A DNA stretch of 64,000 nucleotides from Escherichia phage vB_EcoM_ESCO56. The translations under genes were made by a program, and so were the position numbers. The stretch is taken from the sequence record OM386665.1. One strand, given 5' to 3'. Under the pieces are notes generated by a model. It ran no database searches, was not told the DNA's origin, and was given only the letters and a program-made list of their open reading frames with translations. Positions 1 to 64,000 of the stretch are shown here, in pieces; positions within the stretch are counted from its first letter, which is position 1, and each line of letters begins with the position of its first letter.

Positions 1-390
1 TTGTGAAAAAATGTATTCAAGTCTGTTTGTTTCTTTATTAACTGTCATTGGAGATTGAAATGCAGTGTCGAGGGTAATGAAAGCGGCTTCAATGCTATTA
101 ACATTGATACGTTTATTCTCACAGTTATATAACTTTACACCCAAAAGGCATGAACTGTCAAATGGAATTTTAACAATTTCACTACAATTTCCTGAAATAA
201 ACGGTTTTCCACTCATTGGAGCATCAAGTAACCTGCAAATAGTGAAAACGTCAGAGGTTCCACCATCACTTACATAACCTGAAAGGCTGACCCTTGAGCC
301 AGCCTCTACAGATAACTCGTCAGTAATGATAAGAATACCTCTATACGAATGCACTCGTGTAGCATTTGAAATAGAGATAACTTCAGCCAT
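1..390 (-). CDS. hypothetical protein, partial (C-terminus beyond window start); downstream of portal, possibly head morphogenesis
   Basis: Minus-strand ORF starting ATG at 390-388 (MAEVISISNATRVHSYRG...) open to position 1; start overlaps portal stop (TAATG coupling). Absent from ORF track because it runs off the edge. Confidence 0.5.
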   Translation of the reverse strand, partial: MAEVISISNATRVHSYRGILIITDELSVEAGSRVSLSGYVSDGGTSDVFTICRLLDAPMSGKPFISGNCSEIVKIPFDSSCLLGVKLYNCENKRINVNSIEAAFITLDTAFQSPMTVNKETNRLEYIFSQ

Positions 391-1865
391 TATTTATTTG
401 CCTTATTTGCTGTGCTTGGGTCTTTCGCTGAAGGTGTCTTTGCAGTACCTTCTCCAGCGGTCTTATAACCGTCTCCTGAACGGCTTTGGGTATTTGGAGA
501 AAGCTTTTCAGATACTGGCTGAGACTCATCAGCAGGAGGAAGACCAATATGCTCTCTAAGCTTGTTAGATAGCTCTTTGTCAACTTCCAAAGCACCTACT
601 GCAACAGTCTTCTGGATATAAGAACCAATTGTTTCAAGGTCTGGAGTTTCGATATCATCATATGTGATTTGCACATGTTCTTCATCGTCCCACATATTAA
701 GAGCATAAGTCTGTGCAACTAAATCACGGTTAATTACGTTCTTAATTTGCTTCAGCAGAATACCTACTGACATTGCTAGTAAGCTTGTCTTAGAATCTGC
801 AAGAGAGAATGAACCATATTTTGACTGACCCATAGCAAGAACATCTGACATAAATGCCATCATAATCTGCTTGGAATATCTGTCAATAATAGAACCCGTA
901 TCATATGCTTTAGCACCCTGTCTAGAAACTAATGAGAACTCGAAAATATCCTCTTTAGTCTCTGGGTCGATATATCTAGGCCAGATTAAACCTGCTCTAT
1001 CATTAGCAATCATATCATTAACGACAGTTTTGCAGTATTGTACGAAAGCTTTCTTTTCAGGTTCTGCATTTTCATCCAGATAATCTGGTGGTAAACCAAT
1101 CTTTGGCATACCTACCAAGTCTCTTGAAACACCAACAGCTTCGTACTCTTCAATCTGGACTTTATACTTCCACGGTACATAGGCATTAAGTAATGGTGAA
1201 CGACCTTCTGGGTTTCCATATTCATCGTCATACTTAAACAGCATGAATTTAGCTCGTGGGAGTTTTCTTGTTAGTGGTCTTTCTCCGAGATTAATTGCTC
1301 CAGCAATATGTGAAACATTTCTCAGATTCTGTCTAACACCAGTAACTTTTCTAAAGTCTTCATCAAAATACCACTTATCAAGTGTTGATTGGTTTCTGAT
1401 TGGTAATTTAGCCCATCCAATTAGACCATCATCAAATTTTGACTGGTACTTTCCTTTTTTACCCTGTCGCTTCTTATAAACTTTCTCATTAACACAGAAC
1501 CCATAAGTGCAGAATGACATTACAGAATTAATAAAATCTGCCCAATCATGCTCCATGTCATCCATTAAAGAATTAAAGAAGTCTGCTCTTTCAAGCATTT
1601 TAGGGTCTTGCTCTTTTCCCTTTGGAGGTACGAATCTCCAGTTGACTTTTCTGACAAACATCTTAATAATATTTACAGATGCTGCTACAGCAGGGTCACG
1701 CATCATTAATTGGAAAGTTTTAATACTTTCAGGGAACCTTAGTGCCTGACGAGGTTCTTCATAGATTCTTCCATTCTTAACCTTCAGACCCAAAGAACCT
1801 ACTTCACCCATCCTAAATGGTGGTAAGCTTTCTTGTGTTTCTGTAATATCTGCCATTCTTCTCAC
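390..1865 (-). CDS. portal protein
   Basis: 491 aa ORF directly downstream of large terminase on same strand; size and acidic/basic C-terminal tail typical of portal proteins. Assignment by position and general features, not a verified motif. Confidence 0.7.
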   Translation of the reverse strand: MRRMADITETQESLPPFRMGEVGSLGLKVKNGRIYEEPRQALRFPESIKTFQLMMRDPAVAASVNIIKMFVRKVNWRFVPPKGKEQDPKMLERADFFNSLMDDMEHDWADFINSVMSFCTYGFCVNEKVYKKRQGKKGKYQSKFDDGLIGWAKLPIRNQSTLDKWYFDEDFRKVTGVRQNLRNVSHIAGAINLGERPLTRKLPRAKFMLFKYDDEYGNPEGRSPLLNAYVPWKYKVQIEEYEAVGVSRDLVGMPKIGLPPDYLDENAEPEKKAFVQYCKTVVNDMIANDRAGLIWPRYIDPETKEDIFEFSLVSRQGAKAYDTGSIIDRYSKQIMMAFMSDVLAMGQSKYGSFSLADSKTSLLAMSVGILLKQIKNVINRDLVAQTYALNMWDDEEHVQITYDDIETPDLETIGSYIQKTVAVGALEVDKELSNKLREHIGLPPADESQPVSEKLSPNTQSRSGDGYKTAGEGTAKTPSAKDPSTANKANK

Positions 1866-1872
1866 CTAGCTA

Positions 1873-3489
1873 TCAACGCCTAAGCCCCTCATATGGGTTT
1901 CCTCTCACTAAGTCTGTGTGAGCACCCATTGATGGTGGCTTGAATAATTTAACTTCGTTAAGACTGTTGAAAGCATCACTGGTAGCATCCACTTGGTCAT
2001 CTTTAGTTTTGCCATCACCACAAAAGCCTTCAAGCTCTTGAAAATAAGCTTCGTTCCAACTACCTCTCAAAACTTTTACAAGTCCAGCTTCAGAAGCAGC
2101 AGAAAACCCCGCAAATCGGGTAACTTTATCTTTATTTGTTGGTTTAGCTCTTGCACGATAGCCTTTCTCGGCAAGTTTCCTGATGAGGGATGTTGCGTAG
2201 GATTTACCAGCAGCGCCTGGGTCTTGAGGGATAAAAATACCAGTTCGCTTACCGTCACTTTCAGCAGTCAAATTAATTTGTGTTTCGACTCCAGAGGGTC
2301 TATCTCTAAATCTTACTACATCAATGATATAATAGCAACCGTCTTTTTTAGATTTACCCATCTTAACACCTGCTGTCCAGTCTGGATTAGGGTTAACCTC
2401 AGATGGTAAAGTTGCTGCTAAGTCCCATGCTCTAACATCAAATACATCTTCTGGGAGTGAATCAACAATCTCACACCATTGTCTTTGCCAGTAGTTTGAA
2501 CCTTCTGCACGAGCCTTCCAGTTACCAAAACGAAGTCTTGCAACGTTTACAGGAGTGTTGTTTTCCAACTTACCACGATACTTAGGTTCTAAGAAGTCAA
2601 GAATTGGGTTATCATCAATCGTACCAGAGATAAAGGTGTATGTTTGAGGAATCTCAAGAGGGAACATTTCAAGAATCTTGTCTCTCTCCCAATCAGAAAC
2701 CATCACACCATCATTCATTACATACCAACGAATACGACCACACTTTTCAGGGTCTGGATAACCTTCTTCATCTAAGAATGGTTCTACCCAATCGTAAATA
2801 AAGTGGTCTCTATCTGGGTTCATGGAAATCTTCATGTATGAATCACCATCAGCACCAGAACGTAGACGGGTTTGTAGGTATGAAATCTGTGAAGCAGAGA
2901 AGTGTGTACCTTCATCAAAGTAAATAGCTGAGTATTCAATACCCTGATGACCTTCAGCGTGCTTTTCAAGTTCTAGGTAGGTAAACTTGATAGTTGCCCC
3001 AGAAGGGAATGTGATAGTCATTTTCTGCTCGTGAGGAATCCCACCAAACTTACCAAATAGTTTCTTTGCAGCAGGCCATAAACCACCTTGTAACTGTGTT
3101 GTATTTCGACGGAAATACACAGCATTATAGTTAGGGTCTTCAATAAATCTTAAAGAGTCCATTAACAACGCGGCAGTCTTACCAGCACCAGCAGCACCAC
3201 CATAAAGAACCAAGTCAGCATTAGTGTTTAAAAAGACCTCTTGAGAACCCGGCTGAGGGGCTACATAGTTCTTATCAGTCATCAATTTAAAGATGAGGCG
3301 AACTTGGTCTGGTGTGTATCTTAATAAAGTCAGAATTTGAGTTGGAAGGAATTTAGAGGGGTCTTTACCGAATGATTTAATAATTTCTTTTACTTCATCA
3401 GAAAGCCCCAACTCTCCAGCTAGGACTTTCCTAACATCTTCCACTCGCTTCTGCTTAACAGTATTTAAGTCCATTAAGCGCCTCCGCAA
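1873..3489 (-). CDS. terminase large subunit
   Basis: 538 aa; Walker A P-loop YGGAAGAGKTAALL in N-terminal ATPase region followed by a nuclease-sized C-terminal domain; precedes portal gene. Confidence 0.85.
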   Translation of the reverse strand: MRRRLMDLNTVKQKRVEDVRKVLAGELGLSDEVKEIIKSFGKDPSKFLPTQILTLLRYTPDQVRLIFKLMTDKNYVAPQPGSQEVFLNTNADLVLYGGAAGAGKTAALLMDSLRFIEDPNYNAVYFRRNTTQLQGGLWPAAKKLFGKFGGIPHEQKMTITFPSGATIKFTYLELEKHAEGHQGIEYSAIYFDEGTHFSASQISYLQTRLRSGADGDSYMKISMNPDRDHFIYDWVEPFLDEEGYPDPEKCGRIRWYVMNDGVMVSDWERDKILEMFPLEIPQTYTFISGTIDDNPILDFLEPKYRGKLENNTPVNVARLRFGNWKARAEGSNYWQRQWCEIVDSLPEDVFDVRAWDLAATLPSEVNPNPDWTAGVKMGKSKKDGCYYIIDVVRFRDRPSGVETQINLTAESDGKRTGIFIPQDPGAAGKSYATSLIRKLAEKGYRARAKPTNKDKVTRFAGFSAASEAGLVKVLRGSWNEAYFQELEGFCGDGKTKDDQVDATSDAFNSLNEVKLFKPPSMGAHTDLVRGNPYEGLRR

Positions 3490-3495
3490 ATAGAA

Positions 3496-3696
3496 TTATT
3501 CAGAGTCTGTCGCAGTCTCTTCTTTCTTAACTTCGAACTTTGCATCAACAGCATCAAGAAGTGCATCCATAGATGCTTCTTTAATATCAATACCTGTTGC
3601 TACAGATAATCTATCTGCAATTGCCATGATAGTGTTCTGCATAAATTCTAGCTTTTTATTAGCTTCATAAAGTTCTTTATAAACGTTCTCGCTCAT
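3496..3696 (-). CDS. hypothetical small protein (66 aa)
   Basis: Track ORF 3496..3771 trimmed to internal ATG (MSENVYKELYE...) preceded by GGAGA 7 nt upstream; immediately upstream of terminase. Confidence 0.5.
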   Translation of the reverse strand: MSENVYKELYEANKKLEFMQNTIMAIADRLSVATGIDIKEASMDALLDAVDAKFEVKKEETATDSE

Positions 3697-3918
3697 TATG
3701 TTTTCTCCAAATGATAAATCTTGTTTCCCCTTAAAAAAGACGGCACGGAGACCGTCAAGGAGAAACCACAATGTACGTCAGAGACATACTGTATAAGTCT
3801 TCCTATAAAGTATAACTCTGTAAAAAAGCCCTGTCTAAAAATACTCTTCGGTAGCGAAAGGAAGAATACTTATAGCAGGGCATTATTATTATTTTAATTG
3901 AGAGAGAGTAAAATAACT

Positions 3919-3994
3919 TGGAGAATCCGAAGGGACTTGAACCCTTATAAACCTGTTTTGCAGACAGGCACATATCCATTTCTGTCACGGATTC
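3919..3994 (-). tRNA. tRNA-Cys (anticodon GCA)
   Basis: Hand-folded: acceptor GAATCCG/CGGATTC, anticodon loop CTGCAAA, T-arm AAGGG-TTCAAGT-CCCTT, discriminator U, encoded CCA. Confidence 0.8.
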
Positions 3995-3999
3995 AAAAT

Positions 4000-4092
4000 T
4001 GGAGGAAGATACCAGACTTGAACTGGTACACCGATTTCTCAGCTACTGGCAGTTTAGCAAACTGCTCCCTTACCTTTTAGGGTTAATCTTCC
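4000..4092 (-). tRNA. tRNA-Ser (anticodon GCU), class II with long variable arm
   Basis: Acceptor GGAAGAT/ATCTTCC, 3-bp D-stem, anticodon stem GCAGT/ACTGC with loop TTGCTAA, about 21-nt variable arm, T-loop TTCAAGT, encoded CCA. Confidence 0.7.
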
Positions 4093-4093
4093 A

Positions 4094-4828
4094 TTATCTT
4101 TGTAATGCGCTCTTCATTTCTGGTGTTGCAATAGTATCAATCACACCAGTTTTACAAGCATCATCAAACCAGTCTGGTAAGATACCTGCTAAGAACCCAT
4201 TGATATTCGTTTTAAGGTACTCTGCAATAAGGGCAGCTTCTTCTTCAATCATCTGCACAACTTCATCTGCATAAGCTGTAATCTTTGAGATACCTTCATT
4301 AATCTTACTAACAGCCTGATTAGCTAAATCAGAAATAGTCTCAAGACCCTCATCAATAGCGTCTTGTAAGTCACTTAACACACCGTTAACACTGTCTAGT
4401 GTGCTGTTAATCATGTCAATAGCTTGCTGACCATACTCTGTAGCAACACCCATAATACCACTAAATGGTGTACAACCAACTTGTTCTCCTGCTGCACCCA
4501 TAACATTGGAGTATCCCTTTGCTACCTGCATACGTGATGAAAACTCATCAATAGACTTTTGACCGTAGTCTGTTAGGGTCTTAGTAGTTGCTGTAGTGCT
4601 TGTAAGGCTTGTTGTAAAACTGTTTAGAAGGACTGTTGTAAGTCCAGCAGCAACAAGCTTCTCCTTCATTGTAGGGTCTGTTACAGAGCTAATAGAGCTT
4701 ACAAGTGATGTAGAGGCAGCTACGGTTCCACCGAGAACTGCTGCACCAGTAATAAGTGGGTTAGAAAACCCTCTACCGGTTTTTAAGAGATTAAAAATCT
4801 CCTTACCTTGTTCTGTCATCTCTTTCAT
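4094..4828 (-). CDS. hypothetical protein (Ser/Thr-rich, coiled-coil C-terminus)
   Basis: Track ORF 4094..4876 overlaps the tRNA at 4845-4923; trimmed to ATG at 4828 (MKEMTEQ...) with AAAGGTG RBS. Confidence 0.55.
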   Translation of the reverse strand: MKEMTEQGKEIFNLLKTGRGFSNPLITGAAVLGGTVAASTSLVSSISSVTDPTMKEKLVAAGLTTVLLNSFTTSLTSTTATTKTLTDYGQKSIDEFSSRMQVAKGYSNVMGAAGEQVGCTPFSGIMGVATEYGQQAIDMINSTLDSVNGVLSDLQDAIDEGLETISDLANQAVSKINEGISKITAYADEVVQMIEEEAALIAEYLKTNINGFLAGILPDWFDDACKTGVIDTIATPEMKSALQR

Positions 4829-4844
4829 TAAGCACCTTTGAAAT

Positions 4845-4923
4845 TGGTACTCCATATCGGATTCGAACCGATACATAACACAGATTTTAAGTCTGGCCTC
4901 TCTGCCAATTGGAGTAATGGAGC
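4845..4923 (-). tRNA. tRNA with anticodon UAA (Leu-decoding) but class-I length
   Basis: Acceptor GCTCCAT/ATGGAGT, Leu-like D-arm (3-bp stem, loop CAATTGGCAGA), anticodon loop CTTAAAA, short variable loop, T-arm ATCGG-TTCGAAT-CCGAT, A73, CCA. Confidence 0.65.
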
Positions 4924-4925
4924 AT

Positions 4926-5001
4926 TGGCGGGGGATGTTGGAATTGAACCAACTTCTTCGATTTCAAAGACCGAGGTTTTAACCTTGTAAACTAATCCCC
5001 T
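4926..5001 (-). tRNA. tRNA-Gln (anticodon UUG)
   Basis: Anticodon stem TCGGT/ATCGA with loop CTTTGAA, T-arm GTTGG-TTCAATT-CCAAC, discriminator G; 1:72 apparently unpaired. Confidence 0.75.
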
Positions 5002-5009
5002 TTAAATCT

Positions 5010-5567
5010 TTACTTTCTCAGTGGATGAATAAAGAATGCCAACATAACTCTTTCCCTTGAGAATGCTCTTTCTTCTGGGACAACGCTTTTTAGTTTCCAT
5101 CCAATATAAATTCTCCAGTAAAACTGTTTACCAAAGATTTTAATTGATGGGATAAAAGCGAATAATCCCCAAGCATTGCTATTCCACATTAGGAGATAAC
5201 CAGTCTGATTATCTTCAGGGTCAGAACTTACGTTGATATTACCTTTCCACTTAGTAACATCTTTTACATCTCTTCCTAATACATGGTAAGAGAAGTTATA
5301 AGCTTTGTTTCTCCAGAGCCATCCAACTCTCTGCATGTAGACACCCAGCTTACCAATCTCTCTAATCTTAGCCCAGCGTTTGACGTGGCCTTCATCACCA
5401 TCAATCGGGTTGTCATAGGTCTCCATCCATCTGAATCCAAAAGGTAGATGTCCTTTCTTCTCGCTGTAGAATGGAACCACGAAAGGTGCTAAGATGACTG
5501 CTAGGGTTGCTGCAAATGGTTCTAGTAAAGCTAGGAAAATCCATGAAGCATACTTCAAATATCTCAT
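5010..5567 (-). CDS. hypothetical protein (hydrophobic N-terminus, probable membrane protein)
   Basis: 185 aa ORF with AAGAGG RBS 9 nt upstream of ATG at 5567; N-terminal hydrophobic stretch WIFLALLEPFAATLAVILAPFVVPF. Confidence 0.6.
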   Translation of the reverse strand: MRYLKYASWIFLALLEPFAATLAVILAPFVVPFYSEKKGHLPFGFRWMETYDNPIDGDEGHVKRWAKIREIGKLGVYMQRVGWLWRNKAYNFSYHVLGRDVKDVTKWKGNINVSSDPEDNQTGYLLMWNSNAWGLFAFIPSIKIFGKQFYWRIYIGWKLKSVVPEERAFSRERVMLAFFIHPLRK

Positions 5568-5586
5568 CTAAATAGCCTCTTAAGAT

Positions 5587-5664
5587 TGGTGTTCCAAGAC
5601 GGATTCGAACCGTCACTAATACAAGGTTTGAGCTTGCATCCTCTGCCAATTGGGATACTGGAAC
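5587..5664 (-). tRNA. tRNA with anticodon CAA (Leu-decoding) but class-I length
   Basis: Acceptor GTTCCAG/TTGGAAC, D-arm TCC-CAATTGGCAGA-GGA, anticodon stem GCAAG/CTTGT with loop CTCAAAC, T-arm GACGG-TTCGAAT-CCGTC, A73, CCA. Confidence 0.65.
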
Positions 5665-5665
5665 A

Positions 5666-5740
5666 TGGTACTCACTAAAGGACTTGAACCTTTTTCTTCA
5701 TCTTGTAAGGGTGATGTTTTACCATATAAACTAAGCGAGT
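5666..5740 (-). tRNA. tRNA-Val (anticodon UAC)
   Basis: Acceptor ACTCGCT/AGTGAGT, D-stem GTTT/AAAC, anticodon loop CTTACAA, T-arm AAAGG-TTCAAGT-CCTTT, A73, CCA. Confidence 0.75.
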
Positions 5741-5835
5741 GTAGAAGAGGTCTGAAGTTGTGCCGCTAACTCAACTCCGTGGAATTTGTTACGGTCTTCA
5801 GTTGACACCAGCGGTCTTTCACTTGACCTCTGAAT

Positions 5836-5912
5836 TGGTGCTGCTCACAGGACTTGAACCTGCATTTCCATCCTTACAAGGGATGTGTAATAGCCAATTA
5901 TACGAAAGCAGC
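5836..5912 (-). tRNA. tRNA-Thr (anticodon UGU)
   Basis: Acceptor GCTGCTT/GAGCAGC, anticodon stem CATCC/GGATG with loop CTTGTAA, T-loop TTCAAGT, A73, CCA. Confidence 0.75.
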
Positions 5913-5919
5913 ATTAATT

Positions 5920-5996
5920 TGGTACACCTAGAGAGATTCGAACTCACACTGAGCAGATTCTAAGTCTGCTGCCTCTACCAGTTGGGCTATAGGTGC
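5920..5996 (-). tRNA. tRNA with anticodon UAG (Leu-decoding) but class-I length
   Basis: Acceptor GCACCTA/TAGGTGT, D-arm GCC-CAACTGGTAGA-GGC, anticodon stem GCAGA/TCTGC with loop CTTAGAA, T-loop TTCGAAT, A73, CCA. Confidence 0.65.
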
Positions 5997-6074
5997 ATTA
6001 AATCTTTTTAGAGAACTTCTAAGAACCTAAGCAACAAGGTTCCACAACAAGCTGTAATAACCTTAGAAGCCCTC

Positions 6075-6250
6075 TAAAAAGACCTAAAAAGGTCTTTGCA
6101 TAGTCTTGTTTAATCCGGTGACTAGAACCTTTGGAGAGCTTGATATTATCTCTTCTCCGTGACACCTGCTAGGTGCTTTATGAGTGTGTACGACAATACA
6201 CGCGGGATACCAAAGCAACACCCTAATGAAGCTTGGCTTTAAATCTTATT
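6075..6250 (-). ncRNA. candidate small structured RNA between tRNA genes, ending in an intrinsic terminator
   Basis: No tRNA fold found. Minus-sense sequence carries hairpins GTGTA-TTGTCG-TACAC, CACC-TAGCA-GGTG, GGAGA..TCTCC, then AGACC-TTTTT-AGGTCT followed by TTTT (6075-6096). 5' end not defined. Confidence 0.3.
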
Positions 6251-6253
6251 AGG

Positions 6254-6341
6254 CGGTAAGTAAAGGAGTCGAACCCTCACCGTATCTCTACAGTGGCAAC
6301 TGTTTTCAAGACAGTTTGGCTACCATTAGCCGCTACCTACC
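6254..6341 (-). tRNA. tRNA-Ser (anticodon UGA), class II
   Basis: Acceptor GGTAGGT/ACTTACC, anticodon stem ACTGT/ACAGT with loop CTTGAAA, about 20-nt variable arm, T-loop TTCGACT, G73; CCA not fully encoded. Confidence 0.7.
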
Positions 6342-6354
6342 CCTAATAAGACTT

Positions 6355-6437
6355 TGGCATGGGACGGAGGAGTTGAACCCCTTTGAAACGGTGTTGGAAG
6401 CCGTTGCTCATGCCTTAGAGTCTTAACATCGTCCCAT
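6355..6437 (-). tRNA. tRNA candidate, anticodon probably CCA (Trp); D region about 7 nt longer than canonical
   Basis: Acceptor ATGGGAC/GTCCCAT, T-loop TTCAACT, G73, CCA; anticodon register inferred from distance to T-loop (loop TTCCAAC); D-arm could not be folded canonically. Confidence 0.4.
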
Positions 6438-6580
6438 ACTATAATTCGAAGCTTACCGTATTATCTCAACACTGTAAAGCCCCTTCTCAGATTATTTACA
6501 TGTTCTGGAAAACATGAGATACAGACCACCTCCCTACAGGAAGACCCGCTTAGGTCGTCTAAGTAATCTGCTAACTAAAT

Positions 6581-6662
6581 TGGTCGAGGCGGCAGGACTC
6601 GAACCCGCATACTCCACTTACTCGGTTAACGTCTGTTTAGAAGACAGATGAGATACGCCCCG
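6581..6662 (-). tRNA. tRNA-like element (acceptor and T-arm present, anticodon-like loop CUUCUAA; no D-arm resolved)
   Basis: Acceptor CGGGGCG/CGCCTCG with one G-U, T-arm GCGGG-TTCGAGT-CCTGC, A73, CCA; only internal hairpin is TCTGT-CTTCTAA-ACAGA placed too far 5' for a canonical tRNA. Confidence 0.3.
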
Positions 6663-6910
6663 TAATTATCTTTAAAGACTCTCTTAGAAAGCCCTTAAAG
6701 ATGCCCACCTTATTAATCATACCGTGGGCTAGTACGCCAAATTCTTTGATGAGGGATTGGAAGACCTCACTGGTGTTTAGCCTATCAAGCTACTGCCAGA
6801 AAAACATTGTCGTTTGCATTTATTTTAAATTTGCAAAATAGACGCTACGCAACGAAAACTAAGGGTACTATAAAGTGGTCACATCACTATTCTGCTACAC
6901 TTCCATTAAA

Positions 6911-7050
6911 TTATCTTTGTAGATAAGCTACCCAGACTTGCTTAAGGTCTGTAGCGATGTGACTTTTTGGGTTTAAATCTAGAATTTACCCTTTCACCCT
7001 TTGTGGTCGCATACTCACAGGTAAGCTTAATAACTTATCTACAAAGATAA
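6911..7050. repeat. long inverted repeat (17-bp perfect arms, about 106-bp spacer) in tRNA-array spacer
   Basis: TTATCTTTGTAGATAAG at 6911-6927 is the exact reverse complement of CTTATCTACAAAGATAA at 7034-7050. Confidence 0.8.
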
Positions 7051-7098
7051 TTACCAGACCGTTGTTTATCATCTTAACTAGATATCTCATAAAGTGTT

Positions 7099-7186
7099 TG
7101 GTGTGCCGTGTAGGAGTCGAACCTACCGAGTCTCAATGACAAGGGATTTACAGTCCCCACCGCTACCATCTACGGGATAACGACAC
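7099..7186 (-). tRNA. tRNA-Tyr (anticodon GUA), class II
   Basis: Acceptor GTGTCGT/ACGGCAC, anticodon stem GGGGA/TCCCT with loop CTGTAAA, about 14-nt variable arm, T-arm GTAGG-TTCGACT-CCTAC, A73, CCA. Confidence 0.8.
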
Positions 7187-7255
7187 ATTTAATTTCTATT
7201 CAGGCTAAGGACTTGCACCTTACAAATCGGTGAGCAATCGCTTCTCTCCTGAATT

Positions 7256-7332
7256 TGGCGGTTAGTCAGGGATTCGAACCCTGTGCCATTCGCTTAACAG
7301 GCGACCGCACATACCTTATGTGCTTCCTAACC
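7256..7332 (-). tRNA. tRNA-Asn (anticodon GUU)
   Basis: D-stem GCAC/GTGC, anticodon loop CTGTTAA, T-arm CAGGG-TTCGAAT-CCCTG, G73, CCA. Confidence 0.8.
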
Positions 7333-7416
7333 ATGTTTAGTATTACCAGACCGTATCTTTCAATTTTTCCGCTAAAAATTTAATAAACATTGCTGTAAAC
7401 GGTCTTCTGTAAAATT

Positions 7417-7493
7417 TGGAGGCGGGTGCAGGAGTCGAACCTGCCGATACCATGCTAATGAGACATGTGAGACGCCCTTTCTCTATACCCGCA
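7417..7493 (-). tRNA. tRNA with anticodon CAU (Met, fMet or Ile2)
   Basis: Anticodon stem CATGT/GCATG with loop CTCATTA (position 37 is U, unusual), T-arm GCAGG-TTCGACT-CCTGC, CCA. Confidence 0.65.
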
Positions 7494-7623
7494 ATTCTTA
7501 ATGACCAGACCAAATCTCTTCTTTGTCCGATTTACCTTCAGATGAATAAGATTAAGTTTGCTGTAATTGGTCTTCTGTCAAAACTGGCGTTCCAGAAGGG
7601 ATTTGTCTACTGGAACATTAATT

Positions 7624-7700
7624 TGGTCTCTGTTGGAGGACTTGAACCTCCGGCCTTACCGCCCCAAACGGAACGCTCTACCAAGCTGAGCTAAACAGAG
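7624..7700 (-). tRNA. tRNA-Pro (anticodon UGG)
   Basis: Acceptor CTCTGTT/AACAGAG, D-stem GCTC/GAGC, anticodon loop TTTGGGG (G37), T-arm GGAGG-TTCAAGT-CCTCC, A73, CCA. Confidence 0.8.
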
Positions 7701-7817
7701 ATAAACTTTTTAAACTCTATGTAACCACTTTAACACTATTTTTTAGTGATTGTCAAGAACTTTTTTAAAATATTTTCAGTATCTTAGAAAAGCTCTCGTT
7801 TCGTTTCTATGTAGAAC

Positions 7818-7846
7818 ATATTAAAGGGTATCAAACACATTGTCAA
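7818..7846 (-). promoter_or_regulatory. sigma70-type promoter for the tRNA array, embedded in a palindromic operator-like element
   Basis: Minus strand reads TTGACA-N17-TAATAT; the -35 and spacer are flanked by inverted repeat AAGGGTAT (7824-7831) / ATACCCTT (7846-7853). Confidence 0.55.
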
Positions 7847-7864
7847 TACCCTTTTTAAAACTTT

Positions 7865-9280
7865 TTACCAGATATAACGGTCAACCATTACTGCTTTGAG
7901 CATTACGCTGATTGGGTCAAACTTCTCACCACCAAGTAGAGCTTTTAAAGTGGCTGGAGAGAAACCAGATACCATTGCTACACCGTTATCCTTAACAGAC
8001 ACTTCGCAAGTACCATTACGGTTTGCTAAGTACCAGAATACCAGTTGTGGCATCTCATATCCAGCTTTTTTGTACTTACTCTGAATTTCTTCAAAGTTTG
8101 TACGACCGTTAGCTCCATCAACCTGATTGAACTCCATATCGGAGAAGATGATAAGCTTACTTGGCATATCTTTCTGAGTCAAGTTATTTCTTTTACCTGT
8201 CTCAAGAATGCGGTCAAAAGCTGCTTGTAAGTTAGTTGAGCCATATTCAACGTGTCGCATCACCTGACGATGACGGTTTCGTAAATCACCACTCAGTTCG
8301 ATGAAGTGAGGGTTTGTTGAATAAACCATTAACTCATTCTTAAAGCAACCTGTATTGCGTTCTGCTACATACAATGCAAGTGAAACACCAATATCAAGAG
8401 CAGTAATTGAACCAAAATTCACCCAAGACATTGAGCATGAAACATCAGACATACATAGGATGTTTTCACCTTCTGCCATCCAGTTTGGTAGTGCCTTCCA
8501 CTGCTCATTAGCAACATCTGCATTACCATACTTAACAGATTTAATCACATCGTATGGGTAAACAGCACCAGCATTAATCTTAGCCTCACCCTTTGATAAG
8601 GACTCGATGTAGGCTTTGTAGCGCTCTCCATCTTTACGGTTAAACAGCTTTTGGTAACGTGCAGCAGCAAGTGAAGGAACCTTACTGTAGTCAATCTTAC
8701 CAAACTCGTTAGCAGAGATTTTTTGCTCAACTGTATCAGATAATGCAGACAACAGTGCGCGGTACTCTTTCTCACTCAAGTTGGCAAACTTGCAGAAACG
8801 TTTTACAAACTGCTTATGACGTGGTTTGACTCGTGGTAACCACTTGGCTGCCAAACCTGCTGTTGCAGGGTCTAGTAATGCTGCTTCTAAATGCTTGAAG
8901 GCATCTGTCTCAAAACGAGTGCCTACGAAGATTTTGAAGTCATCAAAACGACCAAGTTCTGCAATCTTATCCATAATGCGAAGAACCTGTGTAGGCTCTA
9001 AAACTTTGTCTTCAATCGCTTGAAGCAAAACAGTTCTGAAGGCTTTACGCTCACCCATACCTTCTCGTACATCTCGCATGTGCAGTAAAATACGAACTGC
9101 AACATCAACATCCTCACGCAAAGCTTTGTAGAACAGGTCTGGTAAGATTTCTACGTTGCTACGGCTTGAACCAGCAGCTTTGTAAAAGTCTACAAGGGCA
9201 GACATTGATGAAGTATGGTTTACAGCACCATTTTCAGTTCGACCTGCATGAAGGTGCGCATGTTTAAATAACTCGCTCAT
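7865..9280 (-). CDS. vWA-domain protein with MIDAS motif; N-terminal region possibly TROVE-like (Ro60-like)
   Basis: 471 aa; C-terminal hydrophobic strand then DVSCS (DxSxS MIDAS) within ILCMSDVSCSMSW; N-terminal alpha-rich region with TENGA...ALVDFY. Ro60-like call is from recalled family features, not a search. Confidence 0.5.
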   Translation of the reverse strand: MSELFKHAHLHAGRTENGAVNHTSSMSALVDFYKAAGSSRSNVEILPDLFYKALREDVDVAVRILLHMRDVREGMGERKAFRTVLLQAIEDKVLEPTQVLRIMDKIAELGRFDDFKIFVGTRFETDAFKHLEAALLDPATAGLAAKWLPRVKPRHKQFVKRFCKFANLSEKEYRALLSALSDTVEQKISANEFGKIDYSKVPSLAAARYQKLFNRKDGERYKAYIESLSKGEAKINAGAVYPYDVIKSVKYGNADVANEQWKALPNWMAEGENILCMSDVSCSMSWVNFGSITALDIGVSLALYVAERNTGCFKNELMVYSTNPHFIELSGDLRNRHRQVMRHVEYGSTNLQAAFDRILETGKRNNLTQKDMPSKLIIFSDMEFNQVDGANGRTNFEEIQSKYKKAGYEMPQLVFWYLANRNGTCEVSVKDNGVAMVSGFSPATLKALLGGEKFDPISVMLKAVMVDRYIW

Positions 9281-9361
9281 ATTTTACTCTCTTCTCTTAT
9301 TTGTTGTTTGATGTGACAGACTTTAGAGTTACTTTGTAGAGTCTGTCAACATCTTTTAAAA

Positions 9362-9733
9362 TTATTTTTTGAGAGTTGCAACAGCAGAGAACGTTGGTTT
9401 GTTATCTGTCTGAGACTGACCAGCATTATCAGGAGCCTTCTTAGTGTCTGCTGCAAGTGCTTTCATCTCACCTGCTGAGTGAGTAAAGATAGTTTTACCG
9501 ACCTCAATCATACTCTTGATGGTTACGTCGTCTGTGTTTAACCCGAACTCTGCAAGCTTAGCAGCATCCCTTGTAACAATCGCTTCAAACAACTTTGCAG
9601 CAAACTCAGCAGAATTATCAATGGTCAGTTGAGCTTTTACGAGAGAGCTTTTGTTACGGGAGCCTTTTGGTCTTCCAGATGGGTTTCCAGATTGGCCTTT
9701 TTTAAACTGGCCTTTGTTTGTTCTGTTTTTCAT
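9362..9733 (-). CDS. hypothetical basic protein with N-terminal GNPSGRPKG motif (possible DNA-binding, terminase-small-subunit-like N-terminus)
   Basis: 123 aa; N-terminus KGQFKKGQSGNPSGRPKGSRN resembles a motif I recall from phage small terminase / DUF5681 proteins. Confidence 0.4.
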   Translation of the reverse strand: MKNRTNKGQFKKGQSGNPSGRPKGSRNKSSLVKAQLTIDNSAEFAAKLFEAIVTRDAAKLAEFGLNTDDVTIKSMIEVGKTIFTHSAGEMKALAADTKKAPDNAGQSQTDNKPTFSAVATLKK

Positions 9734-9982
9734 TGGTATGCCTCTTATAAGACCTCTTAAAAGGCTTTTAAGATAAAAGATAGATATCCAGAAAGAAATC
9801 TATTTAAATAGCCTTTTTAGAGGAACCTTTTAAGTTATCTTCTAAGTATTTATAAGCCTATACCTTGTCAAGTGCTTTGTCAACAACTTTTTTAACTTGC
9901 AATAGTTCTTGACTTGTTGTATGGATTACTGTACCATCTTAATTAAAGCTGTAGGTCTGCCTTGTTCTACAAAGGAGACTTA

Positions 9983-10144
9983 ATGAGAAAATCAAATAAA
10001 CCGAAGAAAGGTAAGAATACCAATCACTGTAAGGAATCAAAAAGGGTAGAATTAATCTACTATTCATCCTCTGAAATTGGTCTGTACCTGTTCTTTCAAA
10101 ATTACAGAAGACAAGAGGATTATCTATGTGTAGTTCCCAATTAG
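9983..10144 (+). CDS. hypothetical small basic protein
   Basis: Track ORF 9962..10144 trimmed to ATG at 9983 with AAGGAGA RBS 6 nt upstream; first gene of plus-strand operon. Confidence 0.4.
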   Translation: MRKSNKPKKGKNTNHCKESKRVELIYYSSSEIGLYLFFQNYRRQEDYLCVVPN

Positions 10145-10359
10145 AAATCGCAGATATTATAGACTTATATCAAACTGCAAAGAGTCATGGCTATATAACC
10201 TCAATTGGAAAGAATAGTCACTATGATGCTTTGACTGGAATGTATTTCAGGGCAATGGCTCAATCTAGTGAACAACACTTAATGGTTTCTTCCAGTGAGT
10301 TTACTTCGTTTCTCTATTGCAGCAAAATTATAAACCGCAGGAGAACTGAAAAATGTTAA
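10126..10359 (+). CDS. hypothetical protein
   Basis: 77 aa ORF with AGAGGA RBS; start overlaps preceding ORF. Confidence 0.45.
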   Translation: MCSSQLEIADIIDLYQTAKSHGYITSIGKNSHYDALTGMYFRAMAQSSEQHLMVSSSEFTSFLYCSKIINRRRTEKC

Positions 10360-10943
10360 CAGTAAGTTTTAATTACAATAGTGATGGCTCTGTATCAATT
10401 AATTCACCGTATGCAAATGACCTATTGAAAGAGTTAGTTAATCAGTGCTGTAGAGGTCTTCACTATGTTCCAACTTCTTTTAAACAGAAGACTATTGCTA
10501 ATAACTTGATGCGTATAACAGTGACGACATCGAATCCAAATTATAACTTTGATAGTGAAAGTCCGTATTCATTAGTTGCGCTTGGAGAGAGCAGCCAATT
10601 CAAACTTGTTTGCCACGACTCAGAAACATTTCTTAAGGTATTTTCCAGCCTTATCCATAATAATAAGTACAGCTACGTTGATGGTAGTGTAAACTTCTAT
10701 CCAGCAAACTATACATGTTTGTTGGTTGATAATATGCGAAAAAGTAAGCAAGAGCCTACAAAAATTTCATTTGATGTGAACTCTAGTCCAGATGCAGAAA
10801 CAAGTAAGAACTTTGATATGAGTTACGCATTGTCACTCAGTAAGAAATCCGAGTTCATTGATTATGTCAATGGATTTGGTTTTAAGTTTGATGAGAGTAT
10901 GAATCTTAAAAAACTTAAGAACCTACTTAAGACCAAAACTTAA
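10353..10943 (+). CDS. hypothetical protein
   Basis: 196 aa ORF, GGAGA RBS, start overlaps upstream stop. Confidence 0.6.
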   Translation: MLTVSFNYNSDGSVSINSPYANDLLKELVNQCCRGLHYVPTSFKQKTIANNLMRITVTTSNPNYNFDSESPYSLVALGESSQFKLVCHDSETFLKVFSSLIHNNKYSYVDGSVNFYPANYTCLLVDNMRKSKQEPTKISFDVNSSPDAETSKNFDMSYALSLSKKSEFIDYVNGFGFKFDESMNLKKLKNLLKTKT

Positions 10944-10990
10944 GTGTGAATAGGGGCTAATGCCCCTTTAACTATTTATAAGGGTATTTA

Positions 10991-11365
10991 ATGCAAGCTA
11001 AGAGTGCAAAAGACTTTTATTGCTTCCTGCAAACCTATATCAATTCCGTGCAAAATGGTGAAAGGTACAACCTTAATGATGTTATCCCAACACCTTTGAC
11101 ATGGAGGCTCGATAAATGGCCTGAAGAAGATATTACACCAACAAGCGAACAGTGTACCTACAATCCTGAAATCAATCTTCCAGACTCTGAGAATCTATTA
11201 TATCCAATGTTCCATATTGTTGGTCTTGGAAGATTTCTTATGGATATCCAGTATGTAATTGGTAAAGATTATAAGGTTAAAGGTATTGTTGTTGGTGATG
11301 TATCTCCGCATCACAAAGGTTATTTTAGACTAAACGCACATTTAGAGGCTAAAAGAAATGATTAA
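10991..11365 (+). CDS. hypothetical protein; paralogous to the N-terminal domain of the downstream Ig-repeat protein
   Basis: 124 aa; shares motifs (FxxFVxxV..GxRY, ..LLY..G...F.MD.QY.I) with residues 1-115 of ORF 11358..12491. Confidence 0.6.
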   Translation: MQAKSAKDFYCFLQTYINSVQNGERYNLNDVIPTPLTWRLDKWPEEDITPTSEQCTYNPEINLPDSENLLYPMFHIVGLGRFLMDIQYVIGKDYKVKGIVVGDVSPHHKGYFRLNAHLEAKRND

Positions 11366-12491
11366 AGCAAAGACTTACCCAGACTTCAAAGAGTTTGTGA
11401 ATGGCTTCGTTGCAAATGTAAAGGCTGGTAAGAGATATGATTTTAGAACATATCAGGAGGCTATTTTACCGCTTACCTATAGTTCATATTGGCCTGAAGC
11501 TGATATTGCAGAAGTTGAGGAGTTTGACTACGAGCCAGACTACAAAGTTCCATTTAGTGATGAGTTGCTTTACAGCATCGGTGCTCAAATGAGGACTTCT
11601 GACTTCTTCATGGACTTACAATATGCAATTATCAATGATAAAGATGTTGATACGGTTTATTGTGAATGGTTGGCAAGAGTTAAACCATTCTCAATGCTGA
11701 ATGCTAAGTTGAAGGATGCTATCAAGCCACCAGTAATCACTCAACATCCAACCAATCAAACAGTAAATGAGGGTGGTACACTTACTCTAAGTGTTGTTGC
11801 AACGAATGCTACTGGATATCAATGGAAAAAGGATGGTGAGGATATCACTAGTGCCACATCTGCAACCTACACCAAAGAAAGTGCAACCACTGCTGATGCT
11901 GGTTCTTATACTTGTGTTGTGTCTGGAGAGGCTGGTACAAGTGTTACCTCAGATGCGGCAACAGTTACTATCAACGCACTGCCTGTGATTACACAGCAAC
12001 CTTCTAGCCAGACCATCAATGAGGGTGGAAACATTAACTTGGAAGTGACTGCAACAGGTGCAACAGGCTATCAGTGGAAGAAAGATGGCTCTGACATTCC
12101 TTCGGCTACAGAGGCTACCTATAGCAAGTCTGGTGCGCTTCCAGCAGATGCAGGTTCATACACTTGCGTTGTAACAGGTGCAGGTGGTTCTGTGGAATCT
12201 GATGCTGCAACAGTTACTGTGAATGCACTTCCGGTAATCACTCAACATCCAACCAGTCAAGAAATCACTGAAGGTGATACCTTAACGCTGAATGTTGTGG
12301 CAACTGGTGCAACAGGCTACCAGTGGAAGAAAGGTGAGGAGGACATCCTCGATGCAACTACTGCAACTTACACCAAAGAAGGTGCAACCGCTGCTGATGC
12401 AGGAGGCTACACTTGTGTAGTTACTGGTGCAGGTGGCTCTGTAATATCTCATACAGCAACAGTTACAGTTAACCCAGAAGGGGAGGCATAA
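11358..12491 (+). CDS. protein with three tandem Ig-like repeats
   Basis: 377 aa; after a 115-aa N-terminal domain, three 83-aa repeats each beginning PVITQ(H/Q)P..Q.(I/V)NEGG and containing GYQWKK and AGSYTCVV (I-set Ig-like signature). Confidence 0.7.
   Translation: MIKAKTYPDFKEFVNGFVANVKAGKRYDFRTYQEAILPLTYSSYWPEADIAEVEEFDYEPDYKVPFSDELLYSIGAQMRTSDFFMDLQYAIINDKDVDTVYCEWLARVKPFSMLNAKLKDAIKPPVITQHPTNQTVNEGGTLTLSVVATNATGYQWKKDGEDITSATSATYTKESATTADAGSYTCVVSGEAGTSVTSDAATVTINALPVITQQPSSQTINEGGNINLEVTATGATGYQWKKDGSDIPSATEATYSKSGALPADAGSYTCVVTGAGGSVESDAATVTVNALPVITQHPTSQEITEGDTLTLNVVATGATGYQWKKGEEDILDATTATYTKEGATAADAGGYTCVVTGAGGSVISHTATVTVNPEGEA
11730..12470 (+). repeat. three tandem coding repeats of about 249 bp (Ig-like domains)
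   Basis: Repeat starts near 11730, 11979 and 12228; nucleotide-level similarity visible (ccagtaatcactcaacatcca / ctgcctgtgattacacagcaac / cttccggtaatcactcaacatcca). Confidence 0.7.
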
Positions 12492-12955
12492 TGCAACTCT
12501 CAAGAAAAGGTTTAGAAGCTATTAAGTTCTTTGAAGGTCTTAAGCTAGAGGCTTACGAAGATTCTGCTGGAATCCCCACAATTGGGTATGGGACTATCCG
12601 TATTGCTGGTAAACCTGTTAAGATGGGTATGAAGATTACCGCTGAACAAGCTGAACAGTATCTTCTTGCAGATGTTGAAAAGTTCGTTGCAGCAGTGAAC
12701 AAAGCCATCAAGGTTCCAACTTCCCAGAATGAGTTTGACGCACTTGTAAGTGAAACATACAACATTGGCATCACAGCTATGCAGGATTCCACATTTATCA
12801 AGCGCCACAATGCTGGTAATAAGGTCGGTTGTGCAGAAGCTATGCAGTGGTGGAACAAGGTTACAGTCAAAGGTAAGAAGGTCACTTCAAACGGTCTTAA
12901 AAACAGACGTAGAATGGAAGCTGCCATTTATCTTGACAATCTATACCCAAAGTAA
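12491..12955 (+). CDS. endolysin, GH24 lysozyme (T4/lambda lysozyme fold)
   Basis: 154 aa; FEGLKLEAYEDSAGIPTIGYGT catalytic-Glu region typical of GH24 lysozymes; ATG overlaps upstream stop (TAATG). Confidence 0.85.
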   Translation: MQLSRKGLEAIKFFEGLKLEAYEDSAGIPTIGYGTIRIAGKPVKMGMKITAEQAEQYLLADVEKFVAAVNKAIKVPTSQNEFDALVSETYNIGITAMQDSTFIKRHNAGNKVGCAEAMQWWNKVTVKGKKVTSNGLKNRRRMEAAIYLDNLYPK

Positions 12956-12965
12956 TATCTTCATA

Positions 12966-12991
12966 GGCTCCTTCGGGAGCCTTTTTATTTT
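12966..12991 (+). terminator. intrinsic terminator
   Basis: GGCTCC-TTCG-GGAGCC hairpin followed by TTTTTATTTT, directly after the endolysin stop. Confidence 0.75.
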
Positions 12992-13005
12992 CTAAGGAGA
13001 AAACT

Positions 13006-13404
13006 ATGAAACTTTGGGCTAGTGACTTTGGAACTTTTAAGTACACTCGTGATGGTTCAATGGTGAGGATTATTGGCAGCCAGATTGTAGTAAGTGGTGA
13101 TGAGGTTTGTACAAAGTTCACTGTAGAGTTAGCTGAACTATCACCTATTACCCGTGCTAAGAATGGGTTTTTCAGGTTCGAGATTTACAAAGTAGATGAG
13201 TACGGTCGGTTCAACCCTCTTGGAGAGAGTGGATTAGATATTATTTCTGAACACCCATTGACAGCAGAGCAATTGTCAGGTTATTATAAAACTCTACTTG
13301 AAAGAGAGTTAGCAACACACGAGTGTGAAGCAAAATATCACATAGAGCGTTGTGAAACACTCAAAGAAAAGATAAAACTAGCAGAGAGAGGTTTTTATGA
13401 ATAA
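13006..13404 (+). CDS. hypothetical protein
   Basis: 132 aa ORF with AAGGAGA RBS. Confidence 0.6.
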   Translation: MKLWASDFGTFKYTRDGSMVRIIGSQIVVSGDEVCTKFTVELAELSPITRAKNGFFRFEIYKVDEYGRFNPLGESGLDIISEHPLTAEQLSGYYKTLLERELATHECEAKYHIERCETLKEKIKLAERGFYE

Positions 13405-13792
13405 TAACAGTCATATTCACGTTAAAGTTGATGTCAGCCGTTACAGCGAAAATGAGGAACTAGACCTGCAAGATGCTATTCTATTTGAGAAGAATGGTAA
13501 TCTCCATCTGCACTTCGAAGGTACAAACACATATCTCCACAGATGTCGAGATGATGCAGATGGTTGCCCTGTTTTTGCTTGGTATAATTTAGAGTTCCCT
13601 CTTTACGCAATCCACTACCCAGATGGTGGAGAAGACTGGACAACTCAGTCAATTTTTGATGAGCTTAACGGTGTTCCGGTTGAGCAAGAAGAGCAAGAGC
13701 CTGTCGAACTGACCTTCACCTTCGTCAAAGAAGAAACGGTTGGTGATTTGTCAGTAACTGAAGCTATTCAGGTAACACAGGTTATTCGTTAA
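13397..13792 (+). CDS. hypothetical protein
   Basis: 131 aa ORF, overlapping start/stop with neighbours. Confidence 0.55.
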   Translation: MNNNSHIHVKVDVSRYSENEELDLQDAILFEKNGNLHLHFEGTNTYLHRCRDDADGCPVFAWYNLEFPLYAIHYPDGGEDWTTQSIFDELNGVPVEQEEQEPVELTFTFVKEETVGDLSVTEAIQVTQVIR

Positions 13793-14085
13793 TGAGTAAA
13801 GTACAGGTTATTTTCCCTATTTGTGACTTCTCACTAGAGCGTGAACTTGACCTGTACGAAGAAATTACTGACGAAATTATCTGGTCTGTTGTAGAAGAGG
13901 CTATCAAGAAACTATATGGTGGCCTCTTAAACCCATCAAGTAAGAAGTTAAGCACTAAGCAAGTAGCTGACCCATATGTTTCATACGATGCCTACAACAA
14001 ACCTTTTGAGAATACCTGCTTTGACCTTATGGTAGGTAATAACAAAGTCAACTATTTCTTCGTCAGAGAGTTTAACGATGAGTAA
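13792..14085 (+). CDS. hypothetical protein
   Basis: 97 aa ORF, ATGA start/stop overlap with upstream gene. Confidence 0.5.
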   Translation: MSKVQVIFPICDFSLERELDLYEEITDEIIWSVVEEAIKKLYGGLLNPSSKKLSTKQVADPYVSYDAYNKPFENTCFDLMVGNNKVNYFFVREFNDE

Positions 14086-14422
14086 GCTCCATGTCACAGT
14101 GTACAAAAACTTCTCAGATATTAAAGAGTCTTTAACAAATAAGCTTGACTTACAACGTAAAAGGCTCTTTTTAATGTACGATATCGACAACTACGACCAT
14201 CCTAAAGAGTTTAACTACAAAGGTGGTACAAAGGTTGTTGAATTTGAAGACTCTGTGACGGTATATGTCAAGCATGACTTACCAGCAAAGGACATAGGGA
14301 TGTTAGAGTATTACATATTCAAACATACTGGTATGCGTGGTGAATCTGTCAAGATATCCTCTGTAGAAGTTTTTGAGAAACCTAACACACAACTTAAAAA
14401 GTATTTAATGAGGAAACTGTAA
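14078..14422 (+). CDS. hypothetical protein
   Basis: 114 aa ORF in same operon. Confidence 0.5.
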   Translation: MSKLHVTVYKNFSDIKESLTNKLDLQRKRLFLMYDIDNYDHPKEFNYKGGTKVVEFEDSVTVYVKHDLPAKDIGMLEYYIFKHTGMRGESVKISSVEVFEKPNTQLKKYLMRKL

Positions 14423-15003
14423 TGTCCGAAGAGCAACAGGATATCATTCCACAAGTAACACTGGTACAACATTTTGGAAATATTGAAGGGTGTATTGCAC
14501 TTTTTCAACCAAGTATCAACTCTCCTGCAAAAGTTTGCAAGTTGACTATGAATGTTAACAATATCAGTGTTTGCCTTGTGGAAGAAGTTCAATATTTCAA
14601 GTTTAACGACAGAGAGGTTGACGCTGCACTATTGAAGTATCGAGCAAGCCTCGAAAAAGATATTGACCACAAAGAACTTGTAACACTATTTGGTGACCTT
14701 CACAAGCTTCTTGAAAAGGTTATGAAACGCACATATTACATGAATAATGGTTCAATCATCACCACTTTGATTTCACCATGTATTTCAGAGCCAATTTTAA
14801 CTGATGACGGTGGATACTACGTGGTAGCATCAGCAGATTCTGATTGGTGGATGAAGAACACAGCACTTAAAACAGTGATTGAGGCTATCCGCGAACATAT
14901 CCCTACATTTAGTCCGTGGAAAGGTAAAAGTGATGATTTTATCGCACTATTGAGTGAAGAGAGCAACAAGCGCAGTGCATTACTGCCTAAAAAATACTCT
15001 TGA
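14422..15003 (+). CDS. hypothetical protein
   Basis: 193 aa ORF, start overlaps upstream stop. Confidence 0.55.
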   Translation: MSEEQQDIIPQVTLVQHFGNIEGCIALFQPSINSPAKVCKLTMNVNNISVCLVEEVQYFKFNDREVDAALLKYRASLEKDIDHKELVTLFGDLHKLLEKVMKRTYYMNNGSIITTLISPCISEPILTDDGGYYVVASADSDWWMKNTALKTVIEAIREHIPTFSPWKGKSDDFIALLSEESNKRSALLPKKYS

Positions 15004-15075
15004 CCGAGTATACAATATTGACTATGATGGGAGCTATTGAGAGATAGTTCCCTTTTTAGTTTCTGGAGAATAGAC

Positions 15076-15621
15076 ATGGCTAAAGTGAAAGAACACGATA
15101 AAATTATTTTGTATGTTAAACAGAATCCTTCAAAGAGTGTTGAGGCTGTTGTAACACACATCTCACACAATGGAACAGTTTATTTCCGACCACTGAAGAA
15201 CTTAGACTTTGACACAACACCAAACCACACATTCAGTTCTCCTGCAAGACTGTGTGCAGGGATTGTATACTCAACCGCTGAGATTGAGTCCTTATCTTTC
15301 ACAGGTGCTTACAAAAACTTTATAGGGATTGCTTTAAAGGACTCTGAGGAATCTTTTAAATTCTTCATGGAGACCAATAAAGGTTGTTACGCACATGTTA
15401 TGCCCGTCTATAAGAAAGTTGACACAGAACTTACAAGCAAGTGCGAAGAGCTTAGTAGTGACCTGAAGGAGCGTAAAACAGCTATTCAGAATGCCATTTA
15501 CATCATTGAGAGGGACCACTTAGAAGTTCTTTTCAGAGATATGCTAAAAGCAGGGTTTACCCCAAACGAAATTACAAGAGAAACACAACGCCAGTTCAGA
15601 AATGCTATGGTGAAAGAATGA
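15076..15621 (+). CDS. hypothetical protein
   Basis: Track ORF 15037..15621 trimmed to ATG at 15076 (MAKVKEHDK...) preceded by GGAGA. Confidence 0.55.
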   Translation: MAKVKEHDKIILYVKQNPSKSVEAVVTHISHNGTVYFRPLKNLDFDTTPNHTFSSPARLCAGIVYSTAEIESLSFTGAYKNFIGIALKDSEESFKFFMETNKGCYAHVMPVYKKVDTELTSKCEELSSDLKERKTAIQNAIYIIERDHLEVLFRDMLKAGFTPNEITRETQRQFRNAMVKE

Positions 15622-15836
15622 AAAAATTAACTACAGTTGAAGATTACTACAAACTATCCTTGTTAGAACAGTATCGCAGAAGCCAGAATATCAGAAAATG
15701 CTATGGTAGACACGCTGAATGTGACTTTTACCATTGCTATGATGCAGATTTAAAAGGTGTAACACCTAGAGGTAAAGTCCTACATAGGCTTGTTGACCTT
15801 GAATGGGACAAACGATTGAGAGAGGTTGGAAAATGA
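15618..15836 (+). CDS. hypothetical protein
   Basis: 72 aa ORF; ATGA overlap with upstream stop. Confidence 0.45.
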   Translation: MKKLTTVEDYYKLSLLEQYRRSQNIRKCYGRHAECDFYHCYDADLKGVTPRGKVLHRLVDLEWDKRLREVGK

Positions 15837-16336
15837 TTTACGAAGAAAGATACAAAATAGATTACCAGAAGACTGGTCATCATGTCTCCCTAAGAGTAAC
15901 CAAACCGAATGGAGATACCGGTATCATAGCACATTTTGGTGGTGATTATTGGTACGGCACAGGTTGCTTTGAAGGCTACAGTCAAGAATACTTGAAAGCT
16001 TTCTACAGAGACTTTACAAATGACTACAACAGGCTTGTTGACGAAAAGAATAAGTGCATTAAGCATGAACACCGTGCCAGAGGTTGCCTAAGTATTGTTA
16101 TGGTACTGGCGTTCTTCTTAGCAATGTTACTGACAGTATCAGTAATCAGTTGTATAGCTCAAGACTTGACCATTACACAGATTACTGCAAAGCTGCATGA
16201 TATCTGGTACTTGTATACTGTTCCTTTAGCTGGTATTATCATCTCACTAATGAGGTTCAGAGTTCATAAGAAACGACTTAAGGACTCTGAAGTTAAACTT
16301 GAAGAGGTAAGTAAAGAATGCAACCTACAATTATAG
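15833..16336 (+). CDS. hypothetical membrane protein
   Basis: Track ORF 15803..16336 trimmed to ATG at 15833; contains transmembrane stretch CLSIVMVLAFFLAMLLTVSVISCIA. Confidence 0.5.
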   Translation: MIYEERYKIDYQKTGHHVSLRVTKPNGDTGIIAHFGGDYWYGTGCFEGYSQEYLKAFYRDFTNDYNRLVDEKNKCIKHEHRARGCLSIVMVLAFFLAMLLTVSVISCIAQDLTITQITAKLHDIWYLYTVPLAGIIISLMRFRVHKKRLKDSEVKLEEVSKECNLQL

Positions 16337-16412
16337 CTTTATGTGTTCGTTTTGCAATCGCTGAAATGATTAACAAGGCAATCTTAAAAGACGCCTATGG
16401 AGAGACTAAGTA

Positions 16413-16637
16413 ATGATTAAGACACCTGTACCAATTTTTGGATTTCCTTCTATAGAAGAGTTTAAAGTTTATCTTGACAAAAACTTCTACAATGAGCAGC
16501 CTGTAACGCTTCTGAAGAGTGACTTATCAGAGCTTCTTGATATGATTATCAAGGCAACTTCTGAGAAGGAACCTGAACAGAAAGCTGAGAAGAAGACTAG
16601 TAAGAAATCCGATAAGAAGACTGAAAAGTCTGAGTAA
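16413..16637 (+). CDS. hypothetical protein with lysine-rich C-terminus
   Basis: 74 aa ORF; C-terminus KAEKKTSKKSDKKTEKSE. Confidence 0.45.
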   Translation: MIKTPVPIFGFPSIEEFKVYLDKNFYNEQPVTLLKSDLSELLDMIIKATSEKEPEQKAEKKTSKKSDKKTEKSE

Positions 16638-16689
16638 TAACTTAGGGGTTACTTGATAGCCCCTTTGTAGAAACTTAGAAGGTAGCGAA

Positions 16690-17100
16690 ATGAAAATTAA
16701 AGAAGTCGTTCAAAAAGCAATGCTTGACAACTCGACTAAAGATGAAATGTACAATGACATTTGTGATAAGTTGAATTGCTCAAGACATGCTGCTAAGGTT
16801 CTTGTACATTGTTTTATCTGGGAATGCTCAGAAGCTGGTGAGAATCTAAAAGAACCTGAAGTGAAAACAGTCCCTAAAGTTGGTAATGTTTACCGTCTTA
16901 AAGACTTCAAGACTGGAAAGATTGTTGCAAAAGGTGTAGTAGAGTCTGTCTATCATGATGGTAAATACTTACTTAAAATATTTGAGTATGATAGCCGCTA
17001 TACACACTTGTGTGGTCTTACATTTTTAGTAACAGAAGAAGACCTCATTAAAAACAATGACAACAAGTTTGCAGTACCAGACTTCCAAGTTTTACGATAA
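16690..17100 (+). CDS. hypothetical protein
   Basis: 136 aa ORF with GAAGGTAGCG..ATG context. Confidence 0.5.
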   Translation: MKIKEVVQKAMLDNSTKDEMYNDICDKLNCSRHAAKVLVHCFIWECSEAGENLKEPEVKTVPKVGNVYRLKDFKTGKIVAKGVVESVYHDGKYLLKIFEYDSRYTHLCGLTFLVTEEDLIKNNDNKFAVPDFQVLR

Positions 17101-17662
17101 TGGTGTGATAGCTATGGAAAAAGATAACTTAAAAGAAGTTGAAGGTAACTACCTAGTCCTTGACTGGAGTGATATTCGAGAAGCATTATCCAAAGAAAGC
17201 CTTGACATACTGGAGCAGCTTGTCTTTTCAGTACGACATATCAGAGAAGTTGAAAATGGTAAAGAGCCACTTGAAGGAATCTTTGTAGAGAAGTCTTATC
17301 CGTTCTATGAAGACACTTTGCAGAAAGTTAAAATGTACTTTAAACAGAAGAACCGTAAAGTGGTCACTATGGTATCTCTTGGTGGACAGAGTATGTCTGT
17401 GATGGAAGATATCAATCCTAAGAGACCGAGCAAAGGTGTCTGTATAAAAATCACAGGGCATGAAGAGTATATCTCAATTGATGATTTTAGTGCACTCTGT
17501 AATGGTTCTGCTGTCTTTAATGGGTTTCACTATGATATCCGAGTGTATCCAATCAAGGGGGATGCTGTTATGATGCAGATATTCGATATCAATGGTGGAT
17601 TTACTCATTTTTATCAGACAACCAAGTCATCATTGAAGACAGTTTTAGAAAGTCTGATTTAA
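17057..17662 (+). CDS. hypothetical protein
   Basis: 201 aa ORF; start uncertain (alternative ATG at 17114). Confidence 0.5.
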   Translation: MTTSLQYQTSKFYDNGVIAMEKDNLKEVEGNYLVLDWSDIREALSKESLDILEQLVFSVRHIREVENGKEPLEGIFVEKSYPFYEDTLQKVKMYFKQKNRKVVTMVSLGGQSMSVMEDINPKRPSKGVCIKITGHEEYISIDDFSALCNGSAVFNGFHYDIRVYPIKGDAVMMQIFDINGGFTHFYQTTKSSLKTVLESLI

Positions 17663-17674
17663 AATATCTTAAGA

Positions 17675-17700
17675 GCCTCCTTAATTGGGGGCTTTTTATT
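17675..17700 (+). terminator. intrinsic terminator ending the plus-strand operon
   Basis: GCCTCC-TTAATT-GGGGGC hairpin followed by TTTTTATT. Confidence 0.7.
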
Positions 17701-17890
17701 GAGTAAAATTTACGAAATTTATATTTTTTATAAAATTTATCGGTTGTACCAACCTCTGGGTCACCATCATATGTGAATAAAATATCTATCCTTCTTAACA
17801 ACCTTCTTAATCTTACTCTCTATATAGTTATATAGTATTATATAGTATCTTAGTAACTATCTAGTGGTCTTAATAGCCCATCTGTATAAC

Positions 17891-17962
17891 CCTTCTAACA
17901 AGCCTTCTAACAAGCCTTCTAACAAGCCCTCTAACAAGCCCTCTAACAAGCCTTCTTAACAG
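17891..17962. repeat. tandem 12-bp repeat, six units (CCTTCTAACAAG and variants)
   Basis: Direct inspection: ccttctaacaag x3, ccctctaacaag x2, ccttcttaacag x1. Confidence 0.9.
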
Positions 17963-18318
17963 CCTATACAATCACCTTAACCATCCCTCTACACCCTCTT
18001 AGAAGCTCCTATACACCTCTTAATCTCTAGGTAAGCTATGACACTCTCTATAGGTGTTCACTAGGCACTACTAAGCCTCTATATAGACTGTTTTAACAAA
18101 CTTAACAGGAATATCTTTACAGACCTTATCTCACAAGGTCTAACACGGTACTAACAAGGTATCTTATAAGCCTGTTTCTACCTGTATTTTAGAAAGACTG
18201 TATAGGTAATTATTCAGAATTTTAATTTTTTTATAAAATAAGACTGTCAAGCCATTTTTTAGGGTCTTTGAAGGAACTGAAAAATATCTGTAGAGGATGT
18301 ATATCTGTTTGGTAGCCC

Positions 18319-18594
18319 TTAACAGCTCTGTAACATCCCCTTTGCAAAATTTTAAAATATCATTAACAATCTCTTAACAACTCTCTCAAGTTCTTAACAT
18401 CTCTTCAGAGGTCTTAACAGTTTCTTAACAGTTTTAACAAGAGGGTAACAATTTCTTAACAGTTGATACATAGGCTTTACAGAATCTTAACAGATGATTA
18501 ACAAGAGCTAACAAGTTAATTTTTAAGGGTTATTTTGTTAAGATAATTAACAAGTTCCTAACAAGTATTTAATCTTTTTAACAAACTATTAACA
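18319..18594. repeat. array of at least 16 (C/T)TAACA(A/G) sites, mostly spaced 11 or 20 bp (helically phased)
   Basis: Site starts at about 18319, 18330, 18363, 18374, 18394, 18414, 18425, 18434, 18445, 18456, 18487, 18498, 18508, 18547, 18558, 18578, 18589. Confidence 0.85.
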
Positions 18595-18660
18595 TGGTCA
18601 CTACTCTTTTCTTATCGTTCCCTTTCCTTTCTTAGTGATACCTTAAAAATGCCTTTTAAA

Positions 18661-18682
18661 AGCTCTCTATAGCTCTCTATAG
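18661..18682. repeat. tandem 10-bp repeat AGCTCTCTAT x2 plus partial
   Basis: agctctctat agctctctat agactc. Confidence 0.8.
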
Positions 18683-18796
18683 ACTCTTTTTAGTCTCTCC
18701 CTAGTATTTACCCCTCAACTGTATGAATAGCCCTTTATAGGGCTTTACAGGGCTTTTAAGGCTATGCCAAAGGCTTTTACAAGGCTTTTACGTGGT

Positions 18797-18895
18797 CTTA
18801 ACAGAGATTTAACAAGGGGCTAACAAGTTGTTAACAAGTGTCTTAAAAGTATAACTATGTAGGATTTGTTAAGAAATTGTTAAGAAAATGTTAAG
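18797..18895. repeat. convergent set of TTAACA sites (four direct, then three inverted as TGTTAAG)
   Basis: cttaacag, tttaacaag, gctaacaag, gttaacaag, then ttgttaag, ttgttaag, atgttaag at 10-12 bp spacing. Confidence 0.8.
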
Positions 18896-18910
18896 GGGGC
18901 TAGCATTTAC

Positions 18911-18940
18911 GTAACTTTTGAGTAACTTTTGAGTAACTTT
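18911..18940. repeat. tandem 11-bp repeat GTAACTTTTGA x2.7
   Basis: gtaacttttga gtaacttttga gtaacttt. Confidence 0.8.
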
Positions 18941-19114
18941 ATAGCCCCTATAACATACTTTTTAGTGACTATCAAGCCCTTTTTAGTAGTTCACGAGATA
19001 CTAATCAGCCTATAAGCTTATACCCTTAAAAGATTCTTTTAAGGCTCTGTAAAGCCTTATAAAGGGCTTTTTAAGGTTAGTTAATGCAATCCCTTAAGTT
19101 ATATTGATAATGCT

Positions 19115-19134
19115 GTTATAGAGCGTTATAGAGC
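19115..19134. repeat. tandem 10-bp repeat GTTATAGAGC x2
   Basis: gttatagagc gttatagagc. Confidence 0.8.
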
Positions 19135-19312
19135 GTTTAAAGGTTTGCCCTTCCCTCTCGGGCTATGGGCTTGTATTTAAGTTGATTTGATAAAAGGCTA
19201 TAGGGTAGACTATAGAGTTATTGCTTTTTAAGGTATGAGATAAACTCTATCGAATCAGTGGGGAGATTCTAGAAAGGTGAGGAAAGGGATTGCATAAGGA
19301 TTTGATAGACGT

Positions 19313-19335
19313 AAAAAAGCCCCCATTTAAGGGGC
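19313..19335 (-). terminator. intrinsic terminator for the minus-strand early region
   Basis: Minus strand: GCCCC-TTAAATG-GGGGC hairpin followed by TTTTTT (plus-strand A-run 19313-19318). Confidence 0.65.
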
Positions 19336-19379
19336 TTTATAAAGGTATCTGGGGCTATTTAGCCCCGTTGATTGACAAT

Positions 19380-19910
19380 TTACAGATTTTTGATTGTATC
19401 ATCGATATCTTTTTCAATATCTTTTAAAGTTTTTTCTAAATTCTTGATATTGAAAGATAAGCCCTCTCCCAATGTCTTAGTGTAACCTTCAGGACGTGAG
19501 TTATATAGTTCAATTTCTTCCACTTCAAAGAGACTCACCGCCTCACCGTTTACATTGTAAGCCATTGAAACAGTATTTACAGGGGCTTTATAAAACTTGT
19601 TCAATGACTTGATTGAACGCTCATAAGTCATTTTATAACTGTTTAACAGGTTTTTAACGTGATTGTAAATGTTTTTACACTCATCTAAGTAAATCTCTAA
19701 GAATAACGGTAATAATTTTGCGACAGCTTGCATGAAATGAGAGACTACAACGGTTGCAACATTACGACGATGGACATAATAAGCCCCTTTTCCTGATTTA
19801 GTGATAGTTGCAAAATGTACACCATTGCAGCGAAATTCATATGTATCTTTGACAGGTTTAGACATTACAGCGCTTGAACGAATGAAGTTGATAGCTTGAA
19901 ATTTGTTCAT
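19380..19910 (-). CDS. hypothetical protein
   Basis: 176 aa ORF; GGAGA RBS; preceded by a family-1 promoter/leader cassette. Confidence 0.6.
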   Translation of the reverse strand: MNKFQAINFIRSSAVMSKPVKDTYEFRCNGVHFATITKSGKGAYYVHRRNVATVVVSHFMQAVAKLLPLFLEIYLDECKNIYNHVKNLLNSYKMTYERSIKSLNKFYKAPVNTVSMAYNVNGEAVSLFEVEEIELYNSRPEGYTKTLGEGLSFNIKNLEKTLKDIEKDIDDTIKNL

Positions 19911-19942
19911 TTTAGAATCTCCAGTTTAGGACTTTATTTAGT

Positions 19943-19962
19943 GGGGAGGTCATACCCTCCCC
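19943..19962 (-). repeat. leader hairpin, family 1 (GGGGAGG-loop-CCTCCCC), copy 1
   Basis: Lies between putative promoter and RBS of gene 19380..19910; repeated upstream of three other genes. Confidence 0.7.
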
Positions 19963-19972
19963 GTTGATTAGT

Positions 19973-20001
19973 AATTTACTTGGTTTGATATCTGATTGCA
20001 A
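19973..20001 (-). promoter_or_regulatory. sigma70-like early promoter (TTGCAA-N17-TAAATT)
   Basis: Minus-strand reading; followed by conserved hairpin leader and GGAGA RBS. Confidence 0.45.
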
Positions 20002-20136
20002 GCATTTTTTTTTTTTAAGTTTAGCTATAAAGAAATCTTTTAAGTGAATCCCTTTTAGATAAGCCCCCTCGAACAACATTATCAATGTCAAGGGGCGTTG
20101 TCAATACTTTTTTAAAAGTTTTTTGTAAGTTATTGA

Positions 20137-20478
20137 TTAACTGATGAATATTTTTTCAGGTTTTACATAGCTGATACGCTGATTTTTTAGAAGGTCATCC
20201 CAGATTAGCGCGGCAATATGAGAATAGCCGGATTCACGTAGAATCTTCATCGTTTTACATCTCGTTTCAAATCTGGTTGCATAGTACTCACTATTTAAAA
20301 CCGTTTTATTGCCTTCATTGTCCACATGTATAATTTGCATCACTTGAAAGGGGCTTACATCCTCGCCCTTGTTCCATTGTTCAAAGTATTTTAGGCACTG
20401 TATAGGTGTCATCTTGTCACTTACTTGAGTTGACCAAGATGAATCCTCTTTATCGGTAATTACGGTTACATAAGCCAT
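20137..20478 (-). CDS. hypothetical protein
   Basis: 113 aa ORF behind family-1 cassette. Confidence 0.55.
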   Translation of the reverse strand: MAYVTVITDKEDSSWSTQVSDKMTPIQCLKYFEQWNKGEDVSPFQVMQIIHVDNEGNKTVLNSEYYATRFETRCKTMKILRESGYSHIAALIWDDLLKNQRISYVKPEKIFIS

Positions 20479-20511
20479 ATTTTGAATCTCCAGTTTAGGA
20501 CTTTATTTAGT

Positions 20512-20531
20512 GGGGAGGTCATACCCTCCCC
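20512..20531 (-). repeat. leader hairpin, family 1, copy 2
   Basis: ggggaggtcataccctcccc; same context as copy 1. Confidence 0.7.
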
Positions 20532-20567
20532 GTTGATTAGTAATTTACAGATTTTTATCTGGCTTGT

Positions 20568-20801
20568 CTAGTCTTTTTCAATGATAATTTCATCTTGCCC
20601 GTCAACACTGTCAAAATAGATTCCGTCGTTATCTTCTGTCTTAAAGTAGCATTTAATATCATCACTGGCGGGGTAGTCTTGTCTTGCTATCTGGCAAACC
20701 TGAATAGCATTTTCTTTACTCCCTGTAAACTCCTCAAGCCCTTTAAAATCGCATGAATACCCATTACAGGTGGAAAGGATGAGATAAACGGTTGTAAGCA
20801 T
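20568..20801 (-). CDS. hypothetical protein
   Basis: 77 aa ORF. Confidence 0.45.
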   Translation of the reverse strand: MLTTVYLILSTCNGYSCDFKGLEEFTGSKENAIQVCQIARQDYPASDDIKCYFKTEDNDGIYFDSVDGQDEIIIEKD

Positions 20802-20867
20802 GATTAAAGCCCTCTAAAAGCCCCTACAAGGGGCTGAATAGTGTTTATAAGGTGATTGTATAGGTTA

Positions 20868-21410
20868 TTAGAAAAAGCTCCTTAAATCCTCTTCTGCGAT
20901 GTTTCCTGTTAGTGTATCCATGATGTCACAAAAAACCTGAATGCTGTCCACCTGTTGCACACTTTTAGCGAGAAGTTCTAGAGGCTCCTCAATATAGTTT
21001 AAATTCGGATTATCCAATGAAGGGAGACAGAAAGGTGAGTACATCGCATTAAATTCAGTGATGTAAACTTTTTTAATCCAGCTTATATCAAAATACTCTG
21101 TAAAACTTGCTACGCTAGACATATTATCGCAAGAATAATCATCATTTAGGTCATCTTCTGGAATATCAAGTTCTAAGATAACAATATTTTGAGTTTTCAT
21201 TTGAAAGGCCGCTGATATAGTGGCATTTCCTAGCGCTTGTTGAATTCCTTCCGATGTTATCTCTTGCTCATCGTCGCCATAGATTTTATTTTCTGGGTAC
21301 ACGTAGAAATTGCCGTCCATGTCCGAACAATTCCATGCACCTGATGGCTTATCACCGTTATTAATCAGGTTGATAAAATTTTCTTGAGTAGTGCCGTGAA
21401 AACATTTCAT
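20868..21410 (-). CDS. hypothetical acidic protein
   Basis: 180 aa ORF behind family-2 cassette. Confidence 0.55.
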   Translation of the reverse strand: MKCFHGTTQENFINLINNGDKPSGAWNCSDMDGNFYVYPENKIYGDDEQEITSEGIQQALGNATISAAFQMKTQNIVILELDIPEDDLNDDYSCDNMSSVASFTEYFDISWIKKVYITEFNAMYSPFCLPSLDNPNLNYIEEPLELLAKSVQQVDSIQVFCDIMDTLTGNIAEEDLRSFF

Positions 21411-21456
21411 TTTAGAATCTCCTAGTTTAAGGATTAAGTGATAAAGCTCTTTATCT

Positions 21457-21485
21457 GGGGCTTACTATATCGAACTATAAGCCCC
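21457..21485 (-). repeat. leader hairpin, family 2 (GGGGCTTA-loop-TAAGCCCC), copy 1
   Basis: ggggcttactatatcgaactataagcccc upstream of gene 20868..21410. Confidence 0.7.
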
Positions 21486-21500
21486 TTGTAAAGTACTTTA

Positions 21501-21701
21501 TCAATTATTTTTTACAACTTTTAAAACAGCAAGATAGCCTAAGCAATAGGAATCACCAAAGAGAGTCCGGCCCATGAATGAATCCTCCTTGATATCCTTT
21601 TCAGTGACGGTTTTTTCTACGCCGTGGGAGAGGACTACATCACCAACTTTAATATCTTTGATGTGAGTAGTCTCAATGTTTAAACCGTTAATAATAGCCA
21701 T
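21501..21701 (-). CDS. hypothetical protein
   Basis: 66 aa ORF behind family-1 cassette. Confidence 0.45.
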   Translation of the reverse strand: MAIINGLNIETTHIKDIKVGDVVLSHGVEKTVTEKDIKEDSFMGRTLFGDSYCLGYLAVLKVVKNN

Positions 21702-21736
21702 ATTTTGAATCTCCTAGTTTAAGGACTTTACTTAGT

Positions 21737-21757
21737 GGGGAAGGTCATTCCCTCCCC
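21737..21757 (-). repeat. leader hairpin, family 1, copy 3
   Basis: ggggaaggtcattccctcccc. Confidence 0.7.
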
Positions 21758-21805
21758 GTTGATGTGTAATTTAGTCTATCTAAAAACCAGTGTCAATAAA
21801 AATTT

Positions 21806-22210
21806 TTAGATTTCTGCATAAATTGAATCGCAGATATCGCGGAAGTCGTGGTTTGTCAAATTACGTTGCAACCAAGTAGCAAAGAAATCAGCGATTGCAA
21901 AATTCGCGCCATACTCGACGGATAGCCATACTTTCACGGCGAATCTGAACATTTTTAAATCAAGTTCTTTACTCATTACCTTAGATTTGCCCAACATGTC
22001 AGACATTTCATATTGTGCGCCGTCTAGCGTGATACCCGCTGCAACGTCAATCAGTGATTTTTTTACGCTTTCAACGTCTAAGATAACACTTTGAATCTTC
22101 CCGATAATGTTTTGCAGTGTTTCATCTGGCGCTGATGATGTCAGAGCATTAATCCGGTTAACGGTCAAACGTGCTTTTAAGATTAATAACTCACGGCTAT
22201 TAATAGTCAT
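21806..22210 (-). CDS. hypothetical protein
   Basis: 134 aa ORF behind family-2 cassette. Confidence 0.55.
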   Translation of the reverse strand: MTINSRELLILKARLTVNRINALTSSAPDETLQNIIGKIQSVILDVESVKKSLIDVAAGITLDGAQYEMSDMLGKSKVMSKELDLKMFRFAVKVWLSVEYGANFAIADFFATWLQRNLTNHDFRDICDSIYAEI

Positions 22211-22254
22211 TTTAGAATCTCCAATTTAGGATTTAGCGGTAAAGTTCTTTATCT

Positions 22255-22283
22255 GGGGCTTACTATATCGAACTATAAGCCCC
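22255..22283 (-). repeat. leader hairpin, family 2, copy 2
   Basis: ggggcttactatatcgaactataagcccc. Confidence 0.7.
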
Positions 22284-22295
22284 TTGTAAATTACT

Positions 22296-22568
22296 TTATA
22301 CTAAATGCAGCTTTTTGCCTTTTACCATGATGTAACTTGATGCGCTATTACTATATACATCCTGATAAATTCTGCGCAAACGTCCTTCATAGTGAACTTT
22401 CCAGCTCGTTGGTATCTTTTTCCCATATCCGGTAGCAGTTTTTTGAAGTCCAGCAATTTGCCAATCCAAAATATGTTGTTCCGCTTGTAAATCCTCAAAA
22501 TTCATCACGCCGTCTACATAGTGGCGTAGAGTGACATTTAGAGTACGGCCATTGTTAGTAGTATACAT
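22296..22568 (-). CDS. hypothetical protein
   Basis: 90 aa ORF behind family-1 cassette. Confidence 0.5.
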   Translation of the reverse strand: MYTTNNGRTLNVTLRHYVDGVMNFEDLQAEQHILDWQIAGLQKTATGYGKKIPTSWKVHYEGRLRRIYQDVYSNSASSYIMVKGKKLHLV

Positions 22569-22603
22569 CTTTTGAATCTCCTAGTTTAAGGACTTTACTT
22601 AGT

Positions 22604-22624
22604 GGGGAAGGTCATACCCTTCCC
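22604..22624 (-). repeat. leader hairpin, family 1, copy 4
   Basis: ggggaaggtcatacccttccc. Confidence 0.7.
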
Positions 22625-22634
22625 GTTGATGTGT

Positions 22635-22663
22635 AATTTAATATATCTAAAAATCAGTGTCAA
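22635..22663 (-). promoter_or_regulatory. sigma70-like early promoter (TTGACA-N17-TAAATT)
   Basis: Minus-strand reading, same architecture as promoter at 19973-20001. Confidence 0.5.
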
Positions 22664-22992
22664 CTGTTTTGTTTTCGTTTGCTCATTTCTTGAGCAATTA
22701 CAGCGTAGTAGTCTTTTAAGTTACTGATATTTAAAGCATTTAGTAGAGAGTTATAATCATCAACTAACTGGAAATCCTCTTTAAGGATGTCACTTATCTG
22801 ATAGGTTTCCGCTTTAAATCTAAAGCTCATCTCTAGCCGTTTTATTTGCTCATCGCTTAAACGCTCTAAAAAGCTCTCTACGAGGCTATTGCTAACCTGT
22901 TGTGTGATAGCCTTATCTGCTAAATTATAGGCGCTGTAAGCCTTATAAAGCGCTATAATGGCGATGATTGCAGTGATTCCCATCATTAACAT
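22660..22992 (-). CDS. hypothetical membrane protein
   Basis: 110 aa; N-terminal transmembrane helix MLMMGITAIIAIIALYKAY. Confidence 0.55.
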   Translation of the reverse strand: MLMMGITAIIAIIALYKAYSAYNLADKAITQQVSNSLVESFLERLSDEQIKRLEMSFRFKAETYQISDILKEDFQLVDDYNSLLNALNISNLKDYYAVIAQEMSKRKQNS

Positions 22993-23008
22993 GGTGTTTC
23001 CTCTTAAT

Positions 23009-23521
23009 TTAATTTTTAAAGATATTCATCACTGAATCTTTTAAGGCTTCTAGTTGTTCCATAACTTCAGATTCTGCGCCTGAATTGCTCACTTCCTCTT
23101 TTAGTCTATCTTCTAAATCAACGCCGTCGCTATAGCTCCAATCGAAAGCGTAACCAATAGAAAAACTATCTAAAACCGTTTTTCCGTTTGCGTCTACAAC
23201 TTTTGCAGATAGGTAATATTCTGAAGCCTCTAAATCCCTTTCTAGTTCTCTTTGTAAGCTCATGTAAGCCTCACGGGATGGATTTTCCCGGCCTTGTTTT
23301 GCATAGTCGCTTGAAATCTGTTTAAGGCTGTAATGTAAAGGGATTGCATATTTAAATTCATTGCGTTGATAGTTAGGATTTTTAATAGTCACACCGCCTT
23401 GATGGTCATCTGTAAACTCCCAATTTTCAAGGGCATGACTTGGTTCATACCAAGTAACAGCTTCATAAATGATTGAAAATTTTTCTTTTACAACTTCAAA
23501 GGTTGCGTCTACAGTTTTCAT
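23009..23521 (-). CDS. hypothetical protein
   Basis: 170 aa ORF behind family-2 cassette. Confidence 0.55.
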   Translation of the reverse strand: MKTVDATFEVVKEKFSIIYEAVTWYEPSHALENWEFTDDHQGGVTIKNPNYQRNEFKYAIPLHYSLKQISSDYAKQGRENPSREAYMSLQRELERDLEASEYYLSAKVVDANGKTVLDSFSIGYAFDWSYSDGVDLEDRLKEEVSNSGAESEVMEQLEALKDSVMNIFKN

Positions 23522-23565
23522 TTTTAAGTTCTCCAGTTTAGGTTTAGTGATAAAGCTCTTTATCT

Positions 23566-23594
23566 GGGGCTTACTATATCGAACTATAAGCCCC
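23566..23594 (-). repeat. leader hairpin, family 2, copy 3
   Basis: ggggcttactatatcgaactataagcccc. Confidence 0.7.
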
Positions 23595-23609
23595 TTGTAA
23601 AGTACTTTA

Positions 23610-24005
23610 TCAGTTAATTTTGAAGATAGTCACATATCCATCGCTCCCGATGATTTGAGAGACTCCAGCTTTTTCTACTGAATAGCCCATATTCTCAAGA
23701 TGATAAACAGCATCACCATAACCATATGCGCCGCCCTGATAGCGTCTCTTATTGCATTTTATCAGGTTTTTACCACGTCCAGCAAGTGCATTTAATACGG
23801 CTTTTTCACTTGAAAGCGTACCGTCTAACATTGTTGCCGTGTAATGATTGATTTTATTCCCGTTGATATCATACTTGAAATTGTATGCGTGAACAACAAT
23901 TATTTTATCGTTAAATTTTTCATCAAGCGCCTTCTCTAATACATTACGGAAATTTTCTTTATTGATGAATTTAGGTGCACGATATGTCATTTTTAAGTTC
24001 TCCAA
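23610..24005 (-). CDS. hypothetical protein
   Basis: 131 aa ORF behind family-2 cassette. Confidence 0.55.
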   Translation of the reverse strand: MENLKMTYRAPKFINKENFRNVLEKALDEKFNDKIIVVHAYNFKYDINGNKINHYTATMLDGTLSSEKAVLNALAGRGKNLIKCNKRRYQGGAYGYGDAVYHLENMGYSVEKAGVSQIIGSDGYVTIFKIN

Positions 24006-24035
24006 TTTAGGATTTAGCGGTAAAGCTCTTTATCT

Positions 24036-24064
24036 GGGGCTTACTATATCGAACTATAAGCCCC
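24036..24064 (-). repeat. leader hairpin, family 2, copy 4
   Basis: ggggcttactatatcgaactataagcccc. Confidence 0.7.
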
Positions 24065-24079
24065 TTGTAAAGTACTTTT

Positions 24080-24286
24080 TTAGATTTCGTAGTAGTAAAC
24101 TGCTGTCTGTCTTATGTGCTTTCTTGTGTTTCTTGTAAGATAGCAATTAGAGTCTATAGCCGTTTCTACATAATTGCAATAATCAGACTCTGAAATTCTG
24201 GACCATGCACCGCAAATTTGCATGTAAAAACGCTTTACATTTGTGTTAACGTTAGTTGTGACCATCAATTCACGACCGTATAGCAT
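24080..24286 (-). CDS. hypothetical protein
   Basis: 68 aa ORF, first gene after the 24.3-24.8 kb repeat region. Confidence 0.45.
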   Translation of the reverse strand: MLYGRELMVTTNVNTNVKRFYMQICGAWSRISESDYCNYVETAIDSNCYLTRNTRKHIRQTAVYYYEI

Positions 24287-24339
24287 TTTTAGATTCTCCT
24301 AGTTTAAGGCTATTGGGCTTGTTTGCCTGTCTGATGAAA

Positions 24340-24368
24340 ATACTAAATGACCATATCCAGAGAGTCAA
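24340..24368 (-). promoter_or_regulatory. sigma70-like promoter (TTGACT-N17-TAGTAT) with A-rich UP-like region
   Basis: Minus-strand reading; upstream of gene 24080..24286. Confidence 0.5.
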
Positions 24369-24546
24369 TAAAAAATTTTAAAAATATTTTCAGGAATTGC
24401 CAGAGAGGAACGGGTGCGCGCGAATACCACAAAACAGAACACAAATCAAGAATTATTTTTCAATCCGCTACAAATTTTTCTGTTGACTTTTCTTTTTGGA
24501 TGTGGTAGCCTTGTGAGAAATGGCGACATCCCCGCCTAGACCCGCT

Positions 24547-24726
24547 TACCTGCACAATTCTAAAATGATTTTTCTTGCCCGACCTGATTTTTCTCTGCAC
24601 GTTTTGAAAATGAAAAAGCTCTTTGGAGATTACCTGCACAGTTTGAAAATGAATTTTCTCTTTGGAGTTCAAAATTTTCTCTACAGATTTCTCTATAGAA
24701 ATATACCTGCACAATTCTGAAATGAA
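24547..24726. repeat. three direct repeats of about 22 bp TACCTGCACA(A/G)TT(C/T)T(A/G)AAATGA
   Basis: Copies at 24547-24567, 24631-24652, 24705-24726; also duplicated TTGAAAATGAA..CTCTTTGGAG near 24603 and 24644. Confidence 0.8.
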
Positions 24727-24798
24727 AAAGCCCTCCTTACCTGAAAAATTTACCAGATAAGAAAGGCTTAGTCTATTGTGAATATTCTACAGAGTTTC

Positions 24799-25584
24799 TT
24801 AGTTCTTTGCGTCTAAGAAGGTAACTTCTGGTGAAGAGAAGATTGCCTCGATATCCTCATCAGTTCTTGCATAAATGTAAGCATCGGCATCACTACCAAA
24901 TGTCACAGCAATTCTGTGATTGCTCTTCGACAGGTGGGTAACTAGAGCGTTACTTAGAGACATCTTTTCAACCGGAGGGTTACTTTGATGTATCTTACCT
25001 TTTCTTCGTCTGAAGAGGGTAACTGCGTTATCTGTGAACACAACTACACCTGCAAAGTATTCTGGTTCACAGTAGTTTTTCCAACCTGAGTGTAACTTGT
25101 TGTACATCTCTGTCTCGTAGACATACAGATAAACATCTACGCTCTTCATAACCTGATTGATGATAACTGTGACAGCTTGAGGGTCAAGTCCACCGATACC
25201 TGCACCAATCATAGGTAAACCAACTTTCTTCAACTGGTTAACTTCACAGTATCTGTTAAGTTGCTTCAAAGATGACTCTAAAGCACTGTATCGGGCGTCT
25301 TTACCAGTCTTAAGCTGAGTGTAAAGGTTAGCTATACGACCTTGTTTTAAACGTGCTACAGAGAAATTACCCAGTAAATTTTCACAGGGTTTGTGACCTA
25401 TACCACCTGCATAGATGTAAACTTCTGTATCGGTCTCATATGCTTTTGGGTAAAGTTTAGAAATCTTGTCAGCGATACCTGCACCCATTAAATTCATACA
25501 GTTGCAACCGTGACCAATGATGTCAAACTTACCTTTATCAAAGGCGTCAAAGATATCACCATTGATGATTTTTACAATACCCAT
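24799..25584 (-). CDS. macro-domain protein (ADP-ribose binding/hydrolase fold) with C-terminal domain of unknown function
   Basis: 261 aa; N-terminal IINGDIFD, GHGCNCMNLMGAGIA and GLPMIGAGIGGLDP match macro-domain glycine-rich loops; about 110-aa C-terminal extension unassigned. Confidence 0.65.
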   Translation of the reverse strand: MGIVKIINGDIFDAFDKGKFDIIGHGCNCMNLMGAGIADKISKLYPKAYETDTEVYIYAGGIGHKPCENLLGNFSVARLKQGRIANLYTQLKTGKDARYSALESSLKQLNRYCEVNQLKKVGLPMIGAGIGGLDPQAVTVIINQVMKSVDVYLYVYETEMYNKLHSGWKNYCEPEYFAGVVVFTDNAVTLFRRRKGKIHQSNPPVEKMSLSNALVTHLSKSNHRIAVTFGSDADAYIYARTDEDIEAIFSSPEVTFLDAKN

Positions 25585-25785
25585 TTAACATCTCTCCCAA
25601 GATTCTTTATCTCCTGAAGGCTTTACACGTTGCCCTTCGTGGTCTACCCAGATGCACCCACATCCTTCACAGATTACTGGCATTGCATAACCAGCTTTAA
25701 AGTCATCTTCAGTGATAAGACCTTTTAAGTCACCTGTATCACGTCCAAACATTTCGATAGAACAGTCTTTGCAGAAGTCAGCCAT
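25585..25785 (-). CDS. hypothetical Cys-rich small protein (possible zinc ribbon)
   Basis: 66 aa with CKDC...CEGCGC. Confidence 0.5.
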   Translation of the reverse strand: MADFCKDCSIEMFGRDTGDLKGLITEDDFKAGYAMPVICEGCGCIWVDHEGQRVKPSGDKESWERC

Positions 25786-25797
25786 ATAATATACACC

Positions 25798-26025
25798 TTA
25801 TAGTTCGGTTTCTCGTAATTCTTTACCTTCATCATAGAAGCATTTATAGAATGTGTCTATAGAGATTCTGGCAAAGGTGAGGTCTTCAAAGTATTCCTCT
25901 GGAGTTGTCCCTGTAAAACTAAAACTGTCGAGGCTGTAAAATGGTATCACTGTGTCGTGACTCACGAAAACACATGCTGACGTGACTTCTCCAGTATCTT
26001 TGTCAATTACCTCTAGAGCTTTCAT
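25798..26025 (-). CDS. hypothetical protein
   Basis: 75 aa ORF. Confidence 0.45.
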   Translation of the reverse strand: MKALEVIDKDTGEVTSACVFVSHDTVIPFYSLDSFSFTGTTPEEYFEDLTFARISIDTFYKCFYDEGKELRETEL

Positions 26026-26326
26026 AGCTTACCTTTTCGGTTAGTTCATATAAATCAACATGCTCAATACTGTCAATGTTGATATCAATCTTTTTGAAAC
26101 GTTCTATCACTTCGTTGTCAGTCATCCATATCAGACACCAATGATTCTTGATGGATTCTTCAAGAAGGTCAACACAATCTTTAAAGGTTTTTGTATCACT
26201 CCTTGTTCCAACTACTGCAATTGTCCCATATAGCCACTTACCATTGCCATGAGTTACTTGTGCTACGCCAACCTCTTTATCTTTCTCGTAGTAAACGGCT
26301 ACAAAGTCTCTTCCATTAATCTGCAT
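26003..26326 (-). CDS. hypothetical protein
   Basis: 107 aa ORF. Confidence 0.5.
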   Translation of the reverse strand: MQINGRDFVAVYYEKDKEVGVAQVTHGNGKWLYGTIAVVGTRSDTKTFKDCVDLLEESIKNHWCLIWMTDNEVIERFKKIDINIDSIEHVDLYELTEKVSYESSRGN

Positions 26327-26328
26327 AG

Positions 26329-26598
26329 TTACTTCCTCGTTTTAAGAACTGCTAAGATTTCTTTAGAGTCTGGTAAGAACCATGTGTAGTGATTTTCTTT
26401 GATTTCTGGATGAGTGTCAACCTTTATTTTGCACTCTTTACCAACATACTTAAGTTGTGCTGTGACACCTTGCATAAAGATATGGCACATCACATTATCC
26501 ATAATGGTTGGTGAGAAATCAATTCGCATATAAGTTTCTTTTGGTCGTGGTAACAGTAAGTAACCCTCTACATAGAAAGTATCTTGATTCTCTGTCAT
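26329..26598 (-). CDS. hypothetical protein
   Basis: 89 aa ORF. Confidence 0.5.
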   Translation of the reverse strand: MTENQDTFYVEGYLLLPRPKETYMRIDFSPTIMDNVMCHIFMQGVTAQLKYVGKECKIKVDTHPEIKENHYTWFLPDSKEILAVLKTRK

Positions 26599-26864
26599 TG
26601 CTGCTTATTCCCTAGTAAAATCATGTCAATAAGGTTGTTAGCTTTGATTGTGCACTGGTAAAAGCCGTCACGATAGAACTCAAGTGCTGCTGCTACATCA
26701 CTGCCTGTGTTGCCTTTGATGATATACCGTGACTCTTCTTGAGTGTACTTATCACTCTCACTTACTTGGGAGTTTTTGAATGTACTGCTCACTTTGTTCG
26801 TTGAACACCCTGACATAGTTATCAGTAACACAAACATTATAAAACTCTGGCTTAGTTTTTTCAT
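26595..26864 (-). CDS. o-spanin-like outer-membrane lipoprotein
   Basis: 89 aa; signal peptide with lipobox (LLITMSGC); start lies inside the 3' part of the upstream gene in another frame. Confidence 0.5.
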   Translation of the reverse strand: MKKLSQSFIMFVLLITMSGCSTNKVSSTFKNSQVSESDKYTQEESRYIIKGNTGSDVAAALEFYRDGFYQCTIKANNLIDMILLGNKQQ

Positions 26865-27105
26865 ATGTTAGTACCTCTTTTGTATGCTTATTCTTAGCAA
26901 GCACATCTTTCAAATCATTTTTGTAATTGGTGCTCAGTGTGACTAATCCTTCCTGATAAGCATCTTTAGCAACACTTACGAGCTTCTGATTGTTTAGCTC
27001 AGCTTCAGCAACTTTATAGTCTCTGTAAGAGTATCCTCCCCAGACACCTGCCCCAACTAAGAAAACAATTATGAAAGTAGCTTGACAGAACTCTTTAAAT
27101 GTCAT
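26758..27105 (-). CDS. i-spanin-like protein (N-terminal TM helix plus coiled coil)
   Basis: 115 aa; TM segment FIIVFLVGAGVWGGYSY; 3' end overlaps the lipoprotein gene. Confidence 0.5.
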   Translation of the reverse strand: MTFKEFCQATFIIVFLVGAGVWGGYSYRDYKVAEAELNNQKLVSVAKDAYQEGLVTLSTNYKNDLKDVLAKNKHTKEVLTYEKTKPEFYNVCVTDNYVRVFNEQSEQYIQKLPSK

Positions 27106-27125
27106 TTAACAATCTCCTAAAATGG

Positions 27126-27145
27126 AAAAGGCTCCAGAAGGAGCC
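27126..27145 (-). terminator. hairpin with T-run (terminator or leader element)
   Basis: GGCTCC-AGAA-GGAGCC; minus strand followed by TTTTCC; lies between Dam gene end and spanin RBS. Confidence 0.5.
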
Positions 27146-27148
27146 TGT

Positions 27149-27177
27149 ATATTACTCTTGACTGTAATAGTTGACAA
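27149..27177 (-). promoter_or_regulatory. sigma70-like promoter (TTGTCA-N17-TAATAT)
   Basis: Minus-strand reading, upstream of the spanin pair. Confidence 0.45.
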
Positions 27178-27259
27178 GTGAAATTGTTTGATTCATCAAC
27201 AGCTTATCAGTCTGTGCTCCGCGACCAGCTTGTAATGCTAGTTGGTATAACTTTATACC

Positions 27260-28150
27260 TTAGTTGTGGATAATTACTTCGCTAATACCTTTGCTTCCCT
27301 GTGCATGTATTGTGTATGAATGATTAACCTCTGTCAAGTGAAAATTTTCAGGAATTAGGTTTGACCATCCGTCCCACTGAGAGTTTGACATCAGCACCTT
27401 AGAGCCTAACTCCCCCCAATCAGATATATCTTTGCACAATTTCACAGACATTGAAACGTCAAACTTTGCGCCATATTTCTGGTTGGTGTTTATATATGGT
27501 GGGTCACAGTAAATGACCGTCCCTTCTCCATGCTTTATGTCAACCATGTCATAAGGGTGACTACTGAGGACAACCCTCTCATCAGTGATGAAGTTATAGA
27601 ACTCCTTTAGTGCTTCTTCAGTCTTTGTAAAGAAAACTTCTTCTTCTATCAAATAGCCGCAAGGTGTTGCATAGTGCCCTTTCATCTCTTTAGTTGTCTG
27701 CCATACACCACCAAAACTTAGTTTCTGAAGGAAAAACTGTCTGGCATAGTATCTGTAGTCATAGACACCAGATTCACCAAGTGTGAGAAGCTCATCTCTT
27801 ACACTGTAGTACATCTTATAACGTAATCGGTTATGGCGTTGCCCCTTCATAGCGTACTCTTCCTGCATAGGTAATGCTAAGTACCTTTTTGCCAAGTACC
27901 AAAACTCTTCCATGAATTTGTCGTAATCATCCCTGAAGGTTATGTAAAGTTCTATGATATGTTTGTTTATTTCATTAATAAATATTTTTGCATCTGGGTA
28001 CTTATCATAAGCCCAGATAGCTACTGAGCCGCCACCTGAAAACAGGTCATAGAAGTTTTCACAGTTGTCTGGAAAGACACCTAAACGCTCATATTCTTTC
28101 AGTATTCTTGTTTTACCACCAAGATACTTAAACATTGGTTTCATTAGCAC
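27260..28150 (-). CDS. dam: DNA adenine methyltransferase (Dam-like N6-adenine MTase)
   Basis: 296 aa; FKYLGGK, DLFSGGGSV (SAM-binding FxGxG) and DPPY catalytic motif. Confidence 0.8.
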   Translation of the reverse strand: MLMKPMFKYLGGKTRILKEYERLGVFPDNCENFYDLFSGGGSVAIWAYDKYPDAKIFINEINKHIIELYITFRDDYDKFMEEFWYLAKRYLALPMQEEYAMKGQRHNRLRYKMYYSVRDELLTLGESGVYDYRYYARQFFLQKLSFGGVWQTTKEMKGHYATPCGYLIEEEVFFTKTEEALKEFYNFITDERVVLSSHPYDMVDIKHGEGTVIYCDPPYINTNQKYGAKFDVSMSVKLCKDISDWGELGSKVLMSNSQWDGWSNLIPENFHLTEVNHSYTIHAQGSKGISEVIIHN

Positions 28151-28161
28151 TCCTTGAATTT

Positions 28162-28182
28162 AAAAAGGCTCCCGAAGGAGCC
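28162..28182 (-). terminator. intrinsic terminator
   Basis: Minus strand GGCTCC-TTCG-GGAGCC followed by TTTTT. Confidence 0.7.
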
Positions 28183-28194
28183 TGTATCTTAACC

Positions 28195-28659
28195 TTAACC
28201 GAGGACTTTAGCAAGGATATTTGCAGCCATCGAAGAAGCTTTTGCAGCAGCAACTACGCCAGCTTTGACAGTGCTATCCTTAATAGCAGATACCGTTGCA
28301 GCATCAGTAAAGAGATAAGTGATTGTTTTAGAACCACTTGTAAAGGAAAGCATAAGAGCAGTTTCCAGATTGAAAGAGCGATACGGAGCACCTTCTTTAA
28401 CGATACCTTCAGCACCTAACTCTGAAGCCTTACCCATATCATAGATAGTCATCAGGTTTTCTTTGTGTGCAGTCGTTGAACCATAGCCTTTTACGTGTTT
28501 CTTAACATTTAAGAGAGCACGATACTCCCGGATGTTACCGTCTGCTTTTACATTGACAGCGCGGAAGATTTTACCCTCAAAGTTGTTCTTGATAATGTTA
28601 CGAACCACTTCAGATTTGTTTGCCGTAACGTCCAGTGCTACCGTGATAATGTTGTTCAT
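28195..28659 (-). CDS. hypothetical protein
   Basis: 154 aa ORF. Confidence 0.55.
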   Translation of the reverse strand: MNNIITVALDVTANKSEVVRNIIKNNFEGKIFRAVNVKADGNIREYRALLNVKKHVKGYGSTTAHKENLMTIYDMGKASELGAEGIVKEGAPYRSFNLETALMLSFTSGSKTITYLFTDAATVSAIKDSTVKAGVVAAAKASSMAANILAKVLG

Positions 28660-28669
28660 AAGTTTTCTC

Positions 28670-29365
28670 TCAATGTTTAACTAACATGGTTTTGATGTGT
28701 GGAAGGATTCTGTTCACCTTCTGCACATTCTTCTCTGTATCTTCTATAAAACATACTATATTAAAGTAAGGCAGAATGCAAGACTGAATCATCCTCACTT
28801 TCAAACTTTCTGCACTTATAGAGTTAGTCCCAAAACCACGCATAAAAAGCATGTAGTCATGCTCTATGTTATGCCTTAAAAACATCTCAGTAGGTATTCT
28901 CTGAGACTCACCTCTGGCTGTCAAGAGTCCAACAGCAGCATGATTAGCAATTGCATCAATGATATTGAAAACATACGTTGGTTTTGCTCTTACAGAGTCA
29001 AGAAGATTAGTGTACTGTGAAAATGACCCATCAGTCAACTCCGTTGAACAATCTTCGTGATTAAAATTTGTAAGAACGCCATCAATATCTGCTAAGATGA
29101 GATTCCCTTTTTCTACAAGGTCTTTATTGACTATGACTAAGCTATCACGGCTTACACCTATAGTTTGTCCAGTCTCTTTATCTACAACATTCACAATTGG
29201 CTCTGATGTGTGGAACTCTTCAAGTGAACATACAACTTCTCTTGCTGTGTCTTCAAAATCCCTGCACTGTTCTGGAGTCCATGCAAAGGAATCAATACCT
29301 AACTCATGAGGATGTAAGTCATAAGCATGACACAAGACTTCATCAGACTTTCTTAATTTTTTCAT
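28670..29365 (-). CDS. HAD-superfamily phosphatase (possible 5'-deoxynucleotidase or polynucleotide 3'-phosphatase)
   Basis: 231 aa; LILADIDGVLTNF matches HAD motif I (DxDGx). Confidence 0.5.
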   Translation of the reverse strand: MKKLRKSDEVLCHAYDLHPHELGIDSFAWTPEQCRDFEDTAREVVCSLEEFHTSEPIVNVVDKETGQTIGVSRDSLVIVNKDLVEKGNLILADIDGVLTNFNHEDCSTELTDGSFSQYTNLLDSVRAKPTYVFNIIDAIANHAAVGLLTARGESQRIPTEMFLRHNIEHDYMLFMRGFGTNSISAESLKVRMIQSCILPYFNIVCFIEDTEKNVQKVNRILPHIKTMLVKH

Positions 29366-29891
29366 GATTTACCTTAGAAATGTTTGTTGCAAATTCACAT
29401 TGAGCGATGACTCTCATATTGTTATAGACATCTTGAGAATACTTCTTAGCTTTAGGGATTCTATACGAATAACCAGCATTGTATGATGCTAAAACTTTTT
29501 GTAAAGTCTTCTTTGACTTTGGCTGACCATGTACCTTTGTCCAAAACTCAAGCTCTTTGTGAGTTTCCTTCGCAGCATAGTTAAAGTCTTTTAAAAGTTT
29601 CTTTTTAGCCACATTAGGACTAATTTTGTTACGCTTTACAACAGTCTTCAAGTGATTCTGGAAAATACCATAATCGTGTGTCTTTTTATTCTCTACCTTC
29701 AGACCTAACTCTGACTCTTGTAAGGCTATAGCAGCTAGAGTGATACCCCAACCTTTACCCATGTTATTCTCACCATACTGGTAAGCTTTTAACATGTTTA
29801 CTTTTTGACTAATTGATAGCTCTGGGCAGTCAACTGCATAAGATAAGTGTGCTATAAACATTAAGCACAAACCTAGAATCAATTTCTTCAT
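29343..29891 (-). CDS. secreted SLT-domain lytic transglycosylase-like protein
   Basis: 182 aa; N-terminal signal peptide MKKLILGLCLMFIAHLSYA; ALQESELG ... DYGIFQ resembles SLT catalytic region. Confidence 0.55.
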   Translation of the reverse strand: MKKLILGLCLMFIAHLSYAVDCPELSISQKVNMLKAYQYGENNMGKGWGITLAAIALQESELGLKVENKKTHDYGIFQNHLKTVVKRNKISPNVAKKKLLKDFNYAAKETHKELEFWTKVHGQPKSKKTLQKVLASYNAGYSYRIPKAKKYSQDVYNNMRVIAQCEFATNISKVNHEKIKKV

Positions 29892-29953
29892 TGGTTCTCC
29901 TGTTTAGTTTATCGTAACAACAATTATACAGCACTCTGCACAAAATACAAATA

Positions 29954-29978
29954 AAAAAGGCCGCCGAAGCAGCCTTTT
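29954..29978 (-). terminator. intrinsic terminator (bidirectional shape)
   Basis: A-run, GGCCGC-CGAA-GCAGCC hairpin (one mismatch), T-run. Confidence 0.6.
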
Positions 29979-29980
29979 AG

Positions 29981-30241
29981 TTACATTACGTAGAGATTCC
30001 CAAAACCTGTAGGTTTCCCATTACGAAAGTTACGACGCTTAACAGGTAACTTAGTGATAGTCTTCGTCTTCTCTAAGTCTATAAAGGTCTGTGTAAAATC
30101 CGATGGGAGGTATTTTTTACCAAACTTTGCAGAGAGGTACTCTGCTACTTCGTATTGTGTAGCTGCCCCCAGATACTTGAGAGCAACTCTTACCATCATC
30201 TTTTTAACTTGCATATCAGTCCTTATAAGCTCTAAATGCAA
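29981..30241 (-). CDS. hypothetical protein
   Basis: 86 aa ORF. Confidence 0.5.
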   Translation of the reverse strand: MHLELIRTDMQVKKMMVRVALKYLGAATQYEVAEYLSAKFGKKYLPSDFTQTFIDLEKTKTITKLPVKRRNFRNGKPTGFGNLYVM

Positions 30242-31055
30242 CGTCAGCTTGTGACATTACATAACCTTGAAACACACCACCATTCTGGTCATACTGGGTC
30301 TTCATGGCATCTAAGAAGCTGCTTACAGACCCATCATCATCACGGTAGTCCAACCAGAACTTTGTAGCCTTTTCAGGGTTTTCTTTGAAGCTCTTAAGCA
30401 TTGCTGCCATAATTGGAGCGGAATACTTTTTACGCAGTTCACATTTCTGCTTAACACCGTTTACAGTCTTCTCTTTGTACTTATCCATCTCATCCTTATC
30501 AATGCCAAGTGCATCAATAAGTTTAAGCTCTTCTTGATAGAGTACAAATGCTTCATCAAGGCATCCACGGAGACCTAATAAGGCCCACACACCAGCACCA
30601 GTAAATTTCTTGGTGAACGCTGTCTGTGGCTTATAACCAGAGCGTAGTATTGCAGTTGTAATTTGGTCACCATTCGTAGCTCGTGAGTCCAGTGAGTTTT
30701 CTTGGTCGTAGAGGAAATCTACTTCTTCCTGTGAATTAACAGCAAACAGGGTCACATAGACAAGGCCGTTCTTGGGAGCACCTAATTTACCATTCTTCCA
30801 GTTCTCTACACGAGCATGAGAATCAATGTTGATAACTTCTCCATTGAACAGTACACCCGTAACACGGGAACGTAAATCCACCTCACGAAGTTCTTCATTA
30901 AGGTAAGGTTTAGCAATTCGTCGTTCAATGCTACGGTTTGCTGAGTAAGGCTTTGCACAGTTAGCCCAATCCATGTACCCCATGAAGAAGGAAGCTACAC
31001 CACAAACGAAATCAATCTTGCAAGGTGTTTTGCTCTGGAACTCTTTGAATTTCAT
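30216..31055 (-). CDS. hypothetical protein
   Basis: 279 aa ORF, no motif recognised. Confidence 0.6.
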   Translation of the reverse strand: MKFKEFQSKTPCKIDFVCGVASFFMGYMDWANCAKPYSANRSIERRIAKPYLNEELREVDLRSRVTGVLFNGEVINIDSHARVENWKNGKLGAPKNGLVYVTLFAVNSQEEVDFLYDQENSLDSRATNGDQITTAILRSGYKPQTAFTKKFTGAGVWALLGLRGCLDEAFVLYQEELKLIDALGIDKDEMDKYKEKTVNGVKQKCELRKKYSAPIMAAMLKSFKENPEKATKFWLDYRDDDGSVSSFLDAMKTQYDQNGGVFQGYVMSQADVAFRAYKD

Positions 31056-31116
31056 AGTTGCTCTCTCTCTCTCATCTACTAGGTTTGTTTACAGGTATAC
31101 TATATAAATTCTTTTA

Positions 31117-32016
31117 TTAATGCAAGTGTTTTTCTAAAGTATTTATAATTTCTTGTGAGTTGATAGAGCCTGCATGACTCAGTGCAAAACCATCTCTCAA
31201 ATCACTAAACCATTCTTGTTTGATTGCTGAGTAAAGACCTTCTACGTGTGGTTCGATAAACTGTTTCACTGACACCTTATCTTTATCTGGTTCAAAAACC
31301 TTCACAGTGCCAGCCTTACGACCATGTGTAATAATCGTGAACAAGTCTTTTCCATCCAGTTTACCTAAAACACCTACTGGCTGTTCTTTACCATCAATCT
31401 TGTGGCATGGTGGCCTATATAGTGTGAATTTCTCACGCTTATAGACTCTTACGCCATCAACTATCGCAGGGGCAATCTTACAAATTTTATCTGTCCGTTT
31501 TTGTCTCTTCCAGATTTGGAAGTTACAGCGTAGTGATGATTCTTTTGCTGAGTAGGTAACTCCATCAATCCTTTCAAAATGAAGGTTAGGTAGTTCTACT
31601 TCGGCAATGCAGGTGTACTCCCTGCTAAGTCTGCTAAGATTCTTCTTCCCAAAGTTAATAGGGACTAAGAAGCAAATGTAGTCTGGATTCATTGTAGCAG
31701 CCTTGTTAAAGAACTTTGTAGACAGACTGTTTGCCTTACCGAATGGAGGGTTAGTAACAATCGCAAAAGGCTTATCTGGAATCTCTAAGTCATCTTTCAG
31801 GAAGTCTCTTGTACTAACATCTTCAGAGTCTGGTTCGATGTCGTATAGTACAACATCTTTACAAACCCTCTTAAAAGAGTCTTTCCATCTTCCGTCACCT
31901 GCACAGGGGTCTATAATACACGAAATAGAGCCTTTAAAGACCCTTTGTAGCTCATCTTCACACACTCTTATTACTTCGTCTGGTGTGTAGTATTTATCAA
32001 GTTCTGCTTTAGCCAT
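31117..32016 (-). CDS. DNA methyltransferase (amino-MTase, NPPF catalytic motif)
   Basis: 299 aa; YYTP, DPCAGDG (SAM binding) and NPPF motifs. Confidence 0.7.
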   Translation of the reverse strand: MAKAELDKYYTPDEVIRVCEDELQRVFKGSISCIIDPCAGDGRWKDSFKRVCKDVVLYDIEPDSEDVSTRDFLKDDLEIPDKPFAIVTNPPFGKANSLSTKFFNKAATMNPDYICFLVPINFGKKNLSRLSREYTCIAEVELPNLHFERIDGVTYSAKESSLRCNFQIWKRQKRTDKICKIAPAIVDGVRVYKREKFTLYRPPCHKIDGKEQPVGVLGKLDGKDLFTIITHGRKAGTVKVFEPDKDKVSVKQFIEPHVEGLYSAIKQEWFSDLRDGFALSHAGSINSQEIINTLEKHLH

Positions 32017-32031
32017 TCATCCTCCCATATC

Positions 32032-32053
32032 AAAAAAGGCTACCGAAGTAGCC
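32032..32053 (-). terminator. intrinsic terminator
   Basis: Minus strand GGCTAC-TTCG-GTAGCC followed by TTTTTT. Confidence 0.65.
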
Positions 32054-32065
32054 TATTGTAAACTA

Positions 32066-33172
32066 TTAAACACGTGCTGTCTTGGAGATTAACTCACCGT
32101 GAGAACCAATCACCACACGATACCCACCAGAGCCAGAGTGGGACTTGATAACTTTACGATTGCTGTCAACAATCGCAAAAGACTCATAAGTTGATACACG
32201 CATCTTCATGTCATTGTAATCAACGGGTACGGATACAACATCTCGTGGATGGACACGAACTTTCAGGATGGTATCACCTCCAAAGCAGGATACATACTCC
32301 CATGCACCAACATGTAAACCCTGAGAGCAAGTGCGGTTAGGGTCACTATCAACCATCCAACGGGGCATCTCAACTAAGTTGCCCAAATCGTTAGGTACTT
32401 TGTGTGTGTGGCTGTCTACCAGAGAGCCATCAGCTTTGCTTTGTACCTTTTTCCAACCAATGATGTAACCTTCTTCATCAATTTCAACATCAAGGTGGGA
32501 TACGAAGCCCCAAAGTTGTTCTACGGAGTCTTTAGATGGGTTTTCCATCAGTTTTTCGAAGAACATTACAAGGCGTTCAAAACCTTTATCTCCAGTCTTC
32601 ATCATGTGAAGAATACGGTCAACCAGAGTAGAACGCATCTCAACAGCACCATAGAATAACTTGTCACCTTTGATAGTGATAGTACCCTGAGTGAAGTTTT
32701 CGATAGACTTACGAATGTTCATCAGTTCGAAAGCTTTCTTATATTCACCGGATATAACAGCCATCACGATTTCTTTGTAGTTCGGGTGGGTAGATTCAAC
32801 GATTTCAGAGTCTGCACCGAAAATCATGATAACAGAGTCGCCGGTAATCATGTACTCAATCTGGTTGTCATTCTGCATAGCTTCATGCAGTTTATTTACC
32901 GGAGCTTTCTGTACATCCTCTTTAACAGCCTTTTTAACTGGCTTATCAGCTTTCTTTTTAAAGGTCTTAGCAACTTGCTTTAAAGTCTTCGTAGCTGGTG
33001 TAGAAGTTGCCTTTTTATTCCCTTTTAAGGTTGCTTCATGACGCTCTACAGCACGACCGACTGAACGGGTTGAGGTGTTAAATTTCTGTGCAATAGCTGT
33101 TTTAGTCAGCTTACCCTCTTTAACCAGTTTGTAAATTTCTGCGTCAATCTGTGCTTTAGTTTTAGTAGTCAT
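32066..33172 (-). CDS. rIIB: rIIB-like protein (putative)
   Basis: 368 aa, immediately downstream of the rIIA-like gene; N-terminal HTH-like segment; assignment mainly by synteny. Confidence 0.4.
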   Translation of the reverse strand: MTTKTKAQIDAEIYKLVKEGKLTKTAIAQKFNTSTRSVGRAVERHEATLKGNKKATSTPATKTLKQVAKTFKKKADKPVKKAVKEDVQKAPVNKLHEAMQNDNQIEYMITGDSVIMIFGADSEIVESTHPNYKEIVMAVISGEYKKAFELMNIRKSIENFTQGTITIKGDKLFYGAVEMRSTLVDRILHMMKTGDKGFERLVMFFEKLMENPSKDSVEQLWGFVSHLDVEIDEEGYIIGWKKVQSKADGSLVDSHTHKVPNDLGNLVEMPRWMVDSDPNRTCSQGLHVGAWEYVSCFGGDTILKVRVHPRDVVSVPVDYNDMKMRVSTYESFAIVDSNRKVIKSHSGSGGYRVVIGSHGELISKTARV

Positions 33173-33251
33173 CTTATTACTCTCTCTTGTTAGTTAATAA
33201 ATCATTTTGTGAGGATATTCTAAGGGACTTTGAAGCCCCTTGTCAAGCACT

Positions 33252-35618
33252 TTAATCGTAAAGTGTAGTTCCTTCTGGAACACACTTCACGTCAAAGCCT
33301 AAGAGCTTACTCACTTCAATAGGTGACACTTTATTCCAATCTAAATGGGAAAGCAAGAAGTTTTCTTGTTTTCTTTTTGAAAGGTAGTCTGTCACCTTAA
33401 TAACCATACGGTCACCAGCTTTCCTGATTTTCTTGTAAAGCTTTGTGTTATTGTCAAGACACCCTTTCAGAGTTTGCAAGACACTAGTGGTGTAAGTGTA
33501 TGCAAATGGTGCAGCAACATACTGGATTTTACCGAAAATTGCCTCTACAGCATCCTCATTACCTTCTAGGAAGATAGTTTTGTTAGTATCTCGTGAATAG
33601 CAATAACCACGAGAAATCTTCCTGTTATTGAATGTAAAGTTTCTGGCAATAATCCAACTGCTTGTAAGGTCAAGAACACCATTCATGTAGATGCGTGTCA
33701 TATACCTGTTATGATTAATCCAATGAACATCAGTTAAGCTGTCGTTCAAGAGCTTCTCCTCTACTTCAATCCAGTCTTCTGGTATCTTTTTCCAATTTGC
33801 TTTTCGGAAAACATAGACTGTCTTCCCTATAACATTAGCAACTGACTTAGCTACATCTTCTGGAGATGAGCAAAAACATTCACCATCAACTGTGTCACCG
33901 ACTGCCTTAATGTAAAGCTGAGGTTCTTCAATTGTGCCTAAGTCTTCTGACACCTCTTTGTAGGAGGCTACACCTTCTGCCGGAACTGCTTTCCAGAGTT
34001 TTACAACACTCCTGACAGCTTCTTTACGCTGGTAATGGTGCTCCTTATCAGACATTTTCACAATCTTTAACAAACTTTTATCAAGTTTGTGTAGATTGAT
34101 TAAATCATCTAACTCTTTTTCAGTCGAGAATACAAACACAATACCACTGTATCTGTGAAACAGTCTTGACTCGTTGGCGTAGTCTCGACATGCACCACGC
34201 AAGATTTGATTGCGTCCTACAGTCTTCTCAGTACCGTTTTTATTGCGACGGTCATTAATAACAAACAAAAACTGTTCAACTTGGCTTTTACGCATTGCAC
34301 CAAAGATATTGAACATACTTGCCTCTTGAGTGTAGGAAAGTGCTGTTGCACGAATCTTACTCTCTAAAGAGTTAAACTTAACATAAGCAACTGGGTTATA
34401 AAGATAATCTACTTTAGGGATGTTGTTTCCGTTCTTATCAACCTTAAAATTACCTTTGCCGTCACGTTCATAGATGACTGAGCCGTCTTCTGCGTAGATA
34501 ATTCCACGACGAATGTTTAACAATTCTTCTTCCAGAGAGTCAAGCTTAACACCTCCCCACTCTAGCTTTGGACACACAGCACTAAACATTTCTCGTGAGT
34601 TCAAACGTAACTCTGCATAAGCCTGTGCAGCATCCATGAGTGTAGGTTGGTTATTAACTCCCTTAATAACGTCCCTTGTAATTGCTTCAGTTATCTTTTT
34701 GGTAGCCTCGATAATGACATTTTTTGTCGTATCATTCATCTGCAATGCTTCACGAGAAGCTGCAATAGCAACTGCACCAATAGGCATGTAGATGTTTACA
34801 AGGTCTACACTTCTACGGAAAAACTCTGGCAAGATTTTGAAGAAATCATCGCCAAGTAATGCTTCCATATTAACTGGATAGGCAATATTACCCATCACCA
34901 CATTAAACCCTGTTCTGTTAATACTAGAACGCCAGCTTTGCTTATGAATCATGGCATCATAAACACCTTCTTCACGGGCAATGACGTTCATATCTGCTAA
35001 CACGTCATCATATACAATATTACTTTCTGGTTTTACAGCAAAGTATGAGTATACGTGACCAGCCTCTTCAAAGAACTTTGAAATACGATGGTCAGCAACA
35101 GCCACACGTACAGCTAAGCCGTTAGGTTCATTTGTTTGGTTAGTAGTAAGCTTAGTTACTTGAGGGATATCATTCTCAAGGTAAACAGAGTATTTATTAA
35201 CAACACCATCAACATAGCTAGACACTGTGAATGACTGAGCAATCGCAAACGGTGACTTTGAGCCGATACCCATTGCACCAATGTAGTCATTAGAATCATT
35301 CTTCGTAGAAGCCCCATAGTTCAGATACAAATTCATTACTTTGTCATGGGTTAAACCAGTTCCAAAGTCACGGACTTCAAAGTAAGGCTCAAATCGAGTA
35401 GGTAAATGCACATGGAATGGGATGTTCTCTTTTCCAGCTTCTTTCTGAGCATCTACTGCATTACATGACAGTTCACGAATCACTGCTCTTTCTTTAAAGG
35501 TATATACATCAGAACTCAGGAGGCTGAACATCTCAGGTGTCATTATAATCTGTGCTTGAGATGTCTCCAAAGAAGTTGAACTCTTAATCACTTCTGCGTG
35601 GTCGTTTACCATGCGCAT
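33252..35618 (-). CDS. rIIA: rIIA-like protein with N-terminal GHKL (histidine-kinase-like) ATPase domain
   Basis: 788 aa; N box ELSCNAVDA, G1 box DFGTG, G2 box GAMGIGSKS. Confidence 0.7.
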   Translation of the reverse strand: MRMVNDHAEVIKSSTSLETSQAQIIMTPEMFSLLSSDVYTFKERAVIRELSCNAVDAQKEAGKENIPFHVHLPTRFEPYFEVRDFGTGLTHDKVMNLYLNYGASTKNDSNDYIGAMGIGSKSPFAIAQSFTVSSYVDGVVNKYSVYLENDIPQVTKLTTNQTNEPNGLAVRVAVADHRISKFFEEAGHVYSYFAVKPESNIVYDDVLADMNVIAREEGVYDAMIHKQSWRSSINRTGFNVVMGNIAYPVNMEALLGDDFFKILPEFFRRSVDLVNIYMPIGAVAIAASREALQMNDTTKNVIIEATKKITEAITRDVIKGVNNQPTLMDAAQAYAELRLNSREMFSAVCPKLEWGGVKLDSLEEELLNIRRGIIYAEDGSVIYERDGKGNFKVDKNGNNIPKVDYLYNPVAYVKFNSLESKIRATALSYTQEASMFNIFGAMRKSQVEQFLFVINDRRNKNGTEKTVGRNQILRGACRDYANESRLFHRYSGIVFVFSTEKELDDLINLHKLDKSLLKIVKMSDKEHHYQRKEAVRSVVKLWKAVPAEGVASYKEVSEDLGTIEEPQLYIKAVGDTVDGECFCSSPEDVAKSVANVIGKTVYVFRKANWKKIPEDWIEVEEKLLNDSLTDVHWINHNRYMTRIYMNGVLDLTSSWIIARNFTFNNRKISRGYCYSRDTNKTIFLEGNEDAVEAIFGKIQYVAAPFAYTYTTSVLQTLKGCLDNNTKLYKKIRKAGDRMVIKVTDYLSKRKQENFLLSHLDWNKVSPIEVSKLLGFDVKCVPEGTTLYD

Positions 35619-35646
35619 AATATTCCCCTCTTAGTTTACTGTTAAA

Positions 35647-35823
35647 TTACTTATTAAACATTTTACCAGAGCCGCCACACATAGGGCAACAACCTGCTCT
35701 TGTATAACCTTCTCCATTACAGTAATCACACTTCTTGTGCTCTGCATAGTAATTGCAAAGAAGGTAAACAAAGATTGCTATGCTACCAAGTGACAGTAAA
35801 ATTTCTATCCAATATACTTGCAT
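35647..35823 (-). CDS. small membrane-anchored protein with DnaJ-type zinc finger repeats (CxxCxGxG x2)
   Basis: 58 aa, not in ORF track: MQVYWIEILLSLGSIAIFVYLLCNYYAEHKKCDYCNGEGYTRAGCCPMCGGSGKMFNK. Confidence 0.5.
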   Translation of the reverse strand: MQVYWIEILLSLGSIAIFVYLLCNYYAEHKKCDYCNGEGYTRAGCCPMCGGSGKMFNK

Positions 35824-36140
35824 GACTCACCTCTCATATTTTTGTAAAGGGTAAAGCTTCTGTCATGGACGATACTTGTAGATACTGAAAAGTTACTTTC
35901 AAGCATCTGTTTGTTTGGATTGTAGAAGCTTTCTTTAAACTCATCAAGAGCAAATTGGTGATTGTCTGGGAGACCTTTTACACAAACCTTTATTGTGATT
36001 ACTGCTGCAATCTTGTCAGTCAGTTCTTCTTTAGCTGCTACTAAAAACTTGTTAAGAAACTTTTTACCATCTTCAGGCTTCTTAATGTTTTCCCAACGTT
36101 CTTCTAGGACAACGCTAATGTTCATTTCTTTGATTCTCAT
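35805..36140 (-). CDS. hypothetical protein
   Basis: 111 aa ORF. Confidence 0.5.
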   Translation of the reverse strand: MRIKEMNISVVLEERWENIKKPEDGKKFLNKFLVAAKEELTDKIAAVITIKVCVKGLPDNHQFALDEFKESFYNPNKQMLESNFSVSTSIVHDRSFTLYKNMRGESCKYIG

Positions 36141-36157
36141 AGTCTTCTCCAGAAATT

Positions 36158-36178
36158 AAAAAGGCTCCCATAGGAGCC
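36158..36178 (-). terminator. intrinsic terminator
   Basis: Minus strand GGCTCC-TATG-GGAGCC followed by TTTTT. Confidence 0.7.
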
Positions 36179-36198
36179 TCTTATCATATACTTTTAAA

Positions 36199-36366
36199 GC
36201 TGCTTGTCAATATTGTTTCGAATATCGCCAAGAGTTGTGTAACCGAACTGCTTAGAGTCACTAAAGACTAAACGTAAAGCACAAGCTGGGTGGTCAAGTA
36301 CATCTGCAAAACTCTGGAATCCATAGCCATCTACAGCTTTCAGCTTATCACCATCCCACATAGGTG
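36199..36366 (-). CDS. hypothetical small protein (55 aa)
   Basis: Below ORF-track length cutoff: MWDGDKLKAVDGYGFQSFADVLDHPACALRLVFSDSKQFGYTTLGDIRNNIDKQL. Confidence 0.35.
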
Positions 36367-36405
36367 TACGCCACCAAAGGCAGATTTCTTAACACCACTA
36401 TCTGT

Positions 36406-36726
36406 TTACTGAGCCACTTTCAAGATGCTTGTGAATGAAATCTCACTCTCATCCATAAACTCTTTTGCTTCTCCAGTAACTTTTACAAAGTTATCTAGGC
36501 AGATAATCTTCTTATCTTTCTTGCTATAGGTTAGCTTAACCTTTTCAATATCTTTCTTAGAGCTTTCCTCTTCATTAAAGAGCTTTACAGCTTCTTTGAA
36601 TGGGAGGTATGAGCCATCATCGTCGCTAATAAAACCTGTACCACAATAGTAGAAGTTATATTCTTTAGCCATAAACTGGCACAGTACGAAAATCTGTAAT
36701 TTGCGAGTGTTATAAACTTTGCTCAT
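36406..36726 (-). CDS. hypothetical protein
   Basis: 106 aa ORF. Confidence 0.5.
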   Translation of the reverse strand: MSKVYNTRKLQIFVLCQFMAKEYNFYYCGTGFISDDDGSYLPFKEAVKLFNEEESSKKDIEKVKLTYSKKDKKIICLDNFVKVTGEAKEFMDESEISFTSILKVAQ

Positions 36727-36728
36727 GA

Positions 36729-36986
36729 TTATTTAGCCTTCTTATTACGTTTATGGTTACGAGCTTTCTTAGCTGCTCGTTTAATAGCTGCTGCACCAGA
36801 CGGACGGTGGGCTTGTTTCTTACCACCTTTATCACGGCCTACATAGGTACTTTTCATAAACTCATTAGCCAGCTTCTCCTCCATCTTAAAGTTCTGCATA
36901 AGATGAGTCACATCAACGCCAGTGAGCATACCTAATGAAGCTAGTGCTGCTTTTACTTTTGATTTAAAGCTATTCCAGATTCCCAT
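36729..36986 (-). CDS. hypothetical basic protein
   Basis: 85 aa; Lys/Arg-rich C-terminus. Confidence 0.5.
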   Translation of the reverse strand: MGIWNSFKSKVKAALASLGMLTGVDVTHLMQNFKMEEKLANEFMKSTYVGRDKGGKKQAHRPSGAAAIKRAAKKARNHKRNKKAK

Positions 36987-37109
36987 TTCATATCTCTCTC
37001 AATCTTTTCACAAATGTTTTAAGTTCTCCTTCAGTGACACCAATGGTTAAGTTTGTTCTGTAGAACATTGTAAAGTGGTCTTTACCGATAACCTACTTTA
37101 CAATGAGAT

Positions 37110-37595
37110 TTACTCTGCTCTCCACTGACAATCACCTTGCCACCCATACTCTTTTCTCCAGAGAATTTGGTTATCAGAACCACGATATGGTTTAGTTGTT
37201 GGTTTAGATAAATCATACTTGCCATCAATCACCACGTCAATGTATTTCATCACATCAAGGTGAATTTTTTCGTGTAGTTGAAAACCTGTCCAAAGCCATA
37301 TAGACTTCTCTGGATAAATAGTTTTAATACGTTTACATATATTGGTAACCTCTTGAATATTTCTATCATCCAGAGGTTCTCCACCAAGTATTGACAAACC
37401 ACTGACAGCATTATCACCCATTAGCTGGATGATTCCATAGAGGTTTGCATAAGTAAACTCTTTACCAGCATTAAACTTCCAAGACTCCCTGTTAAAGCAG
37501 CCTTCGCAGTGATGCTTACAACCAGCTACGAAGAGGCTTACACGAACCCCTTCACCATTAGCTGTATCAAATGGTCTAATATCCATGTAATTCAT
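37110..37595 (-). CDS. nrdG: anaerobic ribonucleotide reductase activating protein (radical SAM)
   Basis: 161 aa; CKHHCEGC radical-SAM cysteine cluster; adjacent to nrdD. Confidence 0.85.
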   Translation of the reverse strand: MNYMDIRPFDTANGEGVRVSLFVAGCKHHCEGCFNRESWKFNAGKEFTYANLYGIIQLMGDNAVSGLSILGGEPLDDRNIQEVTNICKRIKTIYPEKSIWLWTGFQLHEKIHLDVMKYIDVVIDGKYDLSKPTTKPYRGSDNQILWRKEYGWQGDCQWRAE

Positions 37596-37659
37596 ATAGT
37601 TACCTCACCAATAAAAAGGTGATGTAAGCCTATCAAAACCCACACCACCTTGTCAAGTT

Positions 37660-38607
37660 TTACATAGAAACCCTATCCTTAATTTCTGCCATCTTAGCGT
37701 CATTCATTCGAGACTGACCTTTAATTTTTGTGAATGACAAGTACCCGCACACCCTGTTAATCACAGAGATATCGTGTGAATGACAAACCTCACATTCTTC
37801 AACATCAGCCTTTGGTCTGTTACCACAATGTTCACAGATTGCTAAGTCAAAGTTAAGTCCCTGATAGAAACCTTTCAACATCCCCCTTGTAATACAACTT
37901 TTAAGTGCTGATAAGTTTTCTGGATTAGCTACCCTTACATACTGGATTCTGCCGCCTCTACAGATATGGAAGAAGGGTTCTTCTAAGTCCTGCTTCTCAA
38001 ATGGTGTAATGTCTGCTGCAACATTCATATGGAAACTGTTTGTAAAGTATTCCTTGTCAGAAACACCTTTGATAACACCAAACATATCTCTGAACTGTTT
38101 TAGCTGAGTCCCACAAAGTGATTCTGCTGGAGTGCCATAGACTGCATATAAGAAGCCATCTTCATTTTTAAACTCTTCAGTTTTCATGTTGATGTATGCC
38201 AGAACATCATATGCAAAACTACAGCTTCCAACTTCATGGAGTCGTTTACCCTCAGCAAGAACAGACAACTCATCAAGAGCAGTAACCCCAAAAGAGGCTG
38301 TGAAAGACTTCACGATATCCCAACCAACCTTATCAGTAGGCTTCTTAGTCCCTTTGTACAGACCACCTTGCGTAAATGCAAGAGGGTTAGAACTTGCTGG
38401 CATATTAGCAATCATTTCGTAACGTTTCTTGTGGAAGCTGCGAATCATCTCTAGGTGCTTATCAAGCTCTTTCCAGAAATCTAAACCATTCTCTTTGGTG
38501 TACTGGTAAATCATTGGTAAGTTCAAAGATACAGCACCAATGTTAGCACGACCTACATAAAACTCTTCACCATGTTCGGTGTGGTATGGTGATAAAAATG
38601 CTCTACA
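37660..38607 (-). CDS. nrdD: anaerobic ribonucleotide reductase NrdD, exon 2
   Basis: C-terminal part with glycyl-radical motif RVCGYL and Cys cluster CEHCG...CEVC; reading frame extends upstream of the track start to the proposed 3' splice site. Confidence 0.75.
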   Translation of the reverse strand, partial: CRAFLSPYHTEHGEEFYVGRANIGAVSLNLPMIYQYTKENGLDFWKELDKHLEMIRSFHKKRYEMIANMPASSNPLAFTQGGLYKGTKKPTDKVGWDIVKSFTASFGVTALDELSVLAEGKRLHEVGSCSFAYDVLAYINMKTEEFKNEDGFLYAVYGTPAESLCGTQLKQFRDMFGVIKGVSDKEYFTNSFHMNVAADITPFEKQDLEEPFFHICRGGRIQYVRVANPENLSALKSCITRGMLKGFYQGLNFDLAICEHCGNRPKADVEECEVCHSHDISVINRVCGYLSFTKIKGQSRMNDAKMAEIKDRVSM

Positions 38608-38923
38608 CTTGTTGTTCAGGTAAGTTCGCTAAGCTTACCCCGCTTTATTCAAGCTGCTTACTGTCGCCAGTAAGTCCAGACTATATCTTCTACTTATTTC
38701 TAAGTAGCGTACCATTTCGAGTCGCTTGACCCTACACCGCTACATTCATCACGGTTAGTCGTTCGGCATTTAGATGTACTCAAACTCATATTCGAAGTTA
38801 TTCGGTATGTAAGACTCCTACGTTGTATATTTTCTTACATCGTACATCATTTAGCACAGGATTGTCTACATCTGTAGAGTTTCCCTGTTTAGGCACGTTT
38901 TAGATGAGCTATAGAGCTTGTTA
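38608..38923 (-). ncRNA. group I self-splicing intron in nrdD (ORF-less)
   Basis: Separates two nrdD halves in different frames; contains P-like AACAGGGAAACTC, Q-like AATCCTGTGC, R-like GAACGACTAA and S-like AAGATATAGTC (R/S form GACUA/UAGUC P7); U before 5' splice site, G before proposed 3' splice site. Splice sites approximate. Confidence 0.7.
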
Positions 38924-40120
38924 ACCCATCGGTGAAATAACCTTACCAGAACGCTCAAAAGCCTCTGCTACAGCACCATGACCAGATACACTTAAGAAAT
39001 CTGGATACATTGCTTTAGAGCAACACTCAATGGCTTTACTGTACAGGTGTCCTTGACAGATATCCTCATCGTGTCTCTTCTGGTCATAAATATAAACCAG
39101 TTTAGGGAATACAACAGGCTTCTTGCTCTTACCTTGTCCATTCATACGAACATCTAGGAGAGTGCTCGCAATCATGTATTGCAGTCGGTTATCTTCATTA
39201 GACATATCTGAGTCAAGTAACCCGAATGTCAAAGTTGTGAATGCAAAATCCCCACGGCTACAAGGTACAGTATTTAGTTTCATTTCAAGTGACTGGAAAC
39301 CTTGAGTCAGTTCAATCTGTAGCTGCTCCATGACATAATTGTGGTAATGTTCTTTAGGAATACCATAAGATGCTGCTTTCTCAGCATGATAGCGTAGAGA
39401 CTTCTTAGCATACGGCACAAGTACCTTATCAATCTCTGCTAAAGTAAAACCACCAAATTGCTGTGCAGTTGCTGAAAGAACTACGTCACCAATAACCTGT
39501 AAGGCCGACAGTACAGACTTCGGTTCACAATATTCAATGCCAGACATTTCAAAGCCACCTTTCAGGACTTTACCAATGTCAAACAGACAACAGTTGATAC
39601 CACCAAAAATTAGGTCTCTTAAATCATGGATATAGATAAACCCTTTTTCAATGGCTTCAAGTTCCTCTGGTGTTAAATGGTACTGTTTAAAGATTTCTTT
39701 AGTCAGATAACCACGAATAATTGAGCCTTTTGTAGAAATTAAACTGCTGTCAAAGTTAGCATTCTCTCTGTCACCTAAGAAGAGTGTATCTTTGGTCTTC
39801 TGGTAAAGTTCATCCCAATTTTGAGCAACTTCTTTACGGTAATTTCTATATGTTGAGTAAGACTCATAAATCTCGTGGTTGACTTCTGCCAAAGCACCCT
39901 CAACAATACTGTGAATATCATTTACTGAAATGAGTAAATTATTCTGCTTAGTGGATTTTACCAGAACCCTCATAAATGCTGACTCAAGAGCTTGGGTAAC
40001 ATCTGGTGGAAGCTCTTTATAACCAACTCTGTTAGCTGACTTTGTGACTGCTGTTAAAACTTTTTTGATATCAGGTTCTTCGAGTGAGCCATTCTTTTTA
40101 ATAATCTGTACTTTGTTCAT
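38924..40120 (-). CDS. nrdD: anaerobic ribonucleotide reductase NrdD, exon 1
   Basis: 399 aa N-terminal part beginning with ATP-cone-like MNKVQIIKKNGSLEEPDIKKV; spliced product predicted about 714 aa. Confidence 0.8.
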
Positions 40121-40139
40121 TATTGCCCCTTTACATTCT

Positions 40140-40160
40140 AAAAAGGTCTCCGAAGAGACC
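40140..40160 (-). terminator. intrinsic terminator
   Basis: Minus strand GGTCTC-TTCG-GAGACC followed by TTTTT. Confidence 0.7.
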
Positions 40161-40168
40161 CTTTCATT

Positions 40169-40375
40169 TTAAATCTTTTTAGAAAACTTCGCAAAGAGTT
40201 CTCTTAGTTTTTCAGTGATACCTAACTGTATCTCTAATATTTCAAAGATAACCCATAGTAACATGGCTCCAAACAACGAACCTTGTTCAAAGTCAGTAAA
40301 TAGGTTAACAATAAGCATACCAATCACAATAGCTGGTGCATCAACAACCAAACCTTCCCAAATGCGTTTAAGCAT
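40169..40375 (-). CDS. hypothetical small membrane protein
   Basis: 68 aa; hydrophobic segment PAIVIGMLIVNLF. Confidence 0.45.
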   Translation of the reverse strand: MLKRIWEGLVVDAPAIVIGMLIVNLFTDFEQGSLFGAMLLWVIFEILEIQLGITEKLRELFAKFSKKI

Positions 40376-40610
40376 TATTCACCTCTGCCATAAAATTCTG
40401 TAGCGTCCCAACAGGTTTTAGGTTTTGTCCATCAGTTTTCATGATGAATGGCATCTGACGAACTGGCATCTGTGCAATATCCATTAGTTCTGATAGCTCA
40501 TAATCCTGCCCTAGCATTCTCACAACATGGTCAATACCACGAGCTTTTGCAAAATTCTTTGCAGTCTCACACTGAGGGCATCCAGTTTTGGAGTAAATTA
40601 CATAAGTCAT
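40368..40610 (-). CDS. glutaredoxin-like protein (CPQC active site)
   Basis: 80 aa; YSKTGCPQCETAK near N-terminus; sits between nrdD and nrdB. Confidence 0.7.
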   Translation of the reverse strand: MTYVIYSKTGCPQCETAKNFAKARGIDHVVRMLGQDYELSELMDIAQMPVRQMPFIMKTDGQNLKPVGTLQNFMAEVNNA

Positions 40611-41683
40611 TAAGGAACCTCTAAAAATCCACTATTCAAATCGTCTACAACAGTATTCAATAGGTACGCACCGTTCTGTTGCTCCTGATTAGCATTCTGC
40701 TCTTTATCAATTTCCATCTTCTTAATCATGTACTTCAAAGGTGGTTCTTTAGGAGCTACAAAATCTCTTTGAATACCAAACATATCATACAGCGGGGCAG
40801 CATTATAGTAAACCCACTCATGAAGAATCTTTGTATTTAAGCCAACTACAGCACGTCCTTCGGAGAAGATATAATACGACCATTTCTCTTCACTTTCAAC
40901 TACTTCATCTAAGATTACTTTAATCTCTGGAAGAATTTGTTGAAAGGCTTTCTGCCACTCATCGTCTCTTAAAGTTTCTTTTAAAACTTCAATATCAATT
41001 TTAGTGTGAAGGATTTCGTCAAGCATAATTTTCTGGACAGCTTGAGCAATACCCTGAAATTTATCTTGAGCATCAAGTGCAAAGGTACATGCAAAGGATG
41101 CCATAAAAGATATACCTTCAAGCGCAGTCACTGCAAACAGCCCTTTCAGAATCACTTTATGGAAGTGTAAAGGGTCTTTGTCCAGAAGTGAGTCACGCAC
41201 ATAACTCAGACGATAGTTTATACCTTCATCCAGTAATTCTTCAAGAACACGATTCACAGTTTTTAATCGGTCTTGCACAGCAACATTCTGGTTAATCTCA
41301 TCTAAGATTGTTTCAGGGTTTTTAATACATTGCCTTACAATCTCTGAGTAAGTAAGAGCATGGAGGTTTTCAATCTCAGACTGCTTCATAATTGCAGTTG
41401 CATAGATGTCATCAGAGATAAATGGTGCAAAGGCAAATGCCAAGCTCTTAGCAACTTGAGTGTCTGCTTCCCATTGCCACTTAAGAATCTCAAGCATTAC
41501 ACCTGACATTGATGCTGGGACACTCTCAAAATCAAGACGTGATTGTTCAAAAGGGAACTCATCTTCTGACCAGTCTTGTGCTTTTTGTTGTTTATAAAGT
41601 TCAAAGATTTTTGGGTAGTGTTTATTAAGTGAGTCAAAAGTTTTTCTCTCACCACCTAAAAAGATTGGGTGCTGGTTAATCAT
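40610..41683 (-). CDS. nrdB: ribonucleotide reductase small subunit (class Ia beta)
   Basis: Track ORF 40610..41743 trimmed to ATG at 41683 (MINQHPIFLGG...) with GGAGA RBS; ferritin-like di-iron protein next to nrdA. Confidence 0.85.
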   Translation of the reverse strand: MINQHPIFLGGERKTFDSLNKHYPKIFELYKQQKAQDWSEDEFPFEQSRLDFESVPASMSGVMLEILKWQWEADTQVAKSLAFAFAPFISDDIYATAIMKQSEIENLHALTYSEIVRQCIKNPETILDEINQNVAVQDRLKTVNRVLEELLDEGINYRLSYVRDSLLDKDPLHFHKVILKGLFAVTALEGISFMASFACTFALDAQDKFQGIAQAVQKIMLDEILHTKIDIEVLKETLRDDEWQKAFQQILPEIKVILDEVVESEEKWSYYIFSEGRAVVGLNTKILHEWVYYNAAPLYDMFGIQRDFVAPKEPPLKYMIKKMEIDKEQNANQEQQNGAYLLNTVVDDLNSGFLEVP

Positions 41684-41937
41684 AGTGTGATTTCTCCTTT
41701 CTTTATCATTTCTGAGGCTTGTTTTCTGTCTAAAACTTCCCAATTTTCTTTGTTGAACATCTCATAAGGTCTTGCGTAGACTTTACCATCTGCTGTAGAG
41801 ATGTAAGAGATACCAGCAACCCATGAGTCATCCTTTTGTTTTATCATCATGTCTGTGCTACTCACATAGTACATCGTTTTCCGAGGCTTGTGGAGCAAGT
41901 ATATAGGCCGCTCATGTTTTTCTATTAAGTCTTTCAT
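41680..41937 (-). CDS. hypothetical protein
   Basis: Track ORF 41680..42021 trimmed to ATG at 41937 (MKDLIEKHERP...) with GGAGAG RBS; between nrdA and nrdB. Confidence 0.45.
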   Translation of the reverse strand: MKDLIEKHERPIYLLHKPRKTMYYVSSTDMMIKQKDDSWVAGISYISTADGKVYARPYEMFNKENWEVLDRKQASEMIKKGEITL

Positions 41938-41992
41938 GGTCTCTCCAAAGTTATTTTTAGAGGGTCTTTTACGACCCTCATAGTTGTTAAAA

Positions 41993-44227
41993 CTAAACAC
42001 CACAACCCTCGCAATAAGCATCTTGCAGTGCAGATTTACCTACACCAATGCGACTGTTAAGGTAGTACATGGTTTTCATACCTACCGAGTTGGCATAAAT
42101 CATGTACTTCAGAGCTTGAGCCAATGATACCTTTTTAGACTTTGCATAGTCAACATAGAAATCTGAAGAGATAGCTTGACCAGTGAACTTTTGAACAATT
42201 GCATAACAATCAATCAGGTCAAAGGTGTCAATACCCCAAGCAATTTCATAAACATACTTCAACTCTTCATAATCTGGAACAATAAACAGCACGTTACCAG
42301 TTGCAGACTTTTTAGTTAAAATAAAGTCACGAATTGGGTACAAGCCATTTGTCGTATTAGTTGCTAGTGAAGAACTCTCATTAGGCATGTAAGCTTCTAA
42401 TACAGAGTTTCGGATTCCACCATTTTCTTTGATACGTTGTGCTAAGTCATCCCAATCATATCGTAGTTTTGCATCATGCTTTTCATCAATCTTCTTGTTA
42501 GCTGTCTTCGGAGGAACCCAGCCTTCAGGATACTTAGTGAACTTCATGTACTCTGGAACGCCACGCTCTTTAGCAAGTCTCAGAGAGGCTTCATGCAGAT
42601 AGTAAGAGTGCATCTCTGCAAGTTCATGAAGTTTCGTCTTACCTGCTCGTGAAGAGTAGTTCACGTAGTTCTTCGCAAGGTAATGAGCCACATTTGTAAG
42701 GCCAATCCCAACAGAACGACGCTTCTGTACATGGTTACGCATCGACGGATACGGATAATCCATAAGGTCAATAACGGAGTCAACCATTGCAAGAGCATAA
42801 TAAGCAACGTCAGCGTATTCATCTTCTGAAATTCTCCCTGCAACCAAACTAGCTAGGAAGCAAAGAGCCACCTCACCATCCTCTTTCACAGCATCATCTC
42901 TGTAAAGGTCTGTCTCTTTCTCAAAACCATACACTGGCAACACAATTTCCATACAAAGATTTGACATCTTCAATGGTTCTTTAAATGGTGTATGTGTGTT
43001 CGCATTGTTAGTGAAGAATGGATACACACGACCTGTAGCATAACGCTGTTGGATAAACAGCTTAGCAATTTCACGAGCCTTTACCCGTCTGTGCTTAACT
43101 CCTGAATGTACTGCGTGACCAACTGCCATAGCAAACTCATCAGCAGATGCTGTGTAGAACATGTCATAGAGTTTTGGTGCATCTTTGTAAGAGAATAGCA
43201 ACCAATCTGTATCATACTGAACACACTGCCAGAAATAATCGTTTGTGCCGAATGAGTAGTCCATCTCATTAATACGTTTAGAAGGAACCGTTGTAGGGTG
43301 CTTCAAACGCAGTAAATCTTCAATCTGCGGGTCTAGAGCAGTGTAGAAGTTATTAGCTGAACCACCACGACTCTTCTGTTTGTTTGCCTCTACAGATGAA
43401 CGTACAAGCTTGTAATAAGGTAGTTTACCCATGTGCTCAATCGTATTTTGACGGATACCATCACCGATAGTACGTGTCTCCATCAGCATACCAATACCAG
43501 CTTGCTTTGTGGTCATATCATAAGCAACCTTTGCAGCAATACCAAGTGATTCAGCAGTATCATTTGCCTTAATCAAACAGCATGACGCATAGCCTGACTT
43601 GGTGGCTCTTAAACCGTTTAAATAAGGTGTAGGAGCGTTAATCTTCAGGTCAGATAGGTAAGTGTACAGCTTGATAACATCTTGCAGTCTACGGTGCTTT
43701 GGTTGCTTCTCAAAGGCTTTCATAGCCATACCTATAAACATAAATTGTGGTGACTCAAAAAGTCTCCCAGTTTTAATATCACGGATACCGTACTTGTCTC
43801 TGAACTGTTTCAATACTGCATAACCGTAAGAGATATCTTTTGAGTGTACGATGTAACCTTGCAGGTATTCAAGCTCTTCCTGTGAATAATCCATCTTCTC
43901 CCAAAGTCCTGCTCTCTCCATATTTTTAACGAAGGTAACCAGCGTAGGAACCTTAGTAAAGCCTCCAAAGGCTTCTTTGTAGATAATACCCAAAAGTAGC
44001 CGTCCAGCCATATCTGAGTATTCTTGAGTTTGTTTATCAACACAAACATCAATCATGGCTTGGTGCATCTCTTTTGTAGTGCAACCTTCATAGACACGTT
44101 TCATAGCTTCCATAGTGACTTCTGACCAGATAATTCCACGTTTATCTGCCCATGATGCCCACTTATTCAGTCTTTCTGGGTCAAAGCTTACTACTGTACC
44201 GTTTGATTTTTTAATTGTCTTAATCAT
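41993..44227 (-). CDS. nrdA: ribonucleotide reductase large subunit (class Ia alpha)
   Basis: 744 aa; N-terminal ATP-cone-like region; C-terminal CEGC(G) redox-tail motif. Confidence 0.9.
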   Translation of the reverse strand: MIKTIKKSNGTVVSFDPERLNKWASWADKRGIIWSEVTMEAMKRVYEGCTTKEMHQAMIDVCVDKQTQEYSDMAGRLLLGIIYKEAFGGFTKVPTLVTFVKNMERAGLWEKMDYSQEELEYLQGYIVHSKDISYGYAVLKQFRDKYGIRDIKTGRLFESPQFMFIGMAMKAFEKQPKHRRLQDVIKLYTYLSDLKINAPTPYLNGLRATKSGYASCCLIKANDTAESLGIAAKVAYDMTTKQAGIGMLMETRTIGDGIRQNTIEHMGKLPYYKLVRSSVEANKQKSRGGSANNFYTALDPQIEDLLRLKHPTTVPSKRINEMDYSFGTNDYFWQCVQYDTDWLLFSYKDAPKLYDMFYTASADEFAMAVGHAVHSGVKHRRVKAREIAKLFIQQRYATGRVYPFFTNNANTHTPFKEPLKMSNLCMEIVLPVYGFEKETDLYRDDAVKEDGEVALCFLASLVAGRISEDEYADVAYYALAMVDSVIDLMDYPYPSMRNHVQKRRSVGIGLTNVAHYLAKNYVNYSSRAGKTKLHELAEMHSYYLHEASLRLAKERGVPEYMKFTKYPEGWVPPKTANKKIDEKHDAKLRYDWDDLAQRIKENGGIRNSVLEAYMPNESSSLATNTTNGLYPIRDFILTKKSATGNVLFIVPDYEELKYVYEIAWGIDTFDLIDCYAIVQKFTGQAISSDFYVDYAKSKKVSLAQALKYMIYANSVGMKTMYYLNSRIGVGKSALQDAYCEGCGV

Positions 44228-44244
44228 TTTCGAATCCTACAGAT

Positions 44245-44267
44245 GAAAAGAGCCTCCGAAGAGGCTC
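44245..44267 (-). terminator. intrinsic terminator
   Basis: Minus strand GAGCCTC-TTCG-GAGGCTC followed by TTTTC. Confidence 0.65.
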
Positions 44268-44273
44268 CCTAGT

Positions 44274-44612
44274 TTAAATCTTGAAAATTTGCTCATTCTG
44301 CCACATATCGTAAAACTTATCGCTTACTTTTGTGACTGAAGAGGTGTGCATACAATTCAGGGAGAACCATGATGGTGTATTATCATCCCTAAGTGTTTCA
44401 AGTTTTTGTGTAGCGTTCACATCCATGTCTGCAACAACGTAATTACCTCGCATCTTGCAAACAATTCTTCCAAACAAGATTGCACTTCTGCCTCTTCGGT
44501 CATCACAGTACATAACTGTGTCTCCGTGCTTGATGTCTTGTCCGATACTGTCAACACCTAACTTAGCACCTGAGATGATGTCATCATAAGATAGCTTTTT
44601 TGTTTTAGACAC
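44274..44612 (-). CDS. hypothetical protein
   Basis: 112 aa ORF. Confidence 0.5.
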   Translation of the reverse strand: MSKTKKLSYDDIISGAKLGVDSIGQDIKHGDTVMYCDDRRGRSAILFGRIVCKMRGNYVVADMDVNATQKLETLRDDNTPSWFSLNCMHTSSVTKVSDKFYDMWQNEQIFKI

Positions 44613-44937
44613 AGTATCTCTCCAAGTTTCTTTTCAGATACAGCCAACCATAGTCAGTCCTTTCTACACCCATAAAGAGCGGAGCCATCACAACTTTACC
44701 AAAAGTATTCCTGTGTTGGCAGATTTCAAAAGAATACTCTTTCTCAATGTCAATCCCGTATTTGTACAGGACTGCTTTTAAAACTTGTTCATTATCCAGA
44801 AGTGTATCTGGAGTCTCACCATACTTTTCAAGTAACGGGTCATTCATAAACACCGTCATAGAAATATTGTAGTTTGAGAAGTGGCTCTTCTGAGCCACAC
44901 CCTCTTTATTAATGTTCTGTGAATCCATTATAACCAA
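44605..44937 (-). CDS. hypothetical protein
   Basis: 110 aa ORF. Confidence 0.5.
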   Translation of the reverse strand: MVIMDSQNINKEGVAQKSHFSNYNISMTVFMNDPLLEKYGETPDTLLDNEQVLKAVLYKYGIDIEKEYSFEICQHRNTFGKVVMAPLFMGVERTDYGWLYLKRNLERYCV

Positions 44938-45664
44938 CCCCTTTTAACCAGCACTTCAGGTTATTAGCATCATAATTCAGTTTCGGGTATGAGGTTACAT
45001 GGAACTGCTCACCATCATAGTAGACAATATCTGCAATCCATAGTCCATTCTCTTTACAGAAATCTTTATCTGCTTTAGAGGTAATTGGATTAACTTCTAC
45101 AAAACCATCTACACCCAAATCCTTTAAGCTACCTACAAGACCTTTGCAGATAACGCATGTCTCAGATACTACCACAAAAAGTTCTTGGCTTTCAAGCTCT
45201 ACAATGTATTCACCAAGCTGTACTTTAGGGAGGTTTGATTGCTTCATAATCTTCCCATCGGCTGCACGAACAATCGCATACCACTCTTTACCATCAACTA
45301 CTGACATTCTGATAATACACTCTTGACCAGTACGCTTTTCAATGTCTGCAAGACGTTTTAAAGCTTCTTCATAGTCATCTGTGTACTTCAGGTCGTTATT
45401 ATGGCAAACAGCTTTCATAGCACCATTATGGTCATGTTGTGACAGGTAAATCAAACCGTCAAGAACATATTGCAAATCTGCCTGAGCATCCAGTGTCTCA
45501 ATGGGGTCTTTCTCTTCAATTGCTTTTACAAGCTCTTTTGCTTCTTCAAGCATACACAGAGATTGAGATTTTAAAGATTCCCAATACTCATCACTATAAG
45601 GTTGCTTTTGAGTGTTTCCACAACGAAGGTTCCAGTTTTTTACTGATTCTCTTGAGTTAAACAT
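44909..45664 (-). CDS. protein with N-terminal MazG-like NTP-pyrophosphohydrolase-like helical domain (putative)
   Basis: 251 aa; LEEAKELVKAIEEKDPIETLDAQADLQYVLDGL resembles MazG/HisE EExxE..D motif region; C-terminal half unassigned. Confidence 0.4.
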   Translation of the reverse strand: MFNSRESVKNWNLRCGNTQKQPYSDEYWESLKSQSLCMLEEAKELVKAIEEKDPIETLDAQADLQYVLDGLIYLSQHDHNGAMKAVCHNNDLKYTDDYEEALKRLADIEKRTGQECIIRMSVVDGKEWYAIVRAADGKIMKQSNLPKVQLGEYIVELESQELFVVVSETCVICKGLVGSLKDLGVDGFVEVNPITSKADKDFCKENGLWIADIVYYDGEQFHVTSYPKLNYDANNLKCWLKGVGYNGFTEH

Positions 45665-45903
45665 TTGGACTCCTTAAAATATTTGTTAACCTTTAGCTCT
45701 CGTGTTTCAATATATTCTAGATGCTCACGTAGCTCTTGACGTTTAAGAATTAGGTGCTGCATTTGAGATTCAACAGCTTCAACTTCTTTAATTATTGACT
45801 CTCTAGCATTTGCAAGGATGCGCTCAAGTTCTTCAATCTTGCTGTCAACTTTTGCTACATGACTCACAGCCTTACTTTTGTTAAACATTTTACTCTCTCT
45901 CAA
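45640..45903 (-). CDS. hypothetical coiled-coil protein
   Basis: 87 aa ORF. Confidence 0.45.
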   Translation of the reverse strand: MRESKMFNKSKAVSHVAKVDSKIEELERILANARESIIKEVEAVESQMQHLILKRQELREHLEYIETRELKVNKYFKESKCLTQENQ

Positions 45904-45909
45904 TAGTTA

Positions 45910-46407
45910 TCAAGCACAATTTGCTTTCATTACCTTGTGGATTCTTTTTTCAGCATCTTCATAAGTTTCTTTAGTAATAAACTTAATTGCTGCAATGTTG
46001 GCATTGTAGAAGAGTCTGAGCTTAGAGTCAATCCTTTTTGTCATTACATCGAATTTATGTTGAAGGTTTGCTTCACCATAGACTAGGCCACCTTTTGTGT
46101 AGTAGGTCTGAATAATGTAAAAGTCAAAAAATTCTTTCCCAAAACTCTCAATATCTTTTTTAATATACTCAGAAGAAGTCTCGTAAGTCATCCAATCACT
46201 TTCCTTAGTGACTATCTTCTTCCGAATCTTCCCAGCAACTTTTCTTTTTGTCACACTGTTAAGGTGTTTCTTTCCGATATAATACTGTCCAGTCTTCTTA
46301 CAGTGTACTAAATAGACAAAACCAAAATGTTTAGTGGGGTCAACTTCCCCACATAAAGATACCCAATGACCATAGGTAGGGCAATTGCCAAATCCTTTAA
46401 TCTTCAT
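45910..46407 (-). CDS. GIY-YIG-like nuclease-domain protein (putative)
   Basis: 165 aa; GFVYLVHCKKTGQYYIGKK resembles the GIY-(10-11)-YIG motif. Confidence 0.45.
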   Translation of the reverse strand: MKIKGFGNCPTYGHWVSLCGEVDPTKHFGFVYLVHCKKTGQYYIGKKHLNSVTKRKVAGKIRKKIVTKESDWMTYETSSEYIKKDIESFGKEFFDFYIIQTYYTKGGLVYGEANLQHKFDVMTKRIDSKLRLFYNANIAAIKFITKETYEDAEKRIHKVMKANCA

Positions 46408-47437
46408 TCATACACGGCTCCCAATTATATTTCTTAAAAGTGAAATCGTCTTTCTTGTTTCTTTCCTGATAAGCTAAGAAAAAGTGTTGCTGCATTAACT
46501 CTAAAGGTGTTCTGGTGATTGTTTGACCATCCCACGAGACATAAGTGTATGACTCTTTCTTAGCATAAAGCTCATAAATTGCATCAAGACACTCTTTGTA
46601 GGTGGTTTTACCTTCAAGTGCTTTCATTACAGTAGCCTTACCAACGCCCTTTAAACCAAAATAATTATCCGCGTTATCACCAGCCACAGCTTGGTAACAA
46701 AGGAATTTAAAACCTACACCAACTGTCTTCTTAGCTTTTGGTGTTGATTTTATTGGGCAATCCCAAATTTCACCAACGTTGTTATCAGCAATGAAAATCA
46801 AAGGTGACTTTTCATAGGTCATATCGATGCAGTAAGTCCCTTCAGCTTGGCGAAGGTCTTTATCAATACTCATTAAGGCAGCCTTTTTACCCATCTTTTC
46901 AGCTTTAGCAATAACGATAGAGTCAGCTTCAAATCCATCAAGAATTAGTTTGAACTCTGGTCTGGATAAAAGATATTCACGACAAGCAACTAGGTGTGTT
47001 GGTGTGACAGCATCTTTGCGGTTACCTTGATATTGGTGCTCAAGACCTTTAATGTCTTTATGCTTATGCACACCTTTCTCTGTTAAATAGCCTACCCAAG
47101 TTCTCTCTTTACCAACAACCTTAAGCCATTCCTGAAGCACCTGTTGAGTAGCCATGATAGCTTCTTTTTCACTCTTAGCTTCTTTCCAAGTCTGTCTTTC
47201 CCATTCATCTTCATCAAATGTCAGGCCAAGCTCTTCCACAAGGATTCTCTGGTCTGCTAACCATCTTGCAGCATCTTTCGCATTATCAAATGGTTCAGAT
47301 TCTTCTGCTGTGAGTTTATTGACGTATTTATATTTTGCTTTCTCAACTACACAAGCGCCTTTATAGGCAATACTGTCAGAGTCAATAAAGACGTGTGTAA
47401 CTGAATCGGGAAGTTTTGTTAATGTGTACTTCTCCAT
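46397..47437 (-). CDS. 5'-3' exonuclease / flap endonuclease (RNase H-like, PIN plus H3TH)
   Basis: 346 aa; N-terminal HVFIDSDSIAYKGA and H3TH motif AVAGDNADNYFGLKGVGKATVMKAL. Confidence 0.8.
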   Translation of the reverse strand: MEKYTLTKLPDSVTHVFIDSDSIAYKGACVVEKAKYKYVNKLTAEESEPFDNAKDAARWLADQRILVEELGLTFDEDEWERQTWKEAKSEKEAIMATQQVLQEWLKVVGKERTWVGYLTEKGVHKHKDIKGLEHQYQGNRKDAVTPTHLVACREYLLSRPEFKLILDGFEADSIVIAKAEKMGKKAALMSIDKDLRQAEGTYCIDMTYEKSPLIFIADNNVGEIWDCPIKSTPKAKKTVGVGFKFLCYQAVAGDNADNYFGLKGVGKATVMKALEGKTTYKECLDAIYELYAKKESYTYVSWDGQTITRTPLELMQQHFFLAYQERNKKDDFTFKKYNWEPCMNED

Positions 47438-47452
47438 TATGGCTCTCCATAT

Positions 47453-47480
47453 GAAAAAGCCCCATACTGAGTACAGGGCT
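47453..47480 (-). terminator. intrinsic terminator (large-loop hairpin)
   Basis: Minus strand AGCCC-13 nt-GGGCT followed by TTTTCAT. Confidence 0.45.
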
Positions 47481-47499
47481 TTAAAGTAACTTTTAGAGA

Positions 47500-48354
47500 T
47501 TAGTCTTCTGTATCGAAGTCTTCATCTTCTTCGTCATCTGGGTCTGGCAAATCTTCTTCATCATCATCAGAATCATTCGAAGGTTTGTGGTCTGTTGCGT
47601 CTTCTTCAGTGACTTCACCGTTATCTTCAACACCATCAAGACCAAGCATAGCCAGTTCATCTTCATCCAGTTCAGGTTCACCATTAGCACCGTTACCGCC
47701 AGCGTAAGGTACAAGAGTATCAATGATAAACTGTTCCTGAATAGGTTTTGTCAGAACATTGTTCTCAAAAGTGTAGAAGTGAGTAGAAAGAATCACACTA
47801 CCGAAAGAACCGTTACCAACTGCAATGTCTGGATGAATTACATCATAGTTCTTGTCATCTTCATGTTTATCAGATGCTTGAGCTTTGATTTTCTTCATCG
47901 GCTGTTTAACAGCTACACGCTTACCATTTACTTCTTCAATCAGCATTACAGGGAATGACTGTTTAGCTGTCCATACAGCACCATCTTTATAAGCTGCTGC
48001 ACGACTTACTTTCAAGATGTGGTAAGTGTCTGCTTCAAAAGGTGGTTTACAACCAAACTTCTCTTCGAAGTCATCTGCATCAACTGCTTCAGTAGTGACT
48101 TTATCCCAACCTTCTGGGTTCTTCTTAGACTTAGTAAACTCTTTAAATAGTTTGTTACCGTCTTCTGCCAGAATTGATACGCTGTAGTTGCAGTCTTTGC
48201 CTGGGAATTTCTTATCAATAGACTTACCTTTCCCCGGACGTGGTGAAGTGTTCAGGTAATAAAACCAGACGTCTTTCAGCAGGTAACGCAGAGTTTGACG
48301 TTCAGTGCCATTGTACTTCTCTACCGGAGCTTTCATTTTAACAACTTTAGACAT
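47500..48354 (-). CDS. single-stranded DNA-binding protein-like (acidic C-terminal tail)
   Basis: 284 aa; C-terminus DSDDDEEDLPDPDDEEDEDFDTED ending near an aromatic residue, reminiscent of T7 gp2.5-type SSB tails. Confidence 0.5.
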   Translation of the reverse strand: MSKVVKMKAPVEKYNGTERQTLRYLLKDVWFYYLNTSPRPGKGKSIDKKFPGKDCNYSVSILAEDGNKLFKEFTKSKKNPEGWDKVTTEAVDADDFEEKFGCKPPFEADTYHILKVSRAAAYKDGAVWTAKQSFPVMLIEEVNGKRVAVKQPMKKIKAQASDKHEDDKNYDVIHPDIAVGNGSFGSVILSTHFYTFENNVLTKPIQEQFIIDTLVPYAGGNGANGEPELDEDELAMLGLDGVEDNGEVTEEDATDHKPSNDSDDDEEDLPDPDDEEDEDFDTED

Positions 48355-48426
48355 AATTTAAACCTCTATCTCAATTTATGAAGAGTACCAATTCTAATTT
48401 GTTGATACTCTATTGTCAAATACTAA

Positions 48427-48576
48427 TTACTTGGAGTTGTGATTCTCTTTAGAAGCTGCTTTACGTGCAGTTTTTCCAGTTCTTACACGTTTTTCTTCAT
48501 AGTATTTTGCTGGTTTTCCAGCAGTGGATTTTAAGGAGTCCCCAAAAACTTTTTCAAATGCTTTAGAGTGTTTCAT
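48427..48576 (-). CDS. hypothetical small basic protein (49 aa)
   Basis: Not in ORF track: MKHSKAFEKVFGDSLKSTAGKPAKYYEEKRVRTGKTARKAASKENHNSK; GGAGA RBS 6 nt upstream; ATGA overlap with upstream ORF stop. Confidence 0.5.
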   Translation of the reverse strand: MKHSKAFEKVFGDSLKSTAGKPAKYYEEKRVRTGKTARKAASKENHNSK

Positions 48577-48866
48577 GATATTCTCCGATATACTTGGTAT
48601 TCAAACACGTTTTCTTTCATTATAAACAGCCAACTAATATTATGCTGAGGTAGCGTAATGACGACTGTAATCATGCTCTGGTGGAAATCTTCTTTTACCT
48701 CAACTTCCCCATCGCATTTCATGAGGAGCATTCTATAGAACCTATCAAGCTTTGTCAAACACTCTTCCTGAAATTTATTTAAACTTTTTTCTTCAAAGAA
48801 GGGTGTGAACCCCTCTCTTTTATAACTATCACTCAGTTTCGAATGGGCAGTCATCTGCATCCTCAC
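48573..48866 (-). CDS. hypothetical protein (start uncertain)
   Basis: 97 aa track ORF overlapping the 3' end of the primase-helicase gene; stop overlaps the start of the small basic gene. Confidence 0.35.
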   Translation of the reverse strand: MRMQMTAHSKLSDSYKREGFTPFFEEKSLNKFQEECLTKLDRFYRMLLMKCDGEVEVKEDFHQSMITVVITLPQHNISWLFIMKENVFEYQVYRRIS

Positions 48867-50820
48867 TTAATACAGGTGGAATCGTTGAGCTTTGACGCTG
48901 CTCTTCAGTATAGACTTCACCAGTATCACGGTCAAACACTTCATCCTCATAATGTGGCAAAGAATCATCGTAATGGTCTTCAGCTTCACCAATACCAAAC
49001 TGTTGGCGAATATTTTCTGCTGCACCATCAATGTCAACTCCACAACCAGATGCTTTGATAAGACGCCCTGTATCTGGATTGTACCAAGTATGACCAGCAA
49101 TACCCGTTGACTTACCGTGACGACGACACTTAGTTAACTTGATTTTTGTCAAGTTTTTCTTAACAGGGTCTGGGTCAACCTTGTTACGCATTAACAGAAT
49201 GTTGTTCATAGAAATCTGGAAATACGCACCAGAGCCTTTAATATCCTCTTCAGAGATATCTCCACCTTCAGAGTTAGCCTTCTGACCACCTGCACTCTTA
49301 CGAACGTGACAGACGTTTACCTGTGCATACTGGTAGCGTTTGCAACGACGCAATAGCTCAGACAAAACTTCCTCTTCATCCGTATCTGAACGTGATAGAG
49401 CCAACGTAATAGGGTCAAGAATAATAATCTTACAGTCTAAACTGTTAACAAGATAGTCAACAAACTCCAGCAAGTTATCTTGGTCAATTGCCCCTTGATG
49501 GTCTACGATGTGGATACGACGACCTTTAGATAGTTCTGCGTGTGCCTCCTTCAATTCATCCCAATCACGTTCGTCATAAGGAATCTCAGAAATCTGCTTG
49601 CTAAGGTGGATTGCACAGAGCATCTCCATCAACTCTTCATAGGTATCTTCTACAGGAATTACACCAATGTTGTAATCGGTATCTTTCCAAGCAGTATAAA
49701 TCATTTCACGAGTGTATGCAGATTTACCCACTGAAGATGGTGCTGCCAGAGTTGTAATCTCACCTAAACCATAACCACCATAAGTCAGCCTGTTCAAATC
49801 TCCGAAAGATTCTGGGAAAGGAATCAATGGAATCTGACCACGATTCTTCATTGCCTCAAACCCATCTGCAAAGTTCTTGATACCAGCAGGGCAGTAACGA
49901 GGTGCATTGTAGATACGCTGCTTAAACCCTTCAAGAACTGTATCTTTCTCTTTATAGAACTTTGTCCACCATTCGTTAAGGTCTTTTACACCCTCTGGAT
50001 ACTGGAATAAACGAACCTTCTCAATAGGTAGGATACCAGCAGCCTCTTTAGTGGCTTTAGCACCTGCTTCATCGTTATCAAAGCACAAGTAAATTTCATC
50101 AAATGATGTGATGTACTGATAGTTATCCTTGATAGACTTAATGTTTGCACCTGATGGAACAGATACGTGACAGTAATTCTTACGACGAGACTTATCTTTA
50201 ATCGCCAAAGAAGTCATATAGATTGCTGTCGCACATTCCATCTCACCTTCCCAGATGAATAGACGGTTACCACCTTCTGGAGCAATCCATGAACCGAACA
50301 TTGCCAGTTCACCTTTAATGTCTCCAACACCACCTGAGAAGTCTTTTAGCTTACCTCGTAGGTGTTCTTTTGGATGGTCTTCTGGGTAACGGTGACGAAC
50401 ACGGTAGCCAACATGCTCTAGCTTGCCATCTTCATTACGTTTGTAAGTTGGATAGAAGTGCGCATCAATTTCACCGTCACTGTCAATGTCAACCTTGATA
50501 CCTAAGCGTTCAAGGACTTTTGCAGGAATCTTCCTGTCCTTTAAGTCCATTGCTTCAAGGTTTTCTTTCACATCGTCTAAATCCATCCCACGGAAAGTAC
50601 GGTTTTTATTGTCTGAACCAGTAGAATAAGTGCTCACGATTTGTCCTTTATCAAAATCCCACTCTGGGAAACCTTTGTTACAACTAAAGCAAGTCATCGA
50701 ATAAGAATCATCGTCATGATGATAGATTGAACCAGCATCTGATGAACCACAACGTGGACATGCACAATGACCAATAAACTGACCAGCCTCTTTCAATTTA
50801 CGACCTTTAGACATTAGCAC
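48829..50820 (-). CDS. bifunctional DNA primase-helicase (T7 gp4-like)
   Basis: 663 aa; N-terminal zinc ribbon CPRCGSSD...CFSCNKGF, central TOPRIM-like region, C-terminal DnaB-type helicase with Walker A APSSVGKSAYT. Confidence 0.85.
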   Translation of the reverse strand: MLMSKGRKLKEAGQFIGHCACPRCGSSDAGSIYHHDDDSYSMTCFSCNKGFPEWDFDKGQIVSTYSTGSDNKNRTFRGMDLDDVKENLEAMDLKDRKIPAKVLERLGIKVDIDSDGEIDAHFYPTYKRNEDGKLEHVGYRVRHRYPEDHPKEHLRGKLKDFSGGVGDIKGELAMFGSWIAPEGGNRLFIWEGEMECATAIYMTSLAIKDKSRRKNYCHVSVPSGANIKSIKDNYQYITSFDEIYLCFDNDEAGAKATKEAAGILPIEKVRLFQYPEGVKDLNEWWTKFYKEKDTVLEGFKQRIYNAPRYCPAGIKNFADGFEAMKNRGQIPLIPFPESFGDLNRLTYGGYGLGEITTLAAPSSVGKSAYTREMIYTAWKDTDYNIGVIPVEDTYEELMEMLCAIHLSKQISEIPYDERDWDELKEAHAELSKGRRIHIVDHQGAIDQDNLLEFVDYLVNSLDCKIIILDPITLALSRSDTDEEEVLSELLRRCKRYQYAQVNVCHVRKSAGGQKANSEGGDISEEDIKGSGAYFQISMNNILLMRNKVDPDPVKKNLTKIKLTKCRRHGKSTGIAGHTWYNPDTGRLIKASGCGVDIDGAAENIRQQFGIGEAEDHYDDSLPHYEDEVFDRDTGEVYTEEQRQSSTIPPVLSEDADDCPFETE

Positions 50821-51007
50821 CTCTCCGTTGTAGTTCTACCTTCAGTCCATTTTCAATCTTGTCCAGTTCATGAATTTCATCTGCAATCTCTTTCCTTCGT
50901 GATTCAACTCTCTTAAGACGTTCAATCATTACCTCATTGGAAAGAGATGAGAGTTCCACTAAACGGTGGTCAATAACTTTAAAATTGTCTTTTACTCTCA
51001 TCTTCAT
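50807..51007 (-). CDS. hypothetical protein
   Basis: 66 aa ORF upstream of primase-helicase. Confidence 0.4.
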   Translation of the reverse strand: MKMRVKDNFKVIDHRLVELSSLSNEVMIERLKRVESRRKEIADEIHELDKIENGLKVELQRRGANV

Positions 51008-51015
51008 TCTCTCTT

Positions 51016-51759
51016 TTAAATCTTCAGGATAGCTCTTAGCTTGCTCTCAAGGTCTTCAATAGTACCATTATTATGAATAATGTCACGCTCATATTTTGTA
51101 GAAATGCCATTTTCTGAAACATGTGATGAAACTTTGCCCACATTGTCTCTTTTTACTTCAATAGTTTGGTGTGCAAGTCTACTCAGCCACTCAGCCTCAG
51201 AGTCAAATCTTAAATCACTGATTAAAACAACACCTTCTTGATTTCTAAGTGAGCAAACGTCAAAGAAATTTACCATTCGTTTTTCGAGGTCTTTAGCCCA
51301 GAACTTGTCACCCATAACTTTACGGATAACTTCAGTGCCCCAAATCTGTTGAATTTGTCTTGATGAGAATTTATACTTTTTACTAAATCCCAGACGTGTT
51401 AATAGAGTCGGTTTAGCAACCTTCTTAAGCTCCATGATTAATCGTCCGGTTAACTCTGACATAAGCTTAAAGTCCATATGGTAACGTTCGCCTTTGAAGG
51501 TGAACTCCGTAGCTTCGGTAACTTTTAACATTAGTTCAGGATATGATAAGTCAAATACCTGTGGAGCCTCTTTAGTTTCACCGTACAGGTCATTCCAAGT
51601 CAAGTCAAATATCTTTGATGCAGATAGTTTAAGGTTGTCTGCAAAGGCCATTACTTCAACATTGTAGCCATACTCATCCTCTAAGATGTTCTTCACAATA
51701 GAACATGAGGTGTCTTTTCCAGAACGTGCCTTTCCAGTAAATGCAATGATTTTACTCAT
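51016..51759 (-). CDS. deoxynucleoside monophosphate kinase
   Basis: 247 aa; P-loop GKARSGKDT at N-terminus, size like T4 gp1-type dNMP kinases. Confidence 0.7.
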   Translation of the reverse strand: MSKIIAFTGKARSGKDTSCSIVKNILEDEYGYNVEVMAFADNLKLSASKIFDLTWNDLYGETKEAPQVFDLSYPELMLKVTEATEFTFKGERYHMDFKLMSELTGRLIMELKKVAKPTLLTRLGFSKKYKFSSRQIQQIWGTEVIRKVMGDKFWAKDLEKRMVNFFDVCSLRNQEGVVLISDLRFDSEAEWLSRLAHQTIEVKRDNVGKVSSHVSENGISTKYERDIIHNNGTIEDLESKLRAILKI

Positions 51760-51820
51760 TTTATCTCCATTAATTACTAAAAAGCCCCCAACTAAGGAGG
51801 CTTGTAAGATTTATAAAGAC

Positions 51821-52621
51821 TTAGTGCAGTTGCTCAGCAGACTCTTTTTCTGCCATAGCTGAGAGTTGCTTCACAAAATCATCACCGAAGTTAATGCGTA
51901 GTTTCTCTTCAATGATTGAAGCACCAATGTTCACCAAAACATCATTGATTGCTTGCATACTAACACCACCAGTCATCTCCTCAATGAACTCCATACTCAC
52001 ACCCATCACCTGTGAAAGTTGGATTAGTGCAACGATATTCATCATTGTAGAGATAGCTGGAATCATCAGTGCAACTTTCACCTGAAGTGGCTCTATATCA
52101 GCTACAAAGTCATTCTCAACAGCTTCTTCCAAAGACTCTTTGGTTTGCTGGATAATCTCTTTGATTCGTGGGTTTAGTTCTTCTACGCCCCAATCAAGCT
52201 TTTCATATCGTGACAGCTTTTCTTCCATACGCTTCTCAAGAACAGCCATAACAGCACTCGTTGATGAGATAAGTGTATCAATAATGAAATCAGTGTCCTT
52301 AGTCAGTAACAGTTCCTTATCTTCGTCTGACATCCTGATATAGTCATTCTTTTGCATTTCATAAAAAATGAACTCAGCAAGTGCATCAACACCAACCGCA
52401 ATAGATGCCAGAGCAAGCGTAGTGTCTGTCAACATCATGTTAACCTGTTCTGCAAAAGCATCGTTATCAGACTTGTCTTTAGGCAGATTGTAGCTTGCAG
52501 GCATAAACTGTTCTGTGTAGTTGTTTCCACGAAGAATCATAGCCATACTTTCTACGGCATTGATTAAGAACGCTTCGTCAATACCCTTTTCTTCAAGCAT
52601 CTTTTCTACATCGATATTCAT
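51821..52621 (-). CDS. hypothetical acidic protein
   Basis: 266 aa ORF. Confidence 0.55.
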   Translation of the reverse strand: MNIDVEKMLEEKGIDEAFLINAVESMAMILRGNNYTEQFMPASYNLPKDKSDNDAFAEQVNMMLTDTTLALASIAVGVDALAEFIFYEMQKNDYIRMSDEDKELLLTKDTDFIIDTLISSTSAVMAVLEKRMEEKLSRYEKLDWGVEELNPRIKEIIQQTKESLEEAVENDFVADIEPLQVKVALMIPAISTMMNIVALIQLSQVMGVSMEFIEEMTGGVSMQAINDVLVNIGASIIEEKLRINFGDDFVKQLSAMAEKESAEQLH

Positions 52622-52622
52622 A

Positions 52623-53045
52623 TTATTTCTCTCTCAGTTGGTTAAGTTTCTTTCTAGAACATTTTAAGTTTTCGGATGAAGAAAAGTCAAGTGTCTTTTC
52701 AGAACGTGGATAATAGTGCCTATCCCAAGAAGTTTCAACATCGTTAATCAGTGACGCTAGATTACACAGGTCTGTACCACTTTGCAACCTCTTTTTAAGA
52801 GAATCTAGTAAAGCAACTGTGTCTTTAGCTTTACGTCTTGCTGTAGCAACATCTTTCATATGCTCAAATACAGAGCATTTTAAGTCATCTTCATAGTTTT
52901 CAGACAACTCTATTTCATGTTGTATATCAACCATTCTCCTGTGATGGTGAGCATATTCCCGTTGAGCAGCAATGTCAAGTTCTTCCAACTTCTGCAAAGC
53001 TCTAACAAAGTCAGCTATGTCTGGGTGAACAAACATTTTCTGCAT
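52623..53045 (-). CDS. hypothetical protein
   Basis: 140 aa ORF. Confidence 0.55.
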   Translation of the reverse strand: MQKMFVHPDIADFVRALQKLEELDIAAQREYAHHHRRMVDIQHEIELSENYEDDLKCSVFEHMKDVATARRKAKDTVALLDSLKKRLQSGTDLCNLASLINDVETSWDRHYYPRSEKTLDFSSSENLKCSRKKLNQLREK

Positions 53046-53302
53046 GTAAGCCTCTTTTAAGTAACTATTAAGTTTTAATCTTTTATCTTAACGTATTCTA
53101 TACGTTATACTTTAAAGCTTTTTAAAAGCTATTAAATAATCTTTTAAGAGTTTTAAAGTATCTGTATAGTTAAACTGTTAAGTAACCTTTTAAGTAAAAA
53201 CCCACTTCGCAAAGATTAACACCTTGTCAAGTACATTGTCAACTTGCTTTTTATAATTTTTTGCAGTAATGTATGAGGTTAATGATTGTAGAGGGAGTAA
53301 AA

Positions 53303-56002
53303 ATGGAAAACGTAGATTTTAAAAACTTACATTTAGTTGGCGATACAGAAACTGATGGTTTGCTCCTTGAGTTCACTAAAGTGCACGTAATGGCTTTCGC
53401 AGACTATAAATCTGACGATGAAGAGCCACCTGTATGGGTCTTTACAGATGAGCCTATCCTCGGTCACAAGTACACTAAGTACCTTAAGGGTGGTTTACGT
53501 GAAGGTGTTGAGTTTGCGTTAAAGGCAAAACGTCTTTGCATCCATAACGGTCTAGGTTATGACTGGTGGGTTTTCAATCACATTGCACCTGATTTATGGA
53601 ACTTTGATAATCCAAAGTGTAAACCGTGGAGTAATTTCTTTCAGGATTCTCTCATCCAGTCTCGTGTTCAGTGGATGGATAGGCCAACTCCAAAGGGTTA
53701 TAAAGGTGCTCATGGCTTGGCTGCATGGGGTGCTCGTGTTGGTGTTCGTAAACCAGAGATTGAACATTGGGGTGTGTGGAATGCAGAAATCTTCACTCGT
53801 GTTGTAGATGATATCCGTATTAACGCCAAAACTAAACGGGCACTTGATAACGAGTATCTCAAGCTTAAGAAGTGTGGCATAGACACTTATGAAACCTACA
53901 TGCGAGCTAAAGAAACATCTTTCTGGATGAGTCAACAAGCTATCAATGGTTGGAAAGCTGATAAAGAGCTTATGGAGTTCCATGTGAAGGAACTTGACAA
54001 GTTGACTAATGAGCTTGCTTCAGAGGTTGAACCACATCTTCCTCCAACTATTAAGACCAAAGGTAAAGTCACTGGAGAAGAGTTTGCAAAAGCTTGGAAT
54101 GAGTATGTTGAAACATTTGGTCATGCAGATGGACTGAAGAGAATTACCAAGTACCCTAAGACAAAGTATCGTCAGCAGGTACGTAATGGTGAGATGCAGA
54201 CTTATGAAATCAAACCATTTGGTAAGCCAACTACAAAGATTTTTAACATTGAAAAGAGAAATTGCTATACACCAACCAACACTGTAACTGGTGAAGAGTA
54301 CAAGGAAGGTTTTGTAGCAATGAAGGATGCTCGTGCAATTTGCAATGAGTTGAATGCAAAGATTGGTAAGAAGTGCAAAGACTGGAAGCCAGTAAAAACA
54401 GTCAAAACTGTGAAGTATTATAACAGCCACGTTGTTAACCACTTTGAACTTGAGTCAAGTCGCTACACAGGTTTGATTGATGCACCATATACACCAATTG
54501 AGTTTGAAGTTTCTCGTATGACTCAGGTAGCAGTTGTTAAAGACTACTTGAAATCAGTTGGTTGGATTCCAGATGACTGGAACTACAAGAAAGACTCAGA
54601 TGGTCGCCCTGTCAAAGTTTGTCGTTTCAAAGACAATAAAAAGATGATTACAAAGCATCCTAAGTGGCAGGAAATGGTTGAGCGGTGTGGTTTGAGTTAT
54701 GTTGAACATGAAGGTGTCCAGTACATTGAGCATAACTGGTCTGTGAAGAAATACACAGATTTGCTTGAGCCTTGCTTAATCCGTACTTCACCAAAACTTA
54801 CTGAATCATCTTATGATACGATTGAAGGTGAACTTGGACAGAAGATTGCTAAATACTATACTTTGATGCACCGACGCAGAACTATTGAGAACTCAAAGGA
54901 TGATGAAAAAGGTTGGTTGAACCAGATTCGTCCTGATGGTCGCCTTAGTGCTGGTGCAATGGTGTTTGGTACTTCAACTGGACGTATGACACAATATGGT
55001 ATTGTAAACGTACCGTCTGGTGCTGCTGTCTATGGAGCGCCTATGAGGGAAGTGTGGACTTGTGAAGATGGTACAGATATCATCTCCGTAGACCAAAACT
55101 CAGCCCAGCTAGTTCTTCTTTGTAACTTTATGGGTGATGAAGACTTCACTAAAGCGGTAACTGAGGGTAAAGAGTCAGTAGAGTTCACTAAGCAAGATGA
55201 TGGCAGATACTACTGTAAGCATCTTGACAAGTATCTTAACCCAGAAACTGACAAGTATCTTCGTTATGATGCTGAGAACGACCTCTATGAAGTCTACACA
55301 GGGACTGATGCGCATACACTGAACAGTATTTACTTTGGTCTGAACAAGGAAGAAGATATTGTTCGTTGTAGGGAGACACAGGATGAGGAACTTCTTCACG
55401 AGATTACAAAAGGTCGTAAGAAGAGCAAAAATGGCATCTACGCCCTGTTATTTGGAGCCGGAGACGAGAAGTTTGCAAAAACTATCAAGGCATCATCTAC
55501 GGAAGAAGGTGCATTGACTAAACAAACTTACTTTGTGCGTCTACCTAAGATTAAAAAGCTGCTCGATAGACTAGAGGAAGACTTCAAAGCAACTAAGAAA
55601 GCACTTGAAGAGGTTTTTGGAAAAACTTCTGCAATTGCCAAAGGTGGTTATATCAAAGTTGCTGGAGCGTGGTTATGGTGTAAATCTCCACATAAGTTAT
55701 TAAATTTCACACTTATGGGCAGTGAGGCGCAGGTGCAGAATGAGGGTATTAACTTGGCTAACAGAGAGTTAACAGAGCGCAAGCTTACAGTCCTAAATGG
55801 TCGGAAACCAGCTATTGGTGCTAGATGGGTCTGTAGTTACCACGACGAAGTTTCTTTAGAGGTTCCAACAAAAGATGTACCAGATGTTAAGGAGATTATT
55901 GATAGAATGTATGGTCAAGCATCAAAAAATCTTGGATTAAAGAGTAAGACGCTTGTTACAGGCACTGGTAAGGTAGGTAAGACATGGTACGCCGTACACT
56001 AA
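53303..56002 (+). CDS. DNA polymerase, family A, with 3'-5' exonuclease domain
   Basis: Track ORF 53273..56002 trimmed to ATG at 53303 (GAGGGAG RBS); Exo I motif LVGDTETDGL; polymerase motif C VCSYHDEVSLEV. Confidence 0.9.
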   Translation: MENVDFKNLHLVGDTETDGLLLEFTKVHVMAFADYKSDDEEPPVWVFTDEPILGHKYTKYLKGGLREGVEFALKAKRLCIHNGLGYDWWVFNHIAPDLWNFDNPKCKPWSNFFQDSLIQSRVQWMDRPTPKGYKGAHGLAAWGARVGVRKPEIEHWGVWNAEIFTRVVDDIRINAKTKRALDNEYLKLKKCGIDTYETYMRAKETSFWMSQQAINGWKADKELMEFHVKELDKLTNELASEVEPHLPPTIKTKGKVTGEEFAKAWNEYVETFGHADGLKRITKYPKTKYRQQVRNGEMQTYEIKPFGKPTTKIFNIEKRNCYTPTNTVTGEEYKEGFVAMKDARAICNELNAKIGKKCKDWKPVKTVKTVKYYNSHVVNHFELESSRYTGLIDAPYTPIEFEVSRMTQVAVVKDYLKSVGWIPDDWNYKKDSDGRPVKVCRFKDNKKMITKHPKWQEMVERCGLSYVEHEGVQYIEHNWSVKKYTDLLEPCLIRTSPKLTESSYDTIEGELGQKIAKYYTLMHRRRTIENSKDDEKGWLNQIRPDGRLSAGAMVFGTSTGRMTQYGIVNVPSGAAVYGAPMREVWTCEDGTDIISVDQNSAQLVLLCNFMGDEDFTKAVTEGKESVEFTKQDDGRYYCKHLDKYLNPETDKYLRYDAENDLYEVYTGTDAHTLNSIYFGLNKEEDIVRCRETQDEELLHEITKGRKKSKNGIYALLFGAGDEKFAKTIKASSTEEGALTKQTYFVRLPKIKKLLDRLEEDFKATKKALEEVFGKTSAIAKGGYIKVAGAWLWCKSPHKLLNFTLMGSEAQVQNEGINLANRELTERKLTVLNGRKPAIGARWVCSYHDEVSLEVPTKDVPDVKEIIDRMYGQASKNLGLKSKTLVTGTGKVGKTWYAVH

Positions 56003-56487
56003 CACTTCAAGATTACAAGGATAATTTTATTTACGACCCCGACAAAGGGGTCTTCTACAACAAGTATGACAGGAATAGGCAAGCTAAAGCTGGTCAGGTT
56101 GCCGGAGGAAGTGATGCTTATGGTTACAGGGTACTTAAATTCAAAGGTGTTGTAATAAAAGTACATCACCTTGTTTGGTGGTTTGAGCATGGTTACAAAC
56201 CTACTAAGATGATAGACCACATTGATGGTAATAGGAGTAATAACCACATTTCTAATCTTAGAGAGGCCGATAAATATGGAAACGCTCAAAACAGAGTAAA
56301 GCAGACGACTAACAAATCAGGTTACAAGGGTGTATATTACTTTAAAGACTGCAATAAGTGGAGGGCAGCTATAACATGCAGAGGTAAAAGGACATCACTT
56401 GGTTTATTTGACACACCTGAAGAAGCCCATAAAGCTTACTGTGAAGCTGCTGTAAAACTCCACGGAGAGTTTGCAAAACTAAGTTGA
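55984..56487 (+). CDS. HNH homing endonuclease with AP2-like DNA-binding domain
   Basis: 167 aa; HHLVWWFEHGY...IDHIDGNRSNNHISNLR (HNH) and YKGVYYFKDCNKWRAAITCRGKRTSLGLFDTPEEAHKAY (AP2-type); overlaps the last 19 nt of the polymerase gene. Confidence 0.8.
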   Translation: MVRRTLTLQDYKDNFIYDPDKGVFYNKYDRNRQAKAGQVAGGSDAYGYRVLKFKGVVIKVHHLVWWFEHGYKPTKMIDHIDGNRSNNHISNLREADKYGNAQNRVKQTTNKSGYKGVYYFKDCNKWRAAITCRGKRTSLGLFDTPEEAHKAYCEAAVKLHGEFAKLS

Positions 56488-56538
56488 CAAGGTGCTCAGG
56501 GAAGAGTACCTTATACTATATCTTATATAGGAGGGCTT

Positions 56539-56757
56539 ATGACACTTTCAGAGATTGAAGTTCAGTTGCAATGTGCTGGTTATTCTCAAAAAGAGATTGA
56601 AGGGATGTTTATTGTTCTTTGCAGTGGTTCCAGAAATTTGAAGGTAAGTCCTGAATTTCTGCGTAGAGTAGATATCTTTATTGCTGGAGGCAAAATTGCA
56701 AAAGACAAGACAGGGTACTTAAAAGGTGAGCGTGTAAATATTGAGAGTTTACTATGA
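56539..56757 (+). CDS. hypothetical protein, paralog A
   Basis: 72 aa; shares C-terminal motif GKIAKDKTGYLKGERVNIESL with ORF 56945..57178. Confidence 0.55.
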   Translation: MTLSEIEVQLQCAGYSQKEIEGMFIVLCSGSRNLKVSPEFLRRVDIFIAGGKIAKDKTGYLKGERVNIESLL

Positions 56758-56963
56758 GCCACCGTGGAAGAACCCATGCAGCGATGATGAAAGGTGCTTC
56801 AAAGGAAACTATCAAGAACCGTAAGCAGAAGTTGTTTGAGAGAATGAACAGGTTAATTGGCAATTCATCTCTTTCAGGTTCTGAGAAGGTTTTCTTGAAA
56901 GGTAATCTGAAAAGCATTGCACAAGAACTTATTGACATTGAGTATTGGAGACATCAAAAATGA
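56754..56963 (+). CDS. hypothetical basic protein
   Basis: 69 aa ORF between the two paralogs. Confidence 0.45.
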   Translation: MSHRGRTHAAMMKGASKETIKNRKQKLFERMNRLIGNSSLSGSEKVFLKGNLKSIAQELIDIEYWRHQK

Positions 56964-57178
56964 CACTTGCAGATGTTATTCAGCAACTTCACGACAATTG
57001 CTATACTCAAGAGATGATTCAGGAGATACCCATTGTAGTGATGCCTAGTAAGTTCGTAAAAACTTTTAATGGTGACTCTTTAAGGGCTGCACATATCCTT
57101 ATTGTTGACGGCAAGATTGCAAGAGACCGTACAGGAGTCCTTAAGGGCGAACGTATTAATATTGACTTATCCTTTTAA
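56945..57178 (+). CDS. hypothetical protein, paralog B
   Basis: 77 aa; C-terminal GKIARDRTGVLKGERINIDLSF. Confidence 0.55.
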   Translation: METSKMTLADVIQQLHDNCYTQEMIQEIPIVVMPSKFVKTFNGDSLRAAHILIVDGKIARDRTGVLKGERINIDLSF

Positions 57179-57187
57179 GGGAAAACG

Positions 57188-57394
57188 ATGGAAGTCCTAG
57201 TAAACTATACCTATCGTTATGATGTTGTTCACTCCACTACAACCGTAGCTCAACGTAATCCAATCGTCCCACGAGAAGGTGAGTTTGTTCGCATTGAGGG
57301 TTGGACTTACACTGTGGAAAGCATCATTCACAAGTTTGATGTTGCTGGTGATGTTCAAGTTATCGACGTAGAGATTGGTGGTAAGAGAAAATGA
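57188..57394 (+). CDS. hypothetical protein
   Basis: 68 aa ORF. Confidence 0.45.
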   Translation: MEVLVNYTYRYDVVHSTTTVAQRNPIVPREGEFVRIEGWTYTVESIIHKFDVAGDVQVIDVEIGGKRK

Positions 57395-58491
57395 CAACAC
57401 TGTACAAACAAAATAAAGATGGCTCTTTCAACGTCTGGTCATGCGTTGCTGTAGGTGACAAAGTTATTACAACCTACGGTAAAGAAAATGGCAAGATGAT
57501 GTTTGAAGAGTACACAGCAGAACCTAAAAACATCGGTAAAAAGAATGAGCGTAACGCTGAACAGCAAGCTCTCTTTGAAGTTGCTGCTAAGTATAAAAAG
57601 CAAGTTGACCGCAAAGGTTACGCTTACACAAAAGAGTCTGCACAGAATACTGAGAAGGTAGGTGTACAGCTTGCTCATGATGCTGCAAAGGTTAGCCATG
57701 CAAAGTATCTGAAGTTCCCTGCTGATGCTCAACCAAAACTTGATGGTGTACGTTGTAGAATTTCAAGAGATGCTGATTCAGTTAGCTTCACAGCTTATTC
57801 TCGTGAGAATACTGTTTACAACGTTCCAGCAGAACTAATCCCAGATTTGCTTTTGTTGCTTAAATTACATCCACAAGTTGAAGACTTTGATGGAGAGATT
57901 TATGCTCATGGTTGGGACTTAGAAGATATTGTGTCTATGATTAAGAATGCTGACAATCCAGACCGTCACCTTCTTAAATTCTACTGGTATGATATCTGTG
58001 ACAATTCAAAATCTTGGCCTGAGCGTCGTGAAGTTATTGATAACTCACCCATTGTTGAACTTGGGGATACCTGTAGAGTTGTTCCTGTACAGACTGTCCG
58101 TGTAAATTCTTGGGAAGAGTTTGATGAAGCTCATGATAAGTGGGTTGAAGCTAAGTTTGAAGGTGCAATGTACCGTTCAATCTCTGAAGACTCCTTCTAT
58201 GAGTGTTGTCACCGTTCATACTTCTTGATTAAGCACAAGAAGATGCACACTGAAGAGTTTAAAGTGACTGGTGTCAAGACCGATAAGCGTGGTCATGGTA
58301 AGTTCGTTGTAGAGACTCTTCCTAACGTCTTTGTAGATGTCTCATGGAAGACTACTCATGAGAAGAAACAGTATCTTGCTGAGCATCCTGAAGAGTTTAT
58401 CGGGAAGCCTTTAACGGTACAGTTTCAGAAGATGACTCGTAAGGGGTCTTTACAGTTCCCTGTTGGGCTAGTTATTCGAGATTATGAATAA
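57391..58491 (+). CDS. ATP-dependent DNA ligase
   Basis: 366 aa; motif I KLDGVRC, motif III FDGEIYAHG, motif IV EGAMYRS, motif V LIKHKK. Confidence 0.8.
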   Translation: MTTLYKQNKDGSFNVWSCVAVGDKVITTYGKENGKMMFEEYTAEPKNIGKKNERNAEQQALFEVAAKYKKQVDRKGYAYTKESAQNTEKVGVQLAHDAAKVSHAKYLKFPADAQPKLDGVRCRISRDADSVSFTAYSRENTVYNVPAELIPDLLLLLKLHPQVEDFDGEIYAHGWDLEDIVSMIKNADNPDRHLLKFYWYDICDNSKSWPERREVIDNSPIVELGDTCRVVPVQTVRVNSWEEFDEAHDKWVEAKFEGAMYRSISEDSFYECCHRSYFLIKHKKMHTEEFKVTGVKTDKRGHGKFVVETLPNVFVDVSWKTTHEKKQYLAEHPEEFIGKPLTVQFQKMTRKGSLQFPVGLVIRDYE

Positions 58492-58498
58492 AAAGTTG

Positions 58499-58526
58499 TT
58501 GACATAGAAAATTTGGTGAGTATACT
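58499..58526 (+). promoter_or_regulatory. sigma70-type promoter (TTGACA-N16-TATACT)
   Basis: -35 at 58499-58504, -10 at 58521-58526; nearly 350 nt of ORF-free sequence follow. Confidence 0.6.
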
Positions 58527-58532
58527 GAGCAG

Positions 58533-58700
58533 CATAAACCAACGGGTACTCACCAGCATCACTTAAGAGTCTTTTAAAAGGGTTTTTAAGTGATGTATGG
58601 TCATGCACGGTTTGGCCTGGTGTGGTAAGGCGCGGCTCGGCGAGGTGCGGTGAAGTATGGGTAGTCAGTCTCAGCTACATTAAAATGAGACTCACCTTTT
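58533..58700 (+). ncRNA. candidate sRNA (module copy A) carrying a period-5 GG tract and ending in a hairpin plus T-run
   Basis: Downstream of promoter 58499-58526; GG tract 58609-58664; GTCTCA-12 nt-TGAGAC hairpin then TCACCTTTTT at 58665-58700. Ends are inferred. Confidence 0.35.
58609..58664 (+). repeat. period-5 GG-phased tract, copy A
   Basis: ggttt ggcct ggtgt ggtaa ggcgc ggctc ggcga ggtgc ggtga agtat gggta. Confidence 0.85.
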
Positions 58701-58728
58701 TAAAAGGTCTTTAAGAGGGTCTTTTAAT

Positions 58729-58793
58729 AAGGTAAGGTAGGGCAAGGTGAGGTCAGGTCAGGTACGGTAAGGTAAAGCATGGGTGGATGGTAG
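58729..58793 (+). repeat. period-5 GG-phased tract, copy B, with flanking conserved module
   Basis: aaggt aaggt agggc aaggt gaggt caggt caggt acggt aaggt...; preceded by AAAAGGTCTTTAAGAGGGTCTTTTAATAAGG and followed by hairpin GGTAG-16 nt-CTACC (58789-58814). Confidence 0.85.
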
Positions 58794-58872
58794 TAGCCAC
58801 ATTAAAAATCTACCAAGTTTCTAAAGAGTCTTCTGTTGAGGGTTCTTTACAAACAACTTAACAATAAACTAA

Positions 58873-59478
<606 letters not shown>

Positions 59479-59480
59479 TT

Positions 59481-59921
59481 ATGAATACAAAAGCATTAGC
59501 AGCAAAGTTTAGTTACGGCGACACTGTATCACATTCTGAGATGGACACCTTCTTAGGTATTGTGAAGCCAACTTATCAAGGCGACATTGTTAAGTACGAA
59601 GATGAAATGAAGGCTTATGCACTTACACGTCTAAACCGACTTGAGAAGTTTATTGAGAAGCTTCTTAAAGAAGAGAAGATTTATCTGGTTGCTTCAATGG
59701 GTGTTGGTTATCGTGTGGTTGAACCTAAACATCAAGCAAATATTGCAAAACGTAAAATGTCTGGTAAGATTGGTCGTGCTTTAAAACAAGCCACTCAAGC
59801 AATTGAGAATGTGAACACTATGGCACTTAGCCATCAAGAACGTTCACGACTGATTGAACAGCAAAACCATTTAGCTGCTATGAAGGCTAACATTAACAAG
59901 CAACGCAGAAAACCTTTCTAA
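59481..59921 (+). CDS. hypothetical protein
   Basis: 146 aa ORF immediately after the preceding gene. Confidence 0.55.
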   Translation: MNTKALAAKFSYGDTVSHSEMDTFLGIVKPTYQGDIVKYEDEMKAYALTRLNRLEKFIEKLLKEEKIYLVASMGVGYRVVEPKHQANIAKRKMSGKIGRALKQATQAIENVNTMALSHQERSRLIEQQNHLAAMKANINKQRRKPF

Positions 59922-59932
59922 GTTGACTAGGT

Positions 59933-59955
59933 AGCCTCTTCGGAGGCTCCTTTTT
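59933..59955 (+). terminator. intrinsic terminator
   Basis: AGCCTC-TTCG-GAGGCT hairpin followed by CCTTTTT. Confidence 0.7.
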
Positions 59956-59983
59956 AAAAGGTCTTTAAACAGGGTCTTTTAGT

Positions 59984-60057
59984 AAGGCATGGCTAGGTGA
60001 GGTCTGGTAGGGTAGGGTGAGGTGGGGTTGGGTTGGGTTTGGTATGGAAGGATGGCA
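59984..60057 (+). repeat. period-5 GG-phased tract, copy C (contains a G-quadruplex-type motif)
   Basis: aaggc atggc taggt gaggt ctggt agggt agggt gaggt ggggt tgggt tgggt ttggt; preceded by AAAAGGTCTTTAAACAGGGTCTTTTAGTAAGG, followed by hairpin GGCAG-16 nt-CTGCC (60054-60079). Confidence 0.85.
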
Positions 60058-60171
60058 GTAGCCTTATAAAAAATCTGCCAAATAAGCTATAAAATCTGTT
60101 GACAAGTCAGGTGTTATAGCTTATTTTTATACTCAACGTAATACAAAATTTAATATAACTTTGAGGTCATT

Positions 60172-60555
60172 ATGAAAAAGATTTTATTAGCTACTGCAAT
60201 GGTTATGGCAATGAATTTACCAGTCAATGCAACAGAACTTCCAAATGTGGACTTATCAGGTGTTCCAGAAGACACTTGCCAGATTGTAAAAGGTGTTGCT
60301 TTATACAAAGGTGAGCTACTTAAACCAATCTCTGAAGAATCTTTAACAGAGATGACTGATAAAGTAACTGACTACCAGTATCGTGTTCTTGCAGAGTATT
60401 TCCTGCAATCTGCAAATATTAAAGAGAAACACCATGATGATATTGATGTACAGGCTATGCTCAACCACCGTATCCAGTTTAAAGAAGATTTGATGCAAAA
60501 AGCTATGTATGGTGTTGAGTATTTCTTAGAAAACAGAAGCTGCACAGGTATTTGA
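60172..60555 (+). CDS. hypothetical secreted/periplasmic protein
   Basis: 127 aa; N-terminal signal peptide MKKILLATAMVMAMNLPVNA. Confidence 0.6.
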   Translation: MKKILLATAMVMAMNLPVNATELPNVDLSGVPEDTCQIVKGVALYKGELLKPISEESLTEMTDKVTDYQYRVLAEYFLQSANIKEKHHDDIDVQAMLNHRIQFKEDLMQKAMYGVEYFLENRSCTGI

Positions 60556-60556
60556 T

Positions 60557-60769
60557 ATGGCTCTTAAAAAGTTACATCCCAGAAGCGGTTATGGTAAGAT
60601 AATTGACGATACAGACGGCGTTACAGTCTTTACAGTTATCTGTCAAGATGATTCACAGATTGAAAAGGTTCTTGACGATTATCTTAACGATGAGCGTGAA
60701 AAGGTTAGGGCTACAAACATAGATTCATTGATTGATACTTCACACAAACGGAAGAAGAAAGATGAATGA
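60557..60769 (+). CDS. hypothetical protein
   Basis: 70 aa ORF. Confidence 0.5.
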   Translation: MALKKLHPRSGYGKIIDDTDGVTVFTVICQDDSQIEKVLDDYLNDEREKVRATNIDSLIDTSHKRKKKDE

Positions 60770-61061
60770 GGTTTTCGACCCTTATGCCCCACAAGATGAT
60801 TGGGAGGCTGATAGAGAGGCTGAAATGGAGAGTTATATTTGTCCAATGGATGTAGACGAAATGAGAGACTTCGTTGCACATCGTTTTAAGAGAGAGATTA
60901 AATCCAGAGGTCTTTCTCAAGAACAAGTTGCTAAAATTTGTGGTATCTCTCAGGCTCGTGTGTCCAACATAATCCATCTCACTGGTAACGTCTCCCTTGA
61001 GTATATGTTGGGAGTGTGTGAAAAATTTGGTGTTAATTTCAATTTAAGGTTGGCAGATTAA
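60762..61061 (+). CDS. helix-turn-helix protein (XRE-like, putative transcriptional regulator)
   Basis: Track ORF 60732..61061 trimmed to ATG at 60762 (ATGAATGA overlap with upstream stop); LSQEQVAKICGISQARVSNIIHL is an HTH signature. Confidence 0.55.
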   Translation: MNEVFDPYAPQDDWEADREAEMESYICPMDVDEMRDFVAHRFKREIKSRGLSQEQVAKICGISQARVSNIIHLTGNVSLEYMLGVCEKFGVNFNLRLAD

Positions 61062-61062
61062 T

Positions 61063-61422
61063 ATGAAACGTGAAAACATTATCTACTCTGAAAACTTCGC
61101 ATTAGGCTTTTACGGTGTACCTACTCACCTTGAAAAGTATTATGGTGTAAAGATTCTTTCCAATCTTATTATGGCTTACAAAGATGGTAAGATTAAGCAT
61201 ACTGAGAAGAAACGTGTCATGGGTTATATGGCTGTAGGTTCAGCAATCTCAAATATTAAGTTGGAAACAACTAGCAGTCAGATTGTGAAAGACCACTTCA
61301 TCAAAGAGCTTTACCAGAATCTTGATGGTGTAGATGTTCAGGCTGTTTGGCTGGATGTTGACGGTCATAACTACACAAGTTTTGTTTTCAAAAACGATGA
61401 CATTAAGTGCCTGTTCCCATAA
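61063..61422 (+). CDS. hypothetical protein
   Basis: 119 aa ORF. Confidence 0.55.
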   Translation: MKRENIIYSENFALGFYGVPTHLEKYYGVKILSNLIMAYKDGKIKHTEKKRVMGYMAVGSAISNIKLETTSSQIVKDHFIKELYQNLDGVDVQAVWLDVDGHNYTSFVFKNDDIKCLFP

Positions 61423-61674
61423 TAGGTGATTAGCTATGATTGATGTCTACTTACAAGATGCTCATGCAGATTTCCTTAAAGAGATGCTTAAAAGTTTATT
61501 GCTTCACAGTATGAGAATGAAGCATCTTTTAAAATAGTTACATGTGGCGACGAAGCTGGTTTTGTTATGAGCTTCTTCGACTTCGTTCCTAAGAACTTTG
61601 ATGGTATTCTGGATGAAGAAGATGACTGTGTAGACTTTATATTGGTTCTTGAGCCAGTTTTTGAGGTTAAGTAA

Positions 61675-61935
61675 ATGAAAATTGAACACTGCTATGAGTC
61701 TGATGGAACACCTATCCGATGTCCACATTGCGGGTGTACAGACTTACAAGGTGAGGTAAGTGAAATAGTCAACGGTCATATTGCTGAAGAGAGTACAAGG
61801 TGTACAAGATGTAATGAAATCATTGCTTTCTGGGCTTATGGTTCATACCAACCTACACCACACTTAGTCTACCATAGCAATAAAGCTGTGAAGAATGTTA
61901 TCAACTGGTTCATTAAGAAAGGATTTACAAAATGA
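61675..61935 (+). CDS. hypothetical zinc-ribbon protein
   Basis: 86 aa; CPHCGC ... CTRCNE. Confidence 0.55.
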   Translation: MKIEHCYESDGTPIRCPHCGCTDLQGEVSEIVNGHIAEESTRCTRCNEIIAFWAYGSYQPTPHLVYHSNKAVKNVINWFIKKGFTK

Positions 61936-62477
61936 TTAAATTAATCTTTGCAAGTGGTGAAAATGGGGAGTTTGGTACTCCAACTGGTATGCCGTGGCCT
62001 CGACATAAGCAAGATATGCAAGAGTTTAAGAGACTCACTAAAGACAACTTAGTAGTTATGGGTAATGAGACTTTTAAGACTCTAGGTAGTAAGCCTTTAC
62101 CAGAACGTGAAAATCTTATCTTAACAAACTCTGTGCCATATTTTGGTATAGACTTTGACAAAGACGATGTAATGTATGCTAAGGCTAGTAAAGAGTCCTT
62201 TGGAGCATTTTTGAAGTATCTTGATAGCTCTATTGATGAAGACGTCTTTGTAATTGGTGGTGCAGGTGTTCTTGTCGATGCTTTGCCGTATGCTGATGTA
62301 GTTTTCCATACAGTTTTCCATAAAGTTACTGAAGAGGCCACTGTGTATTTACCTTTTGAAAACTTCTTCGATAAACTGTATGATAGCCGTGTATTTGCAA
62401 AGGTGCAGTCAAGACCTTCAGATGATGGTAAAGCAACCTTTGAGATTTATGTTCCACAAGTAAAAGGACACTTTTGA
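61932..62477 (+). CDS. folA: dihydrofolate reductase
   Basis: 181 aa; N-terminal LIFASGENGEFGTPTGMPW and VVMGNETFKTLG match DHFR; directly upstream of thymidylate synthase. Confidence 0.85.
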   Translation: MIKLIFASGENGEFGTPTGMPWPRHKQDMQEFKRLTKDNLVVMGNETFKTLGSKPLPERENLILTNSVPYFGIDFDKDDVMYAKASKESFGAFLKYLDSSIDEDVFVIGGAGVLVDALPYADVVFHTVFHKVTEEATVYLPFENFFDKLYDSRVFAKVQSRPSDDGKATFEIYVPQVKGHF

Positions 62478-62478
62478 T

Positions 62479-63378
62479 ATGTCACAAGCTGATTTGAGTT
62501 ACAAAAATATCCTGAACCATGTTTTATCCGTTGGTGAACTGCGTACTACACGAACTGGAGATGTTATCTCTGCATTTGCTCCACCACAATTTCGTTTTGA
62601 TATGAGAACTGGTTTCCCACTCTTAACATCTAAACAGGTGTTTACACGGCAAGTTATTGGGGAAGCTTTATGGTTCCTGAATGGTGAGAATAAACTTGGT
62701 GAACTCCGTTATCGTACTTGGGGTGAAAATGATGGGGAACGCTGGACTATCTGGTCAGATGATTTTAAACGCTGGTTAAGCTCTAACTATTCTTCTGAAC
62801 AAGACTGGCTAGAAGATGCAGGTGGTAGAATCTACGGGGTTCAGTGGAGAAACTTTGAAGGTCATAATGGTTGTGTTGTAGACCAGTTAGAGACCTTAGT
62901 AACGAAGATGAAAGGTGATATCACAGACCGTTACATGCTTGTTAATGCTTGGAATGCAGCAGATATTGCAGCCAACTCGATGGCTTTAGCACCTTGTCAT
63001 GTTCTGTTTCAGATTTATATCACTAACGAAGGTGAAGTTGACTTACAATGGTATCAACGTTCTGTAGACACCTTTTTAGGACTTCCGTTTAACATTGCAT
63101 CTTATGGTTTTATTCTGGAAGTTCTTTGCAAGATGACTGGATACACTCCACGGTACTTGATAGGTGTCTTTGGAGATACTCAGATTTATCAGAACCATAT
63201 GAAGCAGGTTTATGAACTGATGAACAATGAAGATTTTCATGCACCTACTTTTGAGATTGGTGTGCAGCTTAATACTCTAAGTGATTTAAAACATCTTACT
63301 GCAAGTGATTTTATTGGTGGCATTAACAACTACCAACATGCAGGAAAGATTGAAGCACCTTTGTCAGTAGGTAAGTAA
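62479..63378 (+). CDS. thyA: thymidylate synthase
   Basis: 299 aa; ThyA-like regions (e.g. LAPCHVLFQIY with catalytic Cys context); uninterrupted ORF. Confidence 0.9.
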   Translation: MSQADLSYKNILNHVLSVGELRTTRTGDVISAFAPPQFRFDMRTGFPLLTSKQVFTRQVIGEALWFLNGENKLGELRYRTWGENDGERWTIWSDDFKRWLSSNYSSEQDWLEDAGGRIYGVQWRNFEGHNGCVVDQLETLVTKMKGDITDRYMLVNAWNAADIAANSMALAPCHVLFQIYITNEGEVDLQWYQRSVDTFLGLPFNIASYGFILEVLCKMTGYTPRYLIGVFGDTQIYQNHMKQVYELMNNEDFHAPTFEIGVQLNTLSDLKHLTASDFIGGINNYQHAGKIEAPLSVGK

Positions 63379-63381
63379 AAC

Positions 63382-63415
63382 AAAAAAGGCTCCCGTAAAA
63401 AGGAGCCTTAAAATT
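63382..63415. terminator. bidirectional intrinsic terminator between convergent genes
   Basis: CAAAAAA-GGCTCC-8 nt-GGAGCC-TTAAAATTTT. Confidence 0.65.
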
Positions 63416-63421
63416 TTATTT

Positions 63422-63787
63422 TCAGTGTTCTTCTGTATTCTTCTCAGTAATAGCTTGGAGGGCTGATACTGATTGAGCCAGATTATTCACACTGTCAGAG
63501 AATTTATCAAGAGTTTTGGTAAGTTTTGCGTTTTCACCCTTAACATTCTCTAACTGAACTTTCTGGTTCTCCATCCCTAACTGAAGCAGTCTCATGTCAG
63601 ACTGTAAATCACGAATAGCTGAATAGTTATTACTTGTGTAATTATCCAACTGTTGTAACTTTGTTTTGACAGACACCTCTTGTTTACCACTTGACACTTG
63701 CATGGTGGTATACATTCCGATAACACTAAAAATACCAACTACAATTGCACCAATATTGTTTTTAAAAGCTTCCTCTAGCCACTTCAT
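63422..63787 (-). CDS. hypothetical membrane/coiled-coil protein
   Basis: 121 aa; N-terminal TM helix IGAIVVGIFSVIGMYTTM followed by coiled-coil. Confidence 0.55.
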   Translation of the reverse strand: MKWLEEAFKNNIGAIVVGIFSVIGMYTTMQVSSGKQEVSVKTKLQQLDNYTSNNYSAIRDLQSDMRLLQLGMENQKVQLENVKGENAKLTKTLDKFSDSVNNLAQSVSALQAITEKNTEEH

Positions 63788-63982
63788 TTATTTCTCCCCC
63801 TTAAAAGCTTTTTCTAAGTTATCTACGAACTCATCATCAATAGGTGTGTCTGTTTTACTCGCAAGATATCTTGCAAGCTTAAAGAACACTTTCTCAATCA
63901 TGTATTCACTTAGAAGGGATAAAATGAGCTTCCAGAAGAAGCTACCTAGATTTTTTAGGAGAATTGCTAGGATTGTAGGCAT
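63788..63982 (-). CDS. hypothetical small membrane protein
   Basis: 64 aa; hydrophobic N-terminus; adjacent to previous gene. Confidence 0.45.
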   Translation of the reverse strand: MPTILAILLKNLGSFFWKLILSLLSEYMIEKVFFKLARYLASKTDTPIDDEFVDNLEKAFKGEK

Positions 63983-64000
63983 TTAATCACCTCATCAGCC

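Follow-up and report, generated by a model that had tools for sequence, protein, structure and literature searches.

Short tandem repeats in and beside the direct terminal repeat homolog of a Felix O1-like phage as candidate elements of a packaging and end-processing region

Introduction

In bacteriophage T7, arrays of short repeats reportedly flank the terminal repeat, and an inverted repeat by the junction is said to form a hairpin intermediate. The T7 type of genome end is a short direct terminal repeat (DTR) of a few hundred base pairs, which is present once per concatemer junction and is duplicated during packaging (PMC10438801). Lambda, which makes cohesive ends, and SPP1, which packages by the headful from pac, carry different short repeats at helical spacing on either side of the cut: the R-sites of cosB, with IHF, in the former and pacL and pacR in the latter. 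These elements bind the small terminase and bend DNA. Clustered, helix-phased direct repeats near an AT-rich tract are also a feature of iteron origins such as lambda ori and plasmid oriV, in which classical iterons measure 17-22 bp, while VNTR or contingency loci change by whole units between closest relatives.

Felix O1-like phages are widely used for the typing of Salmonella and E. coli, in biocontrol and in therapy. No small terminase has been recognised in Felix O1 (PMC3185647). The DTRs of felixounaviruses have already been published, as lengths only: 613 bp for Ro111lw, determined by PhageTerm and classed as T7-like by its authors (PMC6454146), and 581 bp for Pr103Blw (PMC8303462). Their location and fine structure are not described in the literature that we searched.

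The locus described here shares with the T7 type a DTR that stands as a single copy at a junction, in keeping with the T7-like classification of the Ro111lw repeat. It differs from T7 in that it belongs to a myovirus that relies on the RNA polymerase of its host and in which no small terminase is recognised; in that its DTR measures 590 bp, as against 160 bp; in that this DTR is packed with TTAACA units phased at 11 bp, with both DTR and flank varying in 11-bp steps; and in that a unique inverted motif marks the DTR ends, with no T7 sequences shared. By analogy, its short repeats on either side of a cut resemble those of lambda cosB and of SPP1 pacL and pacR, whereas its ends, by homology, are exact and carry a DTR, and there is no sequence similarity. 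We regard this DTR as a well-resolved new example of a known element type, the T7 type.

Results

A gene-free region between convergent genes

The window (the whole 64-kb stretch of DNA analysed here) comes from a Felix O1-like myovirus of the genus Felixounavirus. The 1.8 kb around the repeats matches 255 phage records at 86-93% identity, nearly all of them Felixounavirus with Escherichia, Salmonella, Shigella and Citrobacter as hosts; the closest record is ESCO45. On the basis of the open reading frame (ORF) list, annotated relatives and conservation, the surroundings of the repeats were delimited as follows.

17663-19379, no strand: ORF-free region of 1.7 kb between the homologs of Felix O1 ORF24 and ORF22/23

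The counterpart in Felix O1 is the gap between ORF24 and ORF23. No ORF of at least 40 amino acids is present in 17663-19379, the only two ORFs inside 18600-19200 are TTG-start frames of 22 and 28 amino acids, and no plausible ORF overlaps the three repeats. Genes to the left lie on the plus strand and genes to the right on the minus strand, so that transcription converges on the region. Annotated relatives show only 'repeat_region' or terminator features in this gap, and the genome papers on Felix O1 and wV8, the Bas63 paper on PhageMaP and the Danish wastewater paper contain no description of it. The eight flanking ORFs match no Pfam family and only PHROGs of unknown function, and an Rfam scan of 17400-19600 at a permissive threshold gave only two matches at chance level (E = 0.36 and 0.47), both outside the repeats.

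Short tandem repeats are concentrated in the gene-free region

The first-pass annotation had listed three tandem duplications in this region, and all three were recovered by Tandem Repeats Finder with the same coordinates, units and copy numbers.

18661-18690, plus strand: repeat 1, a 10-bp array of two AGCTCTCTAT units and a degenerate third unit, inside the DTR homolog
18905-18948, plus strand: repeat 2 array, four 11-bp units, ATTTACGTAAC, TTTTGAGTAAC, TTTTGAGTAAC and TTTATAGCCCC, with the exact part at 18911-18940
19115-19137, minus strand: repeat 3, 2.3 copies of GTTATAGAGC

The program reported repeat 1 as 18661-18698 with period 10 and unit AGCTCTCTAT (exact part 18661-18682, 2.2 copies), repeat 2 as 18911-18940 with period 11 and unit GTAACTTTTGA (2.7 copies, 100%), and repeat 3 as 19115-19137 with period 10 and unit GTTATAGAGC (2.3 copies, 100%). 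Exact tandem duplications of 8-14-nt units number 14 in the window, and 10 of these fall within 17663-19379, which makes up 2.7% of its length; second-order Markov simulations of the region averaged 0.11 and never exceeded 2, which places the repeats far outside chance expectation. Single motifs are likewise overrepresented. The hexamer TTAACA occurs 20 times in the region against 1.9 expected, and five of the seven CTCT(N0-2)TATAG matches in the window lie there (0.2 expected), all on the plus strand. As for the several CTATAG palindromes noted earlier between 18661 and 19134, only two are found in that interval (18667 and 18677), both within repeat 1; with those at 18048, 19198 and 19210 the region holds five, against 0.5 expected.

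The strongest tandem repeat of the window is a different one, a 12-bp array of CCTTCTAACAAG (6.2 copies) at 17891-17965. Its alignment gap fractions are 0.46-0.84, so its copy number varies, and many relatives have fewer copies than the window. This array lies within about 590 bp to the left of the DTR homolog (17723-18310) that have a homozygosity of 0.95-0.99 in 29 relatives, the level of first and second codon positions in the neighbouring genes, and that contain neither an ORF nor an Rfam match.

The repeats lie in and beside the homolog of a direct terminal repeat

A search with 18600-19200 returned several GenBank records that start or stop inside the query, and some that hold the sequence twice; several further records begin or end near window position 18900. 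Both ends of four such records were compared with the window. Three of them, Ro111lw, ECP2307 and ZX4221, carry 100%-identical repeats at the two record ends (613, 592 and 591 bp, respectively), and all three repeats map to 18311-18900. Their chromosomes begin with GGTAGCCCTTAACA... and finish with ...TGTTAAGGGGGC, sequences that are identical in the window at 18311 and 18900.

18311-18900, no strand: DTR homolog of 590 bp, single copy in the window, as in a concatemer junction
18866-18895, minus strand: three reversed TTAACA units (TGTTAAG), spaced 11-12 bp and abutting the right DTR end

The same sequence thus stands at both virion DNA ends in three relatives, and the ends are fixed, sequence-defined and conserved in the three records and the window. 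This comparison of record ends shows 18311-18900 to be the single-copy junction form of the terminal repeat that close relatives carry in duplicate at the ends of their virion DNA; by homology, the chromosome ends of the window's own phage would lie at 18311 and 18900. Of the three repeats, only repeat 1 falls within the DTR, 218-240 nt short of its right end; beyond that end, the repeat 2 array starts after 4 nt and repeat 3 (19115) after 215 nt. Short repeats therefore flank the right cut at helical spacing, with three TGTTAAG units inside and four 11-bp units outside, as they do in cosB and in pacL and pacR.

Among the relatives (loci L001-L040) the DTR ranges from 567 to 658 bp, mostly in 11-bp steps (569, 580, 591, 602, 613, 624 and so on), so the number of internal TTAACA units changes too. 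The metagenomic contig IMGVR_UViG_3300045988_004931 (L012) ends inside the terminal repeat, near window position 18890, which is consistent with assemblies breaking at a repeat-rich genome end.

A unique motif marks the boundaries

Both ends of the DTR homolog carry the motif TAGCCC(C)T(A)TAACA, which has three matches in the 64 kb on both strands. It was defined by the expression TAGCCC+T[AT]?[AT]AACA because the length of the C-run differs between the copies.

18313-18324, plus strand: M1, TAGCCCTTAACA, at the left DTR end, with the cut 2 nt upstream; homozygosity 0.98 within 15 nt either side of the boundary
18889-18902, minus strand: M2, TAGCCCCCTTAACA, spanning the right DTR end, with the cut at 18900|18901; homozygosity 0.96 within 15 nt either side of the boundary
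18942-18955, plus strand: M3, TAGCCCCTATAACA, the inverted partner of M2, just past repeat 2

M1 and M2 are mutually inverted at the two DTR ends, and M2 and M3 form a second inverted pair that brackets repeat 2. The position of the cut relative to the motif differs by 2-4 nt between the two ends, and the right end falls in the palindrome GCTAGC. M2 and M3 pair with each other in the MFE and centroid folds of 18826-18975; when the two boundaries and the inverted arms described below are folded as single-stranded DNA, the z-scores run from -0.7 to -1.9 and are not significant.

Repeats 1 and 3 belong with two inverted sites around the right cut

Repeat 1 occurs in all of the approximately 30 relatives aligned as a degenerate 10-bp array (AGCTCTCTAT / AGCTCYTTRTA / AGCTCTTTTAAG), and perfect copies, two or three of them, are found only in the window and in relative L011. 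Repeat 3 is present in the same relatives as GCTGTTATAGRGCKTTATAGAGCG, and its length and copy number never vary. The description of the units as unrelated does not fully hold for this pair: among the non-self matches of repeat 1 across the whole window on both strands (128 kb), the reverse complement of repeat 3 ranks highest, with agreement at 17 of 23 positions, a value that barely exceeds the best chance matches of 16. When the search is reversed, repeat 1 ties for second among the non-self matches of repeat 3. A further strong match of repeat 3, at 22860-22882, falls within an ORF, and we attribute it to chance. The next-best matches in these searches are two further sites within the same 500 bp.

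18729-18751, plus strand: I1L, AGCCCTTTATAGGGCTTTACAGG, of the repeat 1 family
19046-19068, minus strand: I1R, an inverted copy of I1L

I1L and I1R form the best inverted high-scoring pair of the region (22 nt, 95%), centred at 18898.5, that is, at the right DTR end. The start of I1L follows that of the repeat 1 probe at a fixed distance of 71 bp (81 bp in L011, with its extra repeat 1 unit), and the start of I1R precedes that of the repeat 3 probe by a fixed 65 bp; these spacings hold in almost every relative in which both sites were found. Repeats 1 and 3 themselves lie at -228 and +226 from the cut in the window. Overall dyad symmetry around the cut is weak, with an arm identity of 0.38 against a regional mean of 0.335, about 2 sd.

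A T-run follows I1R, as would be expected if the region held transcription signals, either terminators of the two convergent operons, promoters or small-RNA genes, with elements of a GC stem and T-run such as GCCCTTTATAGGGCTTT and AGCCTTATAAAGGGCTTTTT acting as hairpin terminators. The region does lie between convergent gene blocks, relatives have annotated terminators at both of its edges, and we count four terminator-like sites against 1.4 expected. These matches, however, are placed at the edges (17677, 17742, 19159 and 19320) and none coincides with the three repeats; sigma-70 promoter-like matches are not enriched (10 against 7.1 ± 2.7), no Rfam match has an E-value below 0.3, and the hairpin z-scores are weak. 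Terminators would also leave 1.7 kb of phased repeats unexplained. We consider it very unlikely that transcription signals account for the repeats.

The repeat 2 array changes in whole units

The distance from the right cut to the conserved CCCCTATAACAT is 48, 59, 70 or 158 nt among the relatives, which equals 4 + 11n with n = 4, 5, 6 or 14 repeat 2 units. The window has four units and its closest relative, ESCO45, has five; the TTTTGAGTAAC unit is amplified only in the small lineage that the window shares with ESCO45 and ESCO49. For the array lengths we obtained a Rayleigh R of 0.98 at period 11, a descriptive value only, as the genomes are related. The distance from I1L to the cut also changes in 11-bp steps, while the steps between the cut and I1R are about 11-12 bp and less tightly quantised. 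An alignment of repeat 2 with the mirror image of the reversed TTAACA units inside the cut scored 20 (null 14 ± 2.8, p about 0.04); the direct orientation came close to this, at 18, and the comparison carries no weight in our reading.

In its whole-unit change between closest relatives, repeat 2 resembles VNTR or contingency loci; repeat 1 shows such a change in L011, where it has three copies, and repeat 3 never does. Unlike those loci, the repeat 2 array lies in no gene or promoter, and the copy number of repeats 1 and 3 hardly changes at all.

Shifts of this kind would also arise if the repeats were functionless by-products of slippage or unequal recombination in AT-rich non-coding DNA, where a recombinogenic terminal repeat tolerates tandem copies. 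Copy number does move in unit steps, and the perfect repeat 2 copies are restricted to the lineage of the window, ESCO45 and ESCO49. Indels of 11 bp are in any case expected from slippage in an 11-bp array and are no proof of selection on helical phase. Judging from their distribution, only the perfect GTAACTTTTGA copies common to these three phages look like a recent, lineage-specific product of slippage.

Regional periodicity and conservation

Fourier analysis of the region revealed a single dominant period, of 10.4-11.2 bp. Within the interval that holds the three repeats, power reaches 15 times the median at 10.9-11.3 bp, and in coding controls it stays below seven times (about 6.5 times) at any period. 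With their periods of 10, 11 and 10 bp, the three repeats form local maxima of this regional 10-11-bp periodicity. They are therefore not the independent events that had been supposed: repeats 1 and 3 match each other in inverted orientation, and all three are peaks of one periodicity.

Homozygosity across the relatives was as follows.

Whole region: 0.89
DTR boundaries: 0.96-0.98
Repeat 3: 0.945
Repeat 1: 0.88
Repeat 2: 0.86
Flanking genes, third codon positions: 0.72-0.88
Flanking genes, first and second codon positions: 0.86-0.98

All three repeats are conserved in position in the approximately 30 relatives, across the genus and sister genera (including Moogle and SUSP2), with repeats 1 and 3 present in Felixounavirus, Mooglevirus and Suspvirus, a distribution that marks these two as ancient. 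The values for repeats 1 and 2 lie only modestly above those of third codon positions, a point in favour of functionless copies. Against such an origin stand the same positions of repeats 1 and 3 in all three genera with their constant 71- and 65-bp spacings, the high homozygosity of repeat 3 with no change in copy number, and the retention of 1.4-1.7 kb of gene-free DNA in a genome that is 90.6% coding, even in Kolesnikvirus. That the repeats are by-products of this kind seems to us improbable.

The Kolesnikvirus in question is Erwinia phage Roscha1, in which the flanking protein is only about 33% identical and a 1.4-kb gene-free region contains 16 TTAACA sites. Both boundary contexts are conserved there, and the point at which the record was opened differs from the homologous right end by no more than 1 nt. 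From the ends of this record (ON706965.2, L042/L043), a DTR of about 437 bp is predicted; the dimeric repeats outside it are different ones, CTTAGAAG, with a spacing of 11-12 bp. These differing sequences suggest co-evolution between the flanking sites and a phage factor.

The same properties might be sought in a replication origin, with the TTAACA arrays and the flanking 10-11-bp repeats serving as initiator-bound iterons, the three repeats as accessory initiator or host-factor sites, and the very AT-rich tract taattattcagaattttaatttttttataaaataag at 18206-18240 as the unwinding element. Dense direct repeats at helical spacing, with the excess of TTAACA given above, the position of the AT-rich tract, about 70 bp to the left of the DTR, strong conservation of the region and the same design in a distant genus all favour this proposal. 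However, no recognisable initiator gene adjoins the region among the eight flanking ORFs searched against Pfam and PHROGs, the units of 10-12 bp are shorter than classical iterons, and changes in GC skew merely track gene orientation. The DNA is, moreover, demonstrably a chromosome end, and forming genome ends is its sole experimentally anchored function. We regard an origin as possible but unlikely; it would be compatible with a role in packaging. The AT-rich tract might, apart from this, be an unwinding or bending element.

Discussion

The repeats are most likely elements of a signal for cutting and packaging, and not random debris of slippage. More specifically, we think it fairly probable that they are parts of a cis-acting end region, in which they would form candidate phased protein-binding or DNA-bending arrays for packaging and end processing; this function is one that we infer from their position relative to the chromosome end, their conservation, their variation by whole units and their helical phasing. 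The first-pass annotation had proposed replication slippage or several binding-site types concentrated in one control region. Both readings are reasonable, since positions are conserved and copy number varies (4, 5, 6 or 14 units in repeat 2, three copies of repeat 1 in L011), and the control region turns out to be a genome-copy junction, made up of the DTR homolog and its right flank.

The arrangement of the sites suggests how such a signal might work. While DNA is packaged, the phased candidate sites would be bound on one face of the helix, either by the terminase or by an accessory protein that binds or bends DNA. The binding would direct sequence-specific cutting to two places, 18310|18311 and 18900|18901, after which strand-displacement synthesis would duplicate the terminal repeat in the manner of the T7 type. 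Repeats 1 and 3, together with I1L and I1R, would provide two inverted pairs of dimeric sites at about ±157 and ±227 bp from the right cut, and repeat 2 would serve as a spacer of variable length, or as a binding array, between the inverted M2 and M3. Slippage in replication or recombination could add or remove whole 11-bp units of repeat 2 while preserving rotational phase.

A bolder and rather doubtful proposal is that Felix O1-like phages, in which no small terminase is recognisable, define their chromosome ends by an architecture that has not been described before. Inverted TAGCCC(C)TTAACA motifs at the DTR ends, set in helix-phased TTAACA arrays, would recruit the packaging machinery, and M2 and M3, with repeat 2 as loop or spacer, would form a hairpin or bending element that primes duplication of the DTR. 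Were this so, whole-turn indels of 11 bp would be tolerated because only rotational phase matters.

Placement of the DTR supplies candidates for the packaging signal: the cut sites at both ends, the unique motif inverted at these boundaries, and the phased arrays, of which natural variants exist that differ in length by 11 bp. It also offers an explanation for assemblies that break or are opened in this region, and indicates the proper start point for GenBank records; differences in copy number within the end region are to be expected as strain markers and should not be taken for assembly errors.

Two minor observations concern the surroundings of the repeats. Between repeat 3 and the ORF22 homolog, most relatives have one or two small genes of 249 and 264 nt (Felix O1 ORF23 and its neighbour) that are missing from the window at 19140-19379, as they are from ESCO45 and Mushroom. 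Finally, record GU169904.1 (147 kb), which is named Staphylococcus phage SA1, contains Felix O1-like sequence and encodes a flanking protein with 86% identity, a sign that the assembly may be mixed or chimeric.

Follow-up and report, generated by a model that had tools for sequence, protein, structure and literature searches.

PeSL-type promoter/stem-loop cassettes as a proposed reading of repeated sequences before small genes of a Felix O1-like phage

Introduction

In the 64 kb stretch of Escherichia phage vB_EcoM_ESCO56 DNA analyzed here (the window), which is Felixounavirus (Felix O1-like) DNA, nearly the same sequence recurs in front of one small minus-strand gene after another, raising the question of what these direct repeats do. 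A known kind of element offers a comparison. The promoter-early stem-loop (PeSL) cassettes of the T4-like phages RB49/phi1, T4/PST and KVP40/nt-1 have G-run/C-run stem-loops that lie in the interval from -35 to -10, overlap the -10 or follow it; their promoters were very strong experimentally, and a stem-loop lowered lacZ expression to the same extent as rrnB T1 (Arbiol et al., 2010, PMC2839356; Comeau et al., 2014, PMC4122927). We consider it probable, though by no means certain, that the repeats are PeSL-type regulatory cassettes in a hyperplastic early region of this phage.

Results

Two cassette families in a unit of small ORFs

The unit is bounded by two terminators, the upstream one being t13 of Felix O1 and the downstream one resembling Felix O1 t23, and comprises 11 small ORFs (66-180 aa; 19380..24286), eight of which have a cassette of 85-105 nt upstream (Table 1). 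The cassettes are 79-100% identical, bearing out the near-identity reported in the initial annotation, and nhmmer, at E ~1e-26 for the cassettes, found zero additional copies across the 64 kb window. Four copies belong to a family termed A and four to a family termed B. Eight genes are indeed led by cassettes, but they are not consecutive as had been described, since ORFs 22660-22992 and 20568-20801 intervene; the former is cassette-free and is coupled to its neighbor by a 16 nt spacer. Likewise, the alternation of families holds in the middle of the unit but is not strict overall, the order along transcription being P, B, B, none, A, B, A, B, terminator-like, A, A. The hairpin of P is degenerate, and phage SUSP2 carries its intact form, GGGCaaacaaGCCC. 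In phage wV8, the site equivalent to the terminator-like hairpin is annotated as a rho-independent terminator. The orphan composite, in which hairpin and promoter overlap, may be a relic half-cassette or a small-RNA start. When ten ORFs (all but 19380-19910) were scanned against PHROGs, the only matches were to families of unknown function, and a Pfam scan of ten ORFs (all but 20568-20801) gave nothing above threshold.

Most of the cassette parts listed in the initial annotation were recovered. The four copies of the B core hairpin, GGGGCTTA-13 nt-TAAGCCCC, are identical and their coordinates were confirmed. There are also four G-run/C-run hairpins in A, although only two have the exact GGGGAGG/CCTCCCC stem ascribed to all of them, the others being GGGGAGGG/CCTTCCCC and GGGAAGG/CCTTCCC. 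The sigma70-like promoters stood up to a scan of 19000-25000, in which six of the seven top matches (10/12) were cassette promoters. The conserved ribosome-binding region (GGAGATTC[T/A]AAA-ATG or GGAGAACTTAAAA-ATG) is present, and A and B have one 3' leader/RBS module in common. T-runs are absent 3' of the hairpins, as had been noted, with 2-4 T within the next 12 nt and none called terminator-like; lacking U-tracts, the hairpins are not classical intrinsic terminators.

Table 1. Features of the unit in order of transcription (positions in the window; dG in kcal/mol).
Feature	Position	Strand	Promoter	Hairpin	ORF behind; remarks
Terminator of preceding operon, upstream limit	24728..24769	(-)		strong intrinsic, 17 bp stem + T-run	
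P, first promoter cassette (ninth)	24287..24370	(-)	TTGACT-N17-TAGTAT 24340-24368	AGGCaaacaaGCCC 24315-24328, then RBS	24080-24286
B1	23991..24079	(-)	TTTACA-N17-TATAGT 24043-24071	core 24036-24064; extended ~24022-24078, dG -24.2, z -3.8	23610-23990
B2	23522..23612	(-)	23573-23601	core 23566-23594; extended 23548-23612, dG -29, z -5.6	23009-23521; upstream TGA stop inside extended hairpin
ORF without cassette	22660-22992	(-)			
A1	22569..22663	(-)	TTGACA-N17-TAAATT 22635-22663	leader 22604-22624, GGGAAGG/CCTTCCC	22296-22568; -35 overlaps stop codon of upstream ORF
B3	22211..22298	(-)	22262-22290	core 22255-22283; extended ~22240-22298, dG -22.7, z -3.5	21806-22210
A2	21702..21805	(-)	AT-rich tract; TTGACA-N17-TAAATT 21768-21796	leader 21737-21757	21501-21701
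B4	21411..21503	(-)	21464-21492	core 21457-21485; extended 21439-21503, dG -31.5, z -5.8	20868-21410; upstream TGA stop inside extended hairpin
Short canonical-looking terminator hairpin, non-cassette	20820..20834	(-)		GCCCCttgtaGGGGC then TTTT	between ORFs 20868-21410 and 20568-20801
A3	20479..20570	(-)	TAGACA-N17-TAAATT 20542-20570	leader 20512-20531	20137-20478
Orphan promoter-in-hairpin composite	20063..20104	(-)	TTGACA-N17-TAATGT 20076-20104	GCCCCTTG...CGAGGGGGC 20063-20096	no gene directly behind
A4	19911..20001	(-)	TTGCAA-N17-TAAATT 19973-20001	leader 19943-19962	19380-19910
Intrinsic terminator, downstream limit	19320..19333	(-)		CCCTTAAATGGGGG then TTTTTT	

The B promoter lies inside a hairpin predicted for read-through RNA

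In B, the hairpin wraps TTTACA-N17-TATAGT, with its 5' arm in the spacer and the "TA" of the -10 in its loop, and transcription is predicted to start just beyond its 3' arm. The order of promoter, stem-loop and RBS given in the initial annotation therefore fits A but not B, where the stem-loop encloses the spacer and the -10. Reading B as a 5' leader hairpin was wrong, as the B leader is nearly unstructured (0 to -3 kcal/mol) and, with the promoter embedded in it, the hairpin can form only when transcription from the upstream gene runs on through the cassette. In such RNA, it becomes a bulged hairpin of ~20 bp beginning at the upstream stop codon; 5-13 bp form its lower stem and 8-12 bp its upper stem, with a symmetric internal loop of 2-3 nt between the two. 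The extended hairpins of all four genera fold at -18 to -31.5 kcal/mol (z -2.7 to -6.4).

Conservation was evaluated in 68 distinct B copies from 14 phages of 4 Ounavirinae genera. Paired cells made up 87.6% of the total, compared with 34-53% when partners were slid. The covariation score was 0.109 versus 0.061 in shuffles, a value that 0/500 shuffles reached, with compensatory pairs including GC56/UA9, GC64/UA4 and CG46/UG21/UA1. The lower stem showed GC-to-UA covariation too; five of its pairs are invariant and hence uninformative on this point, and the outermost three are mostly unpaired. G·U outnumbered A·C ten-fold (118 to 12), so that 96.2% of cells can pair on the coding strand versus 88.4% on the other, consistent with a stem-loop that would work as RNA, from the coding strand.

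RNA of this shape could also be a processing site. In the early region of T7, where genes are read by host RNA polymerase, RNase III signals are intercistronic bulged hairpins of ~20 bp with an internal loop. B, though not A, is like them, its two-stem shape with an internal loop being kept in four genera and its lower stem covarying; however, the T7 sites are promoter-free, and cleavage at B is a prediction. On this view, most of the cluster would be transcribed into long RNAs that RNase III cuts in the B internal loop, so that the upstream message would end in a hairpin and the downstream product would begin almost exactly where RNA made from the embedded promoter begins. We regard such sites as rather unlikely, although compatible with the PeSL reading, because the lower stem is missing from one phiEa21-4 variant that still has the promoter and the upper hairpin, and Rfam gave no match. 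RNase III-type processing, which the initial annotation had offered for both families, is implausible for A hairpins, too short at 7-8 bp, and for B is plausible only with the lower stem included.

Binding of a regulator had also been offered, and in this case the inverted repeats would be DNA operators (GGGGCTTA..TAAGCCCC, TAAAGTACTTTA and GATAAAGAGCTTTATC being the candidates) through which a dimeric phage or host protein shuts the early promoters jointly. Inverted repeats do overlap three parts of B (-35, -10 and +1 to +17), the segment AGATAAAGAGCTTTA hardly varies from genus to genus, and the PeSL authors speculated about a protein binding GGGG...CCCC. Nevertheless, this is improbable, since the arms change by compensation (GGGG/CCCC to GGTG/CACC, CTTA/TAAG to TTTA/TAAA), G·U is tolerated on one strand only, B' variant arms lose their own palindromic symmetry yet pair over 13 contiguous bp, and the Pfam scan of ten cluster ORFs recognized no DNA-binding domain.

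The A hairpin begins close to the predicted 5' end

In A, a G/C hairpin of 7-8 bp lies 10 nt downstream of a sigma70-like promoter. Among 61 copies parsed from 13 phages, the hairpin starts 10 nt from the -10 hexamer in 56 and 9-11 nt from it in all 61, and at least 6 bp are paired in 57, with a median dG of -13.7 kcal/mol. The A hairpin is a conserved true 5' leader hairpin, and this description in the initial annotation holds for A but not for B. Since the predicted transcript would reach the hairpin at ~+3 or +4, a role in mRNA stabilization or attenuation is a reasonable suggestion. The ompA leader is a 5'-terminal stem-loop that stabilizes mRNA; the A hairpin is similarly predicted 2-4 nt from a transcript 5' end, although here both start site and stabilizing effect are predictions.

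The fixed spacing also bears on whether the promoter hexamers are incidental, with the unit forming one operon from 24340-24368 and the hairpins serving as punctuation for RNA stability or decay. The number of promoter-like sites in the whole region, 20 versus 19.4 in shuffled sequence, would suit this explanation, but we give it little chance. At B, the -35 TTTACA is kept in 67-68 of 68 copies at every position, the spacer is 17 nt, and the -10 reads T (68/68), A (68/68), N, N, N, T (67/68) within a loop whose other positions vary freely; the A hairpin stays 10 nt past TAAATT; cassettes own six of the region's seven best matches; and the analogous PeSL promoters are very strong in experiments. 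That A hairpins are nut/boxB-like antitermination sites, loading a phage factor for read-through of downstream hairpins, is very unlikely, for although they lie directly downstream of early promoters and some relatives have GAAA-type loops (e.g., GGGGAGGGAAACTTCCCC in Michonne), A loop sequences vary, a boxA-like motif was not found in the region, and the PHROGs and Pfam scans of cluster ORFs recognized no N-like or Q-like protein.

Cassettes flank most single-gene gains and losses

When gene strings of relatives were compared, single ORFs were present or absent along with one cassette (families 10, 14, 3, 17, and 16), mostly between cassettes of the same family. Michonne has a tandem duplication in the cluster, and in Felix O1 three ORFs are missing between two A copies. 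Several indels, those of family 11 (where families 3 and 4 meet) and of family 29, lacked two same-family flanking cassettes. Of 74 homology breakpoints, which are not phylogenetically independent counts, 33 fell in cassettes, which make up 16% of the region.

The cassettes evolve in concert. Different loop variants occupy the same orthologous junction in different phages, one loop is common to 4/4 B copies of the window phage and 3/4 of ESCO50, and a private TATAGT variant is found in all eight B copies of these two phages. At two variable sites ~25 nt apart, all four combinations occur among the window's four B copies. As near-identical copies in the same orientation flank many genes, cassettes may serve as homology patches for deletion, duplication, insertion or replacement of single ORFs, suggesting an evolutionary role as recombination joints.

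Discussion

We propose that each cassette would turn the ORF behind it into a self-contained module with a host sigma70 promoter, a leader and a strong GGAG ribosome-binding site. The anatomy, conservation, covariation, strand bias, indel pattern and concerted evolution are observed in the sequences, whereas promoter activity, attenuation, stabilization or processing, and the way the cassettes recombine are inferred. In A, the 5'-terminal hairpin would shield its own mRNA from 5'-end-dependent decay, and would also stand in the path of upstream-derived polymerases. In B, the hairpin would attenuate read-through, insulating neighboring modules, as shown for one PeSL stem-loop, and may protect the upstream message at its 3' end or expose it to RNase III-type cleavage, while the embedded promoter would restart transcription. 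RT-PCR of Felix O1 found cluster ORFs 16, 20, 21, and 22 maximal at 5 min; ORFs 17, 19, and 23 peak at 25 min, a misfit to a uniform early class.

In promoter-coupled terminators of bacteria, the stem-loop and the -35 occupy the same place, with a T-tract ahead of the -10 (Fletcher et al., 2026 preprint, 10.64898/2026.08.19.745784). There, as in B, one DNA stretch between tandem genes provides the upstream unit's RNA stem-loop and the downstream unit's promoter, but in B the T-tract is absent and the stem-loop covers the spacer, -10 and +1.

The likeness to PeSL is closer. Both combine an early promoter of the sigma70 type with a GGGG...CCCC stem-loop that overlaps the spacer and -10 or sits just past the -10, an SD sequence and a start codon, and both occur in clusters among small ORFs of unknown function and flank indels or replacements between related phages. 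The cassettes described here differ in belonging to an Ounavirinae lineage with genomes of about 86 kb, in forming two sharply defined families with a single 3' leader/RBS module, in a B stem that continues into a covarying lower stem reaching the upstream stop codon, and in conservation spanning four genera. Moreover, PeSL experiments covered mini-circles, promoter strength and termination, whereas the promoter activity and attenuation described here are predictions. Among the records listed in a BLAST search with the cassettes were names of Felix O1-like phage hosts and no T4-like phage. Given this absence of sequence similarity to T4-like phages, the resemblance is one of design, not descent. 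The PeSL class, the recombination-joint role and the B lower stem were points absent from the initial annotation.

The cassettes would thus be promoter/stem-loop elements of a known kind, the PeSL type, in a lineage where they were previously listed only as "direct repeats". In T4-like phages, PeSL cassettes are involved both in gene expression and in the swapping of genes between phages.

Cassette repeats in a cluster of small genes

Over 19300-24500, sequence identity is 94.8% with Escherichia phage ESCO50 and 85-88% with many Felix O1-like phages (Felixounavirus, of which roughly 230 genomes were found). This region contains 11 small ORFs (66-180 aa), every one on the minus strand, arranged as one unit between two terminators. 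The hairpins and repeats described in the initial annotation were found where it had placed them. Four hairpins (type B) have the form GGGGCTTA-13 nt-TAAGCCCC, each an identical 29-mer, four others (type A) pair a G-run with a C-run, and the 85-105 nt around them are direct repeats with 79-100% identity. Neighboring repeats of one family are spaced by 470 bp (across ORF 23610-23990), 569 bp (across ORF 20137-20478), 798 bp and 867 bp. Profile searches of the 64 kb returned these eight cassette copies only, with E about 1e-26, all within 19.9-24.4 kb, and the cassette repeats are a real and clearly non-random feature.

The arrangement is less regular than first described, since a cassette precedes only 8 of the 11 ORFs of the unit rather than each of eight consecutive genes. 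The first ORF follows a ninth promoter cassette (P) whose hairpin is degenerate, another is joined to its neighbor by 16 nt, and a third is preceded by a short terminator-like hairpin. Read along transcription, the ORFs are preceded in turn by P, B, B, no cassette, A, B, A, B, the terminator-like hairpin, A and A, so that the proposed alternation of two families is seen in the middle of the unit and is lost elsewhere.

Coordinates of features in and beside the cluster
Feature	Coordinates	Strand	Remarks
261 aa ORF	24799-25584	-	just upstream of the unit; ends the preceding operon
Upstream boundary	24769-24728	-	strong intrinsic terminator; t13 of Felix O1
Non-coding gap	24400-24800		between terminator and first promoter; gap of 512 nt
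Repeated motif in gap	24546, 24595, 24630, 24703 (approximate)		plus-strand reading
Cassette P	24287-24370	-	promoter and degenerate hairpin
ORF joined to neighbor	22660-22992	-	
A hairpin	22604-22624	-	
A hairpin	21737-21757	-	
A hairpin	20512-20531	-	
A hairpin	19943-19962	-	
ORF behind terminator-like hairpin	20568-20801	-	
Spacer before last A cassette	20002-20136	-	holds orphan composite
Orphan composite, promoter	20076-20104	-	TTGACA-N17-TAATGT
Orphan composite, hairpin	20063-20096	-	
Downstream boundary	19333-19320	-	second terminator

The gap upstream of the cluster contains no ORF. A motif with a length of about 20-34 nt, (TTA)CCTGCACAnTTyTGAAAATGA, is present there four times, and its copies may represent iterons, sites for a regulator or a portion of a non-coding RNA. 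From the 261 aa gene through the gap, identity is about 89-92% across the other Felixounaviruses compared, with ESCO50 and SP2 near-identical. In relatives, the product of this gene is annotated as a phosphatase, a macro-domain protein or an O-acetyl-ADP-ribose deacetylase.

Position of promoters and hairpins

Cassettes of types A and B have a common 3' part, (C)ACTAA..CCT(T)AAACT(A)GGAGATTC..ATG, and different 5' parts, with GGAG located 8-10 nt before the ATG in all of them. Six cassettes match the sigma70 consensus at 10 of 12 positions, A3 at 9 and A4 at 8. In type A, the promoter has TTGACA, TAGACA or TTGCAA as its -35 and TAAATT as its -10, separated by N17, and a hairpin of 7-8 bp begins 10 nt past the -10; a start 7-8 nt past the -10 would fall on the CA of ATCAAC, and the hairpin would extend from about +3 or +4. 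In type B, promoter and hairpin overlap: within TTTACA-N17-TATAGT, the spacer contains the 5' arm, the apical loop contains the "TA" of the -10, and the 3' arm begins with the last base of the -10 and reaches about +1. The start would be the A of AGAUAAAG / AGATAAAG, just below 24043, 23573, 22262 and 21464 in the four copies, and the transcript from the embedded promoter, beginning AGAUAAAG..., is predicted to be essentially unstructured. The initial annotation had taken all the hairpins as 5' leader structures; this applies to A, where the hairpin begins 10 nt past the -10, and was rejected for B, because the predicted start lies beyond the hairpin and the B leader is unstructured. The earlier interpretation was only partly right.

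The distance from stop codon to start codon is 85-104 nt for seven cassettes, and A4 sits in a spacer of 226 nt. Upstream of the -35, A2 (aaatttttaTTGACA) and A4 (a run of A12) have a clear AT-rich tract, and the corresponding position in B has only ATAAAGTAC, which also belongs to the lower stem of the structure described below. The 226 nt spacer before the last A cassette additionally carries an orphan promoter-in-hairpin composite with no gene behind it, and a second hairpin (CUUAUCUA...UAGCUAAA), of a sequence that recurs in Michonne and SUSP2, followed by the run of 12 A. These features could represent the remnant of a half-cassette or, alternatively, a small RNA.

Two further observations concern the leaders. 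About 10-25 nt before the ATG in all nine cassettes (e.g., 21420-21435), part of the Shine-Dalgarno (SD) sequence is paired in a weak mini-hairpin with the constant loop UAAAYU. Two haplotypes only were found, which differ by a paired indel, UCCU/AGGA (CCTTAAACTAGG) vs. UCC/GGA (CCTAAACTGG), and the T and A co-occur in the copies inspected by eye, giving weak evidence for a structure that fine-tunes translation. In addition, the 5' arm of the A hairpin (at 21737-21757 and in the other A copies) contains GGAGG, a perfect SD core, and its 3' arm has the anti-SD-like CCUCC or CCUUCC, a likeness that may be incidental or may be relevant to how the 30S subunit binds close to the 5' end.

Conservation and RNA structure

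The homologous cluster was retrieved from 13 phages of the genera Felixounavirus, Mooglevirus, Suspvirus, and Kolesnikvirus. Among 68 distinct B copies, TTTACA was invariant, the spacer was 17 nt, and the -10 read T (68/68) A (68/68) N N N T (67/68), with the adjoining loop positions varying freely. A constant TA...T amid a free loop is the pattern expected of a -10 element.

In read-through RNA, B is predicted to fold into a structure much larger than the one first noticed. Its lower stem starts from, or adjoins, the upstream stop codon and contains a one-base mismatch followed by five pairs, CUUUA/UAAAG, in the -35 region; a 3x3 internal loop (CAA/AGA) and an upper stem of 9 bp follow. The whole fold has a free energy of -22.7 to -31.5 kcal/mol in the window copies (z -3.5 to -5.8), and lower stem, internal loop and upper stem are predicted in all four genera (z -2.7 to -6.4); one phiEa21-4 variant has the upper hairpin only. 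For the proposed structure, 87.6% of cells were paired, compared to 34-53% when partners were slid by 1-3 columns, and the covariation score was above that of all 500 shuffles, which leave the relatedness among copies in place. Compensatory changes affect both stems. In the upper one, a pair changes from GC to UA and another from CG to UG to UA, and GGGG/CCCC is replaced by GGTG/CACC in phiEa21-4; the lower one has a pair that is GC in 56 copies and UA in 9, and five of its pairs show no variation among copies. Since G·U pairs exceeded A·C pairs by 118 to 12, a structure in the RNA of the coding strand is favored. An operator palindrome in the DNA is disfavored by this strand bias and by the covariation between arms, and also because B', a variant form of B, has lost the palindromic symmetry of its single arms, yet these still pair over 13 contiguous bp.

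Covariation by columns was dropped for A because its stems slip register (GGGGAGGG/CCTTCCCC vs. GGGAGG/CCTCCC), and each copy was folded individually. In 61 parsed copies from the 13 phages, the hairpin began 10 nt past the -10 in 56, 11 nt in 4 and 9 nt in 1; stems of at least 6 bp were present in 57/61, with a median dG of -13.7 kcal/mol. The stem sequence varies by genus (GGGGAGGG..., GGGCAAGCAAGCCC, GGGGCAAG...AGCCCC), and position and G/C character are kept.

Cassettes and gene turnover in relatives

When single cassettes were used in BLAST searches, 4-10 copies per genome were found in Felixounavirus, Citrobacter phage Michonne, Shigella Sf13-like phages, and Escherichia phage SUSP2; the promoter/hairpin half of B additionally matched Erwinia phage phiEa21-4, and no T4-like or other unrelated phage group was among the matches listed. 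The places matched in wV8 (5 B, 7 A) equal the copy number inside its one cluster, and the cassettes are therefore confined to the cluster genome-wide. Gene content of this cluster varies among relatives. The ORFs scanned matched PHROGs of unknown function, and the Pfam and PHROGs scans (ten ORFs in each) gave no Pfam match, no function and no DNA-binding or RNA-binding domain. Two cluster ORFs of ESCO50, of 65 aa and 110 aa (L002, 3074-3271 and 4232-4564), are labeled "prohead assembly scaffold protein" and "tail tube protein", and the record of I14.1, whose sequence is Felix O1-like, is filed under Tequintavirus; both are probable annotation errors in the public records.

Each cluster was then written as a string of cassettes and gene families and compared among relatives. 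Gene order was conserved, and single ORFs were gained or lost together with exactly one cassette each: where vB_EcoM_ESCO56 has [B]10[B]3, BPS15Q2 has [B]10[B]14[B]3, family 3 is missing from wV8 and family 10 from Felix O1 and ASO1A, family 17 is present, absent, or in place of family 12, family 16 is found between A copies in some phages and not in others, and Felix O1 is without 12-[B]-6-7 between two A copies. In Michonne, family 14 (an 85 aa ORF) and its B cassette are in tandem duplicate (L011, 5822-6509), which is probably a direct footprint of unequal crossing-over between cassettes. A partial extra cassette lies in a 172 nt spacer at this duplication. Of the 74 homology breakpoints in the cluster, 33 fell in the eight cassettes, which make up 16% of it (binomial p about 6e-9, for events that are non-independent), and the first cassette and the family 3/family 4 junction account for most of the remainder. 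Indels thus end in or beside cassettes with some exceptions, such as those of families 11 and 29, which have a cassette on one side only.

The cassettes also resemble one another within a genome. At one orthologous junction, different phages have different loop variants, and the same loop is found in 4/4 B copies of vB_EcoM_ESCO56 and 3/4 of ESCO50, with a private TATAGT variant common to all eight. This sharing of sequence indicates concerted evolution. Two variable sites about 25 nt apart occur in all four combinations among the window's four B copies.

Relation to known elements

The closest counterparts are the promoter-early stem-loop (PeSL) cassettes, repeated intergenic motifs in the hyperplastic regions of T4-like phages, which span an upstream stop codon, an AT-rich tract, a sigma70 promoter, a polyG...polyC stem-loop, an SD and an ATG, and form five subclasses by the site of the stem-loop, most commonly between -35 and -10 or overlapping the -10, and in further positions upstream, or downstream of the -10 (Arbiol et al., 2010, PMC2839356; Comeau et al., 2014, PMC4122927). 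Fusions to lacZ showed PeSL promoters to be very strong, one stem-loop lowered read-through to the extent that rrnB T1 did, and recombination of neighboring PeSLs yields mini-circles and accounts for indels between sister phages (PMC2839356; PMC4122927). The cassettes described here are alike in having a stem-loop that spans the spacer and -10 (B) or begins 10 nt past the -10 (A), in their bounds from stop codon to ATG, in their location in a hyperplastic region of small ORFs and in the ends of indels; judged by consensus match and conservation, they also share a probable sigma70-like early promoter. They differ in that the PeSL hosts described are T4-like myoviruses. Since the cassettes lie in a Felixounavirus and no T4-like phage was among the listed BLAST matches, the resemblance appears to be one of design and not of homology, and the cassettes are best classed as PeSL-type, in a phage lineage that is new for this kind of element. 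In the library searched, publications that use the term PeSL concern, by their titles, T4-like or jumbo phages, and we found none about a Felix O1-like phage.

The promoter-coupled terminators of bacteria make a related dual use of DNA in a different register: their T-tract lies just upstream of the -10, their stem-loop coincides with the -35, and the RNA 3' end is about 10 bp before the start site (Fletcher et al., 2026, 10.64898/2026.08.19.745784), whereas B has no such T-tract and its stem-loop encloses the -10. RNase III sites of the T7 type comprise about two turns of imperfect duplex and an internal loop; the predicted geometry of B would suit this, with about 20 bp and a 3x3 loop, and A, with 7-8 bp, does not fit. 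A MITE-like mobile element was not supported, as copies are in one orientation and in fixed register between stop and start codon. An Rfam scan of 19000-25000 (E up to 1) gave only a chance match to mir-980 (20.7 bits vs. a gathering score of 47). Lambda-type nut sites were rejected, with no boxA-like motif in the region and no N-like protein recognized among the cluster ORFs scanned. Simple intrinsic terminators were likewise rejected: as had been noted initially, no T-run stands behind any of the eight hairpins (2-4 T in the 12 nt past each stem), and 0/8 were called terminator-like in a terminator scan.

The same sequences are present in earlier descriptions of the group. The genome paper on Felix O1 lists them as direct repeats of "57 bp" and "39 bp", the wV8 record annotates them as DR_1 to DR_9, and the records of AYO145A and ASO1A carry them as separate "promoter" and "terminator" features; the wV8 and VpaE1 papers do not discuss them. 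The Felix O1 authors stated that the passage of transcription through the many terminators, and its timing, were not known to them. In their RT-PCR, the transcripts of cluster ORFs 16, 20, 21, and 22 were maximal at 5 min, and those of ORFs 17, 19, and 23 reached their peak at 25 min. A literature search for Felix O1-like phages yielded neither start-site nor RNA-seq data.

Proposed function of the cassettes

We propose that, early in infection, host RNA polymerase would start transcription at each cassette. In type A, the hairpin would cap the 5' end of the cassette's own mRNA and be an obstacle to polymerases arriving from upstream. The B hairpin would form only in read-through RNA, where it may attenuate transcription, or be cut and protect the upstream 3' end, and transcription would restart at the embedded promoter. 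The repeats would also provide the homology for gene shuffling.

A more specific reading of B, which we consider unlikely, is that of an active sigma70 promoter inside a processing hairpin of roughly 60 nt, conserved in at least four Ounavirinae genera. The lower stem would contain the -35 and the apical loop the "TA" of the -10, RNA arriving from upstream would end at the internal loop, either cut or stopped there (e.g., by RNase III or termination), and RNA from the embedded promoter would start at an almost identical nucleotide, the A of AGAUAAAG. Because the 5' ends would nearly coincide, the downstream gene would have one leader, whichever the origin of its message. The use of two non-homologous families, A and B, might further limit gene deletion by repeat recombination.

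If the PeSL-type assignment is correct, it would account for the "direct repeats" and the odd "promoter followed by terminator" in the Felix O1 paper and in GenBank. Since the "TA" of the B -10 is in an unpaired loop and the 5' arm in the spacer, promoter and RNA-structure functions should be separately mutable. "Plug-and-play" cassettes of promoter and stem-loop would not be peculiar to T4-like phages, and as a second, unrelated group of virulent enterobacterial phages carries them, they would represent a convergent way to carry small accessory genes and to exchange them. The Felix O1-like group is widely used for typing and biocontrol of Salmonella and E. coli, and the cassettes would predict the sites of gene gain and loss in therapeutic phages of this group.

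Follow-up and report, generated by a model that had tools for sequence, protein, structure and literature searches.

The gap that separates the Macro-domain gene from the first small early gene of Escherichia phage vB_EcoM_ESCO56 is a strongly conserved, non-coding, cis-acting control region (24287-24798), with the rII-to-macro operon on one side and the variable block of small early genes on the other. The best explanation as a whole, to which we give slightly less than an even chance, is that four direct repeat units in this gap would be iteron-like protein-binding DNA sites and would form a transcriptional boundary at the edge of the plastic early-gene block. The window, meaning the whole stretch of 64,000 nucleotides that was analyzed, comes from a Felixounavirus with 99.8% identity to phage ESCO50. 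An earlier note on this DNA had reported a repeat-rich intergenic region of about 500 bp, and this region is real: it is a 510-bp gap past the Macro-domain gene and is not protein-coding. The genes around it are all on the minus strand.

24799-25584, minus strand: Macro-domain gene (ORF; Pfam Macro PF01661, E=8.5e-8), which closes the rIIA...macro operon
24287-24798: the gap, about 510 bp, between the Macro-domain gene and the first small early gene
24080-24286, minus strand: first small early gene, with its start codon at 24286

The neighbors of the repeat array are thus the macro gene, whose product is labelled 'phosphatase' or 'O-acetyl-ADP-ribose deacetylase' in the records of ESCO50, wV8 and Mordin, and a small variable gene without a Pfam family. 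Read in gene direction, the gap consists of a terminator, the four repeat units, a replaceable GC-rich segment, an invariant block and the P_a cassette. The invariant block holds two back-to-back promoter-like elements, P_b and P_as.

The 22-mer TACCTGCACARTTYTRAAATGA matched at 24547-24568 (no mismatch), 24631-24652 (one mismatch) and 24704-24725 (no mismatch), with start-to-start distances of 84 and 73 bp. Shuffled windows contained a mean of 0.02 matches, and none of 100 shuffles reached three. Three 22-bp direct repeats spaced 74-84 bp had been described before; the copies at 24547 and 24631 and the distance of 84 bp stand as given, but the third copy begins at 24704 instead of 24705, the other distance is 73 bp, and the copies number four, not three. 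The overlooked fourth copy, TCTCTGCACGTTTTGAAAATGA, is more degenerate and lies at 24592-24613. A pair of sequences, TTGAAAATGAA...CTCTTTGGAG, was found twice as described, at 24601-24628 and 24640-24667. The repeated elements are as follows.

24704-24725, minus strand: repeat unit A, TCATTTCAGAATTGTGCAGGTA
24631-24652, minus strand: repeat unit B, TCATTTTCAAACTGTGCAGGTA, with the box CTCCAAAGAG (24658-24667) ahead of it
24592-24613, minus strand: repeat unit C, the degenerate fourth copy, TCATTTTCAAAACGTGCAGAGA, which lacks GGTA and has the box CTCCAAAGAG (24619-24628) ahead
24547-24568, minus strand: repeat unit D, TCATTTTAGAATTGTGCAGGTA
24676-24699, minus strand: a second motif family of two tandem 12-mers, TCTRTAGAGAAA (Tandem Repeats Finder, period 12, 2.0 copies)

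On the minus strand, which is the relevant one, the repeats form natural units of about 38-40 bp. The unit core is two-part, TTCATTT-N7-GTGCA(G), in which T-CATTT and GTGCA are invariant, the 7-nt spacer varies freely and no dyad symmetry is present. The 12-mer family has related copies at 24786-24796 and, more loosely, at 24465-24477, and its tandem copies were conserved in the alignment of relatives. A genome-wide search for the repeat unit, proposed in the earlier note, returned matches at the array only, with four in the window and exactly four in each of two complete related genomes. A reported extra site in SUSP1 and Sf13/Sf14 turned out to be units matching one another, and 17-mer matches at 60652 and 61503 near an HTH gene were rejected as weak, located inside coding sequence and at chance level. 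The 64 kb contain only one non-coding repeat cluster besides the array; apart from the terminal-repeat region, it was the sole local multi-copy direct-repeat cluster in the window.

Four units were present in all relatives examined, belonging to Felixounavirus, Mooglevirus, Suspvirus and Kolesnikvirus, except that two contigs had three and a distant contig had five, and unit C was found at the same place in every genus examined. Unit spacings among relatives were 73/39/45, 75-77/39-41/45 and 37/37/39 bp, the last from Erwinia phage M7, which carries the most regular array. Helical phasing was rejected, as the 73 and 84 bp in the window looked phased but 75/41/45 and 37/37/39 in other genera give no general rule. 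Minor-allele frequency was 0-1.5% over 24550-24580 and 24600-24770, whereas the macro gene had 9% at third codon positions and 1.2-1.9% at the first and second, and the repeat motif varied less than the second codon positions of that gene. In Erwinia and Hafnia phages, the array was the sole part of the gap that is shared. The surrounding proteins are less well conserved than the array, and strong purifying selection on the repeats as primary sequence fits protein-binding sites, either operators or iterons. No similar array was found in E. coli genomes and plasmids, and when 185,579 bacterial and archaeal genomes were scanned with a two-unit pattern, only unrelated matches came up, none of them in Enterobacterales; the idea that the array mimics a host-encoded array was rejected on these grounds.

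The units are embedded among signals for transcription.

24718-24769, minus strand: intrinsic terminator of the macro operon found by a terminator scan, in which the tract UUUUUCAUUU comes after a 17-bp stem (24728-24769)
24490-24546, minus strand: replaceable GC-rich segment (GC 57-63%; minor-allele frequency 0.13-0.27)
24483-24511, plus strand: P_as, promoter-like, TTGACT (24483-24488), 17 nt and TAGCCT (24506-24511), pointing into the repeats
24412-24461, minus strand: P_b, promoter-like, TTGATT (24449-24444), a 17-nt spacer and TATTCG (24426-24421), directed toward the early genes
24340-24396, minus strand: P_a, early promoter of the first small gene found by a promoter scan, TTGACT (24368-24363), 17 nt and TAGTAT (24345-24340)
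24287-24339, minus strand: 5' leader ahead of the first small gene, containing a short hairpin and AGGAG as ribosome-binding site

The terminator had a minimum free energy of -25.8 kcal/mol (z=-7.0), and its T-tract doubles as the 5' part of repeat unit A. Its left arm is changed in Mooglevirus and Suspvirus with pairing retained, and the same terminator is annotated in the records of wV8, Tribble and KhF3.

P_as and P_b were inferred from the sequence, and both were under the threshold of a consensus promoter scan. The -35 of P_as is invariant and its -10 is weak. P_b has an A/T-rich upstream tract, TGG ahead of TATTCG, and G instead of T at the last -10 position; Felixounavirus, Mooglevirus and Suspvirus all share its conserved -35 and upstream tract. 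The block between the -35 hexamers of P_b and P_as (24450-24480) displayed zero variation in 20 Felixounavirus sequences. The GC-rich patch of the earlier note, CGGGTGCGCGCGAATACC, was located at 24411-24428, with 63% GC in 24400-24429 against 13-30% in the flanks. A second patch, absent from that note, lies at 24505-24549, and in many relatives a C-rich tract (G-rich on the plus strand) replaces the segment 24490-24546. The TATTCG of P_b is followed by the GC island (about 24412-24422), in which pyrimidines and purines alternate over 9-13 bp and which has sequence variants among relatives. A hairpin at the island was rejected as unstable (-2.9 kcal/mol, z=+0.77). We infer that the island is probably the GC-rich discriminator or start region of P_b and no separate element; P_b is the sole such promoter with a GC-rich discriminator in the window. 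The P_b/P_as block is unrecognizable in Erwinia phage M7 while the array is kept there, and the array therefore cannot depend on P_b/P_as.

P_a was conserved in all genera, Erwinia phage M7 included, and has an A/T-rich upstream tract at 24369-24396. It belongs to one of two promoter-cassette classes that recur upstream of small genes, and its layout of -35, -10, leader hairpin and ribosome-binding site is common to the cassettes at gene starts 22568, 21701, 20478 and 19910. The sequence of the leader hairpin differs among relatives with the arms remaining complementary; the hairpin is weak in the window. P_a and the other small-gene cassettes resemble the PeSL cassettes of T4-type phages, which are likewise repeated modules of a sigma-70 promoter and a hairpin and flank small, freely exchanged early genes; the gene after P_a also differs among close relatives. 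The likeness is limited to P_a and the downstream gene block, as the four units are no cassette copies and occur at a single locus.

In the preferred explanation, each unit would be the recognition site of one sequence-specific DNA-binding protein, of phage or host, and several copies of this protein would load side by side on the units in iteron fashion. The complex would sit on and directly behind the terminator, upstream of the tandem P_b and P_a and downstream of the opposing P_as. Because of this placement between the terminator, P_b/P_a and the opposing P_as, a transcriptional boundary is the preferred role: the complex may act as a roadblock behind the terminator, halting read-through and antisense transcription, and may also tune the promoters that start the early block. 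The role of such sites could be transcription control or an origin, and an origin is almost as likely as a boundary.

The suggestion that the repeats are operators of a regulator of early transcription or iterons was thus upheld in part. Selection on primary sequence fits protein-binding sites, but a general early-transcription regulator is unlikely: none of the other early promoters in the window carries the motif, and neither does any other part of two complete related genomes. The nearest -35-like hexamer, that of P_b, is 100-300 bp downstream of the units, which neither abut nor overlap any promoter. With this distance and a spacing that is not a multiple of the helical repeat, their geometry departs from that of classical operators or activator sites. 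The operators OR/OL of phage lambda are palindromic and overlap promoters, whereas the array consists of direct repeats 100-300 bp from the nearest -35. The stoperators bound by gp71 of mycobacteriophage L5 are closer, being several asymmetric, short intergenic sites in one orientation to transcription that could block elongating RNA polymerase, although they are scattered genome-wide and the units here occupy one locus. No repressor is known to bind the array units. The XRE-type HTH protein encoded at 60762..61061 (Pfam HTH_3), which the earlier note put forward as a binder, is disfavored by the missing dyad symmetry of the motif; XRE-type HTH proteins usually bind palindromes. Sites for sigma-54, sigma-E, CRP, IHF, Fis, MarA/Rob and EcoKI were compared with the units by eye on the basis of their consensuses, and none fits all four. 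In phage Bas63, the ORF over the array (bas63_0096) was scored non-essential, with fitness of +0.24 to +0.98 in all four PhageMaP datasets examined, a result that refers to insertions at unspecified positions in bas63_0096 and not to deletion of the array. Dispensability of bas63_0096 fits an accessory regulatory role of the array.

The strongest competitor, which as a complete account we regard as rather unlikely, is a replication origin in which the four units would be iterons for a phage or host initiator, with opening aided by the adjacent A/T-rich tracts and transcription from P_b, P_as or P_a. Like the iterons of the lambda ori (four repeats), of the P1, F and pSC101 origins and of T4 oriE, the array groups a few direct repeats, each about 17-22 bp long, at a unique non-coding locus, with A/T-rich DNA and promoters close by and with conservation of primary sequence, not structure. 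At least three such repeats (3-5) occur at this locus across the subfamily, the 64-kb window has no further local cluster of multi-copy direct repeats outside the terminal-repeat region, and the A/T-rich tracts at 24369-24396 and 24450-24480 lie 70-180 bp from unit D. In two lineages of the array (Erwinia phage M7, contig L061), the unit half with GTGCA also matches a DnaA box except at one or two positions (cTATGCACA, TTATGCACg). Felix-type units (ACCTGCACA), in contrast, fail three of the eight specified DnaA-box positions, and their identity as DnaA boxes was rejected; no consensus DnaA box was found in the gap, and the window contained nine in total against 10.2 expected. No initiator gene lies beside or around the array. 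Cumulative GC skew does not turn at the homologous site of UAB_Phi87; it turns at the divergent region of the DNA polymerase and near the terminal repeat. The spacing of 37-45 bp exceeds that of typical iterons and is not helically phased, and Bas63 tolerates insertions in the homologous array. An origin function of the array is putative.

A role at the RNA level is improbable. Here the array would be transcribed from P_as (plus strand) or by read-through of the terminator (minus strand) into a non-coding RNA with repeated units, serving as a protein sponge or as a decoy of a defense system. Type III antitoxin arrays (ToxI, and pseudo-ToxI of phage PhiTE) likewise have several near-tandem units of about 36-45 nt in a phage non-coding region; the units here are 37-45 nt and most regular in Erwinia phage M7 (37/37/39), the plus strand has a promoter-like element ahead and a hairpin after, and the element is non-essential in laboratory hosts. 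The hairpin, however, terminates the minus strand only, with its T-run on that side, so the strand with the promoter ahead lacks a terminator. RNAalifold detected no compensatory pair outside the terminator on either strand, folding z-scores were -0.24 (plus) and +0.86 (minus), and Rfam gave no match to gathering score and nothing antitoxin- or sponge-like at E up to 10. A structured RNA or Rfam family was rejected on the basis of these results, and so was a tRNA-like element, as ARAGORN found none in the gap; an RNA-level role of an unstructured repeat is possible. Furthermore, no toxin-like gene follows the array, no similar array was found in E. coli genomes or plasmids, and the fitness of gene 96 was positive in both defense datasets read (TerY-P and AVAST type 4).

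Less probable again is that each unit is a sigma-70 promoter, four in tandem driving the early block. A consensus scan gave TTTTCA-17-TATATT for unit A (9/12), and the T-rich tracts ahead of each unit resemble UP elements. Units B, C and D, however, have a poor -35 (AATTCA, AAATCA) and a -10 without the conserved final T that varies among relatives (TAATCT, TGGACT, TAAGCG, TAGGTG). The invariant GTGCAG would sit in the spacer, which is not conserved in promoters, and the real early promoters of the phage look quite unlike the units.

We assign only a small probability to a site like the T5 iss region, at which an injection stop or DNA anchoring about 7-8% from the first-entering end would hold the entering DNA, perhaps with membrane-bound DnaA or a different host protein as the anchor, during expression of the small early genes toward the end. 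The ESCO50 record starts in the TTAACA repeat region (window 18458), 6.1-6.3 kb (about 7%) away from the array; for UAB_Phi87, the distance to the inferred left end is 6.9-7.1 kb (about 8%). The block between array and end consists of small, highly variable genes transcribed endward, and left of repeat region 3 in T5, small variable genes are likewise transcribed toward the end (10.1101/866236). In both systems, conserved untranslated repeats about 7-8% from the genome end are better conserved than the adjacent end-directed small genes. DnaA-box-like sequences are shared as well, here in some array lineages only, namely in unit cores from the Erwinia phage and L061; Felix-type units match DnaA boxes poorly. 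Paired DnaA boxes and large inverted repeats are absent from the array. An essential role is expected for the T5 region, but in the Bas63 screen the site here tolerated insertions and was non-essential. The T5 model is itself in silico. Literature searches turned up no report of two-step injection in Felix-O1-like phages, and we know of none.

That one of two overlapping ORFs in the gap encodes a small repeat-containing protein is already contradicted and scarcely tenable.

24460-24714, minus strand: ORF overlapping the opposite-strand ORF
24520-24720, plus strand: ORF overlapping the opposite-strand ORF

The plus ORF is open in most Felixounavirus genomes, with units D, C and B in frame there (45 and 39 bp), and ORFs are annotated in the gap in many GenBank records. 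These records, however, place them on conflicting strands and frames, neither ORF matched a Pfam family, and a ribosome-binding site at the right distance is absent. Variable sites by codon position numbered 20/14/21 in the plus ORF and 28/20/26 in the minus ORF, compared with 31/14/115 for the macro gene, the control, in the same genomes. The frame is lost in wV8 by a 2-nt deletion, and unit spacings of 41, 37 and 73-77 bp disrupt it in other genera. The earlier note had taken both ORFs for spurious and had named conservation as a protein as evidence to the contrary; neither displayed codon periodicity and the frames break in relatives, in agreement with that view.

A physical genome end, terminal repeat or packaging site at the array is already contradicted and practically untenable. 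Felixounaviruses do carry direct terminal repeats of about 600 bp (PMC4837284), and several IMG/VR contigs stop within the homologous region, but these breaks reflect a C-rich, G-quadruplex-prone tract, adapter read-through or a chimeric join, Bas63 insertions are tolerated, and the array is not a terminal repeat because the mapped physical ends lie 5-7 kb away: the Bal31-sensitive SpeI fragments of UAB_Phi87 (4322 and 2819 bp) fit only the 6568-bp SpeI fragment 13014-19582, which places the ends near 15.3-15.8 kb (preferred), about 6 kb from the homologous gap at 21883-22403, or alternatively at about 16.8-17.3 kb, still more than 4.5 kb from it. The start of the ESCO50 record in the TTAACA region (window 18458) likewise speaks against an end at the array.

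The repeat array is apparently undescribed so far, as literature searches on Felix O1 transcription start sites, RNA-seq, origin and the array repeat found nothing. Its non-coding status means that the GenBank hypothetical proteins wV8 gp13, Meda_119, Tribble_125, Phi87_49/50 and bas63_0096/0097 are to be treated as non-coding, and it alters the interpretation of 'gene 96' in the Bas63 essentiality screen. If the iss-like reading were true, genome delivery in Felix-O1-like phages would proceed in two steps. These phages are in wide use for typing of Salmonella and E. coli, biocontrol and therapy, and according to the Felix O1 genome paper their transcription timing and replication start site are not known (PMC3185647). 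Because it is a rare, highly conserved, non-coding repeat cluster fixed at the edge of an exchangeable early-gene block, the array offers a small, concrete target for finding the missing regulator or initiator.

The window belongs to Felixounavirus. The 581 bases around the repeat array were 99.8% identical to Escherichia phage vB_EcoM_ESCO50, and 289 phage records matched this stretch, 234 of them over at least 80% of its length. The record MG065664.1, 'Campylobacter phage A132', was 90% identical to the Felixounavirus region over the full length, and its host label, Campylobacter jejuni, looks doubtful. A cluster of 13 tRNA genes is located on the minus strand at 3919-7700. Every gene here is encoded on the minus strand, and the region therefore has to be read in reverse, with the repeat copies named units A-D and the promoter-like elements P_as, P_b and P_a:

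24799-25584, minus strand: macro-domain gene (Pfam Macro), first in gene direction
Between this gene and the first small early gene: non-coding gap of 510 bp
First element, gene strand: intrinsic terminator, 17-bp stem and T-run (-25.8 kcal/mol, z=-7.0)
Second, 24704-24725, gene strand: unit A, overlapping the terminator T-run
Third, after unit A: two tandem 12-mers, TCTRTAGAGAAA
Fourth: units B (24631-24652), C (24592-24613) and D (24547-24568), CTCCAAAGAG in front of B and of C
Fifth, after unit D: GC-rich segment of 55 bp
Sixth: 45-bp block, two back-to-back -35-like hexamers and A/T-rich flanks
Plus strand: P_as, promoter-like, TTGACT-17-TAGCCT, directed into the repeats
Minus strand: P_b, promoter-like, TTGATT-17-TGGTATTCG, directed toward the early genes
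Seventh: GC island, beginning within the P_b -10-like hexamer
Eighth: P_a, TTGACT-17-TAGTAT, with A/T-rich upstream tract, leader hairpin and ribosome-binding site
24286-24080, minus strand: first of the small early gene series

The 22-mer direct repeats described in the earlier note are real, with matches at 24547, 24631 and 24704 against a chance expectation of 0.02. All three reported copies were confirmed, while a fourth, weaker one at 24592-24613 had been overlooked. The reported TTGAAAATGAA...CTCTTTGGAG pair and GC-rich patch (63% GC at 24400-24429) were also present. The genome-wide motif search proposed there identified the array as the sole locus in the window; no second site turned up in either complete genome searched, UAB_Phi87 or SUSP1, nothing similar was detected in E. 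coli genomes and plasmids, and a pattern scan of bacterial genomes gave unrelated matches only. A degenerate unit-like 17-mer, TATTTTAAAATTYTGCA, is located at the edge of a TTAACA-rich region (18343-18359, minus strand; about 15184-15200 in UAB_Phi87) and, with three mismatches, may be a chance match.

Most relatives carry four units, two IMG/VR contigs carry three and L061, a distant 88-kb contig, carries five. Unit spacing is 73/39/45 in Felixounavirus; the corresponding values for Mooglevirus and Suspvirus are 75-77/39-41/45, and Erwinia phage M7 has 37/37/39. At 5340-5780 of L061 (reverse strand), the five units come after a short macro-domain gene (148 aa), and a TTAACA-repeat array adjoins them directly, the small-gene block being absent between the two arrays. 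Judging from L061, they may originally have been neighbours.

The unit consensus, pooled from 50 distinct units of 15 genomes, displayed an invariant T-CATTT and GTGCA separated by seven freely varying bases, preceded by A/T-rich positions and usually followed by G. Within Felixounavirus the minor-allele frequency was 0-1.5% in the repeat region, lower than at codon positions 1 and 2 of the macro-domain gene (1.2-1.9%) and far below its position 3 (9%). In distant Erwinia and Hafnia phages the repeat part was the only shared portion of the gap. The conserved feature is the two-part primary sequence.

The two ORFs overlapping on opposite strands across the array (plus, 24520-24720; minus, 24460-24714) had looked spurious, and our analyses agree. 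Among 20 Felixounavirus sequences, variable sites were spread evenly over the codon positions (20/14/21 in the plus ORF and 28/20/26 in the minus ORF; 14/18/14, 17/20/23 and 14/12/20 in other ORFs of the gap), compared with 31/14/115 in the macro-domain gene of the same genomes. The plus ORF is frameshifted in phage wV8, unit spacings outside Felixounavirus are not multiples of three, GenBank records annotate ORFs on differing strands and frames, and neither ORF matched a Pfam family. A structured RNA was likewise rejected: RNAalifold, run with 14 sequences representing three genera, detected no compensatory pairs on either strand outside the terminator, folding energies were no better than those of shuffles (z=-0.24 and +0.86), and Rfam and ARAGORN scans found nothing. 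Mooglevirus and Suspvirus have a terminator with a different left arm that still pairs. The evidence shows that the array is a non-coding element constrained in primary sequence, at a single locus and in several copies.

Several metagenomic contigs terminate inside the homologous region and Felixounavirus terminal repeats are about 600 bp (PMC4837284), so the array was tested as a genome end. This reading was rejected. The exonuclease-sensitive SpeI fragments of UAB_Phi87 (4322 and 2819 bp) are derivable only from the 6568-bp fragment 13014-19582, and the ends are preferably placed near 15.3-15.8 kb. This position lies in non-coding DNA rich in TTAACA, equivalent to window 18260-19370, and about 6 kb separate it from the homologous gap (21.9-22.4 kb). 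The alternative, about 16.8-17.3 kb, falls inside coding genes and also keeps a distance of more than 4.5 kb. The ESCO50 record also starts within the TTAACA region (18458). The contig breaks reflect adapter read-through (L006 3583-3622, running into Nextera adapter), a chimeric join (L012 3510-3698, to unrelated GC-rich bacterial-looking DNA), both assembly artefacts, and a C-rich tract that replaces the 55-bp segment in many relatives. Contigs L005, L006 and L025 stop at or just past this tract, which on the plus strand is rich in G and prone to form G-quadruplexes (CCCCTCTCCCCCTCTTACTCCCC; e.g. L029 and L004 3540-3600); window 24490-24546 carries a different allele, G-rich on the opposite strand. 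The physical ends are probably in window 17780-19370, a 1.6-kb non-coding region with dense TTAACA/TGTTAA motifs plus a 12-mer in about seven tandem copies (AAGCCTTCTAAC), 83% identical to the UAB_Phi87 part to which the terminal repeat was mapped experimentally. The first 542 bases of NC_027360.1 (UAB_Phi87), repeated at 87062-87603 within the tRNA region, are an assembly overlap and not the reported physical 608-bp terminal repeat.

P_a is an ordinary early promoter-type element, belonging to one of two classes of promoter-plus-hairpin cassettes found upstream of most small genes at 19.4-24.3 kb. Cassettes on the minus strand at 19380-24300 are near-identical within each class (one has TTTACA-17-TATAGT and a hairpin that extends across the promoter; the other has TTGACA-17-TAAATT and, behind it, a hairpin in the leader) and are similar to PeSL cassettes known from T4-type phages. 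Close relatives differ in the gene after P_a. The 45-bp block showed zero variation among 20 Felixounavirus sequences. The GC island, an alternating pyrimidine-purine tract of 9-13 bp (variants include CGCGCGCAC, CGTGTGCGCACGT, CGCATACGTGCGT and TGCGTACACGCGT), formed no stable hairpin by folding. Its core varied mostly by transitions, preserving the alternation (at 24410-24424, eight variable columns with transitions only and six with a transversion, versus 105 and 173 in the whole gap), which is suggestive only. It directly follows the -10-like hexamer, a position suggesting that it serves the putative P_b as a GC-rich discriminator or as its start region. P_b is the only promoter-like site in the window with such a tract there.

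The simplest inference is that the units are candidate DNA sites for one sequence-specific protein, and two roles fit about equally well. The array may act as a transcriptional boundary and control complex: it overlaps the terminator and continues behind it, an opposing promoter-like element points into it, and tandem early promoters follow it. In favour of this role, its position is kept in every lineage, and no initiator gene, DnaA boxes or skew turn accompany it. Dispensability also favours it: in a PhageMaP screen of phage Bas63, 'gene 96', the ORF drawn over the array, had fitness values of +0.24 to +0.98 in all four datasets examined, comparable to other non-essential genes (10.1101/2024.10.10.617714), indicating that single insertions are tolerated in laboratory hosts; this covers the array ORF only, 'gene 97' over the P_b block having no data. 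Equally, the array may be an iteron-type replication origin, being unique in the genome, with only one other repeat cluster in the 64 kb and with near-consensus DnaA boxes within units in the Erwinia and L061 lineages. At the UAB_Phi87 counterpart of 53050-53300, an A/T-rich divergent intergenic region adjoining the DNA polymerase gene, the cumulative GC skew turns, which makes this region, with its CTTTTAAG-type repeats and an imperfect palindrome of 27 nt, a further candidate for an origin or promoter hub.

A DNA-holding site like the T5 iss is a minor possibility; the array would lie about 7-8% from the inferred genome end and, as in T5, adjoins variable, end-directed small genes. Tandem promoters and an unstructured decoy RNA are also minor possibilities, and the suggested general operator for early transcription is unlikely because all other early promoters are without the motif.

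No description of the element was found in the searchable literature, and existing records show it only as hypothetical ORFs or a terminator. Judged by its sequence, the array is a newly noted case of a familiar class, that of repeated candidate sites for protein binding within the control region of a phage.
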